Source of the DNA: a virus | Taxonomy: Duplodnaviria; Heunggongvirae; Uroviricota; Caudoviricetes | Length of the DNA stretch: 64,000 bases | Reading direction: 5' to 3' (one strand) | Virus record (IMG/VR): IMGVR_UViG_3300022821_000011 | Coordinates: 13,134 to 77,133 of that record | Shown here: positions 1-64,000 of the stretch, piece after piece | Numbering within the stretch: the stretch's first letter is position 1 | How the letters are laid out: each line of letters opens with the position of its first letter | Translations under genes and position numbers: made by a program | The notes under the pieces: model-generated | Told to the model about the DNA's origin: nothing | The model's input: the letters and a program-made list of their open reading frames with translations, nothing else | Database searches by the model: none

Positions 1-5
1 AAAAA

Positions 6-82
6 TGGTGCCCCTGATGAGACTCGAACTCACAATCTTTTGCTTTTGAAACAAACGGGTCTGCCAGTTTCCCTACAAGGGC
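6..82 (-). tRNA. tRNA; anticodon loop TTCAAAA gives apparent anticodon CAA (Leu) but the variable arm is short (type I)
   Basis: Reverse complement folds as a cloverleaf. Acceptor GCCCTTG/CAGGGGC, T-arm GTGAG-TTCGAGT-CTCAT, anticodon stem TTTGT/GCAAA, 3' ACCA encoded. Confidence 0.6.
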
Positions 83-106
83 ATTAATTTAAGACCAAAA
101 CCAAAG

Positions 107-300
107 TTAATTCCAAACTTGATTCTTGACTTGAGTCATGACTTGATTCATGACTTGAATCTCGACTTGATTCAAGACTTGATTCAAGACTTGATTCCTT
201 ATTTGATTCCCGAGTTGACTTAAGACTTGATTCCAGACTTGATCACTGACTTGAGCCCAAACCTGAAACCTGACTTGATTTCTGACTTGATACTTTAAAT
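107..300. repeat. Array of about 16 degenerate 12-bp tandem repeats (GACTTGATTCNN)
   Basis: Direct reading shows a period-12 repeat. The minus strand encodes MKNLK-(xNQV)n, the 66-aa ORF 107..307. Confidence 0.8.
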
Positions 301-327
301 TTTTCATTTTATTTCATTTCTAAAAAA

Positions 328-402
328 TGGAGCGGGTGATGAGAGTCGAACTCACGACCATCTGATTGGCAACCAGAAGCTCTGCCACTGAGCTACACCC
401 GC
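328..402 (-). tRNA. tRNA-Gly (GCC)
   Basis: Acceptor GCGGGTG/CACCCGC plus CCA, D-arm TAGCTCAGTGGCAGAGC, anticodon loop TTGCCAA. Confidence 0.85.
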
Positions 403-785
403 ATTAAGCTATTAAATCTAGAAAAATAATAACCGGCCAAAATATAATAATATCTAAACTTACTACTACAGCTAAAGTCCAATCAAAAAAACTTCCTTTA
501 AAATCAATATATCCAGCTTTAATATCCTTATGTATAAATATAGCATGTTTACACCACACTATACAACCACACACCAAATAAATAATACCAGCTATCACCA
601 TTATTTTAAAACCTTTTTACCCTTAGCACTTAAGAAAAATCTATCACTTCCATCTATTATAAGTCGTTCTTTTTTTAACTTATCAATAAAATCGTTTGAC
701 ACAGTTGTTTCAACCATTCCATTCTGAATACGCTTTAACCAACGAATATGATCATCATTTAACATCGAGGTCCTCCTTTATTGAG

Positions 786-858
786 TGGTGGAGCTTGTCG
801 GAATCGAACCGACCACGCCAATCTTGCAAGGATCAACTGCTACCCATAGACAAGCCCC
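786..858 (-). tRNA. tRNA-Ala (UGC); G3:U70 pair present
   Basis: Anticodon loop CTTGCAA, T-arm GTCGG-TTCGATT-CCGAC, acceptor has a G3-T70 wobble. The D-arm is short. Confidence 0.7.
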
Positions 859-932
859 ATTAAACTCTCGGGGGAGATGATAGCTCTCCCCCTTCCTCAC
901 AAGACAGCTATCACACATCTTATGAGAGCAGA

Positions 933-1007
933 TGGTACTCGGTGAGAATTTTGAAATCCCGACCCTCTCGATGTAAGCGAGATGCTCTACCTCTGAGCTA
1001 ACCGAGC
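933..1007 (-). tRNA. tRNA-Val (UAC); unusual T-arm with a T53:T61 mismatch
   Basis: D-arm TAGCTCAGAGGTAGAGC, anticodon stem TCTCG/CGAGA, loop CTTACAT, CCA encoded. Confidence 0.75.
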
Positions 1008-1008
1008 G

Positions 1009-1533
1009 TTAATAAGTTGTTGACTTAACTGTTTTAATACAATCTGTCAAATAATATCCTATTTCTTTTGTTCCTTTAAGACCAACTTTAAGTTCTTCTT
1101 TCATTCCTGTAAACAATATCATTAATGAATTATTTTTAAATAGCTTATCAAAAGCTTTTGATAGACCTCTTAAAATTACAGCATTTTTCTTATAAACCTG
1201 AAAATCGGCATCAAGTTCTTCAAATCCATTTCCAAAAAATGATATTTTCAAATTTAATGTTTGACCAATTGCAGTTTTTGGCAAATTCCACCGGGGATTT
1301 AATACAGTAAGAGTCGTATATTGATCACCATTTCTTCGTGGAAAAATATTAAGATTAATACGGCTTCCGTCTTTCCAGGATGTGGAAATAACACATGACA
1401 TATCACTGCCTTTTTGGTGTCCAGTTATTCCCCAATCACCAGACGATGCACTATAAACTTTTTCGGCATTTGCTGCTGAAAAAGCTAACAAACACATAAC
1501 CGATGCTAATGCCAAACTCTTTAATTTATTCAT
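1009..1533 (-). CDS. Secreted hypothetical protein with an N-terminal signal peptide
   Basis: N-terminus MNKLKSLALASVMCLLAFSAANA is a signal peptide with an AxA cleavage site. Confidence 0.5.
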   Translation of the reverse strand: MNKLKSLALASVMCLLAFSAANAEKVYSASSGDWGITGHQKGSDMSCVISTSWKDGSRINLNIFPRRNGDQYTTLTVLNPRWNLPKTAIGQTLNLKISFFGNGFEELDADFQVYKKNAVILRGLSKAFDKLFKNNSLMILFTGMKEELKVGLKGTKEIGYYLTDCIKTVKSTTY

Positions 1534-1789
1534 GATTTAATATCCTTTATGTAATAGTGTACGCTCTATTTTTTCTAGCGCCTTCAATTTGATTAAGAAC
1601 AGATTCATCACACTTGCCATAGGTTTTTTGAACAACATATTTTATTGGGTCAGATTGTCTTGTTTCACCCAACATAACAGTAGCTCCTACAATAGCGCAG
1701 TGTTCTGGAATCCAAGAAATAGTATATTGATCTATTCCTCTAAGAAGACTACATTGAACATATTTATTATTTTCTTTCATAATAATCCT

Positions 1790-1818
1790 ATATTATATTA
1801 TTTCTGTGTTAATGTCAA
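1790..1818 (-). promoter_or_regulatory. Sigma70-like early promoter (TTGACA-17-TAATAT) upstream of ORF 1547..1780
   Basis: Plus-strand tgtcaa at 1813-1818, which is TTGACA on the minus strand. The -10 lies 17 nt downstream. Confidence 0.55.
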
Positions 1819-2516
1819 CTTTTATTTGCTAAAAACTTTTCATATGAAATTATTTCATTGCCCATCAGATTATCCATATCTAATTCAAACGTAGATAATT
1901 CATTTAAACATATAAATCTAGTATCTTCATGAAAATAATCAAAATCTACATGCCAATGACCAAAAATATGAATTTCTGGCTTGTGATGATAAAACATAGA
2001 ATTAAAAGCTTGTTGAGTTCTAGATGGAAAATCTAATTTATATCCACGATTTGCAGCCCATGCTAATTCATCTGATAAAAAATCAGGAGCTGTATGAGTG
2101 ATCATAACTCTTGGTTTTTCGTCAACAATTTTATCAATTAAAAGATCTAATTCTTTAATAGATAATTCTTCGTCTTCCCACCAATCATAACCTTCTGTTC
2201 TAAATGCTCGATCAATTGAAAGAGCGCCACCTATAAACATCATATCGTTTTCAATATGACCATCAGTTATACACTGAGAATGTCTAGAACACACAGATGG
2301 ATTATCATGATTTCCACGTATAAATCTATGATTTCCATTAACCATTATATCATATGGAGGATTAGGATGATAAAGATTTAAATTAAAAGCCTCTGCAATA
2401 TCTTCTCTTCTTTTAAATCCAACACCCATATCTCCCACTTGAATAGTATTAGAATATTGTTTAATTATATTTTTATAAGATCCAAATTTACCGTGAACGT
2501 CTCCAATAAGAATCAT
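1815..2516 (-). CDS. Calcineurin-like metallophosphoesterase
   Basis: Motifs GDVHG, GDMGVGF and GNHD. Confidence 0.7.
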   Translation of the reverse strand: MILIGDVHGKFGSYKNIIKQYSNTIQVGDMGVGFKRREDIAEAFNLNLYHPNPPYDIMVNGNHRFIRGNHDNPSVCSRHSQCITDGHIENDMMFIGGALSIDRAFRTEGYDWWEDEELSIKELDLLIDKIVDEKPRVMITHTAPDFLSDELAWAANRGYKLDFPSRTQQAFNSMFYHHKPEIHIFGHWHVDFDYFHEDTRFICLNELSTFELDMDNLMGNEIISYEKFLANKS

Positions 2517-3944
2517 TTATTTTTAAATCTTTCGTGTATTGCTGTTTGTTGTTCTATTGAAATAGAATTTTCAATATATTCCTGTATGTGATATGTATTT
2601 GTCGGGATTCTATAAATAGATGAAATTGACCTGTATGTTGACATGGAATTCAAATCACTGATTATATCATTTTGATAATTCATTAATCACCATATTCTTC
2701 TTTAATACATCCAATTATTCTATCAAAAGTTTCTTCGATAGCTTCTTCATCTACACCAAAATCATCTTCTAACATGTTCCAAATTTCTAGAAAATCATCT
2801 TCATGATCTTTCCAAAAATCATGTTTCTTATACCAATTTCTAAATGCTTTCATTATTTACTCACTTTAATTTTTTCATATGATATGAATATAAAAATTTT
2901 TGTTCTGCAGCCGATCCATTATCATTATTCCAATAATATAATTTAGTTTCTTTTGGAAGTTCATCAAACCATTTCCAAAAAGCTTTTATAAACTTATCGT
3001 CTTTATTTAGCTTTAAAAGAAAAGTGCTCATAATATCAAACAACCTCTTTGTTTTTATCGTTACACCATTTAATAGCAGATATCTGCTTATCGAAAACTC
3101 TTTTTCTAGTCCATAAGAAACATGAAAAACATGAGAAACTGATCCATAAAAAATTTTGCAAGGGACTCTACTATTAGCATATGAAACCAACTTCATATCA
3201 GCTCCAGACCCAACAGAAGTCCATTTTATTTCTTTATACATATGATTTTAAAATTGCTTCTACTGTTTTGTAATTTACATTTAAAATAGTTGATTGTGAA
3301 TATCTATTTTTAACAAAAGAATACGAATTACGAGAATCAAAAGTAATAACAATGTCCATCAGAATTACAAGAGAGTTTATTTTATTATTTTCTTGATCAA
3401 ATCGATTCTTATCAATTATTAAAACGTTGTCTAACCAGTTTCTCATCTTTCTTCTTCCCACTCACCAGCTGCTAAAAGCGCATTGCCAACTGGCCCCCAT
3501 TTTCTCGTATCACCGTCATATTTAAATAATAATTCATCTGATATTTCTCCTTCAATTAAACTATTATATTTTTTCATAGGCGCCAGACGGTGTGTTAGTC
3601 TCATAATATTTGTACCATCTTTTTTAAATTCAAAAGAATTTATGTAAGTTGATACCCACACATATTCTCTAAATTCATATGTTTCTGTGTTAATTAAACA
3701 CATATTTTTACGATCATATGGTGTTCCAATAACTATATCGTGAACATCTGTTATACTATTAAACACTCCAACAAATGAACGTTTTGGTGTATCTTGATCA
3801 AAGTCTGTGTACGTAAAAGCCATATACATAATAAAATACCTAATTAAAATAAAAAAATTCATTATTAATAAACGGTGTGCCACTCCGCGCGTCCAGAGGC
3901 CACTTTAAAGGAACATTAATTAGCGCGACGTCCTACCGAATTTT

Positions 3945-4020
3945 TGGTGCCCCCGGCTGGAATCGAACCAACGACCAAGCAGTTATGAGCTACCAGCTAC
4001 TACCACTGAGCTACAAGGGC
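3945..4020 (-). tRNA. tRNA-Met (CAU), or possibly Ile2/fMet
   Basis: Canonical numbering fits exactly. Anticodon stem GGTAG/CTGCT, loop CTCATAA, T-arm GTTGG-TTCGATT-CCAGC, CCA encoded. Confidence 0.8.
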
Positions 4021-4325
4021 TTTATTTCGATTTATTCGTTAGTTCCTTCAAGATAAGCCAAAAATTGATCTTTCCAGTCAAAATAATCATCAAATGACAT
4101 TGGAAACGAGGCATCTCCTCGAGATTTATTTTCTTCTATCCACATTTTTTCAAACGCGTCAACATTGTTTTGCAACTTAAGCATAAATTCTTTAAATTCC
4201 ATTATATTAATTCCTTCTCACTTTGATTTATTTGGTGGGCAGGGAAGCCGTGTAGTCACTTCCAGTCGGCAATCATTCCTCTCCGTTATACACTCGGAGC
4301 ATGCCCATAATATTTATCCTAAAAT

Positions 4326-4400
4326 TGGTGATCCGAGAGAATTTTGAAATCTCGTCACGCGGCTTAAAAGGCCGCTGCTCTGCCTCTGAGCTACCGGATC
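4326..4400 (-). tRNA. tRNA-Lys (UUU); T-arm with the same T53:T61 mismatch as tRNA-Val
   Basis: Acceptor GATCCGG/TCGGATC, anticodon stem GCGGC/GCCGC, loop CTTTTAA. Confidence 0.75.
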
Positions 4401-4810
4401 GTTGTTTTTATGTAATCTTTTTAAATTTTTCAAAAACAATAGTAGATGTTGCTTTTTCGCCTTCTCCATTTCGATATCTAGCTTTCCAAACATCTCCAGA
4501 CTCTTCACCCTGCCCATAAACTTCAATAAGAAGATGTGGAAAAGCTAATGATAAATCTAACAAATCTTTATCACAATCATACCATTTTGCTTCAGTAATT
4601 CTAAAATGTCCAGAACCATCAGCTATATTACAATGAAAACCATTTTCAAAAGTATATTGAATAGCCTTTTTTGCTTTAAATTCAAACCATTCGGCTTCAT
4701 CTTTGCCCTTAAGACCTGAAACACTAACTTCAAAATCGCTATAATAACCCACAATCAATTCCTTCCTAATTTAGAATATATAACATATCACATATTTATG
4801 GCAATGTCAA

Positions 4811-5335
4811 CTAATATTTTTTCTTATATTTCATAACATCATCTATATGAACTGGCATGTAATTAGTTTTTTCTACACATAAATTAATATGATTTAAAGA
4901 AAAACTTTCTTTTTCATGAATATGCCCATGCGCATTATATTCTACTTTTCTAAAAGAATCTGGCATGATTGGAACATGAGTAGCAAGAAAATTATGATCC
5001 TTGAACAATCTCCATACCACAATTTTACCAAATATATCATAAAGATTTTTATCTTTGCCATCATCATGGTTACCAAGAATTAATCTCTTTTTAAAAGGCA
5101 TGCTTTTTAACTGTTTAAGAGATGATTCTGATTTTTCTTTCGAAAAATATACATCACCAAGATGGTAAAGAGTATCACCAGCTTTTACATTATCTGTTAT
5201 ATTATCTAATATGCGCTGATTCATATGACTAAGAGAATCAAAACCAGGACGAATCAAATTATCATTTTCATCCACAAATTTCAAAATATTCTCGTGGCCA
5301 AAATGAGTATCTGATATAAACCATATATTTCTCAT
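4811..5335 (-). CDS. Calcineurin-like metallophosphoesterase, second paralogue
   Basis: Motifs ISDTHFGH, GDV and GNHD. Confidence 0.7.
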   Translation of the reverse strand: MRNIWFISDTHFGHENILKFVDENDNLIRPGFDSLSHMNQRILDNITDNVKAGDTLYHLGDVYFSKEKSESSLKQLKSMPFKKRLILGNHDDGKDKNLYDIFGKIVVWRLFKDHNFLATHVPIMPDSFRKVEYNAHGHIHEKESFSLNHINLCVEKTNYMPVHIDDVMKYKKKY

Positions 5336-5529
5336 TTAATCTCTCACATATAAACCATAAATTTCAACATTAAGATGCTCATCACCATCTTCTAAAATCT
5401 TCTGCTTTTCATTACTAGCATTCATATAATTTCTATGAATGCTAAAAATTCTCATGGGATTCAAGCGATAAACGACAAACATCATTTCTTTATCTGTATT
5501 TTCTATTAACATTATTCCTTAAAGCTTTC

Positions 5530-5815
5530 ATTTTAAGTAAATCTGGAATTGATTCTTGACTTGCCAACTGACTTGATCCCAGACTTGATCGCCGACTTGA
5601 TCATTGACTTGATTCCAGACTTGAACTCTTAAACTTTTCATATCAAAGCATTCCTGACTTGATTCCTGGCTTGAGTCCTGACTTGATTCCTGACTTGATT
5701 TTCGACTTGAGTCCAGACTTGAGTCACGACTTGATTCCAAACTTGATTTTCGACTTGATCGCTGACTTGATAATTGACTTGATAATTGGTTTGATCATTG
5801 ATTAGATTCTTTAAA
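5530..5815. repeat. Second array of 12-bp GACTTGATTCNN tandem repeats, paralogous to 107..300
   Basis: Same repeat unit. Minus-strand ORFs 5528..5740 and 5638..5823 encode MKNLKNL-(xxQV)n. Confidence 0.8.
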
Positions 5816-5900
5816 TTTTTCATACTAAATAATTACAAACTTGATTACCGACTTGAGTCCAAACTTGATCTCTAATGTTATTCTTTACACTTTTAATAAA

Positions 5901-5935
5901 TTACTCGATGATATAAAATATATAACATCGAGTAA
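5901..5935. promoter_or_regulatory. Perfect 10-bp inverted repeat (TTACTCGATG...CATCGAGTAA) overlapping the -10 of the promoter at 5917..5945
   Basis: Read directly; the spacer is 15 nt. Confidence 0.6.
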
Positions 5936-5945
5936 CTAATGTCAA
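5917..5945 (-). promoter_or_regulatory. Sigma70-like promoter TTGACA-17-TATATT, with a T4-late-like TATAAATA immediately upstream
   Basis: Plus-strand tgtcaa at 5940-5945 and tatttata at 5946-5953. Confidence 0.5.
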
Positions 5946-5954
5946 TATTTATAT

Positions 5955-6033
5955 TGGAGAGCCAGGTGGGGCTCGAACCCACGTAAGACAGAGATTAAGA
6001 GTCTCTCGCTACAACCGACTCAGCTACTGGCCC
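5955..6033 (-). tRNA. tRNA; probable anticodon CUU (Lys), with a 7-nt variable region
   Basis: Acceptor GGGCCAG/CTGGCTC, anticodon stem AGAGA/TCTCT, loop CTCTTAA, T-arm GTGGG-TTCGAGC-CCCAC, CCA encoded. Confidence 0.55.
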
Positions 6034-6038
6034 ATTTA

Positions 6039-6551
6039 TTATTTTCCGCTATTTCCATTACCGCCACCGCCATTACTAGACCCGCCGCCCTGGCCATTAT
6101 TCCCACCACCATTGCCGGTGCCTGGACCAGATCCGCCATTATTACCGCCGCCGTTGCCAGGATTACCAGCATTTCCATTACCATTACCAGGACCCGAGCC
6201 GCCGTTTCCATTTCCATTTCCGTTATCTGATCCAGATCCGCCGTTTCCATTTCCGTTATCTGATCCAGATCCGCTGTTTCCATTTCCGTTATCTGATCCA
6301 GATCCACCATGATCCGATCCACCGTTTCCGTTACCTGATCCACCGTTTCCGTTACCTGATCCGCCATGACCTGATCCACCATGACCATCACCATGACCTG
6401 ATCCACCATGACCTGATCCGCCATGACCCGATCCGCCATGACCTGATCCGCCATGACCTGATCCACCATGACCATCACCATGACCTGATCCACCATCTGA
6501 TCGAGAAGAAGAACCAAGGCCAATATTTCCGCCAACACCTTCACATCTCAA
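6039..6551 (-). CDS. Gly/His/Asn-rich low-complexity repeat protein (GGSGHGG repeats). It is in-frame with an upstream signal-peptide ORF (6561..6674) across a single TAG codon
   Basis: Translation from ATG 6674 gives MKNIIIMSAIILASSTSLAVASDYCDRLSTETGAFHIQ, then stop, then FELRCEGVGGNIG... in the same frame. Confidence 0.5.
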   Translation of the reverse strand: MRCEGVGGNIGLGSSSRSDGGSGHGDGHGGSGHGGSGHGGSGHGGSGHGGSGHGDGHGGSGHGGSGNGNGGSGNGNGGSDHGGSGSDNGNGNSGSGSDNGNGNGGSGSDNGNGNGNGGSGPGNGNGNAGNPGNGGGNNGGSGPGTGNGGGNNGQGGGSSNGGGGNGNSGK

Positions 6552-7521
6552 TTCAAACTATTGAATATGAAAAGCGCCTGTTTCAGTTGATAGCCTATCG
6601 CAATAATCACTAGCAACTGCTAAAGAAGTAGAAGAAGCCAAAATAATAGCTGACATTATAATAATATTTTTCATTTGTTTCACTTTCATTTGTTTAATTT
6701 TCACTTGTTTAATTTTAATTAATCGACGAAATCGCTAAGATTTGCTTTCCAATTATCAATCTTTCCATATTCATTAATATTCATAATAACATAATCGCCA
6801 TATCCAGGCCCACCTGGTGACATAGAACTAATAACATATGAATCATCCAATCTTTTAACTGGTACATTAATATCATCAAGAAGAGTATATACGCCAGCAT
6901 CACACACTTTATAATGTATCTTAGCTGTTTTTCCAGCTTCCCAATTTGTAATAATACCAGTTTCCAAATCGATGGTAGGTTCCCAGCAATCATTACGCCG
7001 ACATGGAATAAGAGAACCGTCTGTATCTTCTACTCCATTTACTTTACCATCCTCCCAATATCTAACTCCACACGAAGCTTTAAGATATTTCACATCTTTA
7101 ACTACGGTTTCTGTTATTTCAATTTTCATTATCTACAATCCATTCTATAAGTTGTTGTTTAGCTTCTTTGGTCATTGTAAAATTTAAAAATTCAGTTTGA
7201 GAATCTAATCGAATGTATAACTCACCATCATCTTCTTTTTCAATACTAAAGTCTGTAGAACTTCTAGGTCCATATACTATAAATTCTTTTTTACTTTTAA
7301 TAATATCCATATAATCTCATTTCATGTATTTTCGATGATCCACTTTTTAAGTTCTGAAAGTTCTCTTGGAGACAAATCAATAAGTTCTTCAGAACCTCCA
7401 ATATTAATTGTAACAAGTAAATTACCATCGTCACACATAAATAATTCTAAATCATCTCGAATATGCTTTTTAATAATAATTCTTTTGTTATTTTTAATAA
7501 TATCCATTTTATTCTCCAAAT

Positions 7522-7598
7522 TGGCACAGGCACCGGGGATTGAACCCGAAATATCAGCTCCACAAACTGAGGTGTTACCACATTACACTATACCTGCC
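7522..7598 (-). tRNA. tRNA-His (GUG), with an extra 5' G (-1) encoded
   Basis: D-arm GTGT-AATGTGGTA-ACAC, anticodon stem TCAGT/GCTGA, loop TTGTGGA, T-arm TCGGG-TTCAATC-CCCGG, CCA encoded. Confidence 0.7.
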
Positions 7599-7617
7599 TG
7601 ATTGTCAATCATTAATT

Positions 7618-7711
7618 TGGTACTCCCACCAGGATTCGAACCTGGGACGCTCTCTAATCTGGAGACGATGCTGAATATAAGTCAGGTGTTTTACCGCTAA
7701 ACTATGGGAGT
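7618..7711 (-). tRNA. Type II tRNA with a long variable arm; apparent anticodon UAU from loop CTTATAT, so identity is unclear (Leu, Tyr or Ser class)
   Basis: Acceptor ACTCCCA/TGGGAGT plus ACCA, T-arm CCAGG-TTCGAAT-CCTGG, 94 nt. Confidence 0.6.
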
Positions 7712-7716
7712 ATTGT

Positions 7717-7791
7717 TGGTGCCTGTGAGAAGAATCGAACTCCTAATCTACACGTTACAAAGGTGTTGCCTTACCATTCGGCTACACAGGC
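7717..7791 (-). tRNA. tRNA-Thr (UGU)
   Basis: Acceptor GCCTGTG/CACAGGC, D-arm GCCG-AATGGTAA-GGC, loop TTTGTAA, CCA encoded. Confidence 0.75.
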
Positions 7792-7843
7792 GTTATTCTT
7801 TTTTTAACTTTCATCATAATAATTTTCCTTAGTATTAACTATT

Positions 7844-10099
7844 TCAGGATTTCAGGATTTCAGGAACCGATGTTTTATTTGATACAAATTCAAATCCAAG
7901 ATCATCATCTTTTATGACTACCTTAACTTTACCACCATTCATCAACTTGCCAAACAAAACTTCTTCTGCAAGTGGTTGCTTGATGTATTTCTGTATCACT
8001 CGAGCCAATGGACGCGCTCCCATTTGTTCATCATAACCTTTTTCAGCCAACCAATCTCTTGCTTTATCTGAAAGGTCAATAATAATCTCTCTTTCAGAAA
8101 GCTGATTTTCTAATTGATTAACAAATTTATCAACGATGGTACGAACAATTTCTGGCGTTAGATGTGAAAAGCTTACAATTGAATCCAAACGATTTCTAAA
8201 TTCAGGAGCAAAAAGCATATTGATAGCTTCTATATCATCACCTTCTCTTTTGTTTTGAGTAAAACCAAAGGCCGAGGCTGCTAGATTTTGAGCACCAGCA
8301 TTTGTAGTCATAATCAAAATCACATTACGGAAATTTACTGTTTTTCCATTGTTGTCTGTCAACTGACCATTATCCATCACCTGCAATAAAATATTAAAGA
8401 TGGCCGGATGGGCTTTCTCGATTTCGTCGAGAAGGAGAACGCAGTGAGGGTTTTGATCTACACTATCTGTAAGCAATCCACCCTGATCGAACCCAACATA
8501 TCCAGGAGGTGCTCCAATAAGACGGGATACACTATGCGACTCCATATATTCTGACATGTCAAATCTAATAAGATTTACATTAAGAGAATCAGATAGCTGC
8601 TTGGCCACTTCAGTTTTACCGACACCAGTCGGACCCGAGAACAAATAACAGCCAACTGGCTTTTCCATTTCTCTCAATCCAGCTCTAGAAGTCATAATTG
8701 AAGAAACCAAAGCATCAATTGCACTATTTTGACCGAAAACAGATCTTTTCATTTCGCCGGCCAAATCTTTTAGCAAACTACGATCATCTTGAGATATATT
8801 CTTAGAAGGTATTCTTGCAATTTTTGCAATAATATTTTCAATATCAACTACTTCAATTATCTTTTTTCTTTTATCTTCAGTGAACAGCATTTGCGCTGCA
8901 CCAGACTCATCAATCACATCAATTGCTTTATCTGGCAACTTACGATCATGAATATATCTTGAAGATAATTCTACAGCAGATTTTATAGCATCTTCAGTAT
9001 ATTCAACCTTATGAAAATTTTCATATCGAGATTTAAGACCATTCAAAATCTTAATAGCGTCTGCAATAGATGGTTCTTTAACATCTATTTTTTGAAAACG
9101 ACGAACAAGAGCTTTATCCTTCTCAAAATGCTGACGATATTCAGCATATGTGGTTGAACCAATACATCTCAATTCACCAGAAGCCAATGCTGGCTTTAAC
9201 AAATTAGAAGCATCCATTGCTCCGCCGCCAGTTGCGCCGGCTCCAATTAACATATGAATTTCATCAATAAACATAATAGCATTATCATGTTCTTTAATTT
9301 CATTTATAACCGCTTTAATTCTTTCTTCGAAATCTCCACGAAAACGAGCTCCGGCCATCATAGCGCCAAGATCAAGTGAAAAAATCGTACAATCAGAAAT
9401 CACTTCTGGAACTGCTTTGTCAACAATCAATTGGGCTATACCTTCAGCAATTGCTGTTTTACCAACACCAGGATCACCAACAAACAATGGATTGTTTTTC
9501 TTTCGACGGCAAAGAACCTGAATTGTGCGTTCGATTTCTTCTTCTCTACCAATAAGTGGATCAATTTTGCCATCAATAGCTTTTTTATTCAGATCAACAC
9601 AATATTTATCAAGAGCAGATTCGTCGTCGCCTCGCATCATTTCTTCATTACCAACATATTCCATTTCTTTATCTGATTTAGAAATTGCATTCACTATATT
9701 TTCTCGAGATATTCCAAATTCAGTCAAAAGAGTAACAGCATAACTATCTTTTTCTGCAAAGAGAGCAAGAAGAACATCTGAACCATTTACTTGTTCTCTG
9801 CCAGAAGATTGAACCATCACAACTGCTCTTTGAATTACTCGTTGAGCTGAGGCAGTAGGTTCAGGAACTTTTGCTGTATTTGAAGATGAATTATTTGAAG
9901 AGTCTTGAATATACTTATCTAAAGATACGCGTAATTCTCCTATACTTATTCCACATTTTACTATTACAGAAGAAGAACTCTTATTGTCTGTAAGAGCAAA
10001 AAGAAGATGTTCAAGTGTTATATATTCATGAGACATATTAGTTGCTAAAACAACTGCATCATGAAATGTCTTTTCTAAATTTTTAGCAAACGATGGCAT
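7844..10099 (-). CDS. clpA: ClpA-like double-ring AAA+ unfoldase/chaperone (Clp N-domain plus two AAA+ modules)
   Basis: N-domain [10 protein letters not shown]; Walker A GDPGVGKT (D1) and GPTGVGKT (D2); 751 aa with no long ClpB-type middle domain; SD AGGAG. Confidence 0.8.
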
Positions 10100-10128
10100 A
10101 TGTATTACTCCTAATGTTGATAAATTAG

Positions 10129-10157
10129 ATACTATTCTATTCTATCAGAAATGTCAA
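10129..10157 (-). promoter_or_regulatory. Sigma70-like promoter (TTGACA, weak -10) between tRNA-Arg and the clpA-like gene
   Basis: Plus-strand tgtcaa at 10152-10157. Confidence 0.4.
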
Positions 10158-10165
10158 CATAAAAA

Positions 10166-10242
10166 TGGAGCTTCTAGCAGGATTCGAACCCGCGACACTT
10201 AGTTTCGAAAACTAATGCTCTGTCCAGCTGAGCTATAGAAGC
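10166..10242 (-). tRNA. tRNA-Arg (UCG)
   Basis: Acceptor GCTTCTA/TAGAAGC, D-arm TAGCTCAGCTGGACAGAGC, anticodon stem TTAGT/ACTAA, loop TTTCGAA. Confidence 0.8.
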
Positions 10243-10253
10243 ATAATTATTTT

Positions 10254-10317
10254 GGAAGTCCTTGAAAGCCACAGTTTTACCCATTTGGAACTATTTATGC
10301 TTTCAAGGACTTCAATG
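10254..10317. repeat. Conserved hairpin element, copy 1 (15-bp stem GAAGTCCTTGAAAGC with a 29-nt loop), abutting the 3' end of tRNA-Ser
   Basis: Near-identical copies occur at 11453..11510, 14900..14963 and 20983..21046. Each lies immediately 3' of a minus-strand tRNA or tRNA-like gene. Confidence 0.8.
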
Positions 10318-10404
10318 CGGAAGATGCGGGATTCGAACCCACGAAACTATTTGAAGTTTGACAGTTTAGCAAACTGCTGATTTAAGCCACTCATCCAATC
10401 TTCC
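10318..10404 (-). tRNA. tRNA-Ser (GCU), type II; CCA not encoded
   Basis: Acceptor GGAAGAT/ATCTTCC, anticodon stem GCAGT/ACTGT, loop TTGCTAA, T-arm GTGGG-TTCGAAT-CCCGC. Confidence 0.75.
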
Positions 10405-11452
10405 AATTTATTTTTATTTATTAAGATCTAAGGTTGCTGGAAAACCCTGCACTTCAAATTTAGTTATTTTACCTTGTTCTCTAGATTTATCTGATATTTC
10501 ATCAAACCAGGCAAACAAAATATAGTCTATATTATTTGGATCAATTTCAATTTCAAGTATAACTCTCATAGTGTATCCTAACTATAATTAATATATAACT
10601 TTTGATAATATTTTAACACTCCATCATTTTGGCTTATTAAATTTTTTACCATTTCTGGCAGCATTCGTTCAACTTTTTCATATTCGGTTATTTCTACTCC
10701 ACGACTTAAGAATATTCCAAAAATTTCTTCAAATTCTTTAATTGCTCTTTCTTCTGGAGTATTGATTGTTTCTAAATTAGAATAATCATCAGAATTTATA
10801 TAATCGCCAGGCTTTGGATTGGCTCTAGTAACTAAAACAGCTTTAGTCATACCTTCTCCAGTAGCATAATAATCTGAAAGTAAAAAATATATTTTATCCA
10901 TGAACCAAAAACCTCACTGCTATTTCTATTTTACCAAATATTTCTTCATAATTTGTACGAATCAATGATGTACTTATTGTTCCAAACTTAAAGTTATACA
11001 CTTTCCTACGGACATCATATTCAACATTTCCAATAACTACACTAGTTGATTTCATTATAAATCCTCCTTAATGCTATGAGATATTAAATCAACAACATTA
11101 TAAGAAATATATAAAAAATTAAAAATTGATTCTTCTTTTGATTCGATACTAATGTTAGTTGTATAAGATAAACAATATATATCTATCTTATTAAAAATAT
11201 CTCTACTAAGTAAACGCATTAATCACTCCTGCATAAATGTGATCAGTAATGTCATAATTCACATATATTTTTCCAGTGTGTGTATTATGTATTTGCGAAT
11301 TAAAAGAAACTTTTAAAAGTATTTCAGATTCAAAATGATAGTAAATAATATCAGATGTGTTTTTCATATTAAAACCTCAATTCTCTTGATATCTTAAGAC
11401 AAATTTCTTGATAAAAATCACGACACTTTGTTATATCAATTTTATTCATTTA

Positions 11453-11510
11453 GGAAGTCCTTAGCTTATAAACCCGTCGACGGATATTTATAAAACTAAG
11501 GACTTCAATG
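11453..11510. repeat. Conserved hairpin element, copy 2 (stem GAAGTCCTTAG/CTAAGGACTTC)
   Basis: Same family as 10254..10317. Confidence 0.7.
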
Positions 11511-11585
11511 TGCCGGAACGCTTGGTTTCGAACCAAGTTTTCTTCCTTATGAGGAAAGCGAGATAACCAATACCTCCCCGCCGGC
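11511..11585 (-). tRNA. tRNA-like, anticodon CAU. The acceptor 3' strand carries a 2-nt insertion (CG-TT-CCGGC against 5' GCCGGCG); possibly a degenerate or specialised tRNA
   Basis: D-arm GAGG-TATTGGTTA-TCTC, anticodon stem CTTTC/GGAAG, loop CTCATAA, T-arm CTTGG-TTCGAAA-CCAAG. Confidence 0.45.
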
Positions 11586-11836
11586 TTAAAATTTTATAGT
11601 ATATTATTTGCTTTAATATAATTATAAAGTAAGCTATGACTGATAATATAACTATCATATACTTTTCGAAGTTCAAAAGGCGCTCTCATGTTATTTCCAT
11701 CAATCCAATTAAGAACTGTTCGCTCTTTTTTATTATAAATGGTTGTAGATAATTTCATCATTTTGATAATCCTATGTAAAAACAGCGATAATATTAATAT
11801 ATCATCGCTGCTCTAAATTGTCAATTATAAAATGTA

Positions 11837-13297
11837 TTAAACTGCAATATCGTATCGCTCATTCATAATTGTTTTAAGCATAATAGCTTCAGGTGTCATA
11901 TTCTCCATATCAGAGCTAAGCACTGACTTAACAATAGTTGGAGAGAAACCAGAAACCATAGCTATACCACGATCGTCAAATCTAACTGGCACATCTGATT
12001 TTGCATTAAGATTCCAGAATACAATACCCGGCATAATATATCCAGCCATTTCATACTTATGACGAATCATTTCTACAGCTGAATGATCTAGATTTGCACA
12101 TTGATCAAACTGCATATCTGACATGATCATAATAACATCTGGCATATCTTCTTGTGGTACACTATGAGCTACAGCAAGATTAAGAACTTTATCAAAAGCA
12201 GCATGAAGATTTGTATTCATTGCCCATTTTGAACGCTTCATTTGATCTACTTTCTGAAGAATATCACCTCTAAGAGTAAGCAATTCAGGAGAACCAGAGA
12301 AAGTAAGGAATGTGTCCTTATAAACTCCGGTATTCTTATCAGCCAAATACAGGCCAAGAGACACTGAAACATCAAGACAAGTAACAGATGATTTGCTAGT
12401 ATGCCCACCCGCTAGAGTCATCATTGATCCAGAAACATCTACCATTGGAAGAATCTTTGCATCTCCAACAAAATTTGGAAGAGCTTTCCACTGAGCAGCA
12501 ATATGACCCTTTTCAACATTTGTATATCTTTGGTCATTATATATACTAGCCAGACCCTTAAGAACATCATAAGGATATACTGCTCCAGCATTTACTTTAA
12601 CACTCTCATCACCAGAAGTTAGCTTCTCAACATATTCTTCAAAATTAACAGAGTGACGATTAAAAGCCTTCTTATATCTAGCTGAAGCAAGAGAAGGAAC
12701 TTTGCTATAATCAATAGCATCCCATTCATTTGCACACATAAGTGTTTCAACAACCTTTGTAAGTTCTACAAGACGCTTACGATAAAACTTTGGAGTCCAT
12801 CCAAAATACTTACGAAGACTAACTGCCTTAGGACCTTTTCGTGGCATCCACTTAGCGCAAAGACCATTTCCATCATCAAGAGCTTTCTTAATAAGATCAT
12901 AAGCATAAGCCTTAACTGGAATGCTTTCAAAATCTACAAGAAGATCATCCCAACGGCCAATTTCCGGAGTCTTATCAATAAGAGCTTTAGCCTGATCTTC
13001 TGGCAAAAACTTCAAAATGTCACGATATATCTGACGTTCACCGCTTCCTTCACGAGCATCTCGAACCCACTGAGCAATACGCAAAGCGTACTCAGGATTC
13101 TCCACATGAGCCGCTGTGAAATCCGGCTTGATATTCTTCCCACGAGAAGCTCCGATCTTGAAAAAAAGATCTACATTCTTATTTGCAGAAGTAACACGAG
13201 ACTTCATACCATTTTCGGTACGGGCTTCTTGTTCTTGAATTGAATCAATAAACTTATTCATTTTCATTTTCCTTTCATCTGGATAATTGACCACCAT
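11837..13297 (-). CDS. rsr: Ro60-like protein (TROVE-like N-terminal region plus a C-terminal vWA domain with MIDAS motif VDVSGSM). The likely true start is MKMNKF, near 13270
   Basis: MIDAS DxSxS in LPMVDVSGSMM; overall size and architecture match Ro60/Rsr; SD AAGGAAA upstream of the internal ATG. Confidence 0.55.
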   Translation of the reverse strand: MVVNYPDERKMKMNKFIDSIQEQEARTENGMKSRVTSANKNVDLFFKIGASRGKNIKPDFTAAHVENPEYALRIAQWVRDAREGSGERQIYRDILKFLPEDQAKALIDKTPEIGRWDDLLVDFESIPVKAYAYDLIKKALDDGNGLCAKWMPRKGPKAVSLRKYFGWTPKFYRKRLVELTKVVETLMCANEWDAIDYSKVPSLASARYKKAFNRHSVNFEEYVEKLTSGDESVKVNAGAVYPYDVLKGLASIYNDQRYTNVEKGHIAAQWKALPNFVGDAKILPMVDVSGSMMTLAGGHTSKSSVTCLDVSVSLGLYLADKNTGVYKDTFLTFSGSPELLTLRGDILQKVDQMKRSKWAMNTNLHAAFDKVLNLAVAHSVPQEDMPDVIMIMSDMQFDQCANLDHSAVEMIRHKYEMAGYIMPGIVFWNLNAKSDVPVRFDDRGIAMVSGFSPTIVKSVLSSDMENMTPEAIMLKTIMNERYDIAV

Positions 13298-13400
13298 TGG
13301 TCTTAATTACTCGCTAATGCGAATAATAGGAATCGAACCTATTATTATTTTTGCTGAATTTATCCTATTCTAAACATCAGGTTCAGTTTGCTTTTTTTGA
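13285..13400 (-). ncRNA. Circularly permuted tRNA-like module, candidate YrlA-type Y RNA number 2, in the 5' leader of the Ro60-like gene. Order is T-arm, acceptor stem closed by an ATTA loop, then D-arm
   Basis: Minus-strand order: T-arm ATAGG-TTCGATT-CCTAT, then TATTCGC, ATTA, GCGAGTA, then D-arm GACC-AATGGTG-GTC. There is no 5' acceptor partner in the normal position. Confidence 0.5.
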
Positions 13401-13589
13401 TTACAAGTCAAATGCTTTAAGCTTGCGGAAATGAACCTATTTTTATTTCAACAGATTAGTTATCTACTTCTTATTTAATGTGGAGAAATCGAAGACCACT
13501 GCCATGTTTTGATGGTTTGCTGCAACTAATCTAAATTCTAATTTTTATCTAACTACTACTAATTTTTACTTAAATATTCAACAGATTGA

Positions 13590-13710
13590 TATTTGCTACC
13601 TGCTCTACCAACTGAGCTACCTCTCCATAGAAAATGGTGGAGAGGGTTGGACTTGAACCAACGACCAGGGATTTTCAAGATCATGCTTTGATTGCTGTAA
13701 TCAATCTAAT
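13590..13710 (-). ncRNA. Circularly permuted tRNA-like module, candidate YrlA-type Y RNA number 1. Order is T-arm, acceptor 3' strand plus ACCA, an 8-nt loop, acceptor 5' strand, then D-arm
   Basis: Minus strand reads GTTGG-TTCAAGT-CCAAC CCTCTCC ACCA TTTTCTAT GGAGAGG TA GCTC-AGTTGGTA-GAGC. The flanks carry GATTGAT/ATCAATC complementarity. Confidence 0.5.
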
Positions 13711-13882
13711 TCTATTTACTCTATTTGTTTATACTGGATCATCTTGGTTTTTTTTTCAACAAAAAATAAATGATTGCGGAACTGATCCAAAACTCTATTG
13801 CGTTTGTATTCAACAGGATTAACTTTGCTTTTTTGAAATAAAAGTTTGTTTGATTGCTGTAATAATCCTAAATTATGTATAT

Positions 13883-13911
13883 ATTATATTCTATTCATAT
13901 ATTGATGTCAA
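13883..13911 (-). promoter_or_regulatory. Perfect consensus sigma70 promoter (TTGACA-17-TATAAT) directed at the Y-RNA-like modules and the Ro60-like gene
   Basis: Plus-strand tgtcaa at 13906-13911. The -10 on the minus strand is TATAAT, 17 nt downstream. Confidence 0.65.
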
Positions 13912-13928
13912 CAAGTATTTTTAATTTT

Positions 13929-14003
13929 TGGTGGAAATGGCTGGAATCGAACCAACAAATGCTCAATTATCAGTTGAGTGCCTGGCCACTTGGCTTCACT
14001 TCC
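13929..14003 (-). tRNA. tRNA-Ile (GAU)
   Basis: Acceptor GGAAGTG/CATTTCC plus ACCA, anticodon stem CTCAA/TTGAG, loop CTGATAA, T-arm GTTGG-TTCGATT-CCAGC. Confidence 0.75.
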
Positions 14004-14019
14004 TTAATAAGCAGGATGG

Positions 14020-14200
14020 TGAGAGAAACTACCAACTTCTCTCACCTCGACATCTTGCGGATGTTTAATATTACTTGCGGTAATATTCTAGGACGTCCAG
14101 ACGCCCTGAAGTTTTTTTTGTCGGATTACTTATAAATCCGAGGGAACATGCGTGCATAGCCCTAGTCCACGGCATAATTATTAACGACTAAATTATACAA
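14020..14200. ncRNA. GC-enriched structured non-coding segment upstream of tRNA-Ile. It includes a 10-bp hairpin GGTGAGAGAA...TTCTCTCACC (14023-14051) and the hairpin TCGGATT...AATCCGA. Possibly a small stable RNA
   Basis: No plausible ORF, local GC well above the genome background, several perfect stems. Confidence 0.35.
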
Positions 14201-14899
14201 AAACGGAATGTTAACGCTATCTCTGCGGGTTCTTTTACCAGCCAGCGGAATGTCGGTGGCCGGTTTTATCATAAAATTTACAATTAATAATTTGTTCTGG
14301 TATTCTTTTAAGAACATCTTTTTTCATTTCATCTTCTGCTTGAATTCTAGAATTAAAAATGCCAAGTCTTATTGTTTTTGTATTTTGTTTAAATATTTTT
14401 TGTATAAACGAAGTTTCTTCATGTTTAATAATAGCATCTAAATATATTTTGCCTTCTATAGATTCAGATATAATATATTCTTTAACTAACATTAGTTTCC
14501 CCAATCAAAATAATTTGTGGCAGTTGTATATGTGCCACCACTAGTGCATGATGTATCATATATTGGTTGGAAAACGCTAGCAGATGTATAAGTAGCGGTT
14601 GATGTTACATAAATTGTAGGACCATTTCTTTGATCCCATCGTATATCAGTTATCTCTCCATCTTTAACTACTCTACAATGTTCATGCCCACAAGACGGAC
14701 ATTCAAGAACATGATTTCCATTTAAAGCAACATCTACAATAAATTGAACCCAATTATCGCAGCCATGACAATGAATTTCTTGTCTATGCTCAGTCTTCTT
14801 TTTAGGAAAAATCTTAGGTTTCCATTTAGGTTTTCTTAATGCCATAATCACACTTATTTTCTAATTTGTTTATTTTGTCTATGCTATATAATTCACTTA

Positions 14900-14963
14900 G
14901 GAAGTTCTTGAAAGTCATAGTTTTACCCATCTGGAACTATTTGTACTTTCAAGAACTTCAATG
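14900..14963. repeat. Conserved hairpin element, copy 3
   Basis: GGAAGTTCTTGAAAGT...ACTTTCAAGAACTTCAATG. Both stem and loop are homologous to copy 1. Confidence 0.75.
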
Positions 14964-15042
14964 CGGGGAAGACGGGAATCGAACCCGCTTTGCTTTCGCG
15001 TCACAGCGACAGTGTGGTAGCTACCCATTTGCCATCATCCCC
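14964..15042 (-). tRNA. tRNA-like. Canonical T-arm and acceptor; possible anticodon GUC (Asp) from loop CTGTCGC, with an extended variable region that contains a GAAA tetraloop
   Basis: Acceptor GGGGATG/CTTCCCC with one mismatch, T-arm GCGGG-TTCGATT-CCCGT. The anticodon arm is ambiguous. Confidence 0.4.
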
Positions 15043-15284
15043 ATTTATCTTTCTAAAATCACATAATCACCAAAATACTTATCAAAAGTTTCAACAAGAT
15101 TTTCATAATCTCCTGAAGTCATTTCTTCACGAATTGTACCAAAATCTAAATTTAATTCTTTTGCATATTGTTTTGCATAACCAAGAAGAACATATGCATT
15201 ACCATCTGGACCAGTCAAATCAATTACTATTTCAGCAGTCCTTTGTTTTTTTCTAATCATAATGTGTTTCCTTATTATGATGTT

Positions 15285-15313
15285 ACTATATACTGTGTTC
15301 TATATGGTGTCAA
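15285..15313 (-). promoter_or_regulatory. Sigma70-like promoter TTGACA-17-TATAGT for ORF 15045..15260
   Basis: Plus-strand tgtcaa at 15308-15313; SD AAGGAAA precedes the ATG at 15260. Confidence 0.55.
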
Positions 15314-15831
15314 CATCTTTTAGCAAGTCTATGGCTCTTTTTTTCCAGTCATCTCTTTGCCATGCTATTTTTTCTTGACTCAATTCATGATAATCATTTG
15401 CAATGAATTCTACAAATCGTCTATATTGATCATATTTAGCAAACCAGGCATGAGTTGGATGAACTTCACCGGTTGATATAATATGATAACACGGAAAACA
15501 TAAATTACCTATAAATCTACCTTCATTTTCATGATTTGTACAGCCATATGTAATGCATTTTTTAATCATTTGGTGATCTCACTATGGTTGACTGTTTTTG
15601 AATTAAAAGTAAACCATCTGAAATATCAAAATTCTTACCTTTGACGACACAATACAACTCACCAGAAATCATATTTTCATATGGAACTGAATTAAGACTA
15701 GCGCACTTTCTCATATTCATATTACTGTCCGAAAAATTTACAAGCAACACAAATAAAGAAAATAATAAAATTGCTGCTAATACAAAAGAAAGAAATTTAG
15801 AGTCCATAATCATAACAAAATCCTTAATTGT

Positions 15832-15907
15832 TGGTGCTCATGGTGGGATTCGAACTCACACTGATTAGTTCCTAAAACTAATGCCTCTGCCGTTGGGCTA
15901 CACGAGC
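15832..15907 (-). tRNA. tRNA with anticodon UAG (reads CUA, Leu) but type I architecture with a short variable arm
   Basis: Acceptor GCTCGTG/CATGAGC plus ACCA, D-arm GCCC-AACGGCA-GAGG, anticodon stem ATTAGT/ACTAAT, loop TTTAGGA. Confidence 0.6.
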
Positions 15908-15908
15908 G

Positions 15909-16346
15909 TTATTCTAAATATTGTTTCCATTCTTTGGCGAATGAACAGTTTCTAGCGCCTTTAAAAAGAGGGGCAATTTCTTCGTCTTTAAATCCAGCTA
16001 ATCCACACCCAATTCTTGTTACAAAATATTGTGGCAAAATTTTATTAAATACCATAAAGTCATCATTCGTAACTCTAATAAAATCATTTATATATTGAAC
16101 GACCTCATTAAGTGAAAGAGTTCTAATGTTATTATCTTTTGTTGGAATAGCATAAGATTTAAAATCTGGCTGCCATCCTATTCCTTTTCCATATTGAGCA
16201 CCAAATTTAGAAGCAGCTATTTTAGCTGCTCCCGCTCCGTGTATTCCGGCAAGATTTGAACCAAAGACCCAAACTTCTTTATTTTCTGGAAGTGTTCTGT
16301 CTTTATGATATTTAATCGTGCTGATATTCATCAATATCAATACCAT
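15909..16346 (-). CDS. Macro-domain-like protein (putative ADP-ribose binding or hydrolase)
   Basis: VFGSNLAGIHGAGAAKIA resembles the macro-domain Gly-rich motif (NAANxxLxxGGGVxxAI). Confidence 0.35.
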   Translation of the reverse strand: MVLILMNISTIKYHKDRTLPENKEVWVFGSNLAGIHGAGAAKIAASKFGAQYGKGIGWQPDFKSYAIPTKDNNIRTLSLNEVVQYINDFIRVTNDDFMVFNKILPQYFVTRIGCGLAGFKDEEIAPLFKGARNCSFAKEWKQYLE

Positions 16347-17364
16347 CTCTTGAAATAATTACTTTGACATGATCACCAAACACCATTTCCATCACATCAT
16401 TTTCTACTTTTCCAATAATTTTACAAAAATCACCAAAACTCTTTTTAAAACTATCAAGTTCTTTTACATCATAGCTAGACAAAAAAGATTCAATTTTGTC
16501 AATTGATTTTTGTGCATCAACTGTTGAAGAAGGATATGGCTTTAAATTATTTTCTCCATAATATGAAGAATATTCTCGGCCATGCCTGATTTTATATTCA
16601 TCCATATATGATTGTCTCCATGCTTCTGGGTCTTCTTCATATAATTTTGCGGCAGCATAGGCTTTTTTAGCAGACTTTAAGTTTTCAGATGTATATATTG
16701 CTGATCCTTCATAATCGCAATACTCATCAGAATAATCACCATCTTCATCAATATCACTATTAAGAGTAAAACCAATTTCATTAACACTAAATTCACATGA
16801 TTCACCATCATTAAAATATGGAGTGTATTGAGTCCAAAAAATATCATGCACAAAAGGATAATTTTCAAAAATCTCTTTAGCGCCACGTTCAATAATAACT
16901 TTTGATTGATCACTCATTTTACTTTTCAGAACACTTATTTGATCTGAAAGTTCATTAAAGTTTTTAGTCAAAGTTTCATAATCAATTTCCATTATATATT
17001 TCCTTAATCAGAGTTTAAATTCATTTTTTTAGCAAATGCTTTTTGACCTACTCCAAGCATCCACGGCTTAGGTTCTATAGTTTCAACCCAGTCTTCAATC
17101 GTTGGAATTATACCACCACAGTCCTCTTTTACGTGATCCTCTCCTATATCTCGAACAGAAATATCTTTCCCATCTGAATTTGAAATAGTGGTTCCAAAAA
17201 CCTGTTCGCATAGAAAAATTCCAAATGTATTATGAAGAATTGCTCTATGACCAAAATTAGCATATGCTGCTTTTGTACTATCAAACCAGTCATGAATAGG
17301 CATGTAATCGGCAATTTCACCGCCATATCTTTTAACCGAATTTTTAGCATGAATATATGGTTTA

Positions 17365-18093
17365 ATGATTTTTCTCCTTATAAATAAAAATAAAAGGTTA
17401 ATTATGTATTATACTATATACAAAACTACAAATAATGTCAATAATAAAATTTATATTGGTATGCATCAAACCAAAAATTTAGATGATGGATATATGGGTT
17501 CAGGACTTCTTTTAACCAAATCTATAAAAAAATTTGGCAAAGAAAATTTTAATAAAGAAATTCTTCACGTTTTTGATAATGAAGAAGAAATGAATCTTAA
17601 AGAAAAAGAATTAGTAAATGAAGAATTTTGTAATTCTAATAATAATTATAATCTGTGTCCTGGAGGTAATGGTGGGGCTATTAGAAAAGGAGCAATTCTT
17701 ACACAAGAAACAAAAAATAAGATTTCAAAAAATACTAAAAAAGCAATGGAAAATAAAGAAATTCGTTTAAATCTATCGAACAAAAGAAAATCTCGAATTA
17801 CAAAAGACGAAACTAGAAAAAAAATGTCTGAAAGAGTTTCTAATACAACTTGGATATATCATTATAAATCAAAACAGTCTAAAATGATTCAACAACACGA
17901 AAAAGAAAAATATTTAAATTCTAATAAATGGTTTTTGGGTCGTGGTTTTAAAGCAAAAGGAACACCTAAAAAAGTAATGCTTTATAACATTGAATATTCT
18001 TCATTAAAAGAAGCAGCAAAAGATGTAAACAAAAGTGATACTTGGGTTAGAAATCAAATTAATAATCCAAATATTATTGCAGAATATATCTAA
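17365..18093 (+). CDS. GIY-YIG homing endonuclease (Seg-like), plus-strand, embedded in the tRNA array
   Basis: YTIYKTTN...IYIGMHQT...DGYMGSG GIY-YIG core. This is one of the very few plus-strand genes and is analogous to T4 segB in the tRNA cluster. Confidence 0.7.
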
Positions 18094-18111
18094 TTATATT
18101 CTTCTATTAAA

Positions 18112-18187
18112 TGGTGCTCCTAAAAGGATTCGAACCTCTGACGCGTAAATCTTCAATCTACCGCTCTACCAACTGAGCTATAGAAGC
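18112..18187 (-). tRNA. tRNA-Phe (GAA)
   Basis: Acceptor GCTTCTA/TAGGAGC, D-arm TAGCTCAGTTGGTAGAGC, loop TTGAAGA. Confidence 0.8.
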
Positions 18188-18223
18188 ATTATAAAATATG
18201 TTAACTCAAACGTCAACAAAAAA

Positions 18224-18297
18224 TGGATCCCCCGGCTGGACTCGAACCAACATATTAAGCACCAAAAACTTGCGTCCTACCATTAGACGACAGGGGA
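18224..18297 (-). tRNA. tRNA-Gln (UUG)
   Basis: D-arm GTCT-AATGGTA-GGAC, loop TTTTGGT, T-arm GTTGG-TTCGAGT-CCAGC, CCA encoded. Confidence 0.65.
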
Positions 18298-18666
18298 ATA
18301 ATTATCCTGTACCATTTGTTTTTAAATCCCATATTGTATTTGACATAATATTTCTTAAACTAGTAATATCATGCAAATTAATATTATTAACATCTGACCA
18401 ACCTGGTAATATAGAAATAAAAGTAGTTCCGTTTTTTCTATGTTTCTTGTGAAACTAACCACATCGTCGCCTCCACACTATATAAAACATCAAGTTGTTT
18501 TTTATTAAGTGACTTAATCGTATTAAAATTAGCAGAAGTAAAAGAATAAAAAGAATAATATTTATCACTATGTTTTACATTCTTAATAAATTGTATTTGT
18601 TTATCAATATTATCATTAAAAGTATAATGAGCGCTAACAAACAAACTGTGTAATTGTTTCATATTT

Positions 18667-18741
18667 TGGATCTTCCATGTGGATTCGAACCACAACTATT
18701 TGAGTCAGAGTCAAAGGTTCTACCAATTAAACTACAGAAGA
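18667..18741 (-). tRNA. tRNA-Gln (CUG)
   Basis: Anticodon stem TTTGA/TCAAA, loop CTCTGAC, T-arm GTGG-TTCGAAT-CCAC, CCA encoded. Confidence 0.7.
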
Positions 18742-18742
18742 A

Positions 18743-19078
18743 TTATTCTACTAACGTGATTTTTACTTCACATAGTCCATCACAACCAATTTTCTTAGCA
18801 GCCGCTTCTGATAAATCTATAGATCTACCTTTTATAAAAGGACCTCTGTCATTAATTCTTACAATAACAGATTTTCCTTTAAATATAACTTTTATAAAAG
18901 TTCCAAAGGGTAATATTTTATGAGCTGCTGTATAAGCATTCTTATTAAATATTTCTCCATTAGCGGTAAGCTTACCATGAAATCCTGGACCATACCAAGA
19001 AGCAATAACAACTTTAGGCTTAGATAAAGAAACAGTTGTAAAAACAATCAAAAATAATATTGGTAAAATTAATCTCAT
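18743..19078 (-). CDS. RlpA-like double-psi beta-barrel (DPBB) protein with a signal peptide; a putative peptidoglycan-binding or lytic accessory protein
   Basis: [17 protein letters not shown]...INDRGPF...[12 protein letters not shown] matches the RlpA/DPBB family. Confidence 0.7.
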
Positions 19079-20111
19079 TTAAAACCTACAAAAATTTAAA
19101 TGGTGGAACTTTTCTTTTAACACTATGCTTTTTCATATATATCTTATATTCTTTTAGCTTTTTTTCATATAGCTTTATATTTTCATCATATTCATCAAGT
19201 TTATCTTTAATATAGATTTCAGCATGTTTTTCAGAATCAAACAATATATCTGAAACAAAATTTTTAGTATAATCAGAAACCTTAAACCACATACAAAAAA
19301 ATCCATAATTATATTCAATATTATATTTATTATAAGCAGTTTGATCATTTACAATTCTATATGATCGCTTGGTTGGCTTATACGGCTTTATTAATTTATT
19401 TGAACTCATAATTCTTTTATTATCCATTCTTCTTTGATTTCAAGTTCTAGACATATATATTCATCTGAATATTCATCATATTTAAATCGATAACCCCAGC
19501 GTTCTCCATCATTATCTCCTTCATCTGAAGAAAAACAAATATCGCCAACACATTTGTTTTCAATCAAAATGTCAATTGTTTCTGGAATGCTACTTAAAAA
19601 ATCCATATGTTCATTTGCGTCACTATCAAATTCAATAGTTTTTCTGTCAATATCATATGCAATAAAATGACCTTCTTTATTTACAACCTTATCAATTTTA
19701 TCAAAAACTTCTAATGACACTTTTACTGTATTCTTAACACAATTTATAGTCCACATAATCTATTCCTTTATATGCGATGAAATTATACTTTTTAAATGAT
19801 GATACAATGCAGTAGTTCCACTATGAAGATCATGATGCTTTTCTATATCATCGCAAAGATCATTTAATAAACACTCAGAAGTAAAGTTCAAATTTTTCCA
19901 ATTTGGAATTGGTGTATTATTGTCCATTAAATCGCTACTTTTCTTTTAAGTCGAACATCACCTTCATCCATATAATCATCACCAGCATATTCTGAAAAAG
20001 TTTTATATAGTTCATTCCAAACTACATCAATTTCACAAACAGTCATTTCTATATAAGTATGATCTGATGCTGGTACTAAAATAGTTTCTTTCATAATATA
20101 TTTCCTTTTAG

Positions 20112-20201
20112 TGGAGGAAGGAGCGGGATTCGAACCCGCGGAACCTTGCGGTTCGTCTGCTTTCAAAACAGAAGCCTTAAGCCAGACTCGGCCACCCTTC
20201 C
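20112..20201 (-). tRNA. tRNA-Ser (UGA), type II
   Basis: TGGCCGAGT...GG D-arm, anticodon stem TCTGT/GCAGA, loop TTTGAAA, variable hairpin GAAC-CGCAAG-GTTC. Confidence 0.8.
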
Positions 20202-20982
20202 AATATTATTTTACATTTAATTTTTCGAAAAGAAGTTTCCATTTTTCTTCTGGAGTTTCTGTTACAATAGCATTTACAATTTCAACTAATGTATCATGAT
20301 ATTTTTCTGGATGTCGAAAATAAAAACTTGCATATGTGCTATCAAACGAATCATCTTCATCATAATGATATAGAGGATGATCTCTCATTGCTTCGAAAAC
20401 TTCTTCATAAGCTTCTCTGTTTCCACCACCACATCTAGTATAAACAACAAGATGATCTTCTGTCAAATAAGCATCTCTAAATCTTCCAAAATCTACTGAT
20501 GTTAATTCTAAAACACCTAAAACCAATGGAGAAATTGCATTAACTCCAAATGTCATATTATATAAACTCATTTTATTAATCCAATGTCGTTGTAGTTTTT
20601 TTAAGTCTTATGTGAGAAACAGTCCAATTATTACTTTCAATAGTTTGTTTTATATCATTTTCAAATTCTTCAACTTCTTTATCATTTTTACAATTAAAAT
20701 TTCCAGAAAATTCATCCCCAGAGTCTTCAATAGTAACAATGAATGTATATGAGTCTGCCATAATATATCATCCTTAATAAATAAGAGACGTATCAGTTAT
20801 ACGTTCCATTAAATCAAATATAGCCCACGCTTGACAACCCAAACACATTGCTTCATGGCGATCACATCGATCACCATATATTTCTGTTAAAACTCTAGCC
20901 TGTTTATTAAGAGCTTCTTCTCTTAGGTTTCTAAGTTTCTTTTTTTTTCATTTTATATCCTTAATCGCTCATAAAGCATTTA

Positions 20983-21046
20983 GGAAGTCCTTGAAAGTCA
21001 TAGTTTTATCCATTTGGAACTATTAATACTTTCAAGGACCTCAATG
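20983..21046. repeat. Conserved hairpin element, copy 4
   Basis: GGAAGTCCTTGAAAGT...ACTTTCAAGGACCTCAATG. Confidence 0.75.
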
Positions 21047-21120
21047 TTGCGCCAGGTGGAATTGAACCAGCCGATTTCCGGATAATGAGTCCAGCGAGAT
21101 GACCTCTTCTCTACAGCGCG
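21047..21120 (-). tRNA. tRNA-like with anticodon CAU, a C1:A72 mismatch and T37 (initiator-like or degenerate)
   Basis: U8A9 present, D-arm GAGA-AGAGGTCA-TCTC, anticodon stem CTGGA/TCCGG, loop CTCATTA, T-loop TTCAATT. Confidence 0.45.
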
Positions 21121-21731
21121 TTACTTTTTTCTTTTTTAAGATAATCTTTTACATAATAATTTAATATTTCATCTGTGTTATGAATAGGTTTATGTGTTTT
21201 TTCAAAAGCTTTTTCTATTTTTCTTAATTTTAGAATTGTAGAACGTTTTGGCCTACCTGCTAATACTTTTTTAATAGACGATATTTCAAACACCGGATCT
21301 TTTGTTGAAGCATAAGCATATGGATAATTTCCAGTCCATATTTTAAAAGAACCAATATATAAATGCTCATATGAAGACTTACTATAAAAAATCAAATCAT
21401 TTTCTGCTGCTTTTATAAAAAAATCATCTAAAAGAGAATTATATTTATTATTCATTGACCAAAATCGTGGCGAACAAAGCTTTATTCTATCAAAAAATGT
21501 AAGTGGTTCAAATTGCATTATTTTTCCTCACGATGTTTAAAATCTCTTTTGAAGATATAATTTCACATTTATTTTCAATTTCACTAATTCTTTTCTTTGG
21601 TATATCATAATGATCTTTATGAAACCAACATTTTTTTATATTCAAATCAATAGCCATTTTATGAAGATTTTCTATTGAATATGGTATACAAACTAAATGT
21701 CTTTTTTTATCTGTATAATATTTCATTATGC

Positions 21732-21760
21732 ATTATATAATATGTTTTTTAGAATGTCAA
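21732..21760 (-). promoter_or_regulatory. Perfect sigma70 promoter TTGACA-17-TATAAT for ORF 21508..21726
   Basis: Plus-strand tgtcaa at 21755-21760. Confidence 0.6.
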
Positions 21761-21770
21761 CTAATAAATG

Positions 21771-21880
21771 ACCATTGCTAGATTCGAACTAACATTTTCC
21801 CATTCCTGGGATGCAATAACCACGGGTTCATATCTTCTACTGTCCGTGCACTCGATTATCATCAAAGCAGAACCGCCTTA
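21771..21880 (-). tRNA. tRNA-like fragment or pseudogene. The T-arm GTTAG-TTCGAAT-CTAGC and acceptor 3' strand are present, with no matching 5' acceptor
   Basis: Only the 3' half is recognisable. Confidence 0.3.
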
Positions 21881-22007
21881 TACTATCTGGTCATAATAAA
21901 TTATTATCTTTATAGTCTTTACTGAGACGTTCCCTTCTCGCTATTATACTATAAGTTATATTTTGTTCGAATTTGCCATATAACCAGCACCTCGAGATAA
22001 TAATAAT

Positions 22008-22084
22008 TGGTCTGTGTAGAGAGATTTGAACTCCCGACCCTTCACTCCCAAAGCGAATGCTCTACCAAGCTGAGCTACACACAG
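22008..22084 (-). tRNA. tRNA-Pro (UGG)
   Basis: D-arm TAGCTCAGCTTGGTAGAGC, anticodon stem TTCGC/GTGAA, loop TTTGGGA, T-arm GGGAG-TTCAAAT-CTCTC, CCA encoded. Confidence 0.8.
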
Positions 22085-22281
22085 TTAATTTGTTTTATTG
22101 ATATGAGGATTACCATTTTCATCAAAAACAATATTTGATGTAACTTCATACATTAAATCATAAAGTTTTTCTACTTCATCTTCTGTTAATTCAGGATATT
22201 GTTCTGTAATTTCATTTTTCTGATAACCATTGTGAAGATAATAATTAATTTGCTTTACCATAATATACAATTCCTTAAATT

Positions 22282-22388
22282 GGCGTCGGGCGGGGTATCG
22301 AACCTGAAGAACCGTGCCTATGCAGGCCTGCATTGTCTTCATTTTTTCCATTCGTCTTAGAGTCATGACTCCCTTCGACAGCGCCATG
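22282..22388 (-). ncRNA. Atypical GC-rich tRNA-like element of about 105 nt. It has a T-loop-like TTCGATA and palindromic arms, and overlaps the N-terminus of ORF 22085..22387
   Basis: Acceptor-like pairing GGCGCTG/CGACGCC; palindromes GAGTCATGACTC and ATGCAGGCCTGCAT; no canonical cloverleaf. Confidence 0.3.
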
Positions 22389-22765
22389 CCATACCCAACA
22401 TAATTTATCTAATACATAATTTATCTAATTCTAAATCTTCTCTACAATACAAATAATGCTTTTTTACTAAATTGAATTCTGGATGTTTTGATATCCACAT
22501 TCCAGTGTGTGGATCAAATTTATTCTTAAAAAAGTTATCTAATATAATAACTCTTTTTCTTCTTTCGTTATCATAATAATCTTCTAATGTTTCCATATCT
22601 TTATCTATTCTTAAAGATAATGAATCATATTCTTCATCTGTTATCATTGAATAAGATTCATATTCATATGAATATGCAGAAATAGATAAAATAATTCTAT
22701 TTCTTCTTTCTATGCTTCTTTGAATTGTAAAAAGATCTGACATTTATAATCTTTCTTATTTGATT

Positions 22766-22840
22766 TGGCACCGACTCTAGGATTCGAACCCAGACCTGAT
22801 GGCTTTGGAGACCATTGTACTGCCGTTATACTAAGTCGAT
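22766..22840 (-). tRNA. tRNA-Trp (CCA)
   Basis: Anticodon stem ATGGT/GCCAT, loop CTCCAAA, T-arm CTGGG-TTCGAAT-CCTAG, CCA encoded. Confidence 0.75.
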
Positions 22841-23678
22841 ATCTTTTGTTTGTAACGACAAGATAAAAGAAAATATAATTTCTCCAATATCTTCAATTAA
22901 ATCTATTTCATATTTTGAAGGAACTTTATCATAAAAATAATAATTCATTAAATCAATAGACGTATGCCTTTTCATTTTTTAATCTTCCCAATCATAATTT
23001 ATAACTTCAATAATCATATAATCTGGAGAACTGTGTTGATAGTTGCTGTTAATTTTTTTATCATACTCCAACAAATCTGTTTTAATAGCTTCATAAGCTT
23101 CTTCACGACTAGAATATCCACGATATTCGTCAAAAGTATTTTCTAAAGCTCCACCACCATATTCAATCAAACTCTTAGGAGTTTTTATCAAGCCATCTGA
23201 TGATATTTCTTTAATACAATATCTTTTATTCAATACATAAGTCATAATAAAATCCTAATCTAGAAATTCAAGTTCTTCTATTTCATAAGAAGTGTTTCCA
23301 TCGCCTATAGTTTTTCCAGCTAACATGTCCTTTATTTCGGAATCGCTAAAGCTATGATTCTTGACTTCTTCAAAAGATTTTTTTGTTGGAAAAGTTTTCC
23401 AAAAGGCAACTAAATCGGACTCACAATAATCAACCATATATCTTAAACCATAAAATTTTTTCATAATAACTTCCTTTTAATATAATCCCAGGGCGGGCAC
23501 TCACAATCTATATTACGTATTCACTTGTGTTCTAGCCGGGTACTACCGTGTTGCAACTTAGTCATTCCCTCACATCGCGTTGATGCTGCCTTGAGATTAA
23601 TTGGCTCTTAGGGCGATCATACGATCAACATCTTCTTCCTACGCTGGAAGCTGTTTTTACTTAAACTACCTAAAACTT

Positions 23679-23762
23679 TGGTGGGAAGATGCGGTTTCGA
23701 TCCACTCCCTATAAGGACGAGTTTTACAGACTCGATGCTAAAGCCATTAGCTTTATCTTCCC
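23679..23762 (-). tRNA. tRNA-Tyr (GUA), type II, with an odd T-loop ATCGAAA
   Basis: Acceptor GGGAAGA/TCTTCCC plus ACCA, anticodon stem CGAGT/ACTCG, loop CTGTAAA, variable hairpin TCC-TTATA-GGA. Confidence 0.6.
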
Positions 23763-23766
23763 AAAT

Positions 23767-23843
23767 TGGCTCCCAGCCCCGGTAACGATCCGGGCAGTGT
23801 CTGATTAACAGTCAGATGCGTTCACCATGCTCGCCCGCTGGAA
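23767..23843 (-). tRNA. tRNA-Asn (GUU)
   Basis: Acceptor TTCCAGC/GCTGGGA plus GCCA, anticodon stem TCTGA/TCAGA, loop CTGTTAA, T-arm CCCGG-ATCGTTA-CCGGG. Confidence 0.6.
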
Positions 23844-23980
23844 ATAATAAGTAGGATGCGAGTGGATTTGAACCAGAGAACCCTAACTCTCTTTTACTCG
23901 GTTGGAAATTTAGGGAAAAATCCAACATACCCACACCTGGGCATCCATAAATTCTGTATTAGTATAACACTATTTATCGT
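23844..23980 (-). ncRNA. Unassigned structured GC-rich RNA segment with a 6-bp hairpin GTTGGA...TCCAAC and a T-loop-like GGTTCAAATCC. It lies downstream of a TTGACA promoter at 23984-23989
   Basis: No ORF, high GC and multiple stems. It could not be folded into a canonical tRNA. Confidence 0.3.
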
Positions 23981-24095
23981 GTGTGTCAACAACAAAAATT
24001 ATTTTTCTATGCCGAAACCACTTGTACGATGCATTCGCATCCACGTACTGGACATATGCTGTCTTTATGCTTAGGAGACAGCCTCCTGTTAAATC

Positions 24096-24171
24096 TGGTA
24101 CCCACGAAGGGAATCGAACCCTTTTCTGAAGTGTGAAAAACTTCTATCCTAGCCAAGTAGACGACGTGGAC
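24096..24171 (-). tRNA. tRNA-Glu (UUC)
   Basis: Anticodon stem GAAGT/ACTTC, loop TTTTCAC, T-arm AAGGG-TTCGATT-CCCTT, CCA encoded. Confidence 0.7.
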
Positions 24172-24212
24172 ATAAAAAAACCCCGGCATTTCTACCGAGG
24201 GTTTTATATACA
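24172..24212. terminator. Hairpin flanked by an A-run and a T-run (AAAAAAACCCC...GGGTTTT), a bidirectional terminator-like structure
   Basis: Read directly; it separates the tRNA block from the next unit. Confidence 0.45.
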
Positions 24213-24397
24213 ATAAACTTATATAGCCTTAGTTTACTCTATACAACACCCTCAATTCCTGACACACGAAAATTATTCGAACTAAACGACCAATCGAGAA
24301 TATACATTTCTGTATGTTCCGGTTGTATATCGGTTAATGGATATGTTTTTATGCTAGTCATGTGAAAATTTGAGTTCCTTGTTTAAATTATTTATAT

Positions 24398-24426
24398 ATT
24401 ATATATATGATTTTATGCATTGTCAA
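24398..24426 (-). promoter_or_regulatory. Perfect sigma70 promoter TTGACA-17-TATAAT
   Basis: Plus-strand tgtcaa at 24421-24426; drives a small unlisted ORF (24240..24361). Confidence 0.6.
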
Positions 24427-25322
24427 CAACTATTTTTAAAAAATTATCTTCTAGATGGATTATCATTATCTAAAATTCTTATTATACGATCTAATCTTTT
24501 TTCAATACCTATAAGTTTTTCTTTACTTCTTTCGACATCTATTTTTTGTTTAGTTATTTCTTGTCTATAAAAGTCCTGTGTATTTTTAATAGATTGCAAT
24601 TTTTCATCTATTTTTTTCATTGGTTCAGCAATTTCTTGCTTTACTAATCTTTCAGTTTCTGCCTTAGCATAATATGAAATACTAGTAGATGCTGCCGTTA
24701 CAATCATTAATATAAGAGCAATGGTTTCCCAATAATTTTTTAACCAAACAGAAACTGCAGAAAAATACATAAGAATCTCCAAAAAGAATAGTGTTATATT
24801 GTATTTATTCTTTTTGGAAATTTAACTCTATCACGTTATCTTTTTTTGATTGTTCTATATTTTTATTTTTCTGAGTTGATATGGCTTTTTTATATTTAAC
24901 ATTTTCTTTATTAGATATTACAAATTGTGAAGAATCATTATCCCAAAATAAGCCATGAGTATCTCCAGCATCTTTAAGATAATTAGATGCTTCAGATAAA
25001 ATAGGATAAAAAATAGAATATTCTCCGGCAACCCAGGGTTCTACAACTTTATATAAAAAAGGATGAGTTTTCATATGATTGGCAGCACCTCCAGCATGAA
25101 CATATTTTCTTTTTGGATCTTCATCTTTCGCAGTTTTTTCTAAAAAGAAAAATAGATAAGATTCTATTCTTTCTGTATCTTTGGTTGCTATATAAGATAT
25201 ATCAGTTCTGCCAAGATATATCCAATCTTCTAAAGATACTCCTAACATTTTTCCAGTTTCAGATTCACGAACTTCAACTGAAAAAATATTAGAAAATATG
25301 TTTTTTACGCTTTTAAACATAA

Positions 25323-25859
25323 TTATTCTGTTTTAGCTCTTACTTCAAGTCTTGGAGTATCAATAACTAAAGGCAAAGAAGATACAAAAAACGCCATTTG
25401 ACCACCAACTTCAATTTTAGCGCCTGATGATGCATCAAAGAAATACCATTTATCACACCCAGCACCGCCATAATAAACACCATCAAGGGCTGGAGCAGGT
25501 CCTAATGGAGGATGACCTGATGAGCCACTTCTAGGATATGGCCTAACCGGAGGAGTAAGAGAAGTACAAATATTCACAGGAGCACTATCTGCTACATAAT
25601 ATCCAACATAACCAACACCAGGAAGCATCACATAAACATAATGTGTCTGATCTGGTTCATTTGCAGCTTCAACCCAACGAACAATACTTTTACGCGTAGT
25701 AAACTGCCTTACCTGAGGAACAGGAAGACTTTTAACAGCATTTTTCATATTTTGTTCTTGAATTCTAGTTCCAGTTCTAGTAGAGCTTTCTTCATAATTG
25801 CATCCCACCAAAAGCAAAGCTCCTAAAGAAAGAGCAGCTATAGTTTTAAAATTAATCAT
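25323..25859 (-). CDS. Lipoprotein (signal peptide plus lipobox LLVGC)
   Basis: N-terminus MINFKTIAALSLGALLLVGCNYE. Confidence 0.6.
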   Translation of the reverse strand: MINFKTIAALSLGALLLVGCNYEESSTRTGTRIQEQNMKNAVKSLPVPQVRQFTTRKSIVRWVEAANEPDQTHYVYVMLPGVGYVGYYVADSAPVNICTSLTPPVRPYPRSGSSGHPPLGPAPALDGVYYGGAGCDKWYFFDASSGAKIEVGGQMAFFVSSLPLVIDTPRLEVRAKTE

Positions 25860-27540
25860 ATTATAAATTCCTTGTTAACAATTTGTTTTTGAACCATTGT
25901 ATGTATCTAACATTATATTTCGAGGCAAATTAGAATCTTTAAATCTACCAGATGTATATGCTTTGTTAGAATCAGCATTATATTCTGCTATCTTAGAAGC
26001 TCGCTGAGAAGCTAAACCGGCCACATTAGTAAGAACCATCCTCTTCATATCATCAGTGAGTTCTTGAGCCAAAAGAGATTTTTGCTCATCAATTTTAAAT
26101 TCAACAGCTTTAATTGATGCGCACAAATTATGAAAATGGTCATATGTATATCTACGATTTGCTCCAGATTCAATTTGGACTTCTGCATTTACAGCTCCTC
26201 TAAATGGAGCTAGTAAATAAGTAAGCCCACCAGATATTCCAGTAATAAGCAAAAATAAACAGATGATGCAAACAATAGCAAAAGCGGTCCAGCCAAACAT
26301 TTTTAGCATTATAATTCCTTTCAATTATTAAAATTAATTTTTTTCTAAATATAATGGAGTTATATCTAAATCGATTCCATTCTTAAAATAAGAAGTTTTC
26401 TTATAAGATGATTCTGCTATCTTTTTAGAAGAATATATCTTTTTCGTACGGTGATTGCCGTATCGATCTCCAGTAGTTACTGCTTTACCAAATTCATCAG
26501 TTAAAGCATATCCAATAATATGTAATTCTTTTTTAATCATAATATAACCCTTAAATAAATTTAGACCAACCTTCTTTTCTCATTTCGTCTTTTAATTTTT
26601 CCAACTTATTATCAGTATATTTATTTAAGAAATATAGTGAAACAGCCATAGACAATATAAAACAAACAAAAAATAATGTCATAGCAACCCAAAAAATTGC
26701 ATGAAACAAAGCACTAATATATACAACTCCAAGAGAAATAACAAAAGACAAAATAAAACTATATGGAGACCAATCAATTAACTTTATTTTCTTTTTTGTA
26801 TATTCAAGACTAAACTCGCAAGAAATACCAGAATGAGAATTTAATATCAAAACGCACAACTCTTCTCGATTTGGTATATGGCCATCTGCAACATTATGAA
26901 TTAAATCAAGAACAGCATCGCCGGTCCAAGATTCAGCTTCTGACAATTCTTCTTTAAGAGTTTTATCGGCCACTTACTGAATCCTCCAATGGACACATTA
27001 TAGGAATACCGTTATCATCTTTATCAAAACTATTGATATTACATCCTAATAGCTCACAAAACTTTTCTGGTTTAGCGTGCATAACAAGCTCTCTATCCAT
27101 ATGAGGACATTCATCACATGATGTTATATAAACTATTGCTTTTTTCATTGTTGGTGTTCCCTGTAAGCTTCGCAACCTTCACAAATAATATATGGAAAAG
27201 AAACATGGTATTGACCACAACTCTCACACATATTTTCATTATGATATTCTTCTTTTAATTTTAAAATATCATATATCATATCACCTGGATATAAAGCTTT
27301 AAGATATTTCTTACCTTTTGGTGTAAGAGAAGCTTTATATGATGTTAGATTTTTTGATCTTCTTATCAGCTTATGCTCTACCAAAATTGTAAACATAGTA
27401 TGTCCAGTAGTATATCCAAAAGCATATTTTGTAACACCTTCATCAATAACTTGTCTAGGAGACACACTTCCAAAATTAGCATTTGCATGAACTTTTTCAA
27501 CTTCAAAATCTGATATAATATCTTCTGGAAGTGTTACATG

Positions 27541-27633
27541 CTTCATTTATTTCTTCTCTTCAAACGAGCCCGCCGTTTTTTAGATCCAATCTTTCTTCGA
27601 CCTTTTCTTGGTCTATTTTTATGCGGATGTGCC
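27541..27633 (-). CDS. Small, highly basic 30-aa peptide (MAHPHKNRPRKGRRKIGSKKRRARLKRRNK); unlisted because it is under 60 aa
   Basis: ATG at 27633, read in the minus frame. Confidence 0.3.
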
Positions 27634-28060
27634 ATCAATTAATCACTTTCCACTCTGTAACAGAATCCTTACGAAAACTTCTCCATGCACTTTTATCCAA
27701 ATCCCAAACATTCATAACATTTGGCGAAGTTGTATTTCCACCAACCGGATGACTCTCGACAGGAATATTATCCATATTAAGAGTACACTTCATAATTCTA
27801 TCGGAACCGTCTTTTTTAACAAATGAAACGGTAACATTACCCAATTCAAGGGCCTTTTCAAACTTTTCAATATCAAACATAGTATATCCTTTCACTATTT
27901 TATTATAATATATCACAAAAAAGAGATATTGTAAATAGGCTATTTAATTATTTTTCTATACGAGGAAAAATAACAAATTTCAAAATCAAAAAACCAATAA
28001 TATATCCAACAATAAAACCAATTGTAGATTTCACAGTCGGTATTGCTAAAATTTCTAACA

Positions 28061-29398
28061 TTATAGCTTAGCCCTTTCTCTAACTTCTTCAAATGTGGTT
28101 TCATTATACATATAACCATGTGAATATCTTTTCTTAAAAGAGCTATTTGTAATAAGACCAGCCTTAGATGCTTTTGAGCGATCTGTGATTGGATCTTTCT
28201 TTACATCAAACCAAACAACACCATTATACGATGCAGAACTAGTTTTCATTGCAAAGCTTAGATCATCTCTATTTACTTTTTGAAGCAAACCACCGCCCAT
28301 ACCAAAGGCCCAATTTTCTACACTAATTCCTCTATCTATAAGCTCTTTCACACATTCACGAATAGTATCAATATTGCATCCATCGCCCTGAATCGCACGA
28401 ACGCAGTCTTCAAAAACGATAAAACCTTTATTGTTAACAGTATAATTATCAAACGATTTAAGAATTCTTTCAGAAACCTGGCCAATCATCGATGAAATTG
28501 GACTGCCACTATCTGGTCTAATCACAAGAGTTCCACCAGAATTACGAACTTTTTCTTTCAACTTATTACCCCACCCTTCGGTGATTGCTTCCCAGATGTT
28601 ATAACTATCTGATACGCAAGAATAAAGAGCGTTGGTTTTTGCATAAGTATCTAAAAAATGTTCAAACATTTCATATTCACGGTCCTTGCCCCAACAAGTT
28701 ACAGTCGAATGCTCACTAGCAGGAATAGAAAAACCAGCCATATCTTCACCATAATATACTTTGGCAGCTTCTAAAGCTTCGACTGTATCGGTTCCCATAA
28801 AGTTAATCAAATGAGCCATGCCGCCCAATGCAGCTGATTCGCCAGAAGTCGCTCCCCTACCGCCAAAGTCATGTAACTTAAACGCGATCTGGCCATCTGG
28901 ATCATCGCACGATTCTTGCAAACCAGCATATATAATCTTTTTTACTTCACGTGACACAGTCGCTACAGTTGATGGATACCATATTGCTCTATGGAGCGCA
29001 GTTTCAATAAAGGCTGGAAGCCATGGAAACCTATCATCTGCGTTTCTTACTTCTAGAAGAGGTGTTCCCAATGGAACTACGGTGCCTTCGTCGATAGCAG
29101 AAATTTGAATAGGAAGAAAACCATCAAACTCATTAACGATTATGTCCCATCCTTCTCTATCAAAAGGAAGGCCATGAGCAGTAATTCTCTTTTCTGCATA
29201 ATCAATATCTTCTTTTACAATTGGATCTAATAGATATTCTTTTAGATATGATTGCAGGCCAAAGTAAACCATAGAATCAAACTTATTTGATTTTCTTCCT
29301 TCGAGATATGAACTCATATACTTGATATTAGGATCAATAAGTTTTGAATGAGAAAATTTGTAACTGTCTGTAGATAAAATAAAATTTCTTTTTAGCAC
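28061..29398 (-). CDS. nadV: Nicotinamide phosphoribosyltransferase (NadV/Nampt)
   Basis: MLKRNFILSTDSYKFSHSKL... NAPRTase family; 445 aa. Confidence 0.8.
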   Translation of the reverse strand: MLKRNFILSTDSYKFSHSKLIDPNIKYMSSYLEGRKSNKFDSMVYFGLQSYLKEYLLDPIVKEDIDYAEKRITAHGLPFDREGWDIIVNEFDGFLPIQISAIDEGTVVPLGTPLLEVRNADDRFPWLPAFIETALHRAIWYPSTVATVSREVKKIIYAGLQESCDDPDGQIAFKLHDFGGRGATSGESAALGGMAHLINFMGTDTVEALEAAKVYYGEDMAGFSIPASEHSTVTCWGKDREYEMFEHFLDTYAKTNALYSCVSDSYNIWEAITEGWGNKLKEKVRNSGGTLVIRPDSGSPISSMIGQVSERILKSFDNYTVNNKGFIVFEDCVRAIQGDGCNIDTIRECVKELIDRGISVENWAFGMGGGLLQKVNRDDLSFAMKTSSASYNGVVWFDVKKDPITDRSKASKAGLITNSSFKKRYSHGYMYNETTFEEVRERAKL

Positions 29399-29731
29399 TG
29401 TAATAACTCCTATTACGTTTATGTTTAAATTTTTACCACCACCAATGAATTAAAACATCTCCAGTGATACTGCATTTTTTAAAATAATCAGAAATAATTG
29501 GATATTCTTCAGACAATTCTGCCTCATCCCAACTAAAATAATAATAATCATTTCCAAGTTCATGATCTTGCCATAATCTTTTAACTTCTTCTTCAACTTC
29601 TACTGGACAATCCGTCCACTGAGCATCAAAAACAAGTTTTGCACTAAATGCAGATGGTATATTACTACTATCTACTTCCTGCCATTTGTTAGTTTTATGT
29701 ACGTGGGCAGTAGTTCTTCCTGAATATTTTA

Positions 29732-30811
29732 TCATAATTTCACCATATCATCTATTATATCAAAGTGATCTTCAAAAATAACACCTCTATCGAGATCATT
29801 AAGAGGAATCCATTTCGCTTTTGCAGCATCATCAGAACCTTTTACTTTTGGAAGTTCTTGCATATCCGTCAAATGAATATAATGAGCATGCGTTATAGTT
29901 CTTCCACGCTGAGATCTATATGGATCATCATACACTTTAACTTGTTTAATTGATCCACGAAGAACGGCCGCAGGAACTTTAATTTTTGTTTCTTCTCTTA
30001 GCTCTCTAATCATAGCATCTTCAATAGTTTCAAATTGATTGATGAAACCACCAGGGATTGCTAATTGACCAAGACCAGGCATCGCGCCGCGTTCAATCAT
30101 AAGAATATGACCAGATTGAACCACTACTGCATCTACAGTATTAAAAGTTGGAGGGAACGGTGAATGAGACCAACTTTTCTTATATGAAATCAAATGCTCA
30201 TTTTCAGCTCTTATATATTCAAAGTCTTTTGGGTTTTCTTCAGCCCAGCTTTCAAGATATTCAACTACTGCTATTGGCATCTCAGCAGCTCTTCTTGGAA
30301 ACATAAGAGTCCAAGGATTAAACAAATCTTCTCTAACAGTTGTAGCATCAAGAACTACATATTGTTCAACATTTTCACTTCCCCATTGAGGAAATAAATT
30401 AAGATAAAAAGATGAATGATCTTTTGCGTGACCAATCAATCCAATTTTTGTGGGTCCGGCTTTCCATTTTTTATTAATGATATGATTGACTTGACCTTGA
30501 ATACTAGAAACCCACTTATCTAAATTATAAGTATAATCTTCTTGATATGCAAAATCTATAGCAGAACTATAAGCAGCAACACGATCAAATAAATCAGTGC
30601 CTCTAGTTATTTCCATCATAGAATCAAGAATCATTTGTTTTCTTTCTTGACTAGTCCAAGGGTTACGTAATGATCTAGGCTGGTTGTGCGAGCCCAATAC
30701 TATAATAATTTTTTCGGAAAGTTCTAGTGCTCTTCTGATAACATTTAAATGTCCATTGTGCACTGGCTGAAATCGGCCTATAAAGACCAGATAATCGTAT
30801 TTGTATGACAT
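29732..30811 (-). CDS. nadM: Bifunctional NMN adenylyltransferase (NadM-type) plus Nudix ADP-ribose pyrophosphatase
   Basis: FIGRFQPVHNGHL nucleotidyltransferase motif and Nudix box IRELREETKIKV. A T4-late-like TATAAATA sits 38 nt upstream, with SD AAGGGAG. Confidence 0.8.
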   Translation of the reverse strand: MSYKYDYLVFIGRFQPVHNGHLNVIRRALELSEKIIIVLGSHNQPRSLRNPWTSQERKQMILDSMMEITRGTDLFDRVAAYSSAIDFAYQEDYTYNLDKWVSSIQGQVNHIINKKWKAGPTKIGLIGHAKDHSSFYLNLFPQWGSENVEQYVVLDATTVREDLFNPWTLMFPRRAAEMPIAVVEYLESWAEENPKDFEYIRAENEHLISYKKSWSHSPFPPTFNTVDAVVVQSGHILMIERGAMPGLGQLAIPGGFINQFETIEDAMIRELREETKIKVPAAVLRGSIKQVKVYDDPYRSQRGRTITHAHYIHLTDMQELPKVKGSDDAAKAKWIPLNDLDRGVIFEDHFDIIDDMVKL

Positions 30812-30848
30812 GTAAAGACTCCCTTTATGAATGTCGGTGGTTATAATT

Positions 30849-30856
30849 TATTTATA
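30849..30856 (-). promoter_or_regulatory. T4-type late promoter TATAAATA upstream of nadM-Nudix
   Basis: Plus-strand tatttata. Confidence 0.4.
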
Positions 30857-30864
30857 TTCTATTT

Positions 30865-31353
30865 TTAGAGGCTTGTCAATAGCGAAAACAACATATCTTC
30901 ATATGTTGAATAGATATAATAGCCAAAATGGTCGGCAGTTATTTTAATATTTCCATAACGAAAATAGTCTCTAGGGCAATTGATATAACTGCTCTTTCCA
31001 AGAGACATAACAAGTCCCAACTCTAAAAGAGTTATAGGTGAAATAGAATCTCTTTCAAAATTAAACACCACACGATTAGCTGAAATTATATGATTTAGCT
31101 CCCATGTTACTTGATCATTAAATGGAGAACCAGGAAGAGGATCATGCTCGAGATTTTCATTCCAATTTTTGACTCTTGGATTCAAAATATCAATTTCCAT
31201 ATCATCTTTAAAATTGGTTTTACACAAATCAGCTATAATTTCTGATTGCCAATCAAATGCTTTTACGTTTTCAATAGTTCCGGCCAAAAAAATAGATATC
31301 GCATTATGGCGAATACCTTGATCGGTTTCTGGTGTTATTACTTTAATTTTCAT
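30865..31353 (-). CDS. Hypothetical protein; possibly nucleoside 2-deoxyribosyltransferase-like
   Basis: SIFLAGTIE motif only; the call is weak. Confidence 0.25.
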   Translation of the reverse strand: MKIKVITPETDQGIRHNAISIFLAGTIENVKAFDWQSEIIADLCKTNFKDDMEIDILNPRVKNWNENLEHDPLPGSPFNDQVTWELNHIISANRVVFNFERDSISPITLLELGLVMSLGKSSYINCPRDYFRYGNIKITADHFGYYIYSTYEDMLFSLLTSL

Positions 31354-31558
31354 TATATATTCATTCCTTCAGTACCAAACCCATCATTAGATTCAATATC
31401 AATCAATGCATCTAATAATCCATCTTCAATTAAATAATCTATTAGTTCAGGATCAGAGTCGACAAGCTTTTTCAAATTATCTAAAATTAATTTAAACTTA
31501 TCGACTCTTGCTTCTTGTGTGAAGAATGAATACTGTTCTTTGTATTCATAAATATTCA

Positions 31559-32425
31559 TTACTTATTAACATCCAAGAATGGAACCGTTCCACCAGGAAG
31601 AACAGTAACCGGAGTCACTCCATTCCAACGTTCGGCTTTTGTCAATTCAACGATCATTGGATTTTGACTAATAGCCTTACCTTTAGCATCAATAGCAGAA
31701 GCTTCTGCAACACCACGAAGTCTAATAGCATCTGCTTCAGCAGTAGCTTTAGCGACCACGGCCTTAGCTTCAGCATCAGCTTTAATCACAGTAATTTCAG
31801 CTTCAATTTTCTGTCGTTCGGCAGTTTGACGAACACGCTCAACTTCAACCTCTTCCTTCATCCGAGATTCGATTGAAAGCTCATATGCATCTGAAAAATC
31901 AATATTTTCAATTTGCACAGATACTACTTCAACAGGACCTTTGATAATATCAGCTGTTCGCTCTGTGATCTTAATGGCCATTTGCTCTCTATTCTGAACT
32001 GCAGAAACAGCAGTATATTGACCAAACACGACTTTAATAATTTCAGGCAGCTTTCGATCAAGCAATCGAGCGACCATATTATCTTCAGTCTGGAATTGCC
32101 TATAAAGCATTTCAACTTTATCAGCGGGAATTTTATAAGTCACCGATACTTGAAGATTAGCTGGTTGCTGATCTCTAGAATATGCCGGCATGGTTTCCCA
32201 AAGCCTGGCTTTTGTTTGTAGTGAAATAACATTCACATCTTCAATCCATGGAGTTTTAAATCCAAGACCTGGATTAGCAATCGATTGAAAAGCTCCATTT
32301 CGAAGAACTACTCCACGTTCTGTTTCATCAATAGTGTACCACGAACCAAAAGTTACTGTCACTACCGCCATAAAAACAGCCAACCCAAAAACGGCCGACA
32401 TTACAGATTTAATACTATTCATCAT
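31559..32425 (-). CDS. SPFH/band-7 (prohibitin/HflC-like) membrane protein
   Basis: N-terminal transmembrane segment plus an SPFH core, then a charged Ala/Glu-rich helical C-terminus. Confidence 0.75.
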   Translation of the reverse strand: MMNSIKSVMSAVFGLAVFMAVVTVTFGSWYTIDETERGVVLRNGAFQSIANPGLGFKTPWIEDVNVISLQTKARLWETMPAYSRDQQPANLQVSVTYKIPADKVEMLYRQFQTEDNMVARLLDRKLPEIIKVVFGQYTAVSAVQNREQMAIKITERTADIIKGPVEVVSVQIENIDFSDAYELSIESRMKEEVEVERVRQTAERQKIEAEITVIKADAEAKAVVAKATAEADAIRLRGVAEASAIDAKGKAISQNPMIVELTKAERWNGVTPVTVLPGGTVPFLDVNK

Positions 32426-32569
32426 TTTTTTCCTTGTTATTTACATCATTTTTAATTTCAATATTATCCCATAACCACTTTAACCCAAGATAAAATAATC
32501 CTGCAGCCACAAGCAATCCAATAAGTAAAAAGGTTTTCATTTTATATCCTATATCATTTGATAATTAGT

Positions 32570-32598
32570 ATTATATAAGGTGCATTAACAAATGTCAA
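32570..32598 (-). promoter_or_regulatory. Perfect sigma70 promoter TTGACA-17-TATAAT
   Basis: Plus-strand tgtcaa at 32593-32598. Confidence 0.6.
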
Positions 32599-32601
32599 CC
32601 T

Positions 32602-33360
32602 TTATTTTGCAGTAAGTGCATCCCACGAAACAGGAAACAGTTCACTAATAATTTTTCCAACATCTTCAGCTAACCACTGAGATTCTTTTTGAGCATGAGA
32701 ATCAATTCTTTGATTATAATATCTGGCATAAGAGGCAAGATTGCCGGTCCATATCCAATTGACTTCCACTCCCTGAGGAAGAACAAATCTAGCTTGCTCT
32801 GGACAAATTCTATCATCGATCATTTCGATATAAAGGTCAATTGCTGATTTGCACGATGAGATATAACGATCAATGAACCTTGATGAATTTTTATGTTTTT
32901 CACCAGATCCTTGCTTCTTATCTCCAATTGGAGCTGATCGTAAATATTCGGGGATATATAATTGTGGTATGGACCTAATGTACCGCCTAGATTCTTCACT
33001 TTCTGTAAATCCTTGTTTGTGCTTAAAACACTGTGTTCTAATTGGAACAGGAGCTTTCATTCTAAGAGTAATAGCAGTATGAGTAAAAGGTACCCAATGT
33101 TTTGCCATATGTGTTAGAGAATTTAAAGCATGTTCTATTTTAATAGAATCATATTCATTAATTATTTCAGAAATTAATGAAGACCATTCTTTTTTAGTAC
33201 ATCCTCTTCCAAGAAAATCAATGAGCCTTTTATCTGCATCTTTGAGTTTTTTTGCTTCATCTGAAACTACTTCCCATGTTGAAACATTAGCGAAAGAAAC
33301 TCTTGCTGCATTTACGACAGACAAATCCGTTCCCATATGATCTACATATTCTGCTTTCAT
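32602..33360 (-). CDS. thyX: ThyX-like flavin-dependent thymidylate synthase (diverged signature KHKx7SxxSRRY in place of RHRx7S)
   Basis: FTHTAITLRMKAPVPIRTQCFKHKQGFTESEESRRY aligns with the ThyX RHR...SQQSQRY core. Confidence 0.55.
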   Translation of the reverse strand: MKAEYVDHMGTDLSVVNAARVSFANVSTWEVVSDEAKKLKDADKRLIDFLGRGCTKKEWSSLISEIINEYDSIKIEHALNSLTHMAKHWVPFTHTAITLRMKAPVPIRTQCFKHKQGFTESEESRRYIRSIPQLYIPEYLRSAPIGDKKQGSGEKHKNSSRFIDRYISSCKSAIDLYIEMIDDRICPEQARFVLPQGVEVNWIWTGNLASYARYYNQRIDSHAQKESQWLAEDVGKIISELFPVSWDALTAK

Positions 33361-33966
33361 TTTAATGCTACCCTTACAAGAGCTACTCTATTTAAATTAG
33401 AATAAGCCATATCATTTGCTCTATCTCGTGTTTCATAAAAACACGGATTTGATTGCAATTTAAATTTTTTGATTTTTTCTTTTTTCCAATTAGGTAATCC
33501 TTTTGGATTATAAACATTAATCCAAGCAGATTTTGGAACAGTATTACTCATTTCACCTATTTCAATCATCATCGTTTACCACTTATTATATTAGCATAAT
33601 ATTTTATTAATTCATTTTGTTTGTTTATATCTTGTGTAGAAACAGCATGATACCACCTAGAATCTTTCGATAAAAGAAACATTAATCTTAACAACCAAAA
33701 ACAAAACGACATACAATATACAAAAAATAATGAAGAAAATAATATAATAAAAAAATCAATCATTTAAATTTGGCTCTGTATCACATGGGATATCGTTGTA
33801 TCTATCGACTTTTGGTGTTTCTGGAGCTTCTGTCCATAAAGTATATGCATACTCTGGATGATTAATATAATCCTTCTTAGGAAAATCATAAATCATATCT
33901 TTTGTATCTTCTCTCCACATAAGAATCTTACGATCTGGAGCAGATTTTATATCTTGCCATATAACT

Positions 33967-34458
33967 TTATATGACATTTTTAACCCACTCTCTTGGATAA
34001 TCTGTTACAATAGCTCCAATTGAATCTCTATATTTTTTCTTATCAACTCCACATAAATGTTGCCGATCATAATAACCATGTTCTTCTGGATGAAGCATTA
34101 TAGTAAGATAGTCATATTGCGCAGAATCGCCCTCGTTCATAATAGTCCAACCTCTAGAAGAAATAGAATATGAATCATTTACCATACAATAATAATGTAA
34201 GTCTCTGCTTCTCATAAGCTTAATAGCATCAAAATTATCAGCTCTTATTAAAAGCTGATATTTATATTGCTGAAGAAAATCAAAAGAAAACTTTCTTGTT
34301 TGATGATTTGGATTTTTACCATAAAGAATTCCATCGACAGCATATACATCTATAGCAACATAAAATTTCTCGGATAAAGCTTCTTTAACTCTAGAAGGAT
34401 CGTTTTCCCATTCTAGATCTTTTCCATTTAAGTTTCCGCGATGTGAATATATTTTCAT
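33967..34458 (-). CDS. Hypothetical protein; possibly a glycerophosphodiester phosphodiesterase-like fold (HRG motif near the N-terminus)
   Basis: MKIYSHRGNLNG. Confidence 0.25.
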   Translation of the reverse strand: MKIYSHRGNLNGKDLEWENDPSRVKEALSEKFYVAIDVYAVDGILYGKNPNHQTRKFSFDFLQQYKYQLLIRADNFDAIKLMRSRDLHYYCMVNDSYSISSRGWTIMNEGDSAQYDYLTIMLHPEEHGYYDRQHLCGVDKKKYRDSIGAIVTDYPREWVKNVI

Positions 34459-34587
34459 ATGGAGTCCTATAATTTATAAATGAAACAGCCGATTTATAAT
34501 TTAGAATTAAAGGTATTTTAACCGACGCTATAGTCCGTAGACAAAGGTTGCGATGGTGTACCAGTCCTGCTCGGCTGTTCCAATTTT

Positions 34588-34661
34588 TGGAGCGGGTGAA
34601 GGGAATCGAACCCTCATCAACAGTTTGGAAAACTGTGGCTCTGCCATTGAGCTACACCAGC
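34588..34661 (-). tRNA. tRNA-Gly (UCC)
   Basis: D-arm TAGCTCAATGGCAGAGC, anticodon stem ACAGT/ACTGT, loop TTTCCAA, CCA encoded. Confidence 0.8.
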
Positions 34662-35794
34662 TTGAATTATATAATATACTATATTTTCGGAATTGTAAAC
34701 ATATCTTTTTCGTCTATAATTTGAACGTGCAAAGTTCCATGTCCTTCATTTCCAAAATATAATTTTCTTAATTCGCCAGATTCAATATCTAGAACTGCTT
34801 TGATTTGAGTTCCAATGATTTTAATTTTATTATCTTCATATTTTAAGATAATATTTTCTGATTTATTAATATTTGCCATTTATGATTCCTCTATTAAGTT
34901 TTGATAATAGGTCATTTCATCTTTCAAATGAAGTCTTTGTATTTTCATTTTTTTCAATTCTTCGTCTTTAAAAGAATTATAAAAATTTTGTATTTTTAAA
35001 TCAATAGATTTATGCTTTTCTTTAAGATAATCATAATATACTACCAGATATTTATAATTCTCTGGAGTGTTCTTACCAATTTTTTCGTTATCTTTTTTCA
35101 ACATATTTTTTATCTCCTTATTTAAATGGATCATATTCTTCTATATAGTCTACAAAGTCTTCTTCGAAAAATTCACCTCCTATTACTGTTTTGTGTTGAT
35201 TAATATTAGTTGATAAATTTGGAGATATAACATTGTGCTTCTCCAAACTATTTTGTAGCAATTGAGGTTCTTGCTTTTTCCAAAACCTAACCATTCCAAT
35301 TGATTGTTTTAATCTTAGACTTAGACTGTGTTTTTTTCCTTCAAATCTAGATCCAAAATCCACATTATCATATACACCAGCTTCCCAATTTTTCTTTACT
35401 GTTTTTTTTCTTTTTAATTTGGCTTCTGGAGTATGAGCAGCTTTTGCAAGTTTTTTTCTGCAATGCTTCTCATATATATCTTTATTTCTTTTTTTTAATT
35501 TGGCATAATTATCACTGCCATCTGGATTCTTACTACAATATAAATGGTGTTGTTTCTTATCAACTTTTTGTTCACACCATTTGCAATAATATTCATTAGT
35601 CATTATAATACATTTCTAATTGTCTGTATACAAAATAGGAGAAGAAATACGTATTTCTTCTCCATCTTATTTGTATTAGCTAAACAATCCTGAAGCCCAT
35701 GCCCAGAATGTTTCAGCCCAAGCTGGGCGCTTTAGGACAAACCATCCTAAAAACAATCCAACCATAAAAACTATTGATAGTGTTACTAATTCCA

Positions 35795-36805
35795 TTACCT
35801 GTCACTCCCTTGTTTACGTGTTCTTACACCTTTATTTATCTGTGCTAATGAAACAGATTTTTGTCCCTGGGCACCTTTATAATTTGATTTATAACCAGAA
35901 TTCTGTTTCTTTGCTACTTTTTTAACCTGTTTAGTTGTATTAGAAGTAGATCTACTTGGCATAATATTAGTAGGTCTAGATGCTCTAGAAGTAGCTGCTT
36001 TAACATCATTTGTAGATGGAGCTGCATAATTATCTGGAGTAGGACTATTTGATACTGGTACTGCTGCTGCTGTTGGAGCAGGTGATCTAGAACGATTTGG
36101 CGTTCTATCTCTTCCAATATTAGCTACTCTAGATGCCTTTTCGCGGGCCACGCGTTTAGCTACTTCTGTATTAGATAATGTTCTTGCAGCATTATCTCTA
36201 ATTTTTTGATCTGTTCCATTATCAACACCGGGATGCTGATCTCCAGGTGGGGCATTTCCAGCTATACCTCTTGGTGGAGCTTGCATACGCCTACTTTGTA
36301 ATCCTGGCCTTGGTGTAGTTGCTGGTGGAACTGCTGTAGGAGCTCTAACTGTCTTTTGAAGACCATCATTACTAGCATCTGGTCCTTGCTTACCTGGCAT
36401 ACCAGAAAATGGTGGTTTGCCGTTAGTTGCAGGTGCTCCTGACGAAGTAACACGCGAATTTGTTTTGGTTGAAACCGGCCCTCTTACAGGAACAGCAACT
36501 CTATTTTGGCCAGCTACATTTCGAGCATCTGATGCAGTTGTATTATTATTATCTTTTATAGCTTTATCAACAGCATCTCTAGTTGAAGTAGCTGGTTTAA
36601 CTGGTTTTGTTTTAATTGGGTCACGATTTAATGGTGATGTTTTACTATTAGTGCCTGAAACTTCAGCTTTCTTAGCTCCATTTAATTTTTTCATAATATT
36701 AGAAAAAATATTACTAATTAAATCATTTGCACCCTGTTCTTTAAGATACTTTGGGCTAGACATCAAAGTTTTTAATATCTTTTTAGAATAATCTTCTTTA
36801 GTCAT
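35795..36805 (-). CDS. Low-complexity Ser/Thr/Pro/Ala/Asn-rich protein
   Basis: Compositional bias only. Confidence 0.4.
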   Translation of the reverse strand: MTKEDYSKKILKTLMSSPKYLKEQGANDLISNIFSNIMKKLNGAKKAEVSGTNSKTSPLNRDPIKTKPVKPATSTRDAVDKAIKDNNNTTASDARNVAGQNRVAVPVRGPVSTKTNSRVTSSGAPATNGKPPFSGMPGKQGPDASNDGLQKTVRAPTAVPPATTPRPGLQSRRMQAPPRGIAGNAPPGDQHPGVDNGTDQKIRDNAARTLSNTEVAKRVAREKASRVANIGRDRTPNRSRSPAPTAAAVPVSNSPTPDNYAAPSTNDVKAATSRASRPTNIMPSRSTSNTTKQVKKVAKKQNSGYKSNYKGAQGQKSVSLAQINKGVRTRKQGSDR

Positions 36806-36964
36806 TGTAATATGTCTCCAACATTCTTCTGATGCATTCTTCTATTGATTGCTCTATGGCAGGTATTCCAAGCTGTCTAAAATGTTCTATTGCTTCATCA
36901 GTCAACTCAAGAGTTCCAGTTTTTTCGTTATCTTCACCTTTATCAAATATTATAGTTATATGCA

Positions 36965-38047
36965 TTATGTATTATCTTTCGGTGCTTTCATAGATGAAAA
37001 TTTCTTTATTTTCTTTTTGGCTTTATCTTCGCCAGATGTTTCATCACTTTTAGATTTATCAGCAAAAGCATCATAAGCCTGTGGTTTTTGTTGTTCTGGC
37101 TGAGTATTTTCCGGCTTAGGTTGTGAATCAGCAGTTGTTTGTTTATCTTTTGTTAGACCACGACCGAATCTGAATCTTGGTTTAAATGTTCTATTATCAT
37201 TACTCTTTACTGCCTTTTTTTCATATTCACGACCGACAAGGTCACGAACTGTTCTTTGTCCAGTTCTCCAATTATCGTGTCTAACTCTAAGATTAAACTT
37301 ATGTGGCCCAGTTTCTCTTCCATTTTCATCTTTTCTTCTAAGAAAACCTGCCTGCAATGAAAAAGTTCCGGTGCTTCCAAGACTATGAGTTAACAAATCT
37401 ACATGACCTACTGTTCCCAAAGCTTTTTTAATACCACCAGCCGCTTTATCTGTATATTCTCTATCTTTATCAACAACAGTACCAGCATGTCTAGCAATAT
37501 GGCCTGCAATTTTAGAAAGACCTCCTACTAAAGCTTTACCGGCTGCTCCAACTGCAGCCTCATCCATTTGAATTAAATCAGACTCAGACTCAACTTCTTC
37601 TTTTTTCATCTTATCATCATATTTCATATGTTTTAAATGAGCGCCAAGTGTATTAGAAACCCCTGCATCAATATTAGTTTTTCCATCTTTATGATGGAAA
37701 TGATAAAAATGCTTCCCATCATTATCAATATAATATTCATGATTAGCTCTACCTTTAGCTGGATGAGACAATACCGTATATTCATCAGTAGTTTTATCAT
37801 CAACACCATGCTTCTCATGCCATCCACGATTTTTTAATCTATTAATCATATGATGAGCAGCAGAATTATCAGGACCGGGTTTACTTTCTTCTAATTTCTT
37901 ATAATTAGATTTTCCAGTGCTGTCTCTTATATTCTTAACTTCTTTAGCAGCTTCAACCGAAGTTTTTGACACTCGAGTTGATTGAAAAGGCGAAACATAA
38001 TCCTGTTGATTATCTAAAAATTTTGAATATTTATCCATGCCACTCAT
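36965..38047 (-). CDS. Hypothetical 360-aa protein with a T4-type late promoter, likely a late gene
   Basis: TATAAATA (plus-strand tatttata at 38076-38083) lies 28 nt upstream of the ATG. Confidence 0.45.
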   Translation of the reverse strand: MSGMDKYSKFLDNQQDYVSPFQSTRVSKTSVEAAKEVKNIRDSTGKSNYKKLEESKPGPDNSAAHHMINRLKNRGWHEKHGVDDKTTDEYTVLSHPAKGRANHEYYIDNDGKHFYHFHHKDGKTNIDAGVSNTLGAHLKHMKYDDKMKKEEVESESDLIQMDEAAVGAAGKALVGGLSKIAGHIARHAGTVVDKDREYTDKAAGGIKKALGTVGHVDLLTHSLGSTGTFSLQAGFLRRKDENGRETGPHKFNLRVRHDNWRTGQRTVRDLVGREYEKKAVKSNDNRTFKPRFRFGRGLTKDKQTTADSQPKPENTQPEQQKPQAYDAFADKSKSDETSGEDKAKKKIKKFSSMKAPKDNT

Positions 38048-38078
38048 TGAAAGAATCCTTTATAATGTTTTCTTTTAT

Positions 38079-39458
38079 TTATACAAGAACATCATTAAAC
38101 TTCTCTTTATCAAATTTTTGACCAAATTCTGTATCATCAAAAACAGGGCCATCCATAATATCTTGAGCTGAACCCTCAACATCATAAAGTCTCATCTTTG
38201 GCCTGTCTACACCAATCACAAATCTTCTATACATTGTAGGATCTGCATATCTATTTTTAAGTTGTTTTACAATAATTTGATTCATTTCTTGTAATTCTTC
38301 TGTTGAAATCAAAGCAAACATCAAATCAGCTGTTGCTGGTAAACCAAAACTTTCTGATGTGTCAGTAAGATCAATATCAGATGAGTTATATCCACCTCTA
38401 GTAGTTTGAGTTGCTGTTACTACTGGCACATTACATTCAACAGCGAGCCCTCTTAATTCTTCAGCAATAGCTTTTACATATGTATATGAATTAGCATTAG
38501 AGCCTTGTTTAATCCTTGATGAAATACATATATTCAAATAATCAATATAGATAATATCTGGTATAAAATTTCTTTTTGATTTCAACTCATTCAAAAGAGC
38601 TCTAAAATGAGCTGCTCCGGCAGAAGCAGTTGGATATTCTTCAATTATTAGTCTACCTATAGACTTTTCTTTTATTTTATCAATTCTTTTTTGATAAATA
38701 GATTTTGGTATTGTTTCAAAATCAGTAATAGGAATATCTAAAAGATTGGCGTCAATTCTTTCACCAATCTTTTCTTCTGACATTTCTAAAGTAATATAAA
38801 GAACATTTTTTCCCTGAATAAAATTTGCTGCTGCGCAATGACACATAAACAAACTTTTGCCAACCCCAGTTCCTGCCAAAATAACATTAAGAGATTTTCT
38901 TGATAAACCACCTCTTGTTATTTTATTAAAATAATCTAAATCAAAAGGAACTTTTTCTTCTTTTCTATGATAAAAATCAAATCTATCATCAGAATCTTCA
39001 ATATAATCATGCCCAATAGAATTATTGAACGATACGCCAAGTGCATCTGATAAAAGTTGAGGAATTGCTCCTTTTAATAGACCATCTTTTTTCTCTTTTT
39101 CATCAATAATAGAAATAGAATTCATAATAGCATTATACAATGCTTTTTCTTGACAAAAATTCTCAGTAGTATCAAGAAGCCATTGAGAATCATTTTCACT
39201 CTCGCTTGGTTTAAAATGTTCTAATTCTTCTACGATTTCATAATAAAGATTTTCTGGCAGCCCTTCTTTTCCAGATATATCAACTTTTAATGCTTCAATA
39301 GAAGGTGGTTGATTATATTTTCCAATATAAGAATTTAATATATGAAAAATTGCTTTATATTTTCTATCAGAAAAATATTCATCTTTTAAATGCGGTATTA
39401 CTTTTCTAGAATAATCTTTATTAAAGATTAAATTTGATAGTATTGTTCTTTCTAACAC
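38079..39458 (-). CDS. gp41: Replicative DNA helicase, T4 gp41-like (DnaB family)
   Basis: Walker A ILAGTGVGKS; DnaB C-terminal domain motifs. Confidence 0.8.
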   Translation of the reverse strand: MLERTILSNLIFNKDYSRKVIPHLKDEYFSDRKYKAIFHILNSYIGKYNQPPSIEALKVDISGKEGLPENLYYEIVEELEHFKPSESENDSQWLLDTTENFCQEKALYNAIMNSISIIDEKEKKDGLLKGAIPQLLSDALGVSFNNSIGHDYIEDSDDRFDFYHRKEEKVPFDLDYFNKITRGGLSRKSLNVILAGTGVGKSLFMCHCAAANFIQGKNVLYITLEMSEEKIGERIDANLLDIPITDFETIPKSIYQKRIDKIKEKSIGRLIIEEYPTASAGAAHFRALLNELKSKRNFIPDIIYIDYLNICISSRIKQGSNANSYTYVKAIAEELRGLAVECNVPVVTATQTTRGGYNSSDIDLTDTSESFGLPATADLMFALISTEELQEMNQIIVKQLKNRYADPTMYRRFVIGVDRPKMRLYDVEGSAQDIMDGPVFDDTEFGQKFDKEKFNDVLV

Positions 39459-39662
39459 TCATTTTCACTTTCCATAGCTTTAGCATACTTTCTAATATAC
39501 CTCATAAACAAAATAGCTTTATCTTTTGCATTAAATGTTGCATTTCCTATATCAGAAATCGGTACAGGAAAGATAAAACCCTTTTCTGTATTATACCACA
39601 ATTCACCATCTCTGTAATATAAAAATGTAACTACTTGATCATTATTTACATGATCTTTTATA

Positions 39663-40223
39663 TTAATCTTCTTCATTTTCCAACTCATCTTCTATTACTT
39701 CTTCATCATTAGACATTATATTACCAGTTCCAATCGCATACTTATTGTAAATATGTTCTTTGAAATCTGTATTTTCAAATAGATTCTTCCAAAATCTAAA
39801 GTTTGTTTTAATATCTTTTTCTAACATAGGTTCACCGATTAACTCTCCAGTATTTTTATTTACTGCTTGAAGACCATTAGATCTACTAATCTTTACTTTT
39901 GTTAAATATCCACCATCTACAGCTGTTTCTGATAATCCAGAATATTTACTAATGCCACCATCAAAATTGACGGTAATAGGAATTTTTGATTTTTCTTTTA
40001 CAAATCTAGATTTTTCAACGTTAATTATGAAATTGTACCCAGCCAGAGCTTTATCAGAATCCTTTTCTTGTTGTCTACCTATGATCCATACAGTATCAGC
40101 AGAATACATCACTCCAGTATTATGAGTAATGGCTCCATTTTCTAAAGCATAGTGTTGTACATCTTCTACAGATATATCATATACATTTTTGTTTCCCACA
40201 CTTTTAACACTTTTAATTTTCAT
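39663..40223 (-). CDS. uvsX: Split-intein C-terminal half (about 35 aa ending ...VQHYALENGAITHN) fused to the UvsX C-extein (TGVMYSADTVWIIG...)
   Basis: Intein block G (HN) followed by a +1 Thr. The C-extein aligns with T4 UvsX from TGPMYSADTV onward. Confidence 0.75.
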   Translation of the reverse strand: MKIKSVKSVGNKNVYDISVEDVQHYALENGAITHNTGVMYSADTVWIIGRQQEKDSDKALAGYNFIINVEKSRFVKEKSKIPITVNFDGGISKYSGLSETAVDGGYLTKVKISRSNGLQAVNKNTGELIGEPMLEKDIKTNFRFWKNLFENTDFKEHIYNKYAIGTGNIMSNDEEVIEDELENEED

Positions 40224-41067
40224 TCTTTTTACACCTTTCGTTGTGCCATCTTTTTATATTTCCAACAGTACTTTCTATTCCACAAATAAAACAGACTTCT
40301 CTTTTTTGTTTAATAGAAGAAGGATTTTTCCAAACAGACAAATCATATTTCTCTATATCTTTAATTTTTATTCTAATGCATCTTCCATCTTGTATGTTTT
40401 TTAACATAAGAAAACCTTTTCTTCCTATCTTTTTTTTATGTTCTTCTGATTTAGGAATGCCCATTCTATCTAAACTCATTTTTAATTTTACTTCTTTGGA
40501 ACGAACGCTTCCTAAATTTTTATTAGATATGAGTTTTTTTGTTTTTTTAGAATGTTTTTTTCCATAAAATGGATTTTTTTCTCCTGATATATTATTAGAT
40601 ATAGATGCTTTATGTTCTTCACTCAGCTTCCTGCCTTTTGTCACACCTACCCACTCATTATTTAAAACTCTAGGATGATCTCTTGGAAGTCTTGCAATTT
40701 TTCCAGTCTCTAGATTTTTATATGTAGCATAATTTGAATCTAAATAATTACTAATAGTCGCAATCGATTTATTAAAATATTCAGGTGATGCGACAACACC
40801 ATAAAAAATGTGAAGTTCTTTTTCCTTTTCTAAACACTTTTCGTATGAATCAAAACTTTCTAAAATTTCTATTTCATAATCACAGTATTCAACTATATTT
40901 TTGTATTCTGGATCACAAGAGGATCCAAAATATTCGTTGTTTCTAGAATCATAAATTTTATTATTTCTAATAATACAATTAGATTTGCTTCCAATATACC
41001 TGTTTGGAAATCTATTTCTATCAATTTTAATTAAATAGACTATATTGCTATATCTGCTGTGTAACAT
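40213..41067 (-). CDS. Free-standing GIY-YIG homing endonuclease with NUMOD3-like repeats, inserted between the two uvsX split-intein halves
   Basis: VYLIKIDRNRFPNRYIGSKSN...YFGSS GIY-YIG core; repeated SEEHKxxIS NUMOD-like motifs. It is in a different frame from both uvsX pieces. Confidence 0.7.
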   Translation of the reverse strand: MLHSRYSNIVYLIKIDRNRFPNRYIGSKSNCIIRNNKIYDSRNNEYFGSSCDPEYKNIVEYCDYEIEILESFDSYEKCLEKEKELHIFYGVVASPEYFNKSIATISNYLDSNYATYKNLETGKIARLPRDHPRVLNNEWVGVTKGRKLSEEHKASISNNISGEKNPFYGKKHSKKTKKLISNKNLGSVRSKEVKLKMSLDRMGIPKSEEHKKKIGRKGFLMLKNIQDGRCIRIKIKDIEKYDLSVWKNPSSIKQKREVCFICGIESTVGNIKRWHNERCKKNEN

Positions 41068-41999
41068 ATATCGGTTCCTTTTTTGTTGGTGCCGATATTT
41101 ATTATTCTGGTGTTTTCTACTAAATTCTTGGCTTCAATCCATCCATCAGATGTTAAAAATCTATGATCGTGTGATACAGTACATTTATGTCCATCATCAA
41201 ATTCAATTTCATAACACTCTTTAAATCCTTCTTCTAATGTCTGAGGGTTCCAAGTGTGTGTTACTTTTTTATTACCTTCTAATGTTTCAACAAAATCATC
41301 AATAGTTATATTTTCAATAGATTTTAAACCATTAGCAGTCAATATCTTAGTGCCTTCTACAACACATCCGCCACTAACAACTTCTCTACTATACATTTCC
41401 AATGATTTATACGTATGGTTCACAACCATCATTGGAATATCTTTTAAAGTAAGGTGTGGAGTTATCATTCTAAATAAAGATTTCATGGCTTTGGCTCTAG
41501 TCATATCAGCTACAACTTTTCCATCTAATGCATCATCAATTTCTTTTCTAGATGCTAAATTACCAATCGAATCTATTATAATACAAGCTTTATCACCACG
41601 CTCTAAACCATTTAACTGAGTCATCAAATCATGCTTAAGTTTTTCAATATCTGTAATTGGTGTATGAACAGTTCTTATTTTATCTGTTTCAAAAGAATCG
41701 AAATAAGATTCTGGAGTTCCAAATTCTGAATCATAAAACAAAATAGCTCCTTCTGGATATTGCTTTTGATAAGCTGAGCCAATTAAAAGAGAAAAAGCAG
41801 ATTTGAAATGCTTTGATGGACCGGCTAATACTGTAAGGCCAGGAGAAAGTCCTCCATCAATTCTGCCAGATAAAGCAACATTAACCATTGGCACTGGTGT
41901 TGGAATCATATCTTTCTTACCGTATACTTTTGATTCAGTAAGAATTGCAGTTTCTTTAATAGTAGAGTTTTTTAAAAGTTTTTTTACGAGTTCGTTCAT
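41040..41999 (-). CDS. uvsX: UvsX N-extein (aa 1-211, RecA-like) fused to the split-intein N-terminal half (starts CVVEGTKILTANG...)
   Basis: MVNVALSGRIDGGLSPGLTVLAGPSKHFKS is strongly T4 UvsX-like. The extein ends ...VVSGG, followed by Cys1 of the Hint domain. Confidence 0.8.
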   Translation of the reverse strand: MNELVKKLLKNSTIKETAILTESKVYGKKDMIPTPVPMVNVALSGRIDGGLSPGLTVLAGPSKHFKSAFSLLIGSAYQKQYPEGAILFYDSEFGTPESYFDSFETDKIRTVHTPITDIEKLKHDLMTQLNGLERGDKACIIIDSIGNLASRKEIDDALDGKVVADMTRAKAMKSLFRMITPHLTLKDIPMMVVNHTYKSLEMYSREVVSGGCVVEGTKILTANGLKSIENITIDDFVETLEGNKKVTHTWNPQTLEEGFKECYEIEFDDGHKCTVSHDHRFLTSDGWIEAKNLVENTRIINIGTNKKGTDICYTADIAI

Positions 42000-42272
42000 T
42001 TAATTTCCTTATTCATTAAGCAATAACAATAATTCTTTTTTATATTTTTCTAATACTTCTTTTCTATTTGGCCAATGTATATATGGCTTATCATCATCTT
42101 TCATAAGTTTTTCTATTAATGGCATTATCATTTTTTCTATTTTAAATAATTTATTAGTTGTTTTAACTCGTTTATCATTTAATTCTTTTTCTTTATTTGA
42201 TACTGCTTCTAAATTTGTTTCATCTATAGCAGAAAAACCAAAATCCCAGTCATCATCTTTCATTATTATATC

Positions 42273-44786
42273 CTATCCAAAAAATTCATCTAATGTCGCA
42301 GTTTTTTCAAGCGTCCATCCAATACTTGTTGTTATTTTTTTCACTGGATTTGCAAATGATTTATCAAATTGCTTATCATAATCAATGAATGATGTTAACC
42401 CAAATTCTTCAGGCAATTCTCCATGAGTTCCAATAACATTTTCATGTAGAGGATTTGGTACTTTAAGATAACAATATTTTATTTTATCACCACTCTTAAT
42501 CTTTTCCACTTTATTAGAAAGATTATGATCATCTACCATTTTATTATAAAGAATAGATGCTCTAACATGCATTGGAGTTCCAGTTCTATATAACTTAGCA
42601 GAATCAGCATATTCATTTATATTTTTAACTCCACTTGGAGTTGCAACGTCTTCAAAATTCATGCTGTTAAAATCTGTTTTAAAATTGGATATGAAATTCC
42701 AAAGCTTTTTCTGATCATCTTCCATTATAATTTTAATAGCATCTTTTATTTTGTCACGACATTTCATTGGTGTAGATGATCTAACAGATTCAATCCCTTT
42801 AATTTTAAGTACTGGTTCTGATAATCTAACTCCTTCATCATCAAACACATTCAAAACATATTTCTTTTTAGCTGTCCATATACCTCGATTAGCTATACAC
42901 TCTCTTTTCATATGCATCATTTGTTCATATGCGTTCATGACATCTGCTAATTCTTCATAGCTCTTGTCGATAAAAGGTATTATTTTCTTTTTACAAGAAA
43001 CATCAATAAAGTCTATAATTTCTTCTGTACTTTTTTCTGAACAGACTCTATTTACAAGCTCTTCGAAATTAACATATATTGAATCTGTATCAGCAGCAAT
43101 AACATAATCTTTATCTGTATTCAAAACCTTATTTAGATACTTATTAATTCTATTATCAATCCATTTTGTAGATAATTGTCCTGAAGAAGTTATAGCTTCT
43201 GCTAAAGCAAGAGAAAACCATCTAAAATATTCATTCGATAAAGCGCCATAAGCCGAGTTTAAAATAATCTTTTTTGCTAATTGCATATTATGATATTTAG
43301 AAATTTCATATTTGTACTTTGGATCTTTAGTTGTTTCATATAATCCTTTTGCTTCAATCATAAGTTCTTTGTATCGTTTACGATCATCATACATTTTTTT
43401 CATAAGTATTGGAAGAAAGCCAGACTTATCTTTTTTAAAGAAACAGCCATTTGGTGTAAAAGTTTGATTATTACTAAATGCTTTTACTACATCTTGGTAT
43501 TTCTCTAATTTTCCATCTATTATTTCGTCTAAAATTGATGAATTGTCTCTAAATTTAGGATCATAACTCGCTAATGTTTCTGGAGATATATTGTATTGCA
43601 TGATTAAATGCGGATACAGCGAGTCAAGGTCAAAAGAGCCAACCCATTTATACATACCAGGAATTGGTTCTTTAACATAGCCGCCCTCGATTTGATAGCT
43701 CTTAGTATTCTTCATATTATGAGGAATGACTATATTAGAATCTCTCAAATGATTGTGGATAATAGTGTCCCACATTCTAACTGATGTAAAAGCATCTAAA
43801 TAATTTGTAAGAGTCTCATATGCGATTGTAAAAATCTGAGAAAGAAAATTCAGCTTTTCATCTAATCTATAAACAAGATCAACGTCATGAATATTATATT
43901 CAATAAATTTTTGATAATTGTTTTTATATAAACTTTGAAGATCGCCATATTCAGAATAATCTATTTTTCTCTCACCAAGTTCGACTTGAGCTATAAAATC
44001 TAGTTTATACGATTCTTGGTTTTTAAAACTAAACTTTTTATAAACTTGCAAATAATCAAGAGTAGAAATACCAGCTAATATATAACACTGACTTATATCA
44101 TCAATATAACTATTATTAACTTCATCTAAAATTCTCCATGGTGAAAGCTCTTCGGCTCTATCATAACCAAGAATTCTAGTAATTCTATTAACTAAATATG
44201 GTATATCAAAAAATTCTATATTCCAACCAGTAACTACATCTGGAGAATAATATGGAGAATTCCAAACTTTAAGAAATTTATCTAATAAATCAGCTTCATC
44301 TGCACATTTTATATAACGAACATTTGGTTTATGCTCTTTATAATCACCACAGCCAAAAACAACAACATGATCTTTTTTACGCAAAGATATAGCAGTCACT
44401 TCTTTATTTGCTGTTTTAATATTTGGAAAACCGTCATCAGAAACAGTTTCAATATCAATTGTAACAATAGAAATATCGTTAGTATTATATTTTATATTTG
44501 AATATGAATCATAAAGATAATTATATAAGTAATGACTATAGCCATATATTTTAAAACTATCTACATCATTATATTTTTTAATGAAATTACGGGCATCATA
44601 GATAGTATCAAAATCGATTCTGTCTACGTTTTCACCAAATAATGTTTTGTATTTAGATTCTTTTTTTGTAGGAACAAAAAAGTAAGGTTTAAACTTAATT
44701 TTCTTTTCTACTTTATTTCCGTTTTTATAACCTTTAACAAGTATATAATTTTTATGTTGGAATACATTAGTATAAAATTCAGACAT
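42273..44786 (-). CDS. gp43: Family B DNA polymerase (T4 gp43-like)
   Basis: Exo I DIETVSDDG, pol motif A DLDSLYPHLIMQ, motif B KIILNSAYGAL, motif C YVIAADTDSIYV; SD AAGGAAG. Confidence 0.9.
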   Translation of the reverse strand: MSEFYTNVFQHKNYILVKGYKNGNKVEKKIKFKPYFFVPTKKESKYKTLFGENVDRIDFDTIYDARNFIKKYNDVDSFKIYGYSHYLYNYLYDSYSNIKYNTNDISIVTIDIETVSDDGFPNIKTANKEVTAISLRKKDHVVVFGCGDYKEHKPNVRYIKCADEADLLDKFLKVWNSPYYSPDVVTGWNIEFFDIPYLVNRITRILGYDRAEELSPWRILDEVNNSYIDDISQCYILAGISTLDYLQVYKKFSFKNQESYKLDFIAQVELGERKIDYSEYGDLQSLYKNNYQKFIEYNIHDVDLVYRLDEKLNFLSQIFTIAYETLTNYLDAFTSVRMWDTIIHNHLRDSNIVIPHNMKNTKSYQIEGGYVKEPIPGMYKWVGSFDLDSLYPHLIMQYNISPETLASYDPKFRDNSSILDEIIDGKLEKYQDVVKAFSNNQTFTPNGCFFKKDKSGFLPILMKKMYDDRKRYKELMIEAKGLYETTKDPKYKYEISKYHNMQLAKKIILNSAYGALSNEYFRWFSLALAEAITSSGQLSTKWIDNRINKYLNKVLNTDKDYVIAADTDSIYVNFEELVNRVCSEKSTEEIIDFIDVSCKKKIIPFIDKSYEELADVMNAYEQMMHMKRECIANRGIWTAKKKYVLNVFDDEGVRLSEPVLKIKGIESVRSSTPMKCRDKIKDAIKIIMEDDQKKLWNFISNFKTDFNSMNFEDVATPSGVKNINEYADSAKLYRTGTPMHVRASILYNKMVDDHNLSNKVEKIKSGDKIKYCYLKVPNPLHENVIGTHGELPEEFGLTSFIDYDKQFDKSFANPVKKITTSIGWTLEKTATLDEFFG

Positions 44787-44814
44787 TCACTTCCTTTACT
44801 TCAGCTTTACTTAT

Positions 44815-44843
44815 ATTATAATAAAAAAGACAGTAAATGTCAA
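44815..44843 (-). promoter_or_regulatory. Perfect sigma70 promoter TTGACA-17-TATAAT upstream of the DNA polymerase gene
   Basis: Plus-strand tgtcaa at 44838-44843. Confidence 0.6.
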
Positions 44844-45074
44844 TGTTAATTAGCTGATTTTACAACAAATCTTTGCTTTGGTCTAACAGAAAGAGTATGG
44901 TTTAAAACTACTTTTCCTCTATAAGTAGAAGTAATGGTAATTTTACGAACACCATTAGGAACGGTATAATAAGATTGAGCACATTTCTTTGCTGCTGAAG
45001 CTATTTCAGGAACCATCATATATCCAAACATCACAGACACTAATATAAGTAATGTATTTTTCATCTTTGTTGTC

Positions 45075-45470
45075 CTACTTCTTTTTTCCTATTGTGTATT
45101 TTGCTACTAAATTCCAGTTAGTTTTATCACTAAAAGGAATTATTTTTATTTGATTCATAGTCGCTAATGGCTCAGTTATAGACTCTGGATTAACTACATC
45201 TAGTAACTTCCATTCTTCAAGAAGCTTAATAATAGTATTTCTTCTTGCTACATCGTTTTCATCAAAGTTAGCTTCATTACCGTCTAAAAGAAATAATTCT
45301 TTAAAATGTGTAATAAAGTATTTTTGGCGTTTATGTAAAATATGGCATGATTGATATAAGGTATCTGTTTTTCTAGATGCAATACCAATTCTTGTCAACG
45401 TTTCTTTTATCTTCAAGAAGTCTTCGTCATTCTTTAATGTAACTTCTATTAGAGAATCTACTATATTCAT
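45075..45470 (-). CDS. regA: RegA translational repressor
   Basis: IEVTLKNDEDFLKIKETLTRIGIASRK...LYQSCHILHKRQKYFITHFKE matches T4 RegA closely. Confidence 0.85.
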   Translation of the reverse strand: MNIVDSLIEVTLKNDEDFLKIKETLTRIGIASRKTDTLYQSCHILHKRQKYFITHFKELFLLDGNEANFDENDVARRNTIIKLLEEWKLLDVVNPESITEPLATMNQIKIIPFSDKTNWNLVAKYTIGKKK

Positions 45471-45865
45471 TTTGAAACTCCACCTGTTCTTATTGCTTTT
45501 TTTATTTGTTTCAAATCATCGTCAGAAAGAAAAGCCATGATTTCTAATGTTTTTTTATGATTAACTTTAAAGAAGTTTTTCACCATATCAATATCATCAT
45601 CTTTTTGTTTCTTCAACCAAACATGTTTTCTACTCATGCTCCTGATGTTATTTATAAAATACGAATACTGCATATGATGATCTAAATCTCCATGCATATT
45701 CATCTCATTAGCATATAGAATACTATCAGCATAAAACGACAAAGCTCTATTTGTCAAAAATGGATTATAGTTTTTTTCAGAAGCTTCTTTGTCATCAGAT
45801 GTATCAATAAGATGCTTTTTAGTTTTAAGAATACTTGTTACATAATCAAAAGGATTTTCACTCAT
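45467..45865 (-). CDS. Probable clamp-loader small subunit (gp62 position), diverged
   Basis: Assigned from the synteny regA-62-44-45 only. Confidence 0.35.
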   Translation of the reverse strand: MSENPFDYVTSILKTKKHLIDTSDDKEASEKNYNPFLTNRALSFYADSILYANEMNMHGDLDHHMQYSYFINNIRSMSRKHVWLKKQKDDDIDMVKNFFKVNHKKTLEIMAFLSDDDLKQIKKAIRTGGVSK

Positions 45866-46036
45866 TATATAATCCTTCTGTTTTTTCTACCATGTATTCC
45901 ATAAACTTTTCACAATCATCACATACAAATTTGCTAATAGTTATAGACTTATCATTTTCATCTAGAACTTTCATTTCAAGTTTAGCTGGATCAGACGACT
46001 GAATTATTTCTTTACATATAAAACACTGTCTAGAAA

Positions 46037-46987
46037 TTATTTCCATTCTAACTCCACCATCATTTGTGTAAGACACGCAGCAAGATTTATTTCTTGATCT
46101 GCTACAAAAGCAGCTTTATATTGGTATTCACCAATGATTAAAACGAGTGGAGGGATGCTGGATGGCTTAATATAATCATATGCCATATCATAGAACTTAC
46201 GAAATATCGAAGTAGTATCTATATCAGAATTATCACTAACCCATTTTCTCATGTTTGTAAAATTTTTAGTTTTCAATGATTCTATAAGAATCTTAAAATT
46301 ATCTTCAGACACATTAATAAAAATACCTGAATCGATACTACCATTAACAGAATATCTCTGCAACTCGTTAATGACTCTTCTCCAATCTGGAAAATGAACA
46401 TTAACTAATTCAGCTACTGTAGCTTTATCATATGATATATTTTCACTATCTAAAATTCCACAAGCTTTTTTGAAAAATTGAGATGCTATTTTTGGTTTGT
46501 CTGATTTTTCAATTCTAAAAGGTATTACACTGCATCTAGACTGAAGTGGTTTTAAAATTCTATTAATAAAATTGCATGTGAGAATAAATCCACAATTCTT
46601 CGAATACTCTTCCATAAAATTACGAAGGGCAGGCTGAAAACTATTGGGATTTAAATAATCTGCCTCATCAAGAATAACATATTTTCGACCACCCTGAAAC
46701 GAAACAGAAGAAGCAAAATCAGATATCTCATTCCTAAGTGTATCGATATTGCCACTCAATGATCCATTGATAACTATATAGTCACATCCTATTTCTTCTA
46801 ACATTGCTCTAGCGATTGTAGTTTTACCTACACCAGAACCACCTGCTAAAAGCAAATTTGGAACTTGTTTATCATCAACGAATTTTTGAAAAGTCTTTTT
46901 TAAATCTTCAGGAAGTACGGTGTCCTGTACACGATGTGGCCTATATTTTTCGGTCCACACAAGTTCTTTCATAATATTGTTCATCAC
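46037..46987 (-). CDS. gp44: Clamp loader large subunit (T4 gp44-like, RFC family AAA+)
   Basis: WTEKYRPHRV...LLAGGSGVGKTT. Confidence 0.85.
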   Translation of the reverse strand: MMNNIMKELVWTEKYRPHRVQDTVLPEDLKKTFQKFVDDKQVPNLLLAGGSGVGKTTIARAMLEEIGCDYIVINGSLSGNIDTLRNEISDFASSVSFQGGRKYVILDEADYLNPNSFQPALRNFMEEYSKNCGFILTCNFINRILKPLQSRCSVIPFRIEKSDKPKIASQFFKKACGILDSENISYDKATVAELVNVHFPDWRRVINELQRYSVNGSIDSGIFINVSEDNFKILIESLKTKNFTNMRKWVSDNSDIDTTSIFRKFYDMAYDYIKPSSIPPLVLIIGEYQYKAAFVADQEINLAACLTQMMVELEWK

Positions 46988-47398
46988 TTATCCTAATCAT
47001 TTTATATATTTTTTAATTTCTGCAGAAAGTTCTTCATCAATAATTTTTATTAATTCTTTTTCTGCTCTATCATTTGGATCTATAACCTTACTTAAATTAT
47101 ATTCACATTTAAAAAATCTTTTTCTATTATTTTCAAACATATAAAATCTTACTTTTGGTATAAAACTTTCTTCATCAACACCATGTATTGAATAAATATC
47201 TATACCATCTATTTTTTTATATAAAGTATTATTCATTTGTTATCATACAGTTCATCAGTAATAGATTTTCTAATTTCTTCACCAATCTGCTCATTAGAGC
47301 AATCTAATAATTCTCTAATTGATATATCAATAGTCAATTCAACATTTGGTTCAAATGTTGTTTCTTTAATGTATTTACTAAAATTTGTAATCTTCATT

Positions 47399-48058
47399 TT
47401 ATTCTTCATATTTAGATTGCGCTTCTGTTGCAACCCAATAAACAATAGAATTCGATTTAAACTGCGAAATACCTTTTGATGATAAACTTACTTCATAATC
47501 ATTATTCATAAGCTTGAGATTTTCTGCTTTAAAAATCATATTAAAAGCTTTTTCTGTTACACCAACAGCAATAGAAAAAGAATCTGAAGAAGAAGACTTA
47601 TTATTCATGGCTTTAACATAAATTGTACCATCTTCGCCAACAATCGACATCTCAGGAACCTTAAGAACAGATAATGCTCTTTGCACTTTATTTAAATCAT
47701 CACTTGTAAGATTAAATACAATATCTACTGAAGGAAGACTCACTTCTTTATTAGGAGGAGAAATAACCATCGTTGGGTCTGTGTATACATATCTAATAGC
47801 TTTTTTATTTTCACTAATTTTCATATGATCATCAAAAAATTCAATTTCAGGATCACCAAAAAGACTCATTGCCCCAAGAAATTTTGATACTTCATATACA
47901 GCAAAATCCTTTGGAAAACTATCATCTATAGTTGCTTTAGCAAATATAGTTTTTTGTGGAGAAATAGTAGAAAGAACATTACCAGCTTTTACTGATAATG
48001 ATGGATTAATAGTCGCAAAGTTTTTAAGTATACTAAGCGTATTTTCAGAAATTTTCAT
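47399..48058 (-). CDS. gp45: Sliding clamp (T4 gp45-like)
   Basis: MKISENTLSILKNFATINPS is similar to gp45 MKLSKDTTALLKNFATINSG. Confidence 0.8.
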   Translation of the reverse strand: MKISENTLSILKNFATINPSLSVKAGNVLSTISPQKTIFAKATIDDSFPKDFAVYEVSKFLGAMSLFGDPEIEFFDDHMKISENKKAIRYVYTDPTMVISPPNKEVSLPSVDIVFNLTSDDLNKVQRALSVLKVPEMSIVGEDGTIYVKAMNNKSSSSDSFSIAVGVTEKAFNMIFKAENLKLMNNDYEVSLSSKGISQFKSNSIVYWVATEAQSKYEE

Positions 48059-48367
48059 ATTTTATGCACTCCATTTTTTAAAAAAATTCGACCAAATATT
48101 AGTTTTTTCATTTTTATATTCTATATCTAATATCAATGGCCAAACTAAACCATTCAAATTATAAATCATTACACCACTGTTTCCCACACCAGCAAAAGCA
48201 GCATCATATCCATCAAACCAAGATGTAATAGTATTGCCTATTGCTTCTCTATCACCATCTTTTTCAATAATAAATTTTCTATTCTTAGATTTTATTATAT
48301 CATGATAAGCTTTATTTGTCAATACTTTAAGCTTTTTCTTTTCTTTTGTCATTATATAAGTATTCCT

Positions 48368-49186
48368 TTATTCTATTTTAGAACTAGATAAATCTTTTGT
48401 AGATCTATTTGTTTTCTTCTTTAACTGACTTGGATCTGCTGTTGCAGAAGCTCCAATAGAAGCTAAATCTTGTAACGACCCTCCAAATATATAAGTGCCA
48501 ACGTGATTCATCTTCATCCATGGGCAGAACCAGACTTTACCACCTGCTTTTTGCACATCATAACAGAAAAGATAATCCTCAGATAAATATCTTCTAGAAT
48601 CTGGATCAATTGCAGCCTGGAAGAACATATGAATTTCTCTATCACCACTAAAGTGTTCTGTTCTAACATGATCTGGTTTATAGCTTTTTTCTGGATAAGA
48701 CTTCATATAATCTTCAAATGTTTTACGTCTGATCATCATGAAACCAGTTCCAATTTCTAAAACTTCTACTGGCTTATGAAGAGAAATCGAACCACTGCCC
48801 TGTTTTGGATTAAATACATAATCACCAACATACTTTTCAAGAACATTTGGGTCATCATCAGCAACACCACGATCTACAGCAAGTTTAATTTTTTCCCACG
48901 AAATACACTTCTTCGGATATGGCCCACCAATTACATCATATTCTGATTCGTCAGTCTGAAGAGCTAAAAGAGCTAATACATCTTTTGGATCAAATCCAAT
49001 GTCAGAATCGATAAACATAAGATGAGTCGCGCCAGATCTCATGAATTCATCACAACAATAATTTCTTGCACGAGTGACAAGAGATTCATTAAAAAGAAAA
49101 TACATCTGTAATGGAATTTGATATTGGGCGCACATAGCAGAAAGATCTGCAATCGATCTAGCAAACATTCCTGCACAATTTCCCAT
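48368..49186 (-). CDS. Putative GT-A-fold glycosyltransferase (DxD motif in LMFIDSDIGF)
   Basis: Motif-level only. Confidence 0.35.
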   Translation of the reverse strand: MGNCAGMFARSIADLSAMCAQYQIPLQMYFLFNESLVTRARNYCCDEFMRSGATHLMFIDSDIGFDPKDVLALLALQTDESEYDVIGGPYPKKCISWEKIKLAVDRGVADDDPNVLEKYVGDYVFNPKQGSGSISLHKPVEVLEIGTGFMMIRRKTFEDYMKSYPEKSYKPDHVRTEHFSGDREIHMFFQAAIDPDSRRYLSEDYLFCYDVQKAGGKVWFCPWMKMNHVGTYIFGGSLQDLASIGASATADPSQLKKKTNRSTKDLSSSKIE

Positions 49187-49544
49187 TTATATTCGCATAG
49201 ATTCGTAATATCTATACCGCTTTCGCTGCTTTATATTGCTATAAAGATTAGACTATATCTTCATCCCAATTTATTGGGAGCTGGGCGCTTCGAAAACCAT
49301 GTACTTGTTTTCTACTCCTTTCGGATAGTCGTTGAACCTTCCATTTTTCAATGGCTTGGCTGCTGATAATCCACGCGGGACGTCCCAGCAATTCACCCAG
49401 TTATCATCTTTAAATTACTTTAAAGTGAGGCAGATTTACCATACATAGGAGTTGCAATGAACAATTTCTTTTTTCTTAATTCTTCAATTGGAACTTTTAA
49501 TTGAAATCCTTGATTTGGTGCTTGTTCTTCTTTTTGTTCTTCAC

Positions 49545-49895
49545 TCATTCTTTTTTATTCCCTAAGTTATTTACATCATGGTTGTGTAATTGTATCATTG
49601 TGTAATGAATAATTTTTAAAAGATCATTACGATTATACCCAGCTTTTCGCCCATATCTTTGAGCATATTTTAAAATATTTCCCATACAAAAACCAGTGCC
49701 GTGACCGGAGTCCAAAATGAACTCCGTGGCTTGATACTTGTTTGAAGAATAATGTTCTTGATAAGTTGAGTCAACATATTGTTGCATCTCATCAATATAT
49801 TTATTCTCATTATATTTGTAATTTGGGGATTCGTCTGGAAATATCGTAAATTTGATTCCAGGTTTTGTTGTTTTATTCATTTCATCATCTTTCAT
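49545..49895 (-). CDS. DUF3310-like phage protein, with a T4-type late promoter TATAAATA 18 nt upstream
   Basis: Plus-strand tatttata at 49913-49920. Confidence 0.4.
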   Translation of the reverse strand: MKDDEMNKTTKPGIKFTIFPDESPNYKYNENKYIDEMQQYVDSTYQEHYSSNKYQATEFILDSGHGTGFCMGNILKYAQRYGRKAGYNRNDLLKIIHYTMIQLHNHDVNNLGNKKE

Positions 49896-49924
49896 AATAA
49901 AGTCCTTACAAATATTTATATAGT

Positions 49925-50629
49925 TTAGGCTGAAGCTTTAGAAGTACTTGTATTTTTATTTTTCACAAGTTCTTTTCTATCAGAATCGCTATATATTGCG
50001 TCCATCTTTGCTGCGGCAGATCCTACTGAAGCAGAAGAAGCAGCAAAAGCCGAATTTCTAGAAGCAAGATCACTAAATGTACCTCTCAAATTAGACTTAT
50101 TAAATGTAGCAGAATAATCGCCTTTAAAACCATAATTCATACCAGCAGCAAAGCCATCTTGATCAGCACCAAGATAAATCATAAGCCAATCATCATTTTC
50201 TTTCTGAGAAATAAGCTTCTTAATATCATCAGCCTTAAATTCCTTAGAATGATTTTCATGGCCATCTGTTATTACGACAAAAGCTACAGCTTCATTCTTT
50301 TCAAGCTTTACTTTCTTATCAATAAACTTAATTGATTCGCCAATAGCATCAAACAAGTTTGTCATACCATTTGGTTGATATTCATCAACATGTCTCTTAG
50401 CTTCTGTTGGTGAAACACATTCACAGACATTTTTGATCTTATCACCTTCAAAGAATGTAATAGATACTGATGTGCTTTCTTGGTCAACCGATGTCAAATA
50501 CTCATTAAGAGCTTCTACTGTTTGATTTCTATCAGCCATCATAGATCCAGACTCATCTACAACTAAATGAGCATATAGTTTACCAGTGTTCTTTTTAATT
50601 AATTTTGCCATTATTTTTTCCTTATTCAA
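49925..50629 (-). CDS. vWA-domain protein (MIDAS VVDESGSM ... NGMTNLFDAIG)
   Basis: DxSxS ... T ... D MIDAS residues. Confidence 0.65.
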   Translation of the reverse strand: MNKEKIMAKLIKKNTGKLYAHLVVDESGSMMADRNQTVEALNEYLTSVDQESTSVSITFFEGDKIKNVCECVSPTEAKRHVDEYQPNGMTNLFDAIGESIKFIDKKVKLEKNEAVAFVVITDGHENHSKEFKADDIKKLISQKENDDWLMIYLGADQDGFAAGMNYGFKGDYSATFNKSNLRGTFSDLASRNSAFAASSASVGSAAAKMDAIYSDSDRKELVKNKNTSTSKASA

Positions 50630-51830
50630 AAAATGTTTCTAGTGTGTTTTGTTTTTCATTCCAATTATCATGAGACTTATTCAAATTACTTTGAAATAAG
50701 TAATCTGTCTCGATGAATTCACGATTACCATCAATCACATTCTTTATTTCTGTTGCCATATCCTTTGATGTTTTATAATGAACATTTTGGCAAATGTGAT
50801 TAACCGATTTAGTTGGATTTAATAGCTCAAAATCAGCTGGTAAACCCATAATAGTCATTGCTTCTCTATATGTTATATAGCGATCTTCATATGGATGAGT
50901 CAGAACATTTGGATAATGCCCAACAAAAGCTCCAATATAATCTTTTGGTATAATAGTTCCCCTTCTCATAATATTACCGCCGGCTGCTAATTTATGAAAT
51001 TTTCTATTACATTTTGGAACTTCTCTATCATATCCATTTTTAGCCATCCATTCTCCAACAACATCATATGTATAACCGGCTCTTTCGATTAAAGACTCTA
51101 TATCATTTCCTCTAACATTCTTTGTTTCAAGAACATCAAAAAACTCACGATGAGTTATGCCACCATGTATTTCTTCTAACATATATCTATAATATGGATC
51201 ATCTTTTGATGGTGTTTTAGAGTTGATTGGCTCCATCTGAAAATTGCTAGTAACACCAGTAATAACATCTTCAATTTTATCATGGGGTCTATTAAAATAT
51301 TGAAGCAGTGGTGTTTTTTCTCCAAATTCTTTTTTGTTCCAAAAGAAATAAAACGATCTTTTTCTGAATTGAGGAACACCATGTAATATATTTTTAGTTA
51401 AATATAAACTCATTCCATAACCATTCTTAAGAGAAATATCTCTTAATTTATCAAGCATGAATTTACCAATCTTCCCTGCTAGCGCTGGGGCATTCTCACC
51501 CCAGAACACTAGTGGCTTTACCTCGCCTAAAACATAATTAGCAGTCTTTTCCATCCATTGATTATTTTGATTATCTTCTCCAGCTTTATGATGATATTGA
51601 CTTAGACCAGCGCATGGACATACTGAAGAAACAACATCAATTGGATAAGGAAAAGAGCCACCTTTATCAAGAAGATAATAAGGAACTTCATTATTATAAT
51701 AATTTAATAAATGAGATTCATTTGCTTCAAATGGTGAATAACTTAAAATATACTCAGGTCTATTTCCCCACACTTCATCAGAAGCTAGAACTTCTCCTCC
51801 TATAAGTGGTATTATACTAGCGTGTTTCAT
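50622..51830 (-). CDS. C5-cytosine-DNA-methyltransferase-like protein
   Basis: Motif I-like IPLIGGEVLA (compare LFAGLGGFRLA), motif IV-like SVCPCAGLSQ (compare GFPCQAFS), motif VI-like WGENAPAL (compare ENV). Confidence 0.45.
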   Translation of the reverse strand: MKHASIIPLIGGEVLASDEVWGNRPEYILSYSPFEANESHLLNYYNNEVPYYLLDKGGSFPYPIDVVSSVCPCAGLSQYHHKAGEDNQNNQWMEKTANYVLGEVKPLVFWGENAPALAGKIGKFMLDKLRDISLKNGYGMSLYLTKNILHGVPQFRKRSFYFFWNKKEFGEKTPLLQYFNRPHDKIEDVITGVTSNFQMEPINSKTPSKDDPYYRYMLEEIHGGITHREFFDVLETKNVRGNDIESLIERAGYTYDVVGEWMAKNGYDREVPKCNRKFHKLAAGGNIMRRGTIIPKDYIGAFVGHYPNVLTHPYEDRYITYREAMTIMGLPADFELLNPTKSVNHICQNVHYKTSKDMATEIKNVIDGNREFIETDYLFQSNLNKSHDNWNEKQNTLETFFE

Positions 51831-52924
51831 ACAAATAAATCCTCTAATGTAGATCTTTCAATTCCATTATATTCTAACCCCTGCCAATATGGATAATATT
51901 CTCTAGATATATGAACAGATTTTGGTTTTTCCATTACTTTAAAATCCATCTCTCCTTCTGCATTATAAAATTCAGGAGTTATCCATTCTTTAATTTTGAT
52001 ATCTGTTCCTTTAGTGCTAATACACAATCTCTCTTTAAAATATTTACGTGCGGTATCCCTGTTTTCCCACGAGCCATAATATGATGTCCCATTGTAATGG
52101 CCGCTTTTTGGGATATTTCGTCGTGTATTTTCAATAGGAAGTAATTCATAGATGGCTTTAGTTTCATATTTCATCTCACTTACTTGTTTTACATAACGAT
52201 CTACTAAATTATTTACAGCAGCTTTCATATCATCAAATCTACATATATGATGTCTTATATCGATATTACCAAAATAAAATTCTACATGATTTATTCCAGG
52301 CTCAATAAAGGACTCAAGTCCCATTTCAAGGGCGCCATGGAGTGTTTTATAAGGAACTGAATTTATATTCCATCCTGGCCTATACATGCATATAGCATGG
52401 CTATCTCCAACAACTAACTTATCCCATGGACCTTTTGGTTTAATAACAATAGCTCTTTTTTGCATTTCTCTTAAATTGGCGACATCGACTTCAAGAAATT
52501 CTTTTATAATTCCTTCTTTGCCGTGCTTGTTTTCGAAATGGTTAAGCTTATTTTCAAGCATTGTAGCATAATCTGGCATATTATAATCAATGGAATAAAC
52601 TTCTCCTTTAAACCATGATATATTTCTAATATTATATGCGTGTGGAAATTCTCTAACACCACCAAAGAAATTCAAATCAGTAGAATCAGCTTTACGGTCG
52701 TTTCCATGATACATGTATAATCTATCATATTTATTAAAGTCTTCGGTTTTGTTTTCTTCTTTAGCCTTCTCTCCTTGCACGCTAGGTCTTGAAAGACTAA
52801 CTGTTATATCATCACAATGTCTACTTTGTTTAAGCAAGTCTGCATATATAACTCCTTGTGCAGCTCTATGACTTGCTAACTGAAACGATATTGGAATAAA
52901 TGGAGCGGCAATAACTGATTTCAT
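51827..52924 (-). CDS. Hypothetical 365-aa protein in the modification cluster
   Basis: No recognisable motifs. Confidence 0.3.
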   Translation of the reverse strand: MKSVIAAPFIPISFQLASHRAAQGVIYADLLKQSRHCDDITVSLSRPSVQGEKAKEENKTEDFNKYDRLYMYHGNDRKADSTDLNFFGGVREFPHAYNIRNISWFKGEVYSIDYNMPDYATMLENKLNHFENKHGKEGIIKEFLEVDVANLREMQKRAIVIKPKGPWDKLVVGDSHAICMYRPGWNINSVPYKTLHGALEMGLESFIEPGINHVEFYFGNIDIRHHICRFDDMKAAVNNLVDRYVKQVSEMKYETKAIYELLPIENTRRNIPKSGHYNGTSYYGSWENRDTARKYFKERLCISTKGTDIKIKEWITPEFYNAEGEMDFKVMEKPKSVHISREYYPYWQGLEYNGIERSTLEDLFV

Positions 52925-52933
52925 ATCAAATCC

Positions 52934-54016
52934 TTATACAAAAAAACTATCTAATGTGGACCCACTCTTTTTTTCTTCTATTTGACTAGCAATATCAAAA
53001 AATGAATCAAAGGTTAATGGAAGCATTCTTTTTTCTTGAGCTTTTGGATTATCTTTAATTCCTAAAAAGCAATTAAATTGACAGAAGGTTATTTCAGTTC
53101 CAAATGTAGTTAATTTACCACCACGTTCTAAATTATTTTGAAACCAAAATAAGTCAGAATCTTTTAAATCAAAAAACTCATACTGATGTTTCTTAACAGA
53201 CACAATAAATTTTTCCATTATAGAATTATTTGAAAACTTAACATCTGGAAAAACGAACTCAAGACCTCTTTTTGCTCCTGGACCAACTAAACAATAATCT
53301 TCATCTTCATCTATATGAGAAAGATCTATACTTCTAGAAAAATTACAGGGAGGATGATAAGAAAAATAAGGACCTATTCCACGATGCTGTAAAAGCCAAT
53401 CACAGACATCTTTAAGTTTAGATTCTGGATTTTGAACCACATCACTCATTCCCTGTCGATCTAGTTCTTCTATCCATCTTATCATATGAGATAATTTAAA
53501 TGGAGCTTCTTCATTTTGCTCTTGAATTCTAACAAAATTTCTTGCTGCTGTTTGAAGACTTGTTTGGAGCTGAGTAGCTCCCCACACTTTAGTCTTAAAG
53601 CGATTTTCATCTAAATTTTTATTGATAAAATCATAATATTCTTCATGTTTAGAATATTCATCAAAATTTATAATATTTGAATAATCAGAAGAATCTGTAG
53701 CCACTAAAGTTAGTGTTGGCATCCCAACAAATTTAACAGCCATAGCATTTAAAATTTTGTTTTTCATAGAAGTTTCTTGATTAAAAACAAAATTTTCTAA
53801 CCAAAAAACTTCAGCATGTTTAGATCTATTTGGATTCCAATATGAAACAGCTGGTCTCATAGCAGATCCAAATAAATCTGAAACATCATACTCTTCTAAT
53901 CTATTTGATTCTCTTAGATATTCTCGTTTAAAGAAATCGATAACCCAATCTCTAAAATAAGAAAAATTATCAGCATTTTTAAAAGAATTTAATTCTGATA
54001 AGTTAAATGTATTCAT
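52934..54016 (-). CDS. Hypothetical 360-aa protein in the modification cluster
   Basis: No recognisable motifs. Confidence 0.3.
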   Translation of the reverse strand: MNTFNLSELNSFKNADNFSYFRDWVIDFFKREYLRESNRLEEYDVSDLFGSAMRPAVSYWNPNRSKHAEVFWLENFVFNQETSMKNKILNAMAVKFVGMPTLTLVATDSSDYSNIINFDEYSKHEEYYDFINKNLDENRFKTKVWGATQLQTSLQTAARNFVRIQEQNEEAPFKLSHMIRWIEELDRQGMSDVVQNPESKLKDVCDWLLQHRGIGPYFSYHPPCNFSRSIDLSHIDEDEDYCLVGPGAKRGLEFVFPDVKFSNNSIMEKFIVSVKKHQYEFFDLKDSDLFWFQNNLERGGKLTTFGTEITFCQFNCFLGIKDNPKAQEKRMLPLTFDSFFDIASQIEEKKSGSTLDSFFV

Positions 54017-54019
54017 ATA

Positions 54020-54436
54020 TTAAAATGGTACTTCATTAACATTATATGATAAATCATCATCTGTTTCAATATGTTCTCGATTTCCGATCATAACAACTTT
54101 ACTTTTATTTGGCATAATTTTTCTAACTTCATCTGCCTGAATCGGATCATCTTCAAAATGATAAACGACACAAACACCAATCTCATATAAATGTTTAAGA
54201 GTTTTGGCTTTATGTTCTCCAGATGAAAGTCTACCATAGAGAACATCTGTTCTTGATAAAGGATTAAAGAATACAAAGTTATTTATACCTCTTCCTCGAA
54301 GCATACTGAGAGTTTCATCTTTTTGTTGATAAGATCTTCCGGTAACAATAATATCATCTGGGCCAGGTCTTAAACCTTCATGTTGAGCACCCATAAAAAT
54401 AACTCCGTCTATATCATAACTATTTAATGTAATCAT
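54020..54436 (-). CDS. Small HAD-superfamily phosphatase-like protein
   Basis: Motif I YDIDGVIF (DxDGx). Confidence 0.5.
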   Translation of the reverse strand: MITLNSYDIDGVIFMGAQHEGLRPGPDDIIVTGRSYQQKDETLSMLRGRGINNFVFFNPLSRTDVLYGRLSSGEHKAKTLKHLYEIGVCVVYHFEDDPIQADEVRKIMPNKSKVVMIGNREHIETDDDLSYNVNEVPF

Positions 54437-55713
54437 TATTCATAATCCGTTTGTGATGATTGAAAAGTATAATCTAAATTATCAGCTTTTGGATTGTTTA
54501 AAACCAACTGTTTTTTAGTAAGACTAGTAAGTTCTCTTCTTGCTAAAGCATCACACTCAAATTTAGCATCTTCTGTCTTGAGTTGAAGAGGCGGGGTTTT
54601 CTGAGTCCAAGCTGAAGGACCTCTTAAGTATCCAACGACTCCAAGTTCAGAAGCCACCTTACAAAATCTAATAGCAGATATTACAACTCCACCGGAATTT
54701 GGAGAATCTTGAACAGATAATCTAGCAGTCAATTCATATCTGGCCCCACCAAATCCATAAGCAATAATATCAAAATTGGCTATCTTATTATCAGTTCCAA
54801 TATATTCTCCGCCAGGTTTTTGCATAACTGTTAATGATGGGCCTGCAAATAAAGTCATACCAGCAATAGATTCATCTCTTACAGAATTTTGACCCTTTAA
54901 AACATTTTCTTTTGAAATATGCTTATCATGAAGTCTATATTCTTTAGCCATATTAAGAAAATCGCAATTGGCTGTTCTACCAGTTCTTATTCCTTCTTGG
55001 CCCTGAGTTGAGCCAGAGGCCATATTAGTCTGAATATGTTGTGTAACCAACAGCCCAGAATCTAACATTGCTCCCTGAAGAACTTCTGATAATCTAGAAG
55101 CTCCCCAAGCCGATCTCATATCATTACCAACAATAGTTAATCCTTTGTCAATAAATTTTTGTTCAATTCTCTTTGTTGTCTTTGTATCAATAAGAGTTGG
55201 TATGCAATTTACAAAATGAACTCCAGCTTCTAAAGCTGCATCAACATAAAACTTAGTTGCCTTTTCAGATCCAACTGGAAGATAATTAACTAACACATCT
55301 ACTTCATATTTTTTTAAAATATCTACAATATCATCATATGATTTTGCTGATTCAGCCCCAGTTCTAAAAGAAACTGCTTCTGGATATTCCAACATATGTG
55401 GTGCAATTCCATCTAATTCTGGGCCAGAATAAACCATTGCATTTTTAGATACACAAGTATCATCAATAGTTTCAACATGATCCATTGCGCAATTTGGTTT
55501 TGCTCTAAGAGCTACAGATAGATGTCTGTTTACTTTTCGCCTATCAACATCGAATCCAACTACAAATTGAAGATCATTAACAGTATAACCTCCAATGTCT
55601 GAATACATTAATCCAACTTTATCTTGTGGATTTTGTATATAGTATTGAACACCTTCTACTAGGGATTTAGCACAGTTTCCTGCGCCAATAATTCCAACTT
55701 TAATTTTTGACAT
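54436..55713 (-). CDS. ino1: myo-Inositol-1-phosphate synthase homologue (Ino1/MIPS family)
   Basis: N-terminal Rossmann signature VGIIGAGNCAKSLVEGVQYY matches the MIPS GxGNCASSLVQGVxYY motif; size 425 aa. Confidence 0.75.
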   Translation of the reverse strand: MSKIKVGIIGAGNCAKSLVEGVQYYIQNPQDKVGLMYSDIGGYTVNDLQFVVGFDVDRRKVNRHLSVALRAKPNCAMDHVETIDDTCVSKNAMVYSGPELDGIAPHMLEYPEAVSFRTGAESAKSYDDIVDILKKYEVDVLVNYLPVGSEKATKFYVDAALEAGVHFVNCIPTLIDTKTTKRIEQKFIDKGLTIVGNDMRSAWGASRLSEVLQGAMLDSGLLVTQHIQTNMASGSTQGQEGIRTGRTANCDFLNMAKEYRLHDKHISKENVLKGQNSVRDESIAGMTLFAGPSLTVMQKPGGEYIGTDNKIANFDIIAYGFGGARYELTARLSVQDSPNSGGVVISAIRFCKVASELGVVGYLRGPSAWTQKTPPLQLKTEDAKFECDALARRELTSLTKKQLVLNNPKADNLDYTFQSSQTDYE

Positions 55714-55777
55714 ATTGTTCTCCTTTATATCAGTTTTTTACGTGGCAATTTGTCTGGAGCAGAGTAGGCCACAAATA

Positions 55778-56266
55778 TTACTCTTTAGTGTCTGCATATT
55801 TAATAATAATCACTTCAATATTTGATTCATTATATAATTTCTCAGATTTTAACCATTCTTCGTTCCAATGATCTGATTTATAAATATCTTCTTCTCTTAT
55901 TACAACTGTATTTATGCCAGATTGAATAATAGACAAAGCACATTTTGAACATGTAGGAAGACCACACGAATAAAGCGTAGAATCTTTTAAAGAAACTCCA
56001 ATCAAATTCGCATTATGCATTGCATTTAATTCAGCATGAATAGTCAATCCATATTTAACTTCTCTATTATTTAGTCTTTCCTCGGTATCATCAATTCCTC
56101 TTGGAAACCCATTATAACCAGTTGATAATATCTGGCCTGTTTCTGGAAACACTACTACAGCACCTACACAAGTAGACGGATCTTTACTCCATGTTGAAAC
56201 AGACTTAGCAAGATTCATATATCTAATATGCCATTTTAAACTAGTGTACATACTTATCACCAACAA
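55778..56266 (-). CDS. cd: dCMP deaminase
   Basis: HAELNAM plus the PTCSKCA zinc-binding motif. Confidence 0.8.
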   Translation of the reverse strand: MLVISMYTSLKWHIRYMNLAKSVSTWSKDPSTCVGAVVVFPETGQILSTGYNGFPRGIDDTEERLNNREVKYGLTIHAELNAMHNANLIGVSLKDSTLYSCGLPTCSKCALSIIQSGINTVVIREEDIYKSDHWNEEWLKSEKLYNESNIEVIIIKYADTKE

Positions 56267-56421
56267 AAAATAAAAGTTTAGACGCGCTTAATATCGCTAC
56301 TCCTGATATTTGAAAATACATAATTGATAAAGATAATGAATAGTGTATAAGCACATATTTTCCAATTGGAATTATTAAATAACCATTCAATAAAATAAGT
56401 AAAAGTATTACAATTATAACT

Positions 56422-57150
56422 TTAATCATTTCCCCACACTTTCTCATATTCTTCTTTTGTTATACTAGAAAGTCTAAGTTTATCCCAGGCTTCAACCATC
56501 CAAAAATGTTTTTCATAAATATGAAGAGAACCAACTTGCCAAATAATTTTATGAGAAGTGAGACGCAATGAAGTTGAAACCAAACCAGCTACATAATCCT
56601 GCCAAGCATAATCATTACGATAGCCAAACACCACATCATTGCTTCTCATTTGTACAATAACAACAAGCTCGTCATTTCTTATGAGATATTGAACAGTATT
56701 TGTACAAATAAAATCTGACATTCCATCTCTATTATAATCAGTATGCATAGTAGGTCTAGTATATATCATAATAGCTCTACGAGAATCTGGATTTAATCTT
56801 AATTCTTTTACTACATTCCAATACTGAGCACCATTATGATGAGTACAATTATTTGAATCAGACCAAACACACCAACCATAATTAGAATTAATTTCTCCAG
56901 ATGGCGTAGAAACACTTTGCCAAATAGCTGGAACTTTTCCTTCTATATCATCAACATTGAGAGACATACTATTATACCAATTTAGCTCTCTTTTAATATA
57001 CTCATGATTTAACGGTCCAAATATTAACGGCTCATTAGCTTCGAAAGAAGCTCCTTGAATTTCAAGAGTTTTAACGCTGGTTTTATCTATAACAAAATTT
57101 TCATTTGCTAATTCATCTGAAAATGAATTTCTAATATATTCTACATTCAT
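56422..57150 (-). CDS. gp42: dCMP hydroxymethylase (T4 gp42-like)
   Basis: VIDKTSVKTLEIQGASFEANEPLIFG...EINSNYGWCVW...NPDSRRAIMIYTRP...GMSDFICTNTVQYLIR...MRSNDVVFGYRNDYAWQ...GSLHIY is near-collinear with T4 gp42. Confidence 0.9.
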   Translation of the reverse strand: MNVEYIRNSFSDELANENFVIDKTSVKTLEIQGASFEANEPLIFGPLNHEYIKRELNWYNSMSLNVDDIEGKVPAIWQSVSTPSGEINSNYGWCVWSDSNNCTHHNGAQYWNVVKELRLNPDSRRAIMIYTRPTMHTDYNRDGMSDFICTNTVQYLIRNDELVVIVQMRSNDVVFGYRNDYAWQDYVAGLVSTSLRLTSHKIIWQVGSLHIYEKHFWMVEAWDKLRLSSITKEEYEKVWGND

Positions 57151-57643
57151 GTTTTTTTCCTGTTCAGAAAATCTCTATCATCTTGCTGGCCTTCTATTTT
57201 ACCACGAGAATAAGAGACAAAAAATGAAGCATAATTAATTAAGTCTTTAGCAGAATCTTCAAGAGATTCAAAATTTTGGCTATAAAAAGAATCGTGTTCC
57301 ATTGCTTCCATCACAGATTTAATACGAAGCATTTTAGCATGCATTATTTCATATATTGTCTTACATCCAGTTGGATAGTAATCTGACTGAAGAATAGTTG
57401 ATTTATCATTTTGATAATCAGCAGATTTTGCTCTCTGAGTTTCTATACACTCTCTTAATATTTCTATAGATTCTTTTTCTTGTACTAAATCAGGCGATTC
57501 TTTTTCTCCTGAATCTCTATCTTTTTGAAGCACTTTAATATACCTTCCATCTTTATCTCTAATAAAAGAAGCACTCAACAAATCTTCTTCGTTACAATAA
57601 TTATTCTTTATATCATCTTTATACATTATAACACATCCTATAC

Positions 57644-58273
57644 TTATTGTAAATTGTTTTCTATTCTTATTATTGTCTGCATGCGTAATAAATCAGCGGC
57701 AATATCATGTGTACATAAGTGTTTAACAAAACTATCTTTAAAGTCATCTGTTACAAAATCATCTCTTGTATTAGAATCTTCTCCAAATTTAGTCATGATC
57801 CAAGTTCTTATATCTCTTACTTGCCAATACTTAAGAATATTACTCACTGAATTATCTATAGTTGCTTTTGAAAGCATGACATCAAGAACAATTGGGTCAT
57901 AACTATTACCACGGGTCCAACTATATTTAATTGGTTTATATTTTTTTAAGTATTCTTCAAAACTCGTAATGAATTCATTTAAATCAAGATCATCTGAAGA
58001 TGGTGTTAACTGTTTTCTAGCATCTGACGGAAGACCTTTCCACCACTTTAATGAATCCTTATCTAGAATATAATTGTGATTTTTAATAATCTTTTCAAAA
58101 TCTAGTTTTTCATAAAAACATTCACTCACAATTTCTTTAAATTGATATGGATCATTACTAACAAATCTATTTCTATCAAAACAAAATGCTGCCAAACAAA
58201 CGGGTGCGGCAGTCATAGAATTATTTCCTACTGTTTCAAAATCATAAATTACATCCATTTTTATTGTTTCCAA
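57644..58273 (-). CDS. dexA: Exonuclease A (T4 DexA-like, DEDDh)
   Basis: VIYDFETVG, SYDPIVLD, WQVRDIRT and HDIAADLL parallel T4 DexA. Confidence 0.8.
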   Translation of the reverse strand: METIKMDVIYDFETVGNNSMTAAPVCLAAFCFDRNRFVSNDPYQFKEIVSECFYEKLDFEKIIKNHNYILDKDSLKWWKGLPSDARKQLTPSSDDLDLNEFITSFEEYLKKYKPIKYSWTRGNSYDPIVLDVMLSKATIDNSVSNILKYWQVRDIRTWIMTKFGEDSNTRDDFVTDDFKDSFVKHLCTHDIAADLLRMQTIIRIENNLQ

Positions 58274-59034
58274 CTTGAGGTTGATAAATCATATAAAGCA
58301 TTAATAATTTCTGGCTCATTATATGACATCACTTTTGTCATTTTAGAAAGTGGATACATTCTAGTTTCTTGACCTTTGTCATACCCAAATCCAGTTACTA
58401 CATCATATTTTTTGTCTTCGGCATAATATACATTAATAACTTCATCTCTTGCAGCAGGATTATTAATAAAATAAAGTTCATCACAAGTATCTGCTTTATA
58501 CCATTGAGATGTTTCTAATGGCATAGAATTATATTTTCTTATTACGGTTCTAAGTTTGCATTCAATTTTAAGTGGAACGCCAGCTTTTTCTGCTATAATA
58601 TCTTTATGCATGTCATATTGATTATCACTATATGATATATTTAAATAAAAAGGAGAACTTTCAAGATAGTTTAAAACAAGTTCTTCTCCTATACTTCCGG
58701 CTTTTGTAATTTTTTCTTTTCTATCCATACTTAAATCCTTAATAATATTTTATCATTAAATTCTTTTCTTATTTTATCTCTTTTTTGTGGTACTTCTGTT
58801 TCTAAATTTACTAATTTCCAAGATACATCATAACCAATTACTTTTGGCATAAAAAATCCTGCTAAATTAGTTTTTTTATAGATAGAATGAGCATATAACA
58901 AACTTCCACAAATACATCTAACTTCACCTTGGCGAACTTCTTTTTTCTCAAAAGACTCTAATTGTGAAGAAAAATAATTCACAACCGAATACGTTATATC
59001 ACCTTCTTTATAAAATACTGTTGTTGTCATTAAT

Positions 59035-59490
59035 TTAATCCTTTGTTGGATACACACACTCATCAACACAATCATATCCATCACAGCCATCACACATTTC
59101 GCGTAAAAGACCATAATTACCAGTATGATCAGGAGCTACCCAATCATCTGGCTTCATAAGATCTGGAAGTCCGAGTGGATTAGGTCTTCCTTCTTTAATG
59201 CCAACAGTTTTTGACATATTAGCTCTTAACACCTCATCCCATGCTTTATAAGCATCTACAGTAAACGAATCTAAAGTTCCTATAGCAACCACACATATAT
59301 CAACAAGGGCATCTACGACTTCTTCTGGATTGTCTTTATTATCTTCTAATTCGTTTAATTCTTCACGAATAAAATCTATACGAAACTGTAAAAAAGTATT
59401 AAGAGTTTCTTTATCCATTTGTTTTATAGTAGAATGAACATTATAATGTCTATGCATTTCATTAATATCTTTTACCCAATCTTCACTCAT
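59035..59490 (-). CDS. MazG-like nucleotide pyrophosphohydrolase (T4 gp56 dCTPase/dUTPase-like)
   Basis: EEVVDALVDICVVAIGTLDSF...AWDEVLRANMSK aligns with gp56 EIKFELVDIFHFVLNMFVGLGMN...YLKNKENFARQ. Confidence 0.65.
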   Translation of the reverse strand: MSEDWVKDINEMHRHYNVHSTIKQMDKETLNTFLQFRIDFIREELNELEDNKDNPEEVVDALVDICVVAIGTLDSFTVDAYKAWDEVLRANMSKTVGIKEGRPNPLGLPDLMKPDDWVAPDHTGNYGLLREMCDGCDGYDCVDECVYPTKD

Positions 59491-60110
59491 TTATTTCTCC
59501 TTAATAAGGTATCAAACAAAGAAAACTTACTAGAAGATTCATCATATTTTCTTTGGCTTTCCCATAATTGTTGTTGTAACATATGAATAGTATTTCTTGC
59601 ATCAGCAAGAGATTCTCTTAATTGAGAATTTTCTTTTTTCAAAAGATTAAAAATTTGTTCGTCTTCTGGAGGATCAGTAATTGGCATTTAGTCAAGTCCA
59701 AGAATAGTTTTTATTATTCCTCTTTTCTTTGGAGCATTTAAAACTACAGAATTATAATTAGATATTGCATCTTTTGCTAATTTAAACTTTTCGTTCAATG
59801 ATGTACAATAATCATCAGTACCTTCAATAAATTTAATATCATTATCATCTAACAAAATATCTAATTTATTAGAAATAGAATAATTAACAAGAGCAACAGA
59901 ATTATCTAACGATTGCAATGTAGAATGTATGCTATAAAAAAAATTTGAAATAACAGGACTTGATGCTAAATCATAATCAGATTTAAGTATTTTTACTTCT
60001 AAATCATCAACAATGCTTGATATAACATTAGTGACAATTTTTAAATTATTTAAAATATGTGTTTTTTCATTTTGTTTTTTAATCACAATTTGCATAATAT
60101 ATTTCCTTTA

Positions 60111-60660
60111 TTAAAACCAAAATGGTTGTTCTCGTTTAGTCCATACCATTTTAAATGATTCTTGTTTAGATCTATAATAATTTCTATATGTTGCTATAGT
60201 TTGACCTGGAACAACACAATCTGTTTTATCACCAACAGCTATAACATACGACTGCTGCTGTGATATAACAAATGGAATATTTTTTGGAAAATTAGATAAT
60301 GGATCTAAATACTTTTCAAGAGCACGGTGCTTTTCATATCTAAAAGTATATTCTTTTATAAGAGATTTAAAATGATCAAATAGCCATTTATAGTTATCTT
60401 CACAGTCTCTAACCCAAATTGAGCATGGATGATTTACATGACATGGCTTCATTAAAACATTTTCTCTTTCATCAGAAAGAGACCAATAATCTATCATTCT
60501 TTTTCCAGATTTAGATTGGATTTTTGTTTTAACACCATCTAAAACACGATGAGCAGTAGAGAGCATTTGTGCTGACTCTACTGCCATTTTTAGGACATGT
60601 TTATCGCACTGATATTGTGCGGCTTTTTGTGGGGAATCATCAAGTATAAAAATATTCATT
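60111..60660 (-). CDS. Hypothetical protein. The likely true start is MNIFILDDS at 60660, preceded by the promoter at 60666..60694
   Basis: TTGACA-17-TATTAT ends 5 nt before this ATG. Confidence 0.4.
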
Positions 60661-61113
60661 ATGTAATAATAACATACTATAAAGCAAATGTCAATTATAA
60701 ACTTCAACTATTATATAATAATCTTTATTCATATTCTTAACAAAAGCATTCACTTCATCTTTAGTTTTAAATATCGCTTTTTCAAAAGTAGCTTTATCAG
60801 ATCCACTTAAAATCCAAATCCAACTATCTTCAAACTTTACTTTGATATTGTATGCCATCTATCTTTTACCACTATTGTCTGTTCATAATTCAAATAGCCA
60901 AGATGGCTTTTTATCCATTCAATTAAATCATTATCTATTGTTATGTGATTATCTTTAATCACTTTACTAAAAACTTTTTTAACTGATGGATCCATCGAAC
61001 ACTCCCTTATTTTAAACAATTAAAATAAAAATACTAATGGTGTTGCTTCAAGATTATGATTCTTTATAGACTTACTATCTGTATTTCTACAGCGCTCACC
61101 ATTAGTATTTATT

Positions 61114-61189
61114 TGGAAGCCACGCAGGGAATCGAACCCTAAGCATCGGGATTGAAAGCCCTAGCCAACCCTGTTGTTAAGACGCGGCC
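61114..61189 (-). tRNA. tRNA-like. Canonical T-arm TAGGG-TTCGATT-CCCTG plus CCA; possible anticodon UUC; the D-arm and acceptor are degenerate (the 5' region forms the hairpin GTTAAG...CTTAAC instead)
   Basis: Loop CTTTCAA; weak acceptor pairing. Confidence 0.35.
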
Positions 61190-62129
61190 TTAACTTGTCG
61201 CCAACTTGAAATAGCATTGGCATCAGTATTATGATATTCATTACCGCCATATTTAGAAACCATATCGGCAATTTTCTTATCGAGTCCATATTCCCATCCA
61301 TGAGTTGATTGCTCAACCCTCAGATATGGCATTCCTTTTAAATAAGCCCTTGCTACATGAGTAGCTCTAGCTTCTTTTCGAACAACATTATCGCGATGGT
61401 TTTTAAGATTTTCAAACTGAGCAAAATGTTCATTATAATACTCATATCCAACACCAATTTTACGAAAATATTTCTTCTGCTTATTTTCTTCTTTTCTGAT
61501 AATTTTTGTTTCTTCAGAAAGAGTTTTGAATTTAACTTTTAGTTCAATAGACATTTTTAATTCCTTTGTTAATATAAATTATTTGTTTGATTCGCTTGAT
61601 TCATACAAAGAAAACGGGGGTGATCTAATTGGATATTCAGTTCATATCTATACTCTTTCTTAATTAATATTTACCAACATTAGTAGAAATTCTAGAATAA
61701 TATTCATTAGTTTCTGTACTTCTTAATTCAGATTCTGTCACTGATCTTCCGCAATCAGGACATTTCCAACAATCTATAAATCCTATATCATCTTTATTGG
61801 CATATGGAGTAAACATTGGTCTAACTCCATCTTCAATTGAGGAATTTAAAGCAAACCCCTTTTTCATTTTAGTTCCACATTTATCACAACTAATCATAAA
61901 AATCTCTTTTATTATAAATTATCACTTCTAATTATATCTGATCGCCGCAAAGTCCACGTGCCAGAGATTATCTATCCGTTAAGACTTTATATGCTCATAC
62001 TTTTTCTACTCTTGCATACCAAGCGTGATAATTTATATGGCTTTGGGTGGCTCACTTTCAGAACGACTTTCAGTCTTGCAAAACCTAATTATCTAACCAT
62101 CTTCACAAAATTAGTGATATCCTATTATA

Positions 62130-62500
62130 CTTGATCAAAATAAATTATTAGACGAACCCAAACTAAATTTATTGGAGTATTCTGTTGCTAGGCTACTCCA
62201 GGCCCCAGTACTCTAGTTTCTAATCCACAAAGGGATCAGGCAGCAAGAGCCAAAGGTGCAAAGTTATCGTTTGCGTTTAGTTTCTAGCCAGTCGGCCAAC
62301 CAGTTAACTCCAGTTACTCATTACGCACCCAATCGATCCCAGTTCATCCCCATCAAAAGAAGTGCGACCTTTGTGCACCAAGTCTTTTCAAACACCAATA
62401 GAATATTCTAGCACTTCTTTTGGTGGAGATGGGCGGATTCGAACCGCCGTGTTAAGTGTTTTTTGTTTCCTTCAACGTCAACATATTATTTATATCACAT
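62130..62500 (-). ncRNA. ssrA: Two-piece (circularly permuted) tmRNA gene. The acceptor piece (T-arm GGCGG-TTCGAAT-CCGCC, CATCTCC, ACCA) lies upstream of the coding piece (5' GGGGATGAACTGGGATCGA...). Tag reading frame 62274..62236 is GCA AAC GAT AAC TTT GCA CCT TTG GCT CTT GCT GCC TGA, giving ANDNFAPLALAA
   Basis: The 5' GGGGATG pairs with the 3' CATCTCC. A D-loop analogue GGGATCGA is present. The tag ends ALAA followed by a stop. A 10-bp hairpin AAAGAAGTGC...GCACTTCTTT lies between the pieces. The promoter is at 62489..62517. Confidence 0.65.
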
Positions 62501-62517
62501 TATTTGTTTGGTGTCAA
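62489..62517 (-). promoter_or_regulatory. Sigma70-like promoter TTGACA-17-TATAAA driving the tmRNA
   Basis: Plus-strand tgtcaa at 62512-62517. Confidence 0.5.
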
Positions 62518-62519
62518 CA

Positions 62520-63047
62520 CTTATTTAGTTATCTTTAATAATGTATCACCAATTAATTCTTTTTTTGAAAAAAATTGAACACTCCAATCATAATAAAATT
62601 CTCTTCCACGATAATCATGAATAAAGATCAATGGATTCTTTTTTGTAGATTTTATAAAAATTGTAGCTAATGTAGCAGCCCTAGCTATACCATCTACAAA
62701 AACAAATCAGAATCCCATATATCAAATTTAGGATTTATATAATGATCTAAACCGCAAGCCATTTCTTCGTTTGGAGTTGCAAATTTATAAAAATCAATAT
62801 CAACATTTAATTTAAACATTGTATATGAATAGTTCTTTTTTGGTTGTTCTTTTAATTTTTTGCTAACAATAGAATACCATTCTGGATTATGCTCTATTGA
62901 ATATAAAAATTGGGTGTCTTTAAGTTGTTTTAAAAACCATAAAGTAGACCCACCAGATCCCCATTCGACTATTTTAGCATTATCAGGAAGCGCTTTTAAA
63001 GAATTTTCTAAATAATCTAATTCATTGTTTCTCATCAATGGAATCAA
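62520..63047 (-). pseudogene. Class I SAM-dependent methyltransferase-like gene interrupted by a frameshift near the T-run at about 62700
   Basis: ORF 62694..63047 carries VEWGSGGSTLWF (motif I). The alternate frame continues ...DGIARAATLATIFIK...IFIHDYRG. Confidence 0.4.
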
Positions 63048-63095
63048 TGGCGTTTGTTTTTTATCAAGTAAATATGTATTAATTAAAATCCTTAT

Positions 63096-63947
63096 TTATT
63101 TAAGGTCAATACTTTTTTCTTCAAATTGAGCTACAAAAGGTATAGTTTTAAGTTTTCCTTTTCTCATAACTTCAACCCAAAATACTTCATCTTTTTCTAA
63201 CATAGAAAGATTAATCAATACATCAGTCATATTAAGTATTTTTCCGTTTGTAGCAGAAGAATATGATGATATAATTCTAACTAATCTATCACCTTTTTCA
63301 AGTCCATATATACTAGCAGGACTTTCTGGCATGATATTAAGAACATATAAATCACCATCTTCTTTTTCTTTAAGAGAAATACCAAGCTTAAACCAGTATA
63401 CTGAGTTAAATTTTGTAAGTTGTCTAATTACTTTTTGAACAAAATCTCCAGTTAAAGAAAAACCATATGATCCTCCAGGTCTAGCCAGCATTCTTGAATT
63501 CATACCAATCACACGCCCATTATAATCTAGTAATGGACCGCCAGAATTACCCTGATAAATTTTAGCATCTACCTGAATAAAATACTGTGGTGTTTGATCA
63601 ATTCGTCTATTTAAAGCAGATATAATTCCTCTAGATACAGAATATTCAAGACCCCATGGATGGCCAAAAGCCCAAATTCTTTGTCCTAATTTTAAATTTT
63701 CTGATGGAGAAAAAAATAGCTTTTTCCACTTTTCTTCATTTTTATATAAATTCCATTCATTAATAGCAACAATAGCTATATCACTTGAAATATCGCTTGC
63801 AATAACCTTTGCTTTATATTTTTTATTTGATTTACTATTTTTAACATAAATAAAAGTAGCACCATTAACAACATGCTCATTTGTAATTATAACATTATTA
63901 TCAATGAAAAATCCAGTTCCTAATCCTCTGGCTTCTTTATCTCCCAC
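63096..63947 (-). CDS. HtrA/DegP-like trypsin-fold serine protease with a C-terminal PDZ domain
   Basis: Catalytic TNEHVV (His), GNSGGPL (Ser) and a PDZ-like C-terminus. Confidence 0.75.
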   Translation of the reverse strand: MGDKEARGLGTGFFIDNNVIITNEHVVNGATFIYVKNSKSNKKYKAKVIASDISSDIAIVAINEWNLYKNEEKWKKLFFSPSENLKLGQRIWAFGHPWGLEYSVSRGIISALNRRIDQTPQYFIQVDAKIYQGNSGGPLLDYNGRVIGMNSRMLARPGGSYGFSLTGDFVQKVIRQLTKFNSVYWFKLGISLKEKEDGDLYVLNIMPESPASIYGLEKGDRLVRIISSYSSATNGKILNMTDVLINLSMLEKDEVFWVEVMRKGKLKTIPFVAQFEEKSIDLK

Positions 63948-64000
63948 AGTTTTTGTGGAATATACTACAACAACGCCATCAATAGTTTCTTCGACTATAT

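Follow-up and report, generated by a model that had tools for sequence, protein, structure and literature searches.

In phage T4, the slot that follows gene 45 and rpbA holds genes 46, 47 and a-gt, as a preliminary sequence-only reading of the locus described here had stated. Relatives of T4 that carry genes 42 and 56 and have no glucosyltransferase have long been known, namely phages 44RR, 31 and 25 of Aeromonas (PMC2993671). A further point of comparison is the route established for clade-2 aGPT-Pplases, which proceeds through a C6 thiol and an exocyclic methylene and uses a hydroxyl group, that of serine, as the nucleophile (PMC8989533).

The window analysed here is a 64,000-nucleotide stretch of a caudovirus genome (IMG/VR record IMGVR_UViG_3300022821_000011, positions 13,134 to 77,133), in which the sequence-only reading had proposed that nine genes between gp45 and a dCMP hydroxymethylase constitute a DNA hypermodification or cyclitol pathway. 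The open reading frames have the positions that it had given. All of them are encoded by the minus strand, their ends overlap or almost abut, and the cluster is not the standard T4 gene set. This observation is partly confirmed and its interpretation partly supported: the general idea of a non-glucose, possibly cyclitol-derived hmC decoration, built by genes beside the gp42 pathway, gained evidence, whereas the unity of all nine genes fails. We favour, with modest confidence, a reading in which the locus carries a new post-replicative 5hmC hypermodification module with an inositol adduct as a plausible product. The module encodes three proteins of DNA-base-enzyme type (beta-GT-N-like/SGNH, HMUDK_hel and C5-methyltransferase (MTase)-like) together with a MIPS homologue and a HAD phosphatase, and no T4-type glucosyltransferase is encoded in it. 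The decoration is most likely undescribed and non-sugar.

Supply of 5hmC and conserved gene order

The gp42-type dCMP hydroxymethylase beside the cluster (a TS homologue; 56422–57150, minus strand) exhibits 58% identity to T4 gp42 and scores 280 bits to the T4 gp42 structures 1B49 and 1B5E. It carries Cys149, Asp146 (ThyA L143 position), Asp172 (ThyA D169 position) and Asp180 (ThyA N177 position), and the equivalent residues are the same in 41 of 41 distinct cluster TS sequences. By published criteria that separate enzymes of the 5hm type from those of the 5ho type (PMC13326640), the retained ThyA D169 position indicates the 5hm type. Judged by these residues, the cluster TS makes 5-hydroxymethyl-dCMP and is of the 5hmC type rather than the 5-hydroxy-C type. 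The gp42 protein of phage 44RR is also of the 5hm type.

The dCMP deaminase (55778–56266, minus strand), likewise named from the outset, matches PF00383 (E = 4e-18) and phrog_174, and its gene adjoins TS in 41 of the 44 loci with enough flanking sequence. Outside the range first considered, a MazG/PRA-PH-type nucleotide pyrophosphohydrolase (59035–59490, minus strand; PF01503, E = 4e-7) is encoded upstream of TS, as it is in 25–33 related loci, and is conserved with the block. Removal of dCTP, as a dCTPase, is its candidate role. Because the hydroxymethylase, deaminase and MazG-like enzyme would together supply 5hm-dCMP, the phage DNA should contain 5hmC. A DUF3310 protein (49545–49895, minus strand; PF11753, E = 1e-10) may be an hm-dCMP kinase or may serve another role. 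It matches phrog_480 and many ‘nucleotide kinase’ PHROGs; in PHROG families that bear the annotation of phage nucleotide kinase, DUF3310 is the conserved core. In 36 loci the gene lies between the C5-MTase-like gene and the GT-A-like one, and its stop codon overlaps the start of GT-A-like exon 1 (ATGA).

Immediately upstream of TS, here and in about 35 related loci, resides the gene for a 159-aa protein with no Pfam match (57147–57626, minus strand), the stop codon of which overlaps the hydroxymethylase start. A TG-extended sigma-70-like promoter match (TTTACA-17-TATAAT; 57625–57653, minus strand) precedes the first gene of the block. This consensus match is a possible operon start, in a region where the count of promoter matches is not above that of shuffled sequence. 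The module is probably co-transcribed.

Mining of related genomes yielded a set of 82 IMG/VR viral contigs; these are the top-scoring relatives of a single protein and do not count as independent samples. The recurrent gene order is TS, dCMP deaminase, a segment (MIPS, HAD and HMUDK_hel in the window), the SGNH protein and the C5-MTase-like protein. This arrangement recurs at 45–85% protein identity in dozens of distinct contigs, which is far beyond chance. TS lies no more than 7 kb upstream in 43 of 44 loci, and in 62 of 69 the SGNH gene is followed by the C5-MTase-like gene. In the 51 loci whose flanks are long enough, the segment is MIPS-HAD-HMUDK_hel in 31, an alternative three-gene cassette in 17 and a third cassette in 3; none of the 51 carries two cassettes and none lacks one. 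MIPS, HAD and HMUDK_hel behave as one exchangeable cassette that is mutually exclusive with the others.

Proteins of the predicted module

The gene at 54436–55713 (minus strand) encodes a homologue of myo-inositol-1-phosphate (inositol-3-phosphate) synthase, as originally proposed, with a full-length alignment to 1GR0 (182 bits over residues 3–386). It scores 212 bits against TIGR03450, under the equivalog cut-off of 638, and 28.9 bits against PF01658, for which the cut-off is 27. The catalytic Asp and Lys positions are kept, with D198, K264, K268, K310, D336 and K372 invariant among 29–32 family members, and the enzyme is predicted to be catalytically intact; the refutation that the sequence-only reading had tied to a loss of these residues therefore does not hold. 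Of 29 members, 26 carry a conserved insertion of 15 residues close to the active site, and the sequences form a distinct phage clade.

The adjacent small HAD-superfamily phosphatase (54020–54436, minus strand; phrog_415, polynucleotide-kinase phosphatase-like) also proves to be of the suspected type, with D8-x-D10-G-V, T32-G-R, K76 and E95-D-D all invariant. Its gene always accompanies MIPS, which it adjoins in 38–39 metagenomic loci and, among cultured phages, in RP13, Moby and Cr30. In two of these, which are independent of each other, the pair has 5-hydroxymethylpyrimidine DNA enzymes as neighbours. In Caulobacter phage Cr30 the pair adjoins gp123, an amino-acid:DNA-transferase homologue of the ADDT family (PF18724; 179 bits), and in Ralstonia phage RP13 it lies beside the HMUD2 kinase ORF133 and the HMUDK_hel-like ORF120. 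In phage Moby it resides within a FolE-QueC-DpdA-QueE deazaguanine DNA-modification cluster, and examination of a 19-kb stretch there revealed no gene for TS, SGNH or HMUDK_hel. Since the pair occurs in phages without TS or SGNH in the stretches examined, a general-purpose role could apply.

Two proteins of about 360 residues had been described as belonging to no recognizable family, but both can now be assigned. One (52934–54016, minus strand) is an HMUDK_hel-family protein (PF18723, formerly aGPT-Pplase clade 1) with a helix-hairpin-helix DNA-glycosylase-like fold and invariant E308, T310 and C312. This E-x-T-x-C motif, which is also found in M6 gp55 and RP13 ORF120, resembles the catalytic Glu and Cys of the 5-phosphomethyl-dU glycinyltransferase (PUGT), whose catalytic motif comprises E243, T244 and C247 (PMC11472151). 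The protein is a candidate base-flipping or group-transfer partner of the SGNH protein.

The other (51827–52924, minus strand) is a two-domain beta-GT-N-like/SGNH protein, the core of the module, from a family of at least 625 clusters without a Pfam model. Its N-domain is similar to the domain with which T4 beta-glucosyltransferase holds its acceptor (DNA), at sub-threshold scores in each single sequence (12–15 bits; cut-off 27). The residue aligned with Asp100, the general base of the T4 enzyme, is Asn in the window's protein. In the acetyl-esterase-like C-domain, which has an SGNH/GDSL acyl-esterase fold, the GDSH motif is invariant and a G-N oxyanion motif is present. Fold and motifs suggest a role for this domain in hypermodification, the catalytic His and Asp being placed without confidence. 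Aeromonas phages 44RR, 31 and 25 are the cultured phages with this family, and the protein is fused to HMUDK_hel in 44RR and 31, to MTase and HMUDK_hel in P0185, and to F11 in seven metagenomic proteins.

The start of the C5-MTase-like gene (50622–51830, minus strand) overlaps the SGNH gene stop by 4 nt. Its initial assignment is upheld by PF00145 (E = 2.8e-15), with a match that spans profile positions 57–302 only; alignments with HhaI and HaeIII, whether from PDB or hhalign, begin at motif IV. The catalytic motifs IV (PC), VI (ENA) and VIII (QxRxR) are kept and motif I is degenerate (PLIGG). The family invariants are P8-L-I-G-G12, C71-P-C73, G111-E-N-A, Q154/R156/R158 and Q348-N-V.

Predicted chemistry and alternative explanations

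In the favoured model, 5hmC would be flipped out after replication and its hydroxymethyl oxygen activated, probably through O-acylation by the SGNH protein, which would replace the P-loop 5-hmdU DNA kinase of thymidine pathways. Attack on C6 by a thiol enzyme, which may be HMUDK_hel, the C5-MTase-like protein or both, would then expel the leaving group and generate an exocyclic methylene. Finally, a nucleophile specific to the cassette would be added, here a cyclitol; myo-inositol, which MIPS and HAD would produce from glucose-6-phosphate, is the likeliest. The resulting ether-linked 5-(inosityl-oxymethyl)cytosine, if made, would block restriction and other nucleases. The Klimasauskas laboratory reportedly found that C5-MTases can swap the hydroxyl of 5hmC for exogenous nucleophiles in vitro. 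The model is untidy in offering two Cys-type candidates for one step. Weighing against it, M6 gp55, the HMUDK_hel protein of a characterised phage, is dispensable in vitro (PMC8989533). The cyclitol or inositol adduct, a product that we infer, is plausible but unproven, and among the papers searched none ties inositol to phage DNA.

It is possible, if unlikely, that 5hmC is hypermodified but that no cyclitol is placed on DNA. The final base would then have a simpler form, such as the 5-acyloxymethyl-C that the SGNH protein could make or an adduct of another cellular nucleophile, and MIPS and HAD would be accessory enzymes that might draw off glucose-6-phosphate or produce a cofactor, an effector or an osmolyte. 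The SGNH protein is present without MIPS in the Aeromonas phages and in 20 of the 51 metagenomic loci, so it has a function that does not depend on the cyclitol, and no inositol-activating enzyme (cytidylyltransferase or kinase) or acyl-donor-forming enzyme was found in the cluster. O-linked acyl-type 5hmC derivatives also have precedent; a MetaGPA study reportedly found 5-carbamoyloxymethyl-C. However, the strict co-variation of MIPS, HAD and HMUDK_hel, and their replacement as a block at the same position, is the pattern that donor-specific parts would show, and the MIPS-HAD pair recurs beside the Cr30 transferase and the RP13 kinase and HMUDK_hel-like protein.

More doubtful is a mosaic of unrelated accessory genes in a hyperplastic region of T4-like genomes, wherein MIPS and HAD would serve host physiology as auxiliary metabolic enzymes that supply inositol, the C5-MTase-like protein would be a methyltransferase of the ordinary kind, and the targets of the GT-A-like and vWA proteins would be proteins or the envelope. 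The pair's occurrence in Moby, with none of TS, SGNH and HMUDK_hel in the stretch examined, fits this account, as do the many neighbours without annotation, the sporadic vWA gene and a GT-A-like gene that tracks gp45. Yet gene order and content are kept down to about 45% protein identity, start and stop codons overlap, independent fusions join SGNH to HMUDK_hel, and the HMUDK_hel family is known only from DNA-base hypermodification systems. Moreover, a plain C5-methyltransferase would be without substrate if 5hmC replaces C, the SAM motif I of the C5-MTase-like protein is degenerate, and even Moby's pair lies within a DNA-modification cluster.

Least probable is that the C5-MTase-like protein uses SAM or a SAM analogue (compare CmoX and Cx-SAM) to alkylate cytosine that remains in the DNA of phage or host, or some other position there, with the other proteins alone performing hmC chemistry: motifs IV, VI, VIII and X are intact, motif-X Asn included, related clusters sometimes gain an FkbM-type or other methyltransferase, and CmoX, a phage C5-MTase homologue found among the PDB profile matches (8YF3), demonstrates that altered cofactors are usable (PMC12783734), but the cluster has no CmoA or other cofactor-synthase gene, motif I (I-P-L-I-G-G) has other residues in place of Phe and the first Gly, most members carry Lys at the motif-II Glu position in an alignment read by eye, profile alignments never reach motifs I–III, and the gene is translationally coupled to that for SGNH.

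The vWA gene and an intron-split GT-A-like gene

Both of these genes had been counted in the pathway, but neither is supported as a specific member of it. The protein at 49925–50629 (minus strand; phrog_7371) does carry a vWA domain, weakly, with a DESGS MIDAS-like motif (DxSxS), 22.9 bits to VWA_2 (cut-off 27) and E = 4e-10 to the vWA region of TIGR02442. It is not a conserved pathway member, as its gene appears only in near-identical contigs and, as one 27% match, at a distant locus.

A 272-aa reading frame had been taken for the whole GT-A gene, but it constitutes exon 2 only (48368–49183, minus strand). A 254-nt group I self-splicing intron with no open reading frame (49184–49437, minus strand; Rfam RF00028, 83.8 bits, gathering score 50, E = 8e-22) separates it from a 37-codon exon 1 (49438–49548, minus strand), in which MSEEQ...LFIATPMYG matches the N termini of uninterrupted homologues. 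U is the last nucleotide of the 5′ exon and G that of the intron, and splicing joins ATPMYG to GNCAGMF in frame, as in those homologues. The 308-aa product has an invariant F94-I-D96-x-D98 (DxD) motif and is probably a glycosyltransferase; it has no PDB sequence match, and among 10 family members the only Pfam matches are sub-threshold ones to GT-A families (Anp1 in 8, Glyco_transf_21 in 5, Glycos_transf_2 in 2). Homologues adjoin gp45 in Sinorhizobium phages phiM7, phiM19 and phiN3 and occur also in Cr30 and Stenotrophomonas phage DLP_6, such that the gene follows gp45 into phages that lack the pathway.

Hydroxymethylcytosine supply in a T4-like replication region

The genes lying between gp45 and the dCMP hydroxymethylase are best filed as a phage 5-hydroxymethylpyrimidine hypermodification cluster, one that probably works on 5hmC rather than 5hmU. 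Its novelty, so filed, lies in doing without a T4-type glycosyltransferase or a kinase/ADDT (amino-acid:DNA transferase) pair, in the large unnamed enzyme family at its core and in its cyclitol-synthesis cassette. A sequence-only reading had proposed a DNA hypermodification or cyclitol pathway at this position, and what it pointed to holds up and goes beyond routine annotation, with details that needed correcting.

The window has a G+C content of roughly 30%, and nearly all of its genes are on the minus strand. Its T4 replication block contains gp43 (42273-44786) and gp45 (47399-48058), together with regA, gp62 and gp44. By DNA polymerase the closest cultured phages are cyanomyoviruses, at only about 48% identity, and the block as a whole had no megablast match among 50,697 phage records; several metagenome assemblies contain the same phage, its longest contigs reaching 150 kb. 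A permuted, two-piece tmRNA gene of the alpha-proteobacterial type (62171-62521, minus strand; RF01849 at 88 bits and RF04321 at 94.5 bits) and a large set of 23 tRNA genes, situated between 9 and 34661, hint that this low-GC T4-like phage infects an alphaproteobacterium. Elsewhere in the window, the uvsX recombinase gene is apparently split by an intein with a homing endonuclease (39663-41999, minus strand). The three minus-strand ORFs involved are an N-terminal part with Hint/intein matches (41040-41999), an ORF with a NUMOD3 motif (40213-41067) and a C-terminal part that carries the intein C-end and the T4 UvsX C-domain (39663-40223). Upstream of the block lie genes for a PDZ-bearing trypsin-like protease of the HtrA/DegP type (63096-63947, minus strand) and a denV-like pyrimidine-dimer glycosylase (60111-60707, minus strand).

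All ORFs on the original list are present, arranged head-to-tail and closely packed. Overlaps of 4 nt (ATGA) occur at three junctions, namely between the 159-aa protein gene and the hydroxymethylase (TS) gene, between the genes for the 365-aa and C5-methyltransferase (C5-MTase)-like proteins, and between the DUF3310 gene and exon 1 of the GT-A-like gene; the overlap is 1 nt between the HAD and MIPS genes and 8 nt between the C5-MTase-like and vWA genes. Directly upstream of the first gene of the block, a promoter of the sigma-70 kind is strongly matched (57653-57625). Individual strong matches apart, promoter and terminator scans of the region gave counts not above those of shuffled sequence. 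A perfect 12/12 sigma-70 consensus (TTGACA-17-TATAAT, with TG) also occurs at 48294-48322 on the minus strand, inside a 96-aa ORF just upstream of gp45. Profile searches did not reduce the block to standard T4 genes, as its internal genes have no T4 counterpart apart from a weak beta-GT-N resemblance; the 159-aa protein has no Pfam or NCBIfam match, and HMM-HMM comparison tied it to none of the cluster families.

The TS homologue (56422-57150) aligns over residues 1-235 with residues 6-241 of the T4 gp42 structure 1B49 (279.8 bits, E = 1.9e-82), shares 58% identity with T4 gp42 and has its catalytic Cys149 within the sequence FICTNT. A 2026 study reported that many Straboviridae proteins called gp42 actually make 5-hydroxy-dCMP, and named diagnostic ThyA positions: Asp at N177 gives dCMP specificity, Asp or Glu at L143 is the acidic residue that serves as the criterion for a hydroxymethyl product, and Asn at D169 marks the 5-hydroxy type (PMC13326640). 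The homologue carries Asp180, Asp146 and Asp172 at the N177, L143 and D169 positions, respectively. All 41 distinct TS sequences that accompany related clusters share this T4 5-hydroxymethyl signature (41 of 41), and the retention of D169 throughout rules out a 5-hydroxy-dCMP synthase. Because the N177 position is occupied by Asp, the modified base should be 5hmC and not 5hmU. The gp42 hmC pathway that had been named from the sequence is therefore borne out by the match to T4 gp42 structures (about 280 bits), the identity and the 5hm-type residues.

The nucleotide-level part of the module also includes dCMP deaminase and a MazG-type pyrophosphohydrolase, and from this gene content we infer 5hmC, or a derivative of it, in the virion DNA. 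PHROGs annotated as nucleotide kinase match the DUF3310 protein (49545-49895), which is, speculatively, a candidate hm-dCMP kinase.

Proteins predicted to act on the DNA base

Two proteins of about 360 aa had been described as belonging to no recognisable family, a view that profile and structure comparisons overturn: one is a member of PF18723 and the other belongs to an SGNH/beta-GT-N-like family. The latter, a 365-aa protein (51827-52924), has 757 database homologues, none of which carries a Pfam domain, and an exhaustive profile search placed its family at no fewer than 625 clusters at 50% identity. Its AlphaFold model is confident (pLDDT 87.6) and consists of two alpha/beta domains. The protein has the SGNH fold together with the GDS serine nucleophile of block I (G173-D-S175-H) and the G-x-N oxyanion element of block III (G219-N220), both invariant in the family. 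Two sets of invariant residues, H338 (with E332) and D222-x-x-H225, are candidates for the catalytic His/Asp of block V. Pfam SGNH profiles gave no match above noise with this protein; the nearest structural relatives of the SGNH domain are acetyl-specific.

Several lines of evidence, each sub-threshold and together suggestive, liken the N-terminal domain of the 365-aa protein to the DNA-binding (acceptor) domain of T4 beta-glucosyltransferase (BGT). PF09198 is weakly matched, in the same N-terminal region, by 15 of 33 family members, and hhalign pairs residues 38-109 with residues 28-100 of BGT, including the NFFGG loop (63% probability, E = 7e-5). The general base of BGT, Asp100, aligns with Asn115, a position that is not invariant in the family. 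The C-terminal UDP-glucose-binding Rossmann domain of BGT is absent from the 365-aa protein, where the C-domain is SGNH-like instead.

Cultured carriers of the 365-aa family are three phages of Aeromonas (44RR, 31 and 25) with their relatives, and Tenacibaculum phages. The three Aeromonas phages were singled out in 2010 as T4 relatives that have genes 42 and 56 and lack glucosyltransferase genes (PMC2993671). In 44RR, gp42 is of the 5hm type and the a-gt slot is empty. ORF234c of 44RR2.8t (5091-6614 of locus L003), which adjoins a gene that fuses the SGNH and HMUDK_hel proteins, encodes an SSF-family sodium:solute symporter with the generic SSF family and PRK10484 as its sole matches, a possible importer of the group that is added.

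The 360-aa protein (52934-54016) scores above the Pfam gathering threshold of PF18723 (HMUDK_hel) and has a helix-hairpin-helix glycosylase-like fold, with an all-helical model (pLDDT 92.4) predicted from an alignment of database homologues. This family, formerly named aGPT-Pplase clade 1, also includes M6 gp55 (190 bits). Residues E308, T310 and C312 are invariant among relatives of the 360-aa protein, and the resulting E-x-(T/S)-x-C motif also aligns in M6 gp55 and in ORF120 of Ralstonia phage RP13. In PaMx11 gp46 the active site consists of Glu243, Thr244 and Cys247, the last of which attacks C6 of the pyrimidine (PMC11472151). The 360-aa protein was itself considered as an ADDT (PF18724) member and rejected, as hhalign against M6 gp51 gave 0.8% and there is no similarity to gp51 or PaMx11 gp46. 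Sequence and profile searches of the PDB with this protein found nothing. The association of HMUDK_hel with a kinase and a dUMP hydroxymethylase is not seen here: the partner is the SGNH protein, the TS homologue is dCMP-specific, and profile searches found a P-loop 5-hmdU DNA kinase domain in none of the cluster ORFs. M6 gp55, the only HMUDK_hel protein from a characterised phage, was dispensable in the published in vitro reconstitution (PMC8989533).

The 402-aa C5-MTase-like protein (50622-51830) matches PF00145 from profile position 57 onward only (E = 2.8e-15, 57 bits against a cut-off of 22). Invariant across 25 homologues are C71-P-C73, G-E112-N-A, Q154-x-R156-x-R158 and Q348-N-V, and hhalign pairs C73, E112 and R156/R158 with Cys81, Glu119 and Arg163/165 of HhaI. 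The first annotation had named signatures like motifs I, IV and VI. Motifs IV (PC) and VI (ENA) are indeed present, but the motif I position is an invariant I-x-P-L-I-G-G that has lost the Phe and the first Gly. Residues 1-58 are aligned by none of Pfam, PDB profiles and hhalign, and the SAM-binding motifs I-III (FxGxGG and the acidic ribose-binding residue) are not recognised there. Because motifs IV, VI and VIII (QxRxR) are retained while motif I is degraded and the N terminus is unaligned, the protein keeps the machinery for attack at C6, whereas a canonical SAM site is doubtful.

Two further ORFs that had been counted among the pathway genes probably stand apart from it. The 272-aa 'GT-A' ORF is present but is not a complete gene: it is exon 2 (48368-49183) of a gene split by an ORF-less group I intron of 254 nt (49184-49437, minus strand; RF00028 at 83.8 bits, with the gathering score at 50). 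Exon 1 (49548-49438) encodes MSEEQ...LFIATPMYG, and uninterrupted homologues in other contigs read ...ATPMYGGxCAGMF.... Exon 1 ends in U and the intron in G, and the restored junction, MYG|GNCAGMF, agrees with the homologues. The spliced protein has an invariant D96-S-D98 (DxD) motif and only sub-threshold matches to Anp1, Glyco_transf_21 and Glycos_transf_2; PDB searches with it found nothing. Its homologues adjoin gp45 in the Sinorhizobium phages phiM7, phiM19 and phiN3, and occur also in Caulobacter phage Cr30 and Stenotrophomonas phage DLP_6. This distribution argues against the putative DxD glycosyltransferase as a pathway gene, and it is probably no part of the pathway. The vWA gene (49925-50629) is likewise not upheld as a cluster member, with relatives in near-identical contigs only, plus one 27% match in a distant locus.

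Exchangeable cassettes and probable cyclitol-synthesis genes

A scan of IMG/VR with the 365-aa family gave at least 536 confirmed relatives, from which the best 80 loci, together with two further metagenome loci, were analysed; these are the nearest relatives of one query and not independent samples. In this set the order TS, cassette, 365-aa gene and C5-MTase-like gene recurs, showing conservation in related genomes: TS lies no more than 7 kb upstream in 43 of the 44 loci with enough flank, and in 62 of 69 the next gene after the 365-aa gene is the C5-MTase-like one. The genes immediately upstream of the 365-aa gene, which we call the cassette, were counted in the 51 loci whose upstream flank measured 3.6 kb or more. 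Cassette A, as in the window, is MIPS-HAD-HMUDK_hel (31/51 loci); cassette B consists of three families without a known match, F11, F15 and F12 (17/51); and cassette C combines an Asp/Arg-hydroxylase-like protein with a methyltransferase-like protein (3/51). No locus has two cassettes together and none lacks a cassette (0/51 each).

Cassette B is exemplified by the viral loci L063 (7009-10004) and L048 (5688-9978) and by the metagenomic proteins P0200, P0227, P0232, P0241, P0263 and P0307. F11, F12 and F15 have no Pfam or NCBIfam match, and HMM-HMM comparison linked them to no other cluster family; the sole link found identifies F11 and F15 as paralogues. In the cassette C loci L008/L009 (8829-9991), a cupin dioxygenase of the Asp/Arg-hydroxylase-like kind and a small methyltransferase-like protein are encoded upstream of the SGNH/C5-MTase-like pair. 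These two loci also have a gene for a dGTP_diPhyd_N protein upstream of TS.

Gene fusions involve the same partners. The 365-aa and HMUDK_hel proteins are fused in Aeromonas phages 44RR and 31 (the 795-aa ORF233c), a 981-aa metagenomic protein carries the 365-aa/HMUDK_hel fusion in reverse order behind an FkbM methyltransferase, and F11 is the fusion partner of the 365-aa protein in seven further proteins from metagenomes. Because cassettes are swapped and their members fused in this way, the 365-aa protein seems to work with a cassette-specific partner. The pairing of SGNH protein and partner mirrors the 'P-loop kinase + helical domain' arrangement behind the name of PF18723.

The first step of the proposed cyclitol pathway is encoded by a homologue of myo-inositol-1-phosphate synthase (MIPS) that aligns end to end with Mycobacterium tuberculosis Ino1 (1GR0; 182 bits). 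It scores 28.9 bits with PF01658 against a cut-off of 27, and 212 bits with TIGR03450 against an equivalog cut-off of 638. In the 1GR0 alignment the G-A-G-N-C-A NAD motif is kept, and D198, K310, D336 and K372 pair with D197, K284, D310 and K346 of Ino1, residues that we take to be essential. These four residues, together with K264 and K268, are invariant in 29-32 phage MIPS homologues. The original assignment as a MIPS homologue thus stands, with homology over the full length of Ino1 and all of the aligned catalytic Lys and Asp residues in place. A 15-residue insertion in the active-site region (residues ~233-247), common to most phage homologues, could alter specificity.

The adjacent 138-aa protein had been taken for a HAD-like phosphatase, and all four HAD motifs are complete, with D8-I-D10-G-V, T32, K76 and E95-D96-D97 invariant in nine homologues; it has no Pfam or NCBIfam match, and phrog_415 (E = 9e-9) is its sole match. 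The two proteins are apparently a functional cyclitol-phosphate synthase and phosphatase.

MIPS and HAD genes also occur together in cultured phages, with identities of 59.5% in Ralstonia RP13, 46% in the Stenotrophomonas Moby group and 40% in Caulobacter Cr30. The Cr30 gene immediately upstream of the MIPS neighbourhood, gp123, belongs clearly to the ADDT family (PF18724, 179 bits), and gp122 weakly matches the TET-associated glycosyltransferases (TAGT). RP13 ORF133 is an HMUD2 5-hmdU DNA kinase (51 bits), and an alignment of RP13 ORF120 to the 360-aa family spans 241 columns at 89% probability and takes in an E-x-S-x-C motif. In Moby (8207-13621 of locus L002), a 7-deazaguanine DNA-modification cluster has MIPS and HAD inserted between its FolE and QueC-DpdA-QueE genes, a gene order that hints that a cyclitol might also decorate deazaguanine bases. 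With the present cluster, these contexts place MIPS and HAD among post-replicative base-modifying enzymes in four separate lineages. Among the papers searched, none describes this siting, and none ties MIPS, inositol or SGNH enzymes to phage DNA modification.

The thymidine-hypermodification-type genes of Cr30 (5732-7869 and 14855-15655 of locus L004) and RP13 (4915-5889 and 13279-14535 of locus L001) are unannotated in their records. Cr30 gp114, annotated 'terminase small subunit' like the M6 kinase, was not called a kinase, as BLASTP against M6 gp54 was not significant. Cr30 gp107 strongly matches the CBASS inhibitor Acb3.

Proposed chemistry and relation to known systems

A gp42-type enzyme, three homologues of DNA-base enzymes with conserved putative catalytic residues, an apparently functional cyclitol-phosphate synthase and phosphatase, strict cassette behaviour and gene fusions have been shown, and on balance we favour the view that the module hypermodifies 5hmC. 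That a cyclitol ends up on the phage DNA is distinctly more doubtful. Under the proposed route, flipped-out 5hmC would be bound after replication by the 365-aa protein in the fashion of beta-GT, and the SGNH serine would transfer an acyl group onto the hydroxymethyl oxygen. The acyl group would then serve as a leaving group, substituting for the phosphate that 5-HMUDK puts on in the thymidine pathways. A thiol enzyme would add to C6, the leaving group would be lost, and the exocyclic methylene so formed would be captured by a cyclitol hydroxyl. Bacterial C5-MTases can carry out just such an exchange on 5hmC in vitro.

The thiol enzyme could be the HMUDK_hel protein, which is cassette-specific and has the E-x-T-x-C motif, or the C5-MTase-like protein, which is generic and doubtful in SAM binding; the two may work one after the other, or divide strands or sequence contexts between them. 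Capture by a hydroxyl has a parallel in the serine-O capture by ViI gp247 (PMC8989533). Within the cluster, neither an acyl-donor-forming enzyme nor an inositol-activating one was found.

In its broadest form the proposal is tentative and rather unlikely to hold in full: aquatic T4-like phages, together with RP13 and Cr30, would place a self-made cyclitol (inositol) on 5-hydroxymethylpyrimidines with neither a glycosyltransferase nor a DNA kinase, through activation by a beta-GT-derived SGNH enzyme followed by a swap at a Cys enzyme. The swap enzyme in such a kinase-free route would be the helix-hairpin-helix Cys enzyme, a SAM-independent C5-methyltransferase homologue, or both. If true, a carbocyclic polyol ether would be a new class of DNA base, and the exchange would be the first natural nucleophile exchange on 5hmC by a methyltransferase fold.

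Phage DNA hypermodifications set resistance to restriction, CRISPR and glycosylase defences, and have yielded enzymes for epigenetic sequencing. To these the module would contribute a large enzyme family without a Pfam model, a repurposed C5-methyltransferase fold and the first link of cyclitol synthesis to DNA modification. A question that has stood since 2010, the fate of hmC in Aeromonas phages 44RR, 31 and 25, which lack glucosyltransferases, may find its answer in this module. Because the cultured phages RP13, Cr30, 44RR, 31 and 25 carry parts of the module, it is directly testable.

The thymidine systems of M6, ViI, PaMx11, SP10 and PhiW-14 share with the module a TS homologue that makes the 5-hydroxymethylpyrimidine nucleotide before replication, a nearby cluster of DNA-acting enzymes that includes HMUDK_hel, modular and exchangeable tailoring or donor genes and, likely, chemistry based on C6-thiol attack and an exocyclic methylene. 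Here, in contrast, the base should be 5hmC, and the cluster has neither a P-loop 5-HMUDK nor an ADDT/aGPT-Pplase-2 protein. The SGNH/beta-GT-N-like and C5-MTase-like proteins stand in place of the kinase and ADDT, and the donor cassette is MIPS and HAD rather than amino-acid or PLP enzymes.

With the T4 glucosyl-hmC system (gp42, gp56, gp1 and alpha-/beta-GT) the module shares the hydroxymethylase family, dCMP deaminase, a pyrophosphohydrolase, the replication-gene context and, at a suggestive level, the likeness of the 365-aa N-domain to the beta-GT acceptor domain. Unlike T4, it has no GT-B glucosyltransferase; an SGNH esterase-type domain with GDSH replaces the UDP-glucose-binding half, and the extra DNA enzymes and the cyclitol cassette have no T4 counterpart. 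The arabinosyl-5-hydroxycytosine clusters of RB69 and DLP3 likewise belong to T4-like phages, place TS beside a small, 1XPJ-like HAD phosphatase and make the appended moiety from a sugar phosphate with cluster genes, but their TS homologues are D169N and make 5-hydroxy-dCMP, whereas D169 is kept here (41/41), and they use GT-B arabinosyltransferases and NDP-arabinose, neither of which is seen here (PMC13326640).

Compared with bacterial and archaeal inositol-3-phosphate synthase and inositol monophosphatase, the phage pair keeps the NAD motif, the catalytic Asp/Lys positions and the adjacent phosphatase. It differs in its minimal HAD protein in place of an IMPase fold, its 15-residue insertion, its lower profile score (212 against 638 bits) and its setting in viral DNA metabolism.

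The CmoA/CmoX/CmoY system of cyanophage S-B43, which makes 5-carboxymethylcytosine, offers a likeness in its phage C5-MTase homologue, repurposed so that it installs or processes a handle on which later hypermodification builds; CmoX, however, keeps a SAM-type pocket (Phe25, Glu47 and Asp69) and needs CmoA (PMC12783734), whereas here motif I is degenerate, CmoA is absent and the cytosines should already bear a substituent at C5. Among cultured phages, the C5-MTase-like protein has its nearest relatives, at 32% identity, in the cyanophage S-TIM54/S-TIM5 group (6986-8203 of locus L091), non-T4-like cyanomyoviruses in which the gene lies near those for a ThyA homologue and a 560-aa hypothetical protein.

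Follow-up and report, generated by a model that had tools for sequence, protein, structure and literature searches.

Does the phage whose DNA is analysed here possess a working ssrA gene of its own, and what would it gain from one? The question is raised by a locus on the minus strand of the window (the whole stretch of 64,000 nucleotides under study), where an earlier sequence-only reading had placed a two-piece, permuted tmRNA gene with an alpha-proteobacterial-type tag at positions 62130-62517. ARAGORN called a permuted tmRNA ('tmRNA*', label 'Permuted') at 62145-62513 on the minus strand with the tag ANDNFAPLALAA, its 3' domain occupying gene positions 55-93 and its 5' domain positions 163-189. 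When the whole window was searched with Infernal, RF04321 (tmRNA_permuted) scored 94.5 bits against a cut-off of 47 (E = 5e-17) and RF01849 (alpha_tmRNA), the clan member left after removal of lower-scoring tmRNA clan matches, 88 bits against a cut-off of 50 (E = 2e-22). As ARAGORN made the call and both Rfam scores are well above the curated cut-offs, a chance origin of the match is excluded. The permuted two-piece gene order is thus upheld by ARAGORN as well as by two covariance models of Rfam, and all the features listed in the earlier reading (T-arm, acceptor, ACCA, 5' end, tag and 10-bp hairpin) were found on the minus strand. A standard one-piece tmRNA was also considered and rejected: neither ARAGORN nor Rfam called one, no such model fits, and there is no second 3' half downstream. 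The absence of a further T-arm or acceptor, as had been claimed, holds over the 1.7 kb downstream of the tag, in which neither a second T-arm nor CCACCA was found. As regards the span, the start given as 62130 lies ~15-40 nt past the modelled 3' end. The assignment to the alpha type agrees with RF01849 as the best tmRNA-clan model, with a Caulobacter-like tag start and with an alpha-specific 3' hairpin bearing the GCAACAGAA loop; the alpha-type T-loop (consensus GGCgGUA) and the GGAC before the T-arm are absent from the window copy, which has UUCGAAU and ACAC. The observation of a permuted tmRNA with an alpha-type tag is confirmed.

We then assembled the anatomy of the gene, all of it on the minus strand. 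A putative, strong-looking sigma-70-type promoter, read from the sequence, occupies 62489-62517 at the upper edge of the locus and consists of a -35 element TTGACA (62517-62512) and, after a 17-nt spacer, an extended -10 element TGaTATAAA (62497-62489), with a predicted start near G62482; a consensus promoter scanner missed it, as its rule demands T at position 6 of the -10 hexamer. The acceptor piece (62421-62482, 62 nt) contains the 3' tRNA domain called by ARAGORN, and its upper coordinate, 62482, is where the RF04321 alignment begins. Read 5' to 3', this piece includes GUUGA (62482-62478) as the P2 5' strand, then the conserved CGUUGAAGGAAAC (62477-62465), the T-arm GGCGG/UUCGAAU/CCGCC with a 7-nt T-loop (62448-62432), the 3' acceptor strand CAUCUCC (62431-62425) and the discriminator A with an encoded CCA (62424-62421). 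The coding piece, delimited by ARAGORN and Rfam, occupies 62171-62351, ARAGORN running the gene on to 62145. Its 5' end, read from the sequence, is GGGGATGAACTGGGATCGA from 62351, and it holds the 5' acceptor strand GGGGAUG (62351-62345), the D-loop analogue AACUGGGAUCGA (62344-62333), the P2 3' strands (62332-62303), a hairpin UGGCC-GACU-GGCUA at the PK1 position (62298-62285) and the alpha-type 3' hairpin UGGAGUA/UACUCCA with its GCAACAGAA loop (62200-62173). GGGGAUG and CAUCUCC form an acceptor stem of 7 bp which includes G3:U70 and is followed by A and CCA, the tRNA-like domain has no anticodon arm, and the 3' hairpin (GGGGCCUGGAGUAGCCUAGCAACAGAAUACUCCAAU) aligns to RF01849 positions 320-355 with high posterior probability. 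At the PK1 region only this hairpin, of 5 bp, is evident, to which PK1 appears to be reduced; the window is here 11 alignment columns short of the family, and the region is missing in 4 family members. Two mismatches were noticed in the middle of P2 in the Rfam alignment. The coding piece folded alone gave z = -1.4. Thermodynamic co-folding of the two pieces recovered the acceptor stem and otherwise preferred an alternative fold, and the energy gained was no better than with shuffled acceptor pieces.

Between the two pieces lies an intervening segment of 69 nt (62352-62420, minus strand), which is predicted to be excised and ends in UGAU just before G1. Its ends form a closing helix of 10 bp, AAAGAAGTGC/GCACTTCTTT (62420-62411 with 62365-62356), which RNAfold lengthened to 12 bp and stacked on the acceptor stem, in a fold of the precursor segment that also forms the T-arm (z = -4.2; none of 200 shuffles folded as well). 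The same arrangement was observed throughout the phage permuted tmRNAs collected below: the end duplex reached -8 kcal/mol or lower in all 52 distinct intervening segments, with a mean of -13.0 kcal/mol as against -4.2 kcal/mol in shuffles, and GAT directly precedes G1 in 46 of them. When the window was compared with its three syntenic relatives (contigs L335, L337 and L339), the intervening segments were found to be 69-117 nt long and mutually without sequence similarity, while each of the four has a closing helix of 8-10 bp, wholly different in sequence, and the terminal UGAU before G1. On these features, excision of the intervening segment to leave two mature RNAs is predicted.

The wider family was collected from IMG/VR with one 17-mer from the tag start, which retrieved 119 stretches. 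At least 55 of these hold a permuted tmRNA with an ANDNFA-type tag, which is exactly ANDNFAPLALAA in three, and many of them adjoin T4-like genes; the family has 79% identity to the SsrA annotated in phage Melnitz. From it we built an alignment (A1) of 52 distinct sequences with intervening segments removed, using MAFFT and a structure derived from Rfam. In A1, 83.5% of the cells were paired, compared to 64.5% in shuffles, and the covariation score was 0.439, compared to 0.118 in shuffles and 0.05-0.13 with slid partners. The acceptor stem was 100% paired with double changes at three pairs, G3:U70 was present in all 52 sequences, and all five pairs of the T-arm were 100% paired, four of them covarying. 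The outer P2 helix, which joins both pieces, was 94% paired with covariation at each of its five pairs. The inner P2 helices were poor (45-63% paired), at least in part owing to a one-column misalignment by MAFFT. The pairing of the two halves with each other, on which the permuted reading depends, is hence backed by covariation.

The tag frame called by ARAGORN (62236-62274, minus strand) is preceded by the resume context ACUAAAC. It has no start codon, and begins at the resume codon GCA (62274-62272) and ends at the stop TGA (62238-62236), its 12 sense codons giving ANDNFAPLALAA (GCA AAC GAT AAC TTT GCA CCT TTG GCT CTT GCT GCC TGA), with a hydrophobic ..LAA directly before the stop. The Caulobacter tag, AANDNFAEEFAVAA, opens likewise (PMC1233412). 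The tail of the tag lay outside the 17-mer search pattern; in its last four sense codons, across 51 distinct phage tags, the entropy was at most 0.4 bit at codon positions 1 and 2 and 0.97-1.81 bit at codon position 3. This variation is codon-like, and by this measure the tag frame, including its C-terminal LAA, is under selection. This bears on the possibility that the RNA is a decoy or inhibitor, which would block trans-translation by titrating host SmpB, AlaRS or EF-Tu or by competing with the host tmRNA. Such a role has been proposed for the RNA of mycobacteriophage DS6A, which consists of a tRNA-like domain (TLD) only, and a TLD-only molecule inhibits tmRNA (PMC4131195, PMC11915505); besides this precedent, the decoy could draw on the difference in type between the tRNA-like domain of the window copy and those of the syntenic relatives. 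However, a decoy needs no tag frame, yet the 51 phage tags, like the syntenic relatives, conserve the frame, resume context, stop and C-terminal A-A, the variation within the frame is of the synonymous type, and P2 and the 3' hairpin are also kept. We therefore regard a decoy as very improbable, and prefer an RNA whose tag is translated.

To place the gene in its genome we examined the window as a whole. It has 32% GC, nearly all its genes are on the minus strand, and it carries 26 tRNA genes (ARAGORN). The phage context is borne out by a T4-type replication module consisting of a gp43 family B polymerase, gp45 clamp, gp44 clamp loader, gp41-type helicase and a split UvsX, and a bacterial or organelle origin of the window was rejected on account of this module. 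The window also encodes ThyX, NAMPT, a NadR-like enzyme, DNA-modification genes and ClpA. Its gp43 is at most 48% identical to those of cultured phages, the best being Kyanoviridae cyanophages, and at most 54% identical to those of IMG/VR contigs, while the proteins of the window are on record on contigs of up to 150,443 bp. No nucleotide relatives were found in INPHARED by blastn of the tmRNA or megablast of 24 kb, with nothing but tRNA-like fragments at E up to 10. At the 80 closest polB loci in IMG/VR (at most 54% identity) no tmRNA was found within 10 kb of polB; as the tmRNA of the window itself lies 18 kb from polB, this absence carries no information. The window is from a deep-branching, previously undescribed lineage of T4-like phages.

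Within this lineage the tmRNA gene keeps its place. Fourteen loci from at least nine metagenome samples were at least 99.95% identical to the window, and the tmRNA region was 100% identical in all of them. More distant relatives were reached through the HtrA-like protease gene which lies immediately upstream of the tmRNA. The 283-aa ORF as read in the window had no relatives in IMG/VR because the true start of the gene lies past the window end; the full gene encodes 328 aa, and its homologues at 54-57% identity led to contigs L335/L336, L337 and L339, which are syntenic with the window. Their common gene order is GGQ protein, DUF1937, AdoMet decarboxylase, protease, gap, 125-aa gene, DenV-like, MazG-like and ThyA, and in that gap of each ARAGORN called a permuted tmRNA with a 12-codon tag, ANDNNAYMAVAA or ANDNFAPMAIAA; the tag frame is thus kept in relatives, as is the pairing of tmRNA and protease gene. 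The promoter TTGACA-17-TATAAAT is preserved in the window, L335, L337 and L339 with unrelated spacers. The same four sequences have in common CGUUGAAGGAAAC and the CUGGAG in P2, and the 3' hairpin with the GCAACAGAA loop recurs in the three relatives. The outer P2 helix changes within the lineage from GUUGA/UUAAC to GUAAU/AUUAC, which is compensatory. Taken together, these comparisons indicate that the tmRNA gene is inherited at a fixed site in a T4-like lineage and is selected for both structure and tag. They also speak to the idea of a non-functional relic, either a host ssrA caught by imprecise prophage excision or the drifting leftover of an attachment site. Integration at ssrA genes is common, and pieces of such genes turn up in prophages (PMC9004378; PMC4383910), and a few near-invariant positions do differ in the window copy. 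Against this, the whole gene is present with a conserved promoter of its own, the same syntenic site is occupied in relatives despite a mere ~55% identity of the neighbouring proteins, and what differs between them is compensatory, not random. No match to integrase-type families was found among the ORFs scanned within ~4 kb of the tmRNA, nor were lysogeny genes found in the parts of the T4-like genome which were examined. A relic is accordingly the least probable of the readings weighed here, and we argue from the fixed site and from the selection on structure and tag that such phage tmRNAs are used and are not accidental captures.

One part of the gene does not follow the syntenic relatives. 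L335, L337 and L339 have an alpha-type T-loop (GGCAGUA or UGCAAUA) and GGAC before the T-arm, whereas the window has the canonical UUCGAAU and ACAC, and the 5' half reads ..UAGGAUCGAC in the relatives as against CUGGGAUCGAU in the window. The replacement of GGAC by ACAC alters two nearly invariant positions of the family, of which one is compensated (C:G to U:A) and the other, G to C in the near-invariant GAC, is uncompensated. Among the permuted tmRNAs compared here the alpha-type T-loop goes with AGG in the D-loop analogue in about 44 of 45 distinct sequences, and the canonical T-loop goes mostly with UGG (6 of 7). A tRNA-like domain nearly identical to that of the window, again with a canonical T-loop and with U:A as the basal pair of P2, was found in the permuted tmRNAs of three phage-like metagenome contigs, L307, L308 and L312. 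Their 31-nt 3' half of this domain is 94% identical to that of the window; in L307 and L308 the 19-nt 5' half was bound to be identical, having itself been the 19-mer search pattern, and this match is not evidence. The tags of the three contigs (ANDNSTMDIALAA; AKTVNVNFVAHNDNDLSVMEIAA) are unrelated to that of the window, and their gene neighbourhoods, with ClpX-like and NrdAB genes, are also unlike its own; in L307 and L308 the gene content has no relation to that of the window. The two groups of contigs compare with the window in opposite ways: in the 3' half of the tRNA-like domain L335, L337 and L339 are 62-72% identical to it and L307 and L308 94%, while in the rest of the coding piece the former are 61-72% identical (72% in L339) and the latter ~53%. 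In a permuted gene the two tRNA-like halves are adjacent but for the intervening segment and make up a contiguous cassette of ~150 nt; since they are adjacent, a single exchange could replace the whole domain. From these short segments it appears that the tRNA-like cassette may have been exchanged, with the mRNA-like part homologous to that of the syntenic relatives. The apparent switch of T-loop and D-loop analogue within one lineage amounts to a natural experiment on which parts of the tRNA-like domain must match the host.

With the gene anatomy, covariation, syntenic conservation, tag-frame selection and promoter conservation observed directly, we consider it likely, on the sequence evidence, that the locus is a functional, phage-encoded, circularly permuted ssrA gene. 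Its most likely function would be ribosome rescue and tagging during infection with the help of host SmpB, AlaRS and RNase P. We infer its processing, charging, dependence on host SmpB, timing of expression and physiological benefit, and the steps proposed follow what is established for two-piece tmRNA. The conserved sigma-70-type promoter would give a precursor of ~310-340 nt, in which the ends of the intervening segment would pair and so extend the acceptor stem. Host RNase P would cut 5' of G62351 and host 3'-end processing would trim to the encoded CCA at 62421, leaving an acceptor piece of ~62 nt and a coding piece of ~180-205 nt, held together by the 7-bp acceptor stem and P2. Host AlaRS would charge this RNA by way of G3:U70 and A73, and host SmpB and EF-Tu would take the charged RNA to ribosomes that have stalled on a broken or non-stop mRNA. 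Translation would restart on GCA62274, (A)ANDNFAPLALAA would be added, and the ribosome would be freed at TGA; the tagged product would go to Clp-type proteolysis, to which the phage ClpA docked on host ClpP may contribute. This ClpA scored 1065 bits against the NCBIfam equivalog cut-off of 993, and has the tripeptide FGF at the position taken in E. coli ClpA by the IGL of the ClpP-docking loop. The phage would gain by keeping ribosomes available in infection, beside its 26 tRNAs. No SmpB, ClpP, ClpS or SspB was found in the window by tblastn with E. coli queries, which is a weak test, and no SmpB was found with Pfam in ~19 kb of flanks of the ~150-kb genome; host SmpB is therefore presumably used, and the function would depend on host compatibility.

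The genes which accompany the tmRNA suggest another emphasis, namely that its main purpose is directed proteolysis and not rescue. In this alternative the tmRNA and the phage ClpA, perhaps with the HtrA-like protease, an Hsp20 and a GGQ protein, would form a phage-run quality-control and recycling module which turns stalled host nascent chains into amino acids and clears aggregates. The ClpA equivalog is encoded by the same genome as the tmRNA. The HtrA-like gene is the immediate upstream neighbour of the tmRNA, a pairing kept in the relatives; 5-9 kb upstream of the tmRNA, just outside the window, the phage encodes an Hsp20 resembling IbpA and a protein of 125 aa with the motif GKGGQ (RF-1 domain), the latter conserved in L335 and L337; and selection acts on the LAA at the C-terminus of the tag. 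However, co-occurrence is no proof of a functional link, the ClpA gene is ~52 kb from the tmRNA, the search of the window mentioned above gave no ClpP, ClpS or SspB, and no action of HtrA-type proteases on ssrA tags is known. Recycling of this kind has been raised for phage Melnitz by Buchholz et al. (PMC9004378). We hold proteolysis as the main purpose to be improbable, though better placed than the decoy, and retain ribosome rescue with tagging as the preferred function. A bolder extension, to which we give similarly little credence, is that modular cassette swaps retune the host-facing part of the tmRNA while the tag is kept, within a phage-run rescue and proteolysis toolkit that includes ClpA, the HtrA-like protease, Hsp20 and the GGQ protein. 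If this were true, the part retuned, for instance when the phage changes its host, would be the one in contact with SmpB, AlaRS, EF-Tu and RNase P. ClpA, the HtrA-like protease, Hsp20, the GGQ protein and 26 tRNAs in any case make a concrete gene set with which to ask if quality control of translation is run by large phages themselves.

The identity of the host was examined as well, as permuted tmRNA, known from alpha-proteobacteria, cyanobacteria and some beta-proteobacteria, had been taken as a hint at the host lineage. The tag speaks for an origin of the gene in alphaproteobacteria but does not establish the host, and the hint is weak: phage Melnitz has an alpha-type ssrA and a non-alphaproteobacterial host (PMC9004378), and the T-loop of the window is not of the alpha type. 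A scan of genome contigs with the 19-mer GGGGATGAACTGGGATCGA, for which ~4 chance matches are expected in 2 x 596 Gb, gave no matching bacterial ssrA and only a site in Legionella moravica with no tmRNA there.

How does this gene compare with known systems? A phage-borne copy had been called unusual, which holds only in part. Among 18,146 phage genomes, a tmRNA was reported in 402; it was two-piece in 53, and 50 of these were aquatic. Permuted tmRNA was also reported in 17 of 47 Melnitz-like contigs (PMC9004378). Our 17-mer scan of IMG/VR found at least 55; a tmRNA database of 2025 contains 79 sequences from phages and 11,946 that are permuted, with RF04321 as a merged alpha/beta/cyano model (PMC11915505). 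The closest known case is the two-piece alpha-type ssrA of phage Melnitz (Buchholz et al. 2022, PMC9004378). Like the Melnitz and pelagimyophage-like SsrA, that of the window is two-piece and alpha-type with an ANDN.. tag (ANDNYVPVDYALAA in Melnitz), and both belong to T4-like aquatic myophages, have a promoter of their own, and have no phage smpB reported or found. The two show no detectable nucleotide similarity beyond short tRNA-like motifs; the window lacks the glutamine riboswitch of Melnitz, its T-loop is canonical and not of the alpha type, and its neighbour is an HtrA-like protease gene where Melnitz has the gp33 and gp59 genes. A PDB sequence search for a Ro-like protein gave no match. 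The two-piece tmRNA of Caulobacter crescentus (Keiler, Shapiro and Williams 2000, as cited in PMC9004378) shares with the window the order of acceptor piece, intervening segment and coding piece, the encoded CCA, the tag start (A)ANDNFA and the fit to the alpha_tmRNA model including the 3' hairpin. The gene of the window differs from it in being phage-borne and AT-rich, in its T-loop (UUCGAAU as against the alpha consensus GGCgGUA), in its shorter tag of 12 residues and in having a hairpin in place of a clear PK1. Knowledge of one-piece tmRNAs in phages goes back to the mycobacteriophage Bxz1 group (PMC4131195). The mycobacteriophages of cluster C (Bxz1) and Bacillus phage G resemble the window as tRNA-rich lytic phages with a tmRNA presumed to support translation, but their tmRNAs are one-piece and of the host's type, whereas that of the window is permuted (PMC4131195). 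Phage-borne two-piece tmRNA, described since 2022, is thus not new in kind. New are the T4-like lineage, the non-alpha T-loop in the tRNA-like domain and the co-occurrence with ClpA, HtrA-like, Hsp20 and GGQ proteins, which make this gene a well-supported addition to the phage-borne two-piece tmRNAs that leaves the current understanding of them in place.

Directly upstream of the permuted tmRNA gene of the window phage lies a gene for an HtrA/DegP-like serine protease of 328 aa (Trypsin_2 and a weak PDZ match), which occupies 63096-64000 on the minus strand and runs on to about 64082 outside the window; this pairing is retained in syntenic relatives. In L330, a locus of the same phage which reaches past the window end, the protease gene lies at 8954-9940 and an IbpA-like Hsp20 is encoded upstream of it (1713-2180). 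The same locus encodes, at 5119-5496 (about 67540-67917 in window numbering, past the window end), a stand-alone GGQ-motif protein with a Pfam RF-1 domain, the homologues of which are kept in two syntenic relatives, L335 (636-1091) and L337 (503-862). This protein, of 119-151 aa across the three loci, carries the motif GKGGQKRNK and is encoded 5 kb upstream of the tmRNA. Against NCBIfam the GGQ-motif protein scored under all cut-offs, the top matches being the GGQ domains of PrfH, RF2 and ArfB, and its C-terminus is acidic, unlike that of ArfB. It may serve the window phage as a second ribosome-rescue or release factor.

Two short ORFs of 113/117 aa and 59 aa (62521-63047, minus strand) look like one gene split by a one-base frame shift at a T-run near 62697-62703. 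The break was the same in all 14 independent loci of the window phage and hence is not an error of a single assembly. At the corresponding position L337 carries a single ORF of 183 aa.

Enclosed by the tRNA array of the phage, a full-length ClpA is encoded at 7844-10099 on the minus strand; it scores 1065 bits with NCBIfam TIGR02639, for which the cut-off is 993. It has the tripeptide FGF at the position of the ClpP-docking loop, which reads IGL in E. coli ClpA. ClpP, ClpS and SspB were not found within the window. A further case of a tmRNA together with a Clp unfoldase was noticed in L307, a viral-looking metagenome contig unrelated to the window, in which about 4 kb lie between a ClpX-like gene (zinc ribbon and AAA+, phrog_4339; 2495-3745) and the contig's own permuted tmRNA (7656-8042; tag ANDNSTMDIALAA). 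Among the 26 tRNAs of the window phage there is none for Cys or Tyr. The tRNA-Ile with anticodon TAT (7618-7711, minus strand; ARAGORN, Rfam tRNA 60.8 bits) is 94 nt long, and since this length is unusual for an Ile tRNA, it may contain an insertion or its variable arm may be long.

At 13572-13694 (minus strand) the window matched the Y RNA-like family YrlA (RF02553) with 40.1 bits, under the cut-off of 69, the E-value of 3e-7 being that of an 800-nt search. The matching element has a tRNA-like module in permuted order. Its parts follow one another as T-arm (GTTGG/TTCAAGT/CCAAC), CCTCTCC-ACCA, GGAGAGG and D-arm, and ARAGORN did not call it as a tRNA. The element lies 275 nt upstream of an ORF (11837-13297, minus strand) for a DUF2828/DUF7788 protein of 486 aa (phrog_850, 'RNA-binding protein'), which is probably its Ro60/Rsr-like partner.

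The minus strand also harbours a group I intron (49229-49448; RF00028, 83.8 bits), flanked by the ORFs 49545-49895 (phrog_480, kinase-like) and 48368-49186 (phrog_1574). The UvsX-like recombinase gene (39663-41999, minus strand) appears to be split in two, with an N-terminal part at 41040-41999 showing a weak intein-splicing match, a NUMOD3 homing-endonuclease ORF at 40213-41067 and a C-terminal part at 39663-40223, all on that strand. DNA-modification genes are clustered at 50622-54016 (minus strand): one, at 50622-51830, is C5 cytosine methylase-like, and the other, at 52934-54016, carries a 5-hmdU DNA kinase helical domain; this cluster, with ThyA and dCMP deaminase close by, suggests that the phage DNA contains hypermodified thymidine or cytosine.

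Permuted tmRNAs were also found on a further group of IMG/VR viral contigs (L002, L009, L018, L040, L053, L063, L069, L077 and L089), with canonical T-loops and with tags similar to those of betaproteobacterial tmRNAs (ANDEKFALAA, ANDESYALAA). Two-piece tmRNAs in phages may therefore extend past the alpha type.
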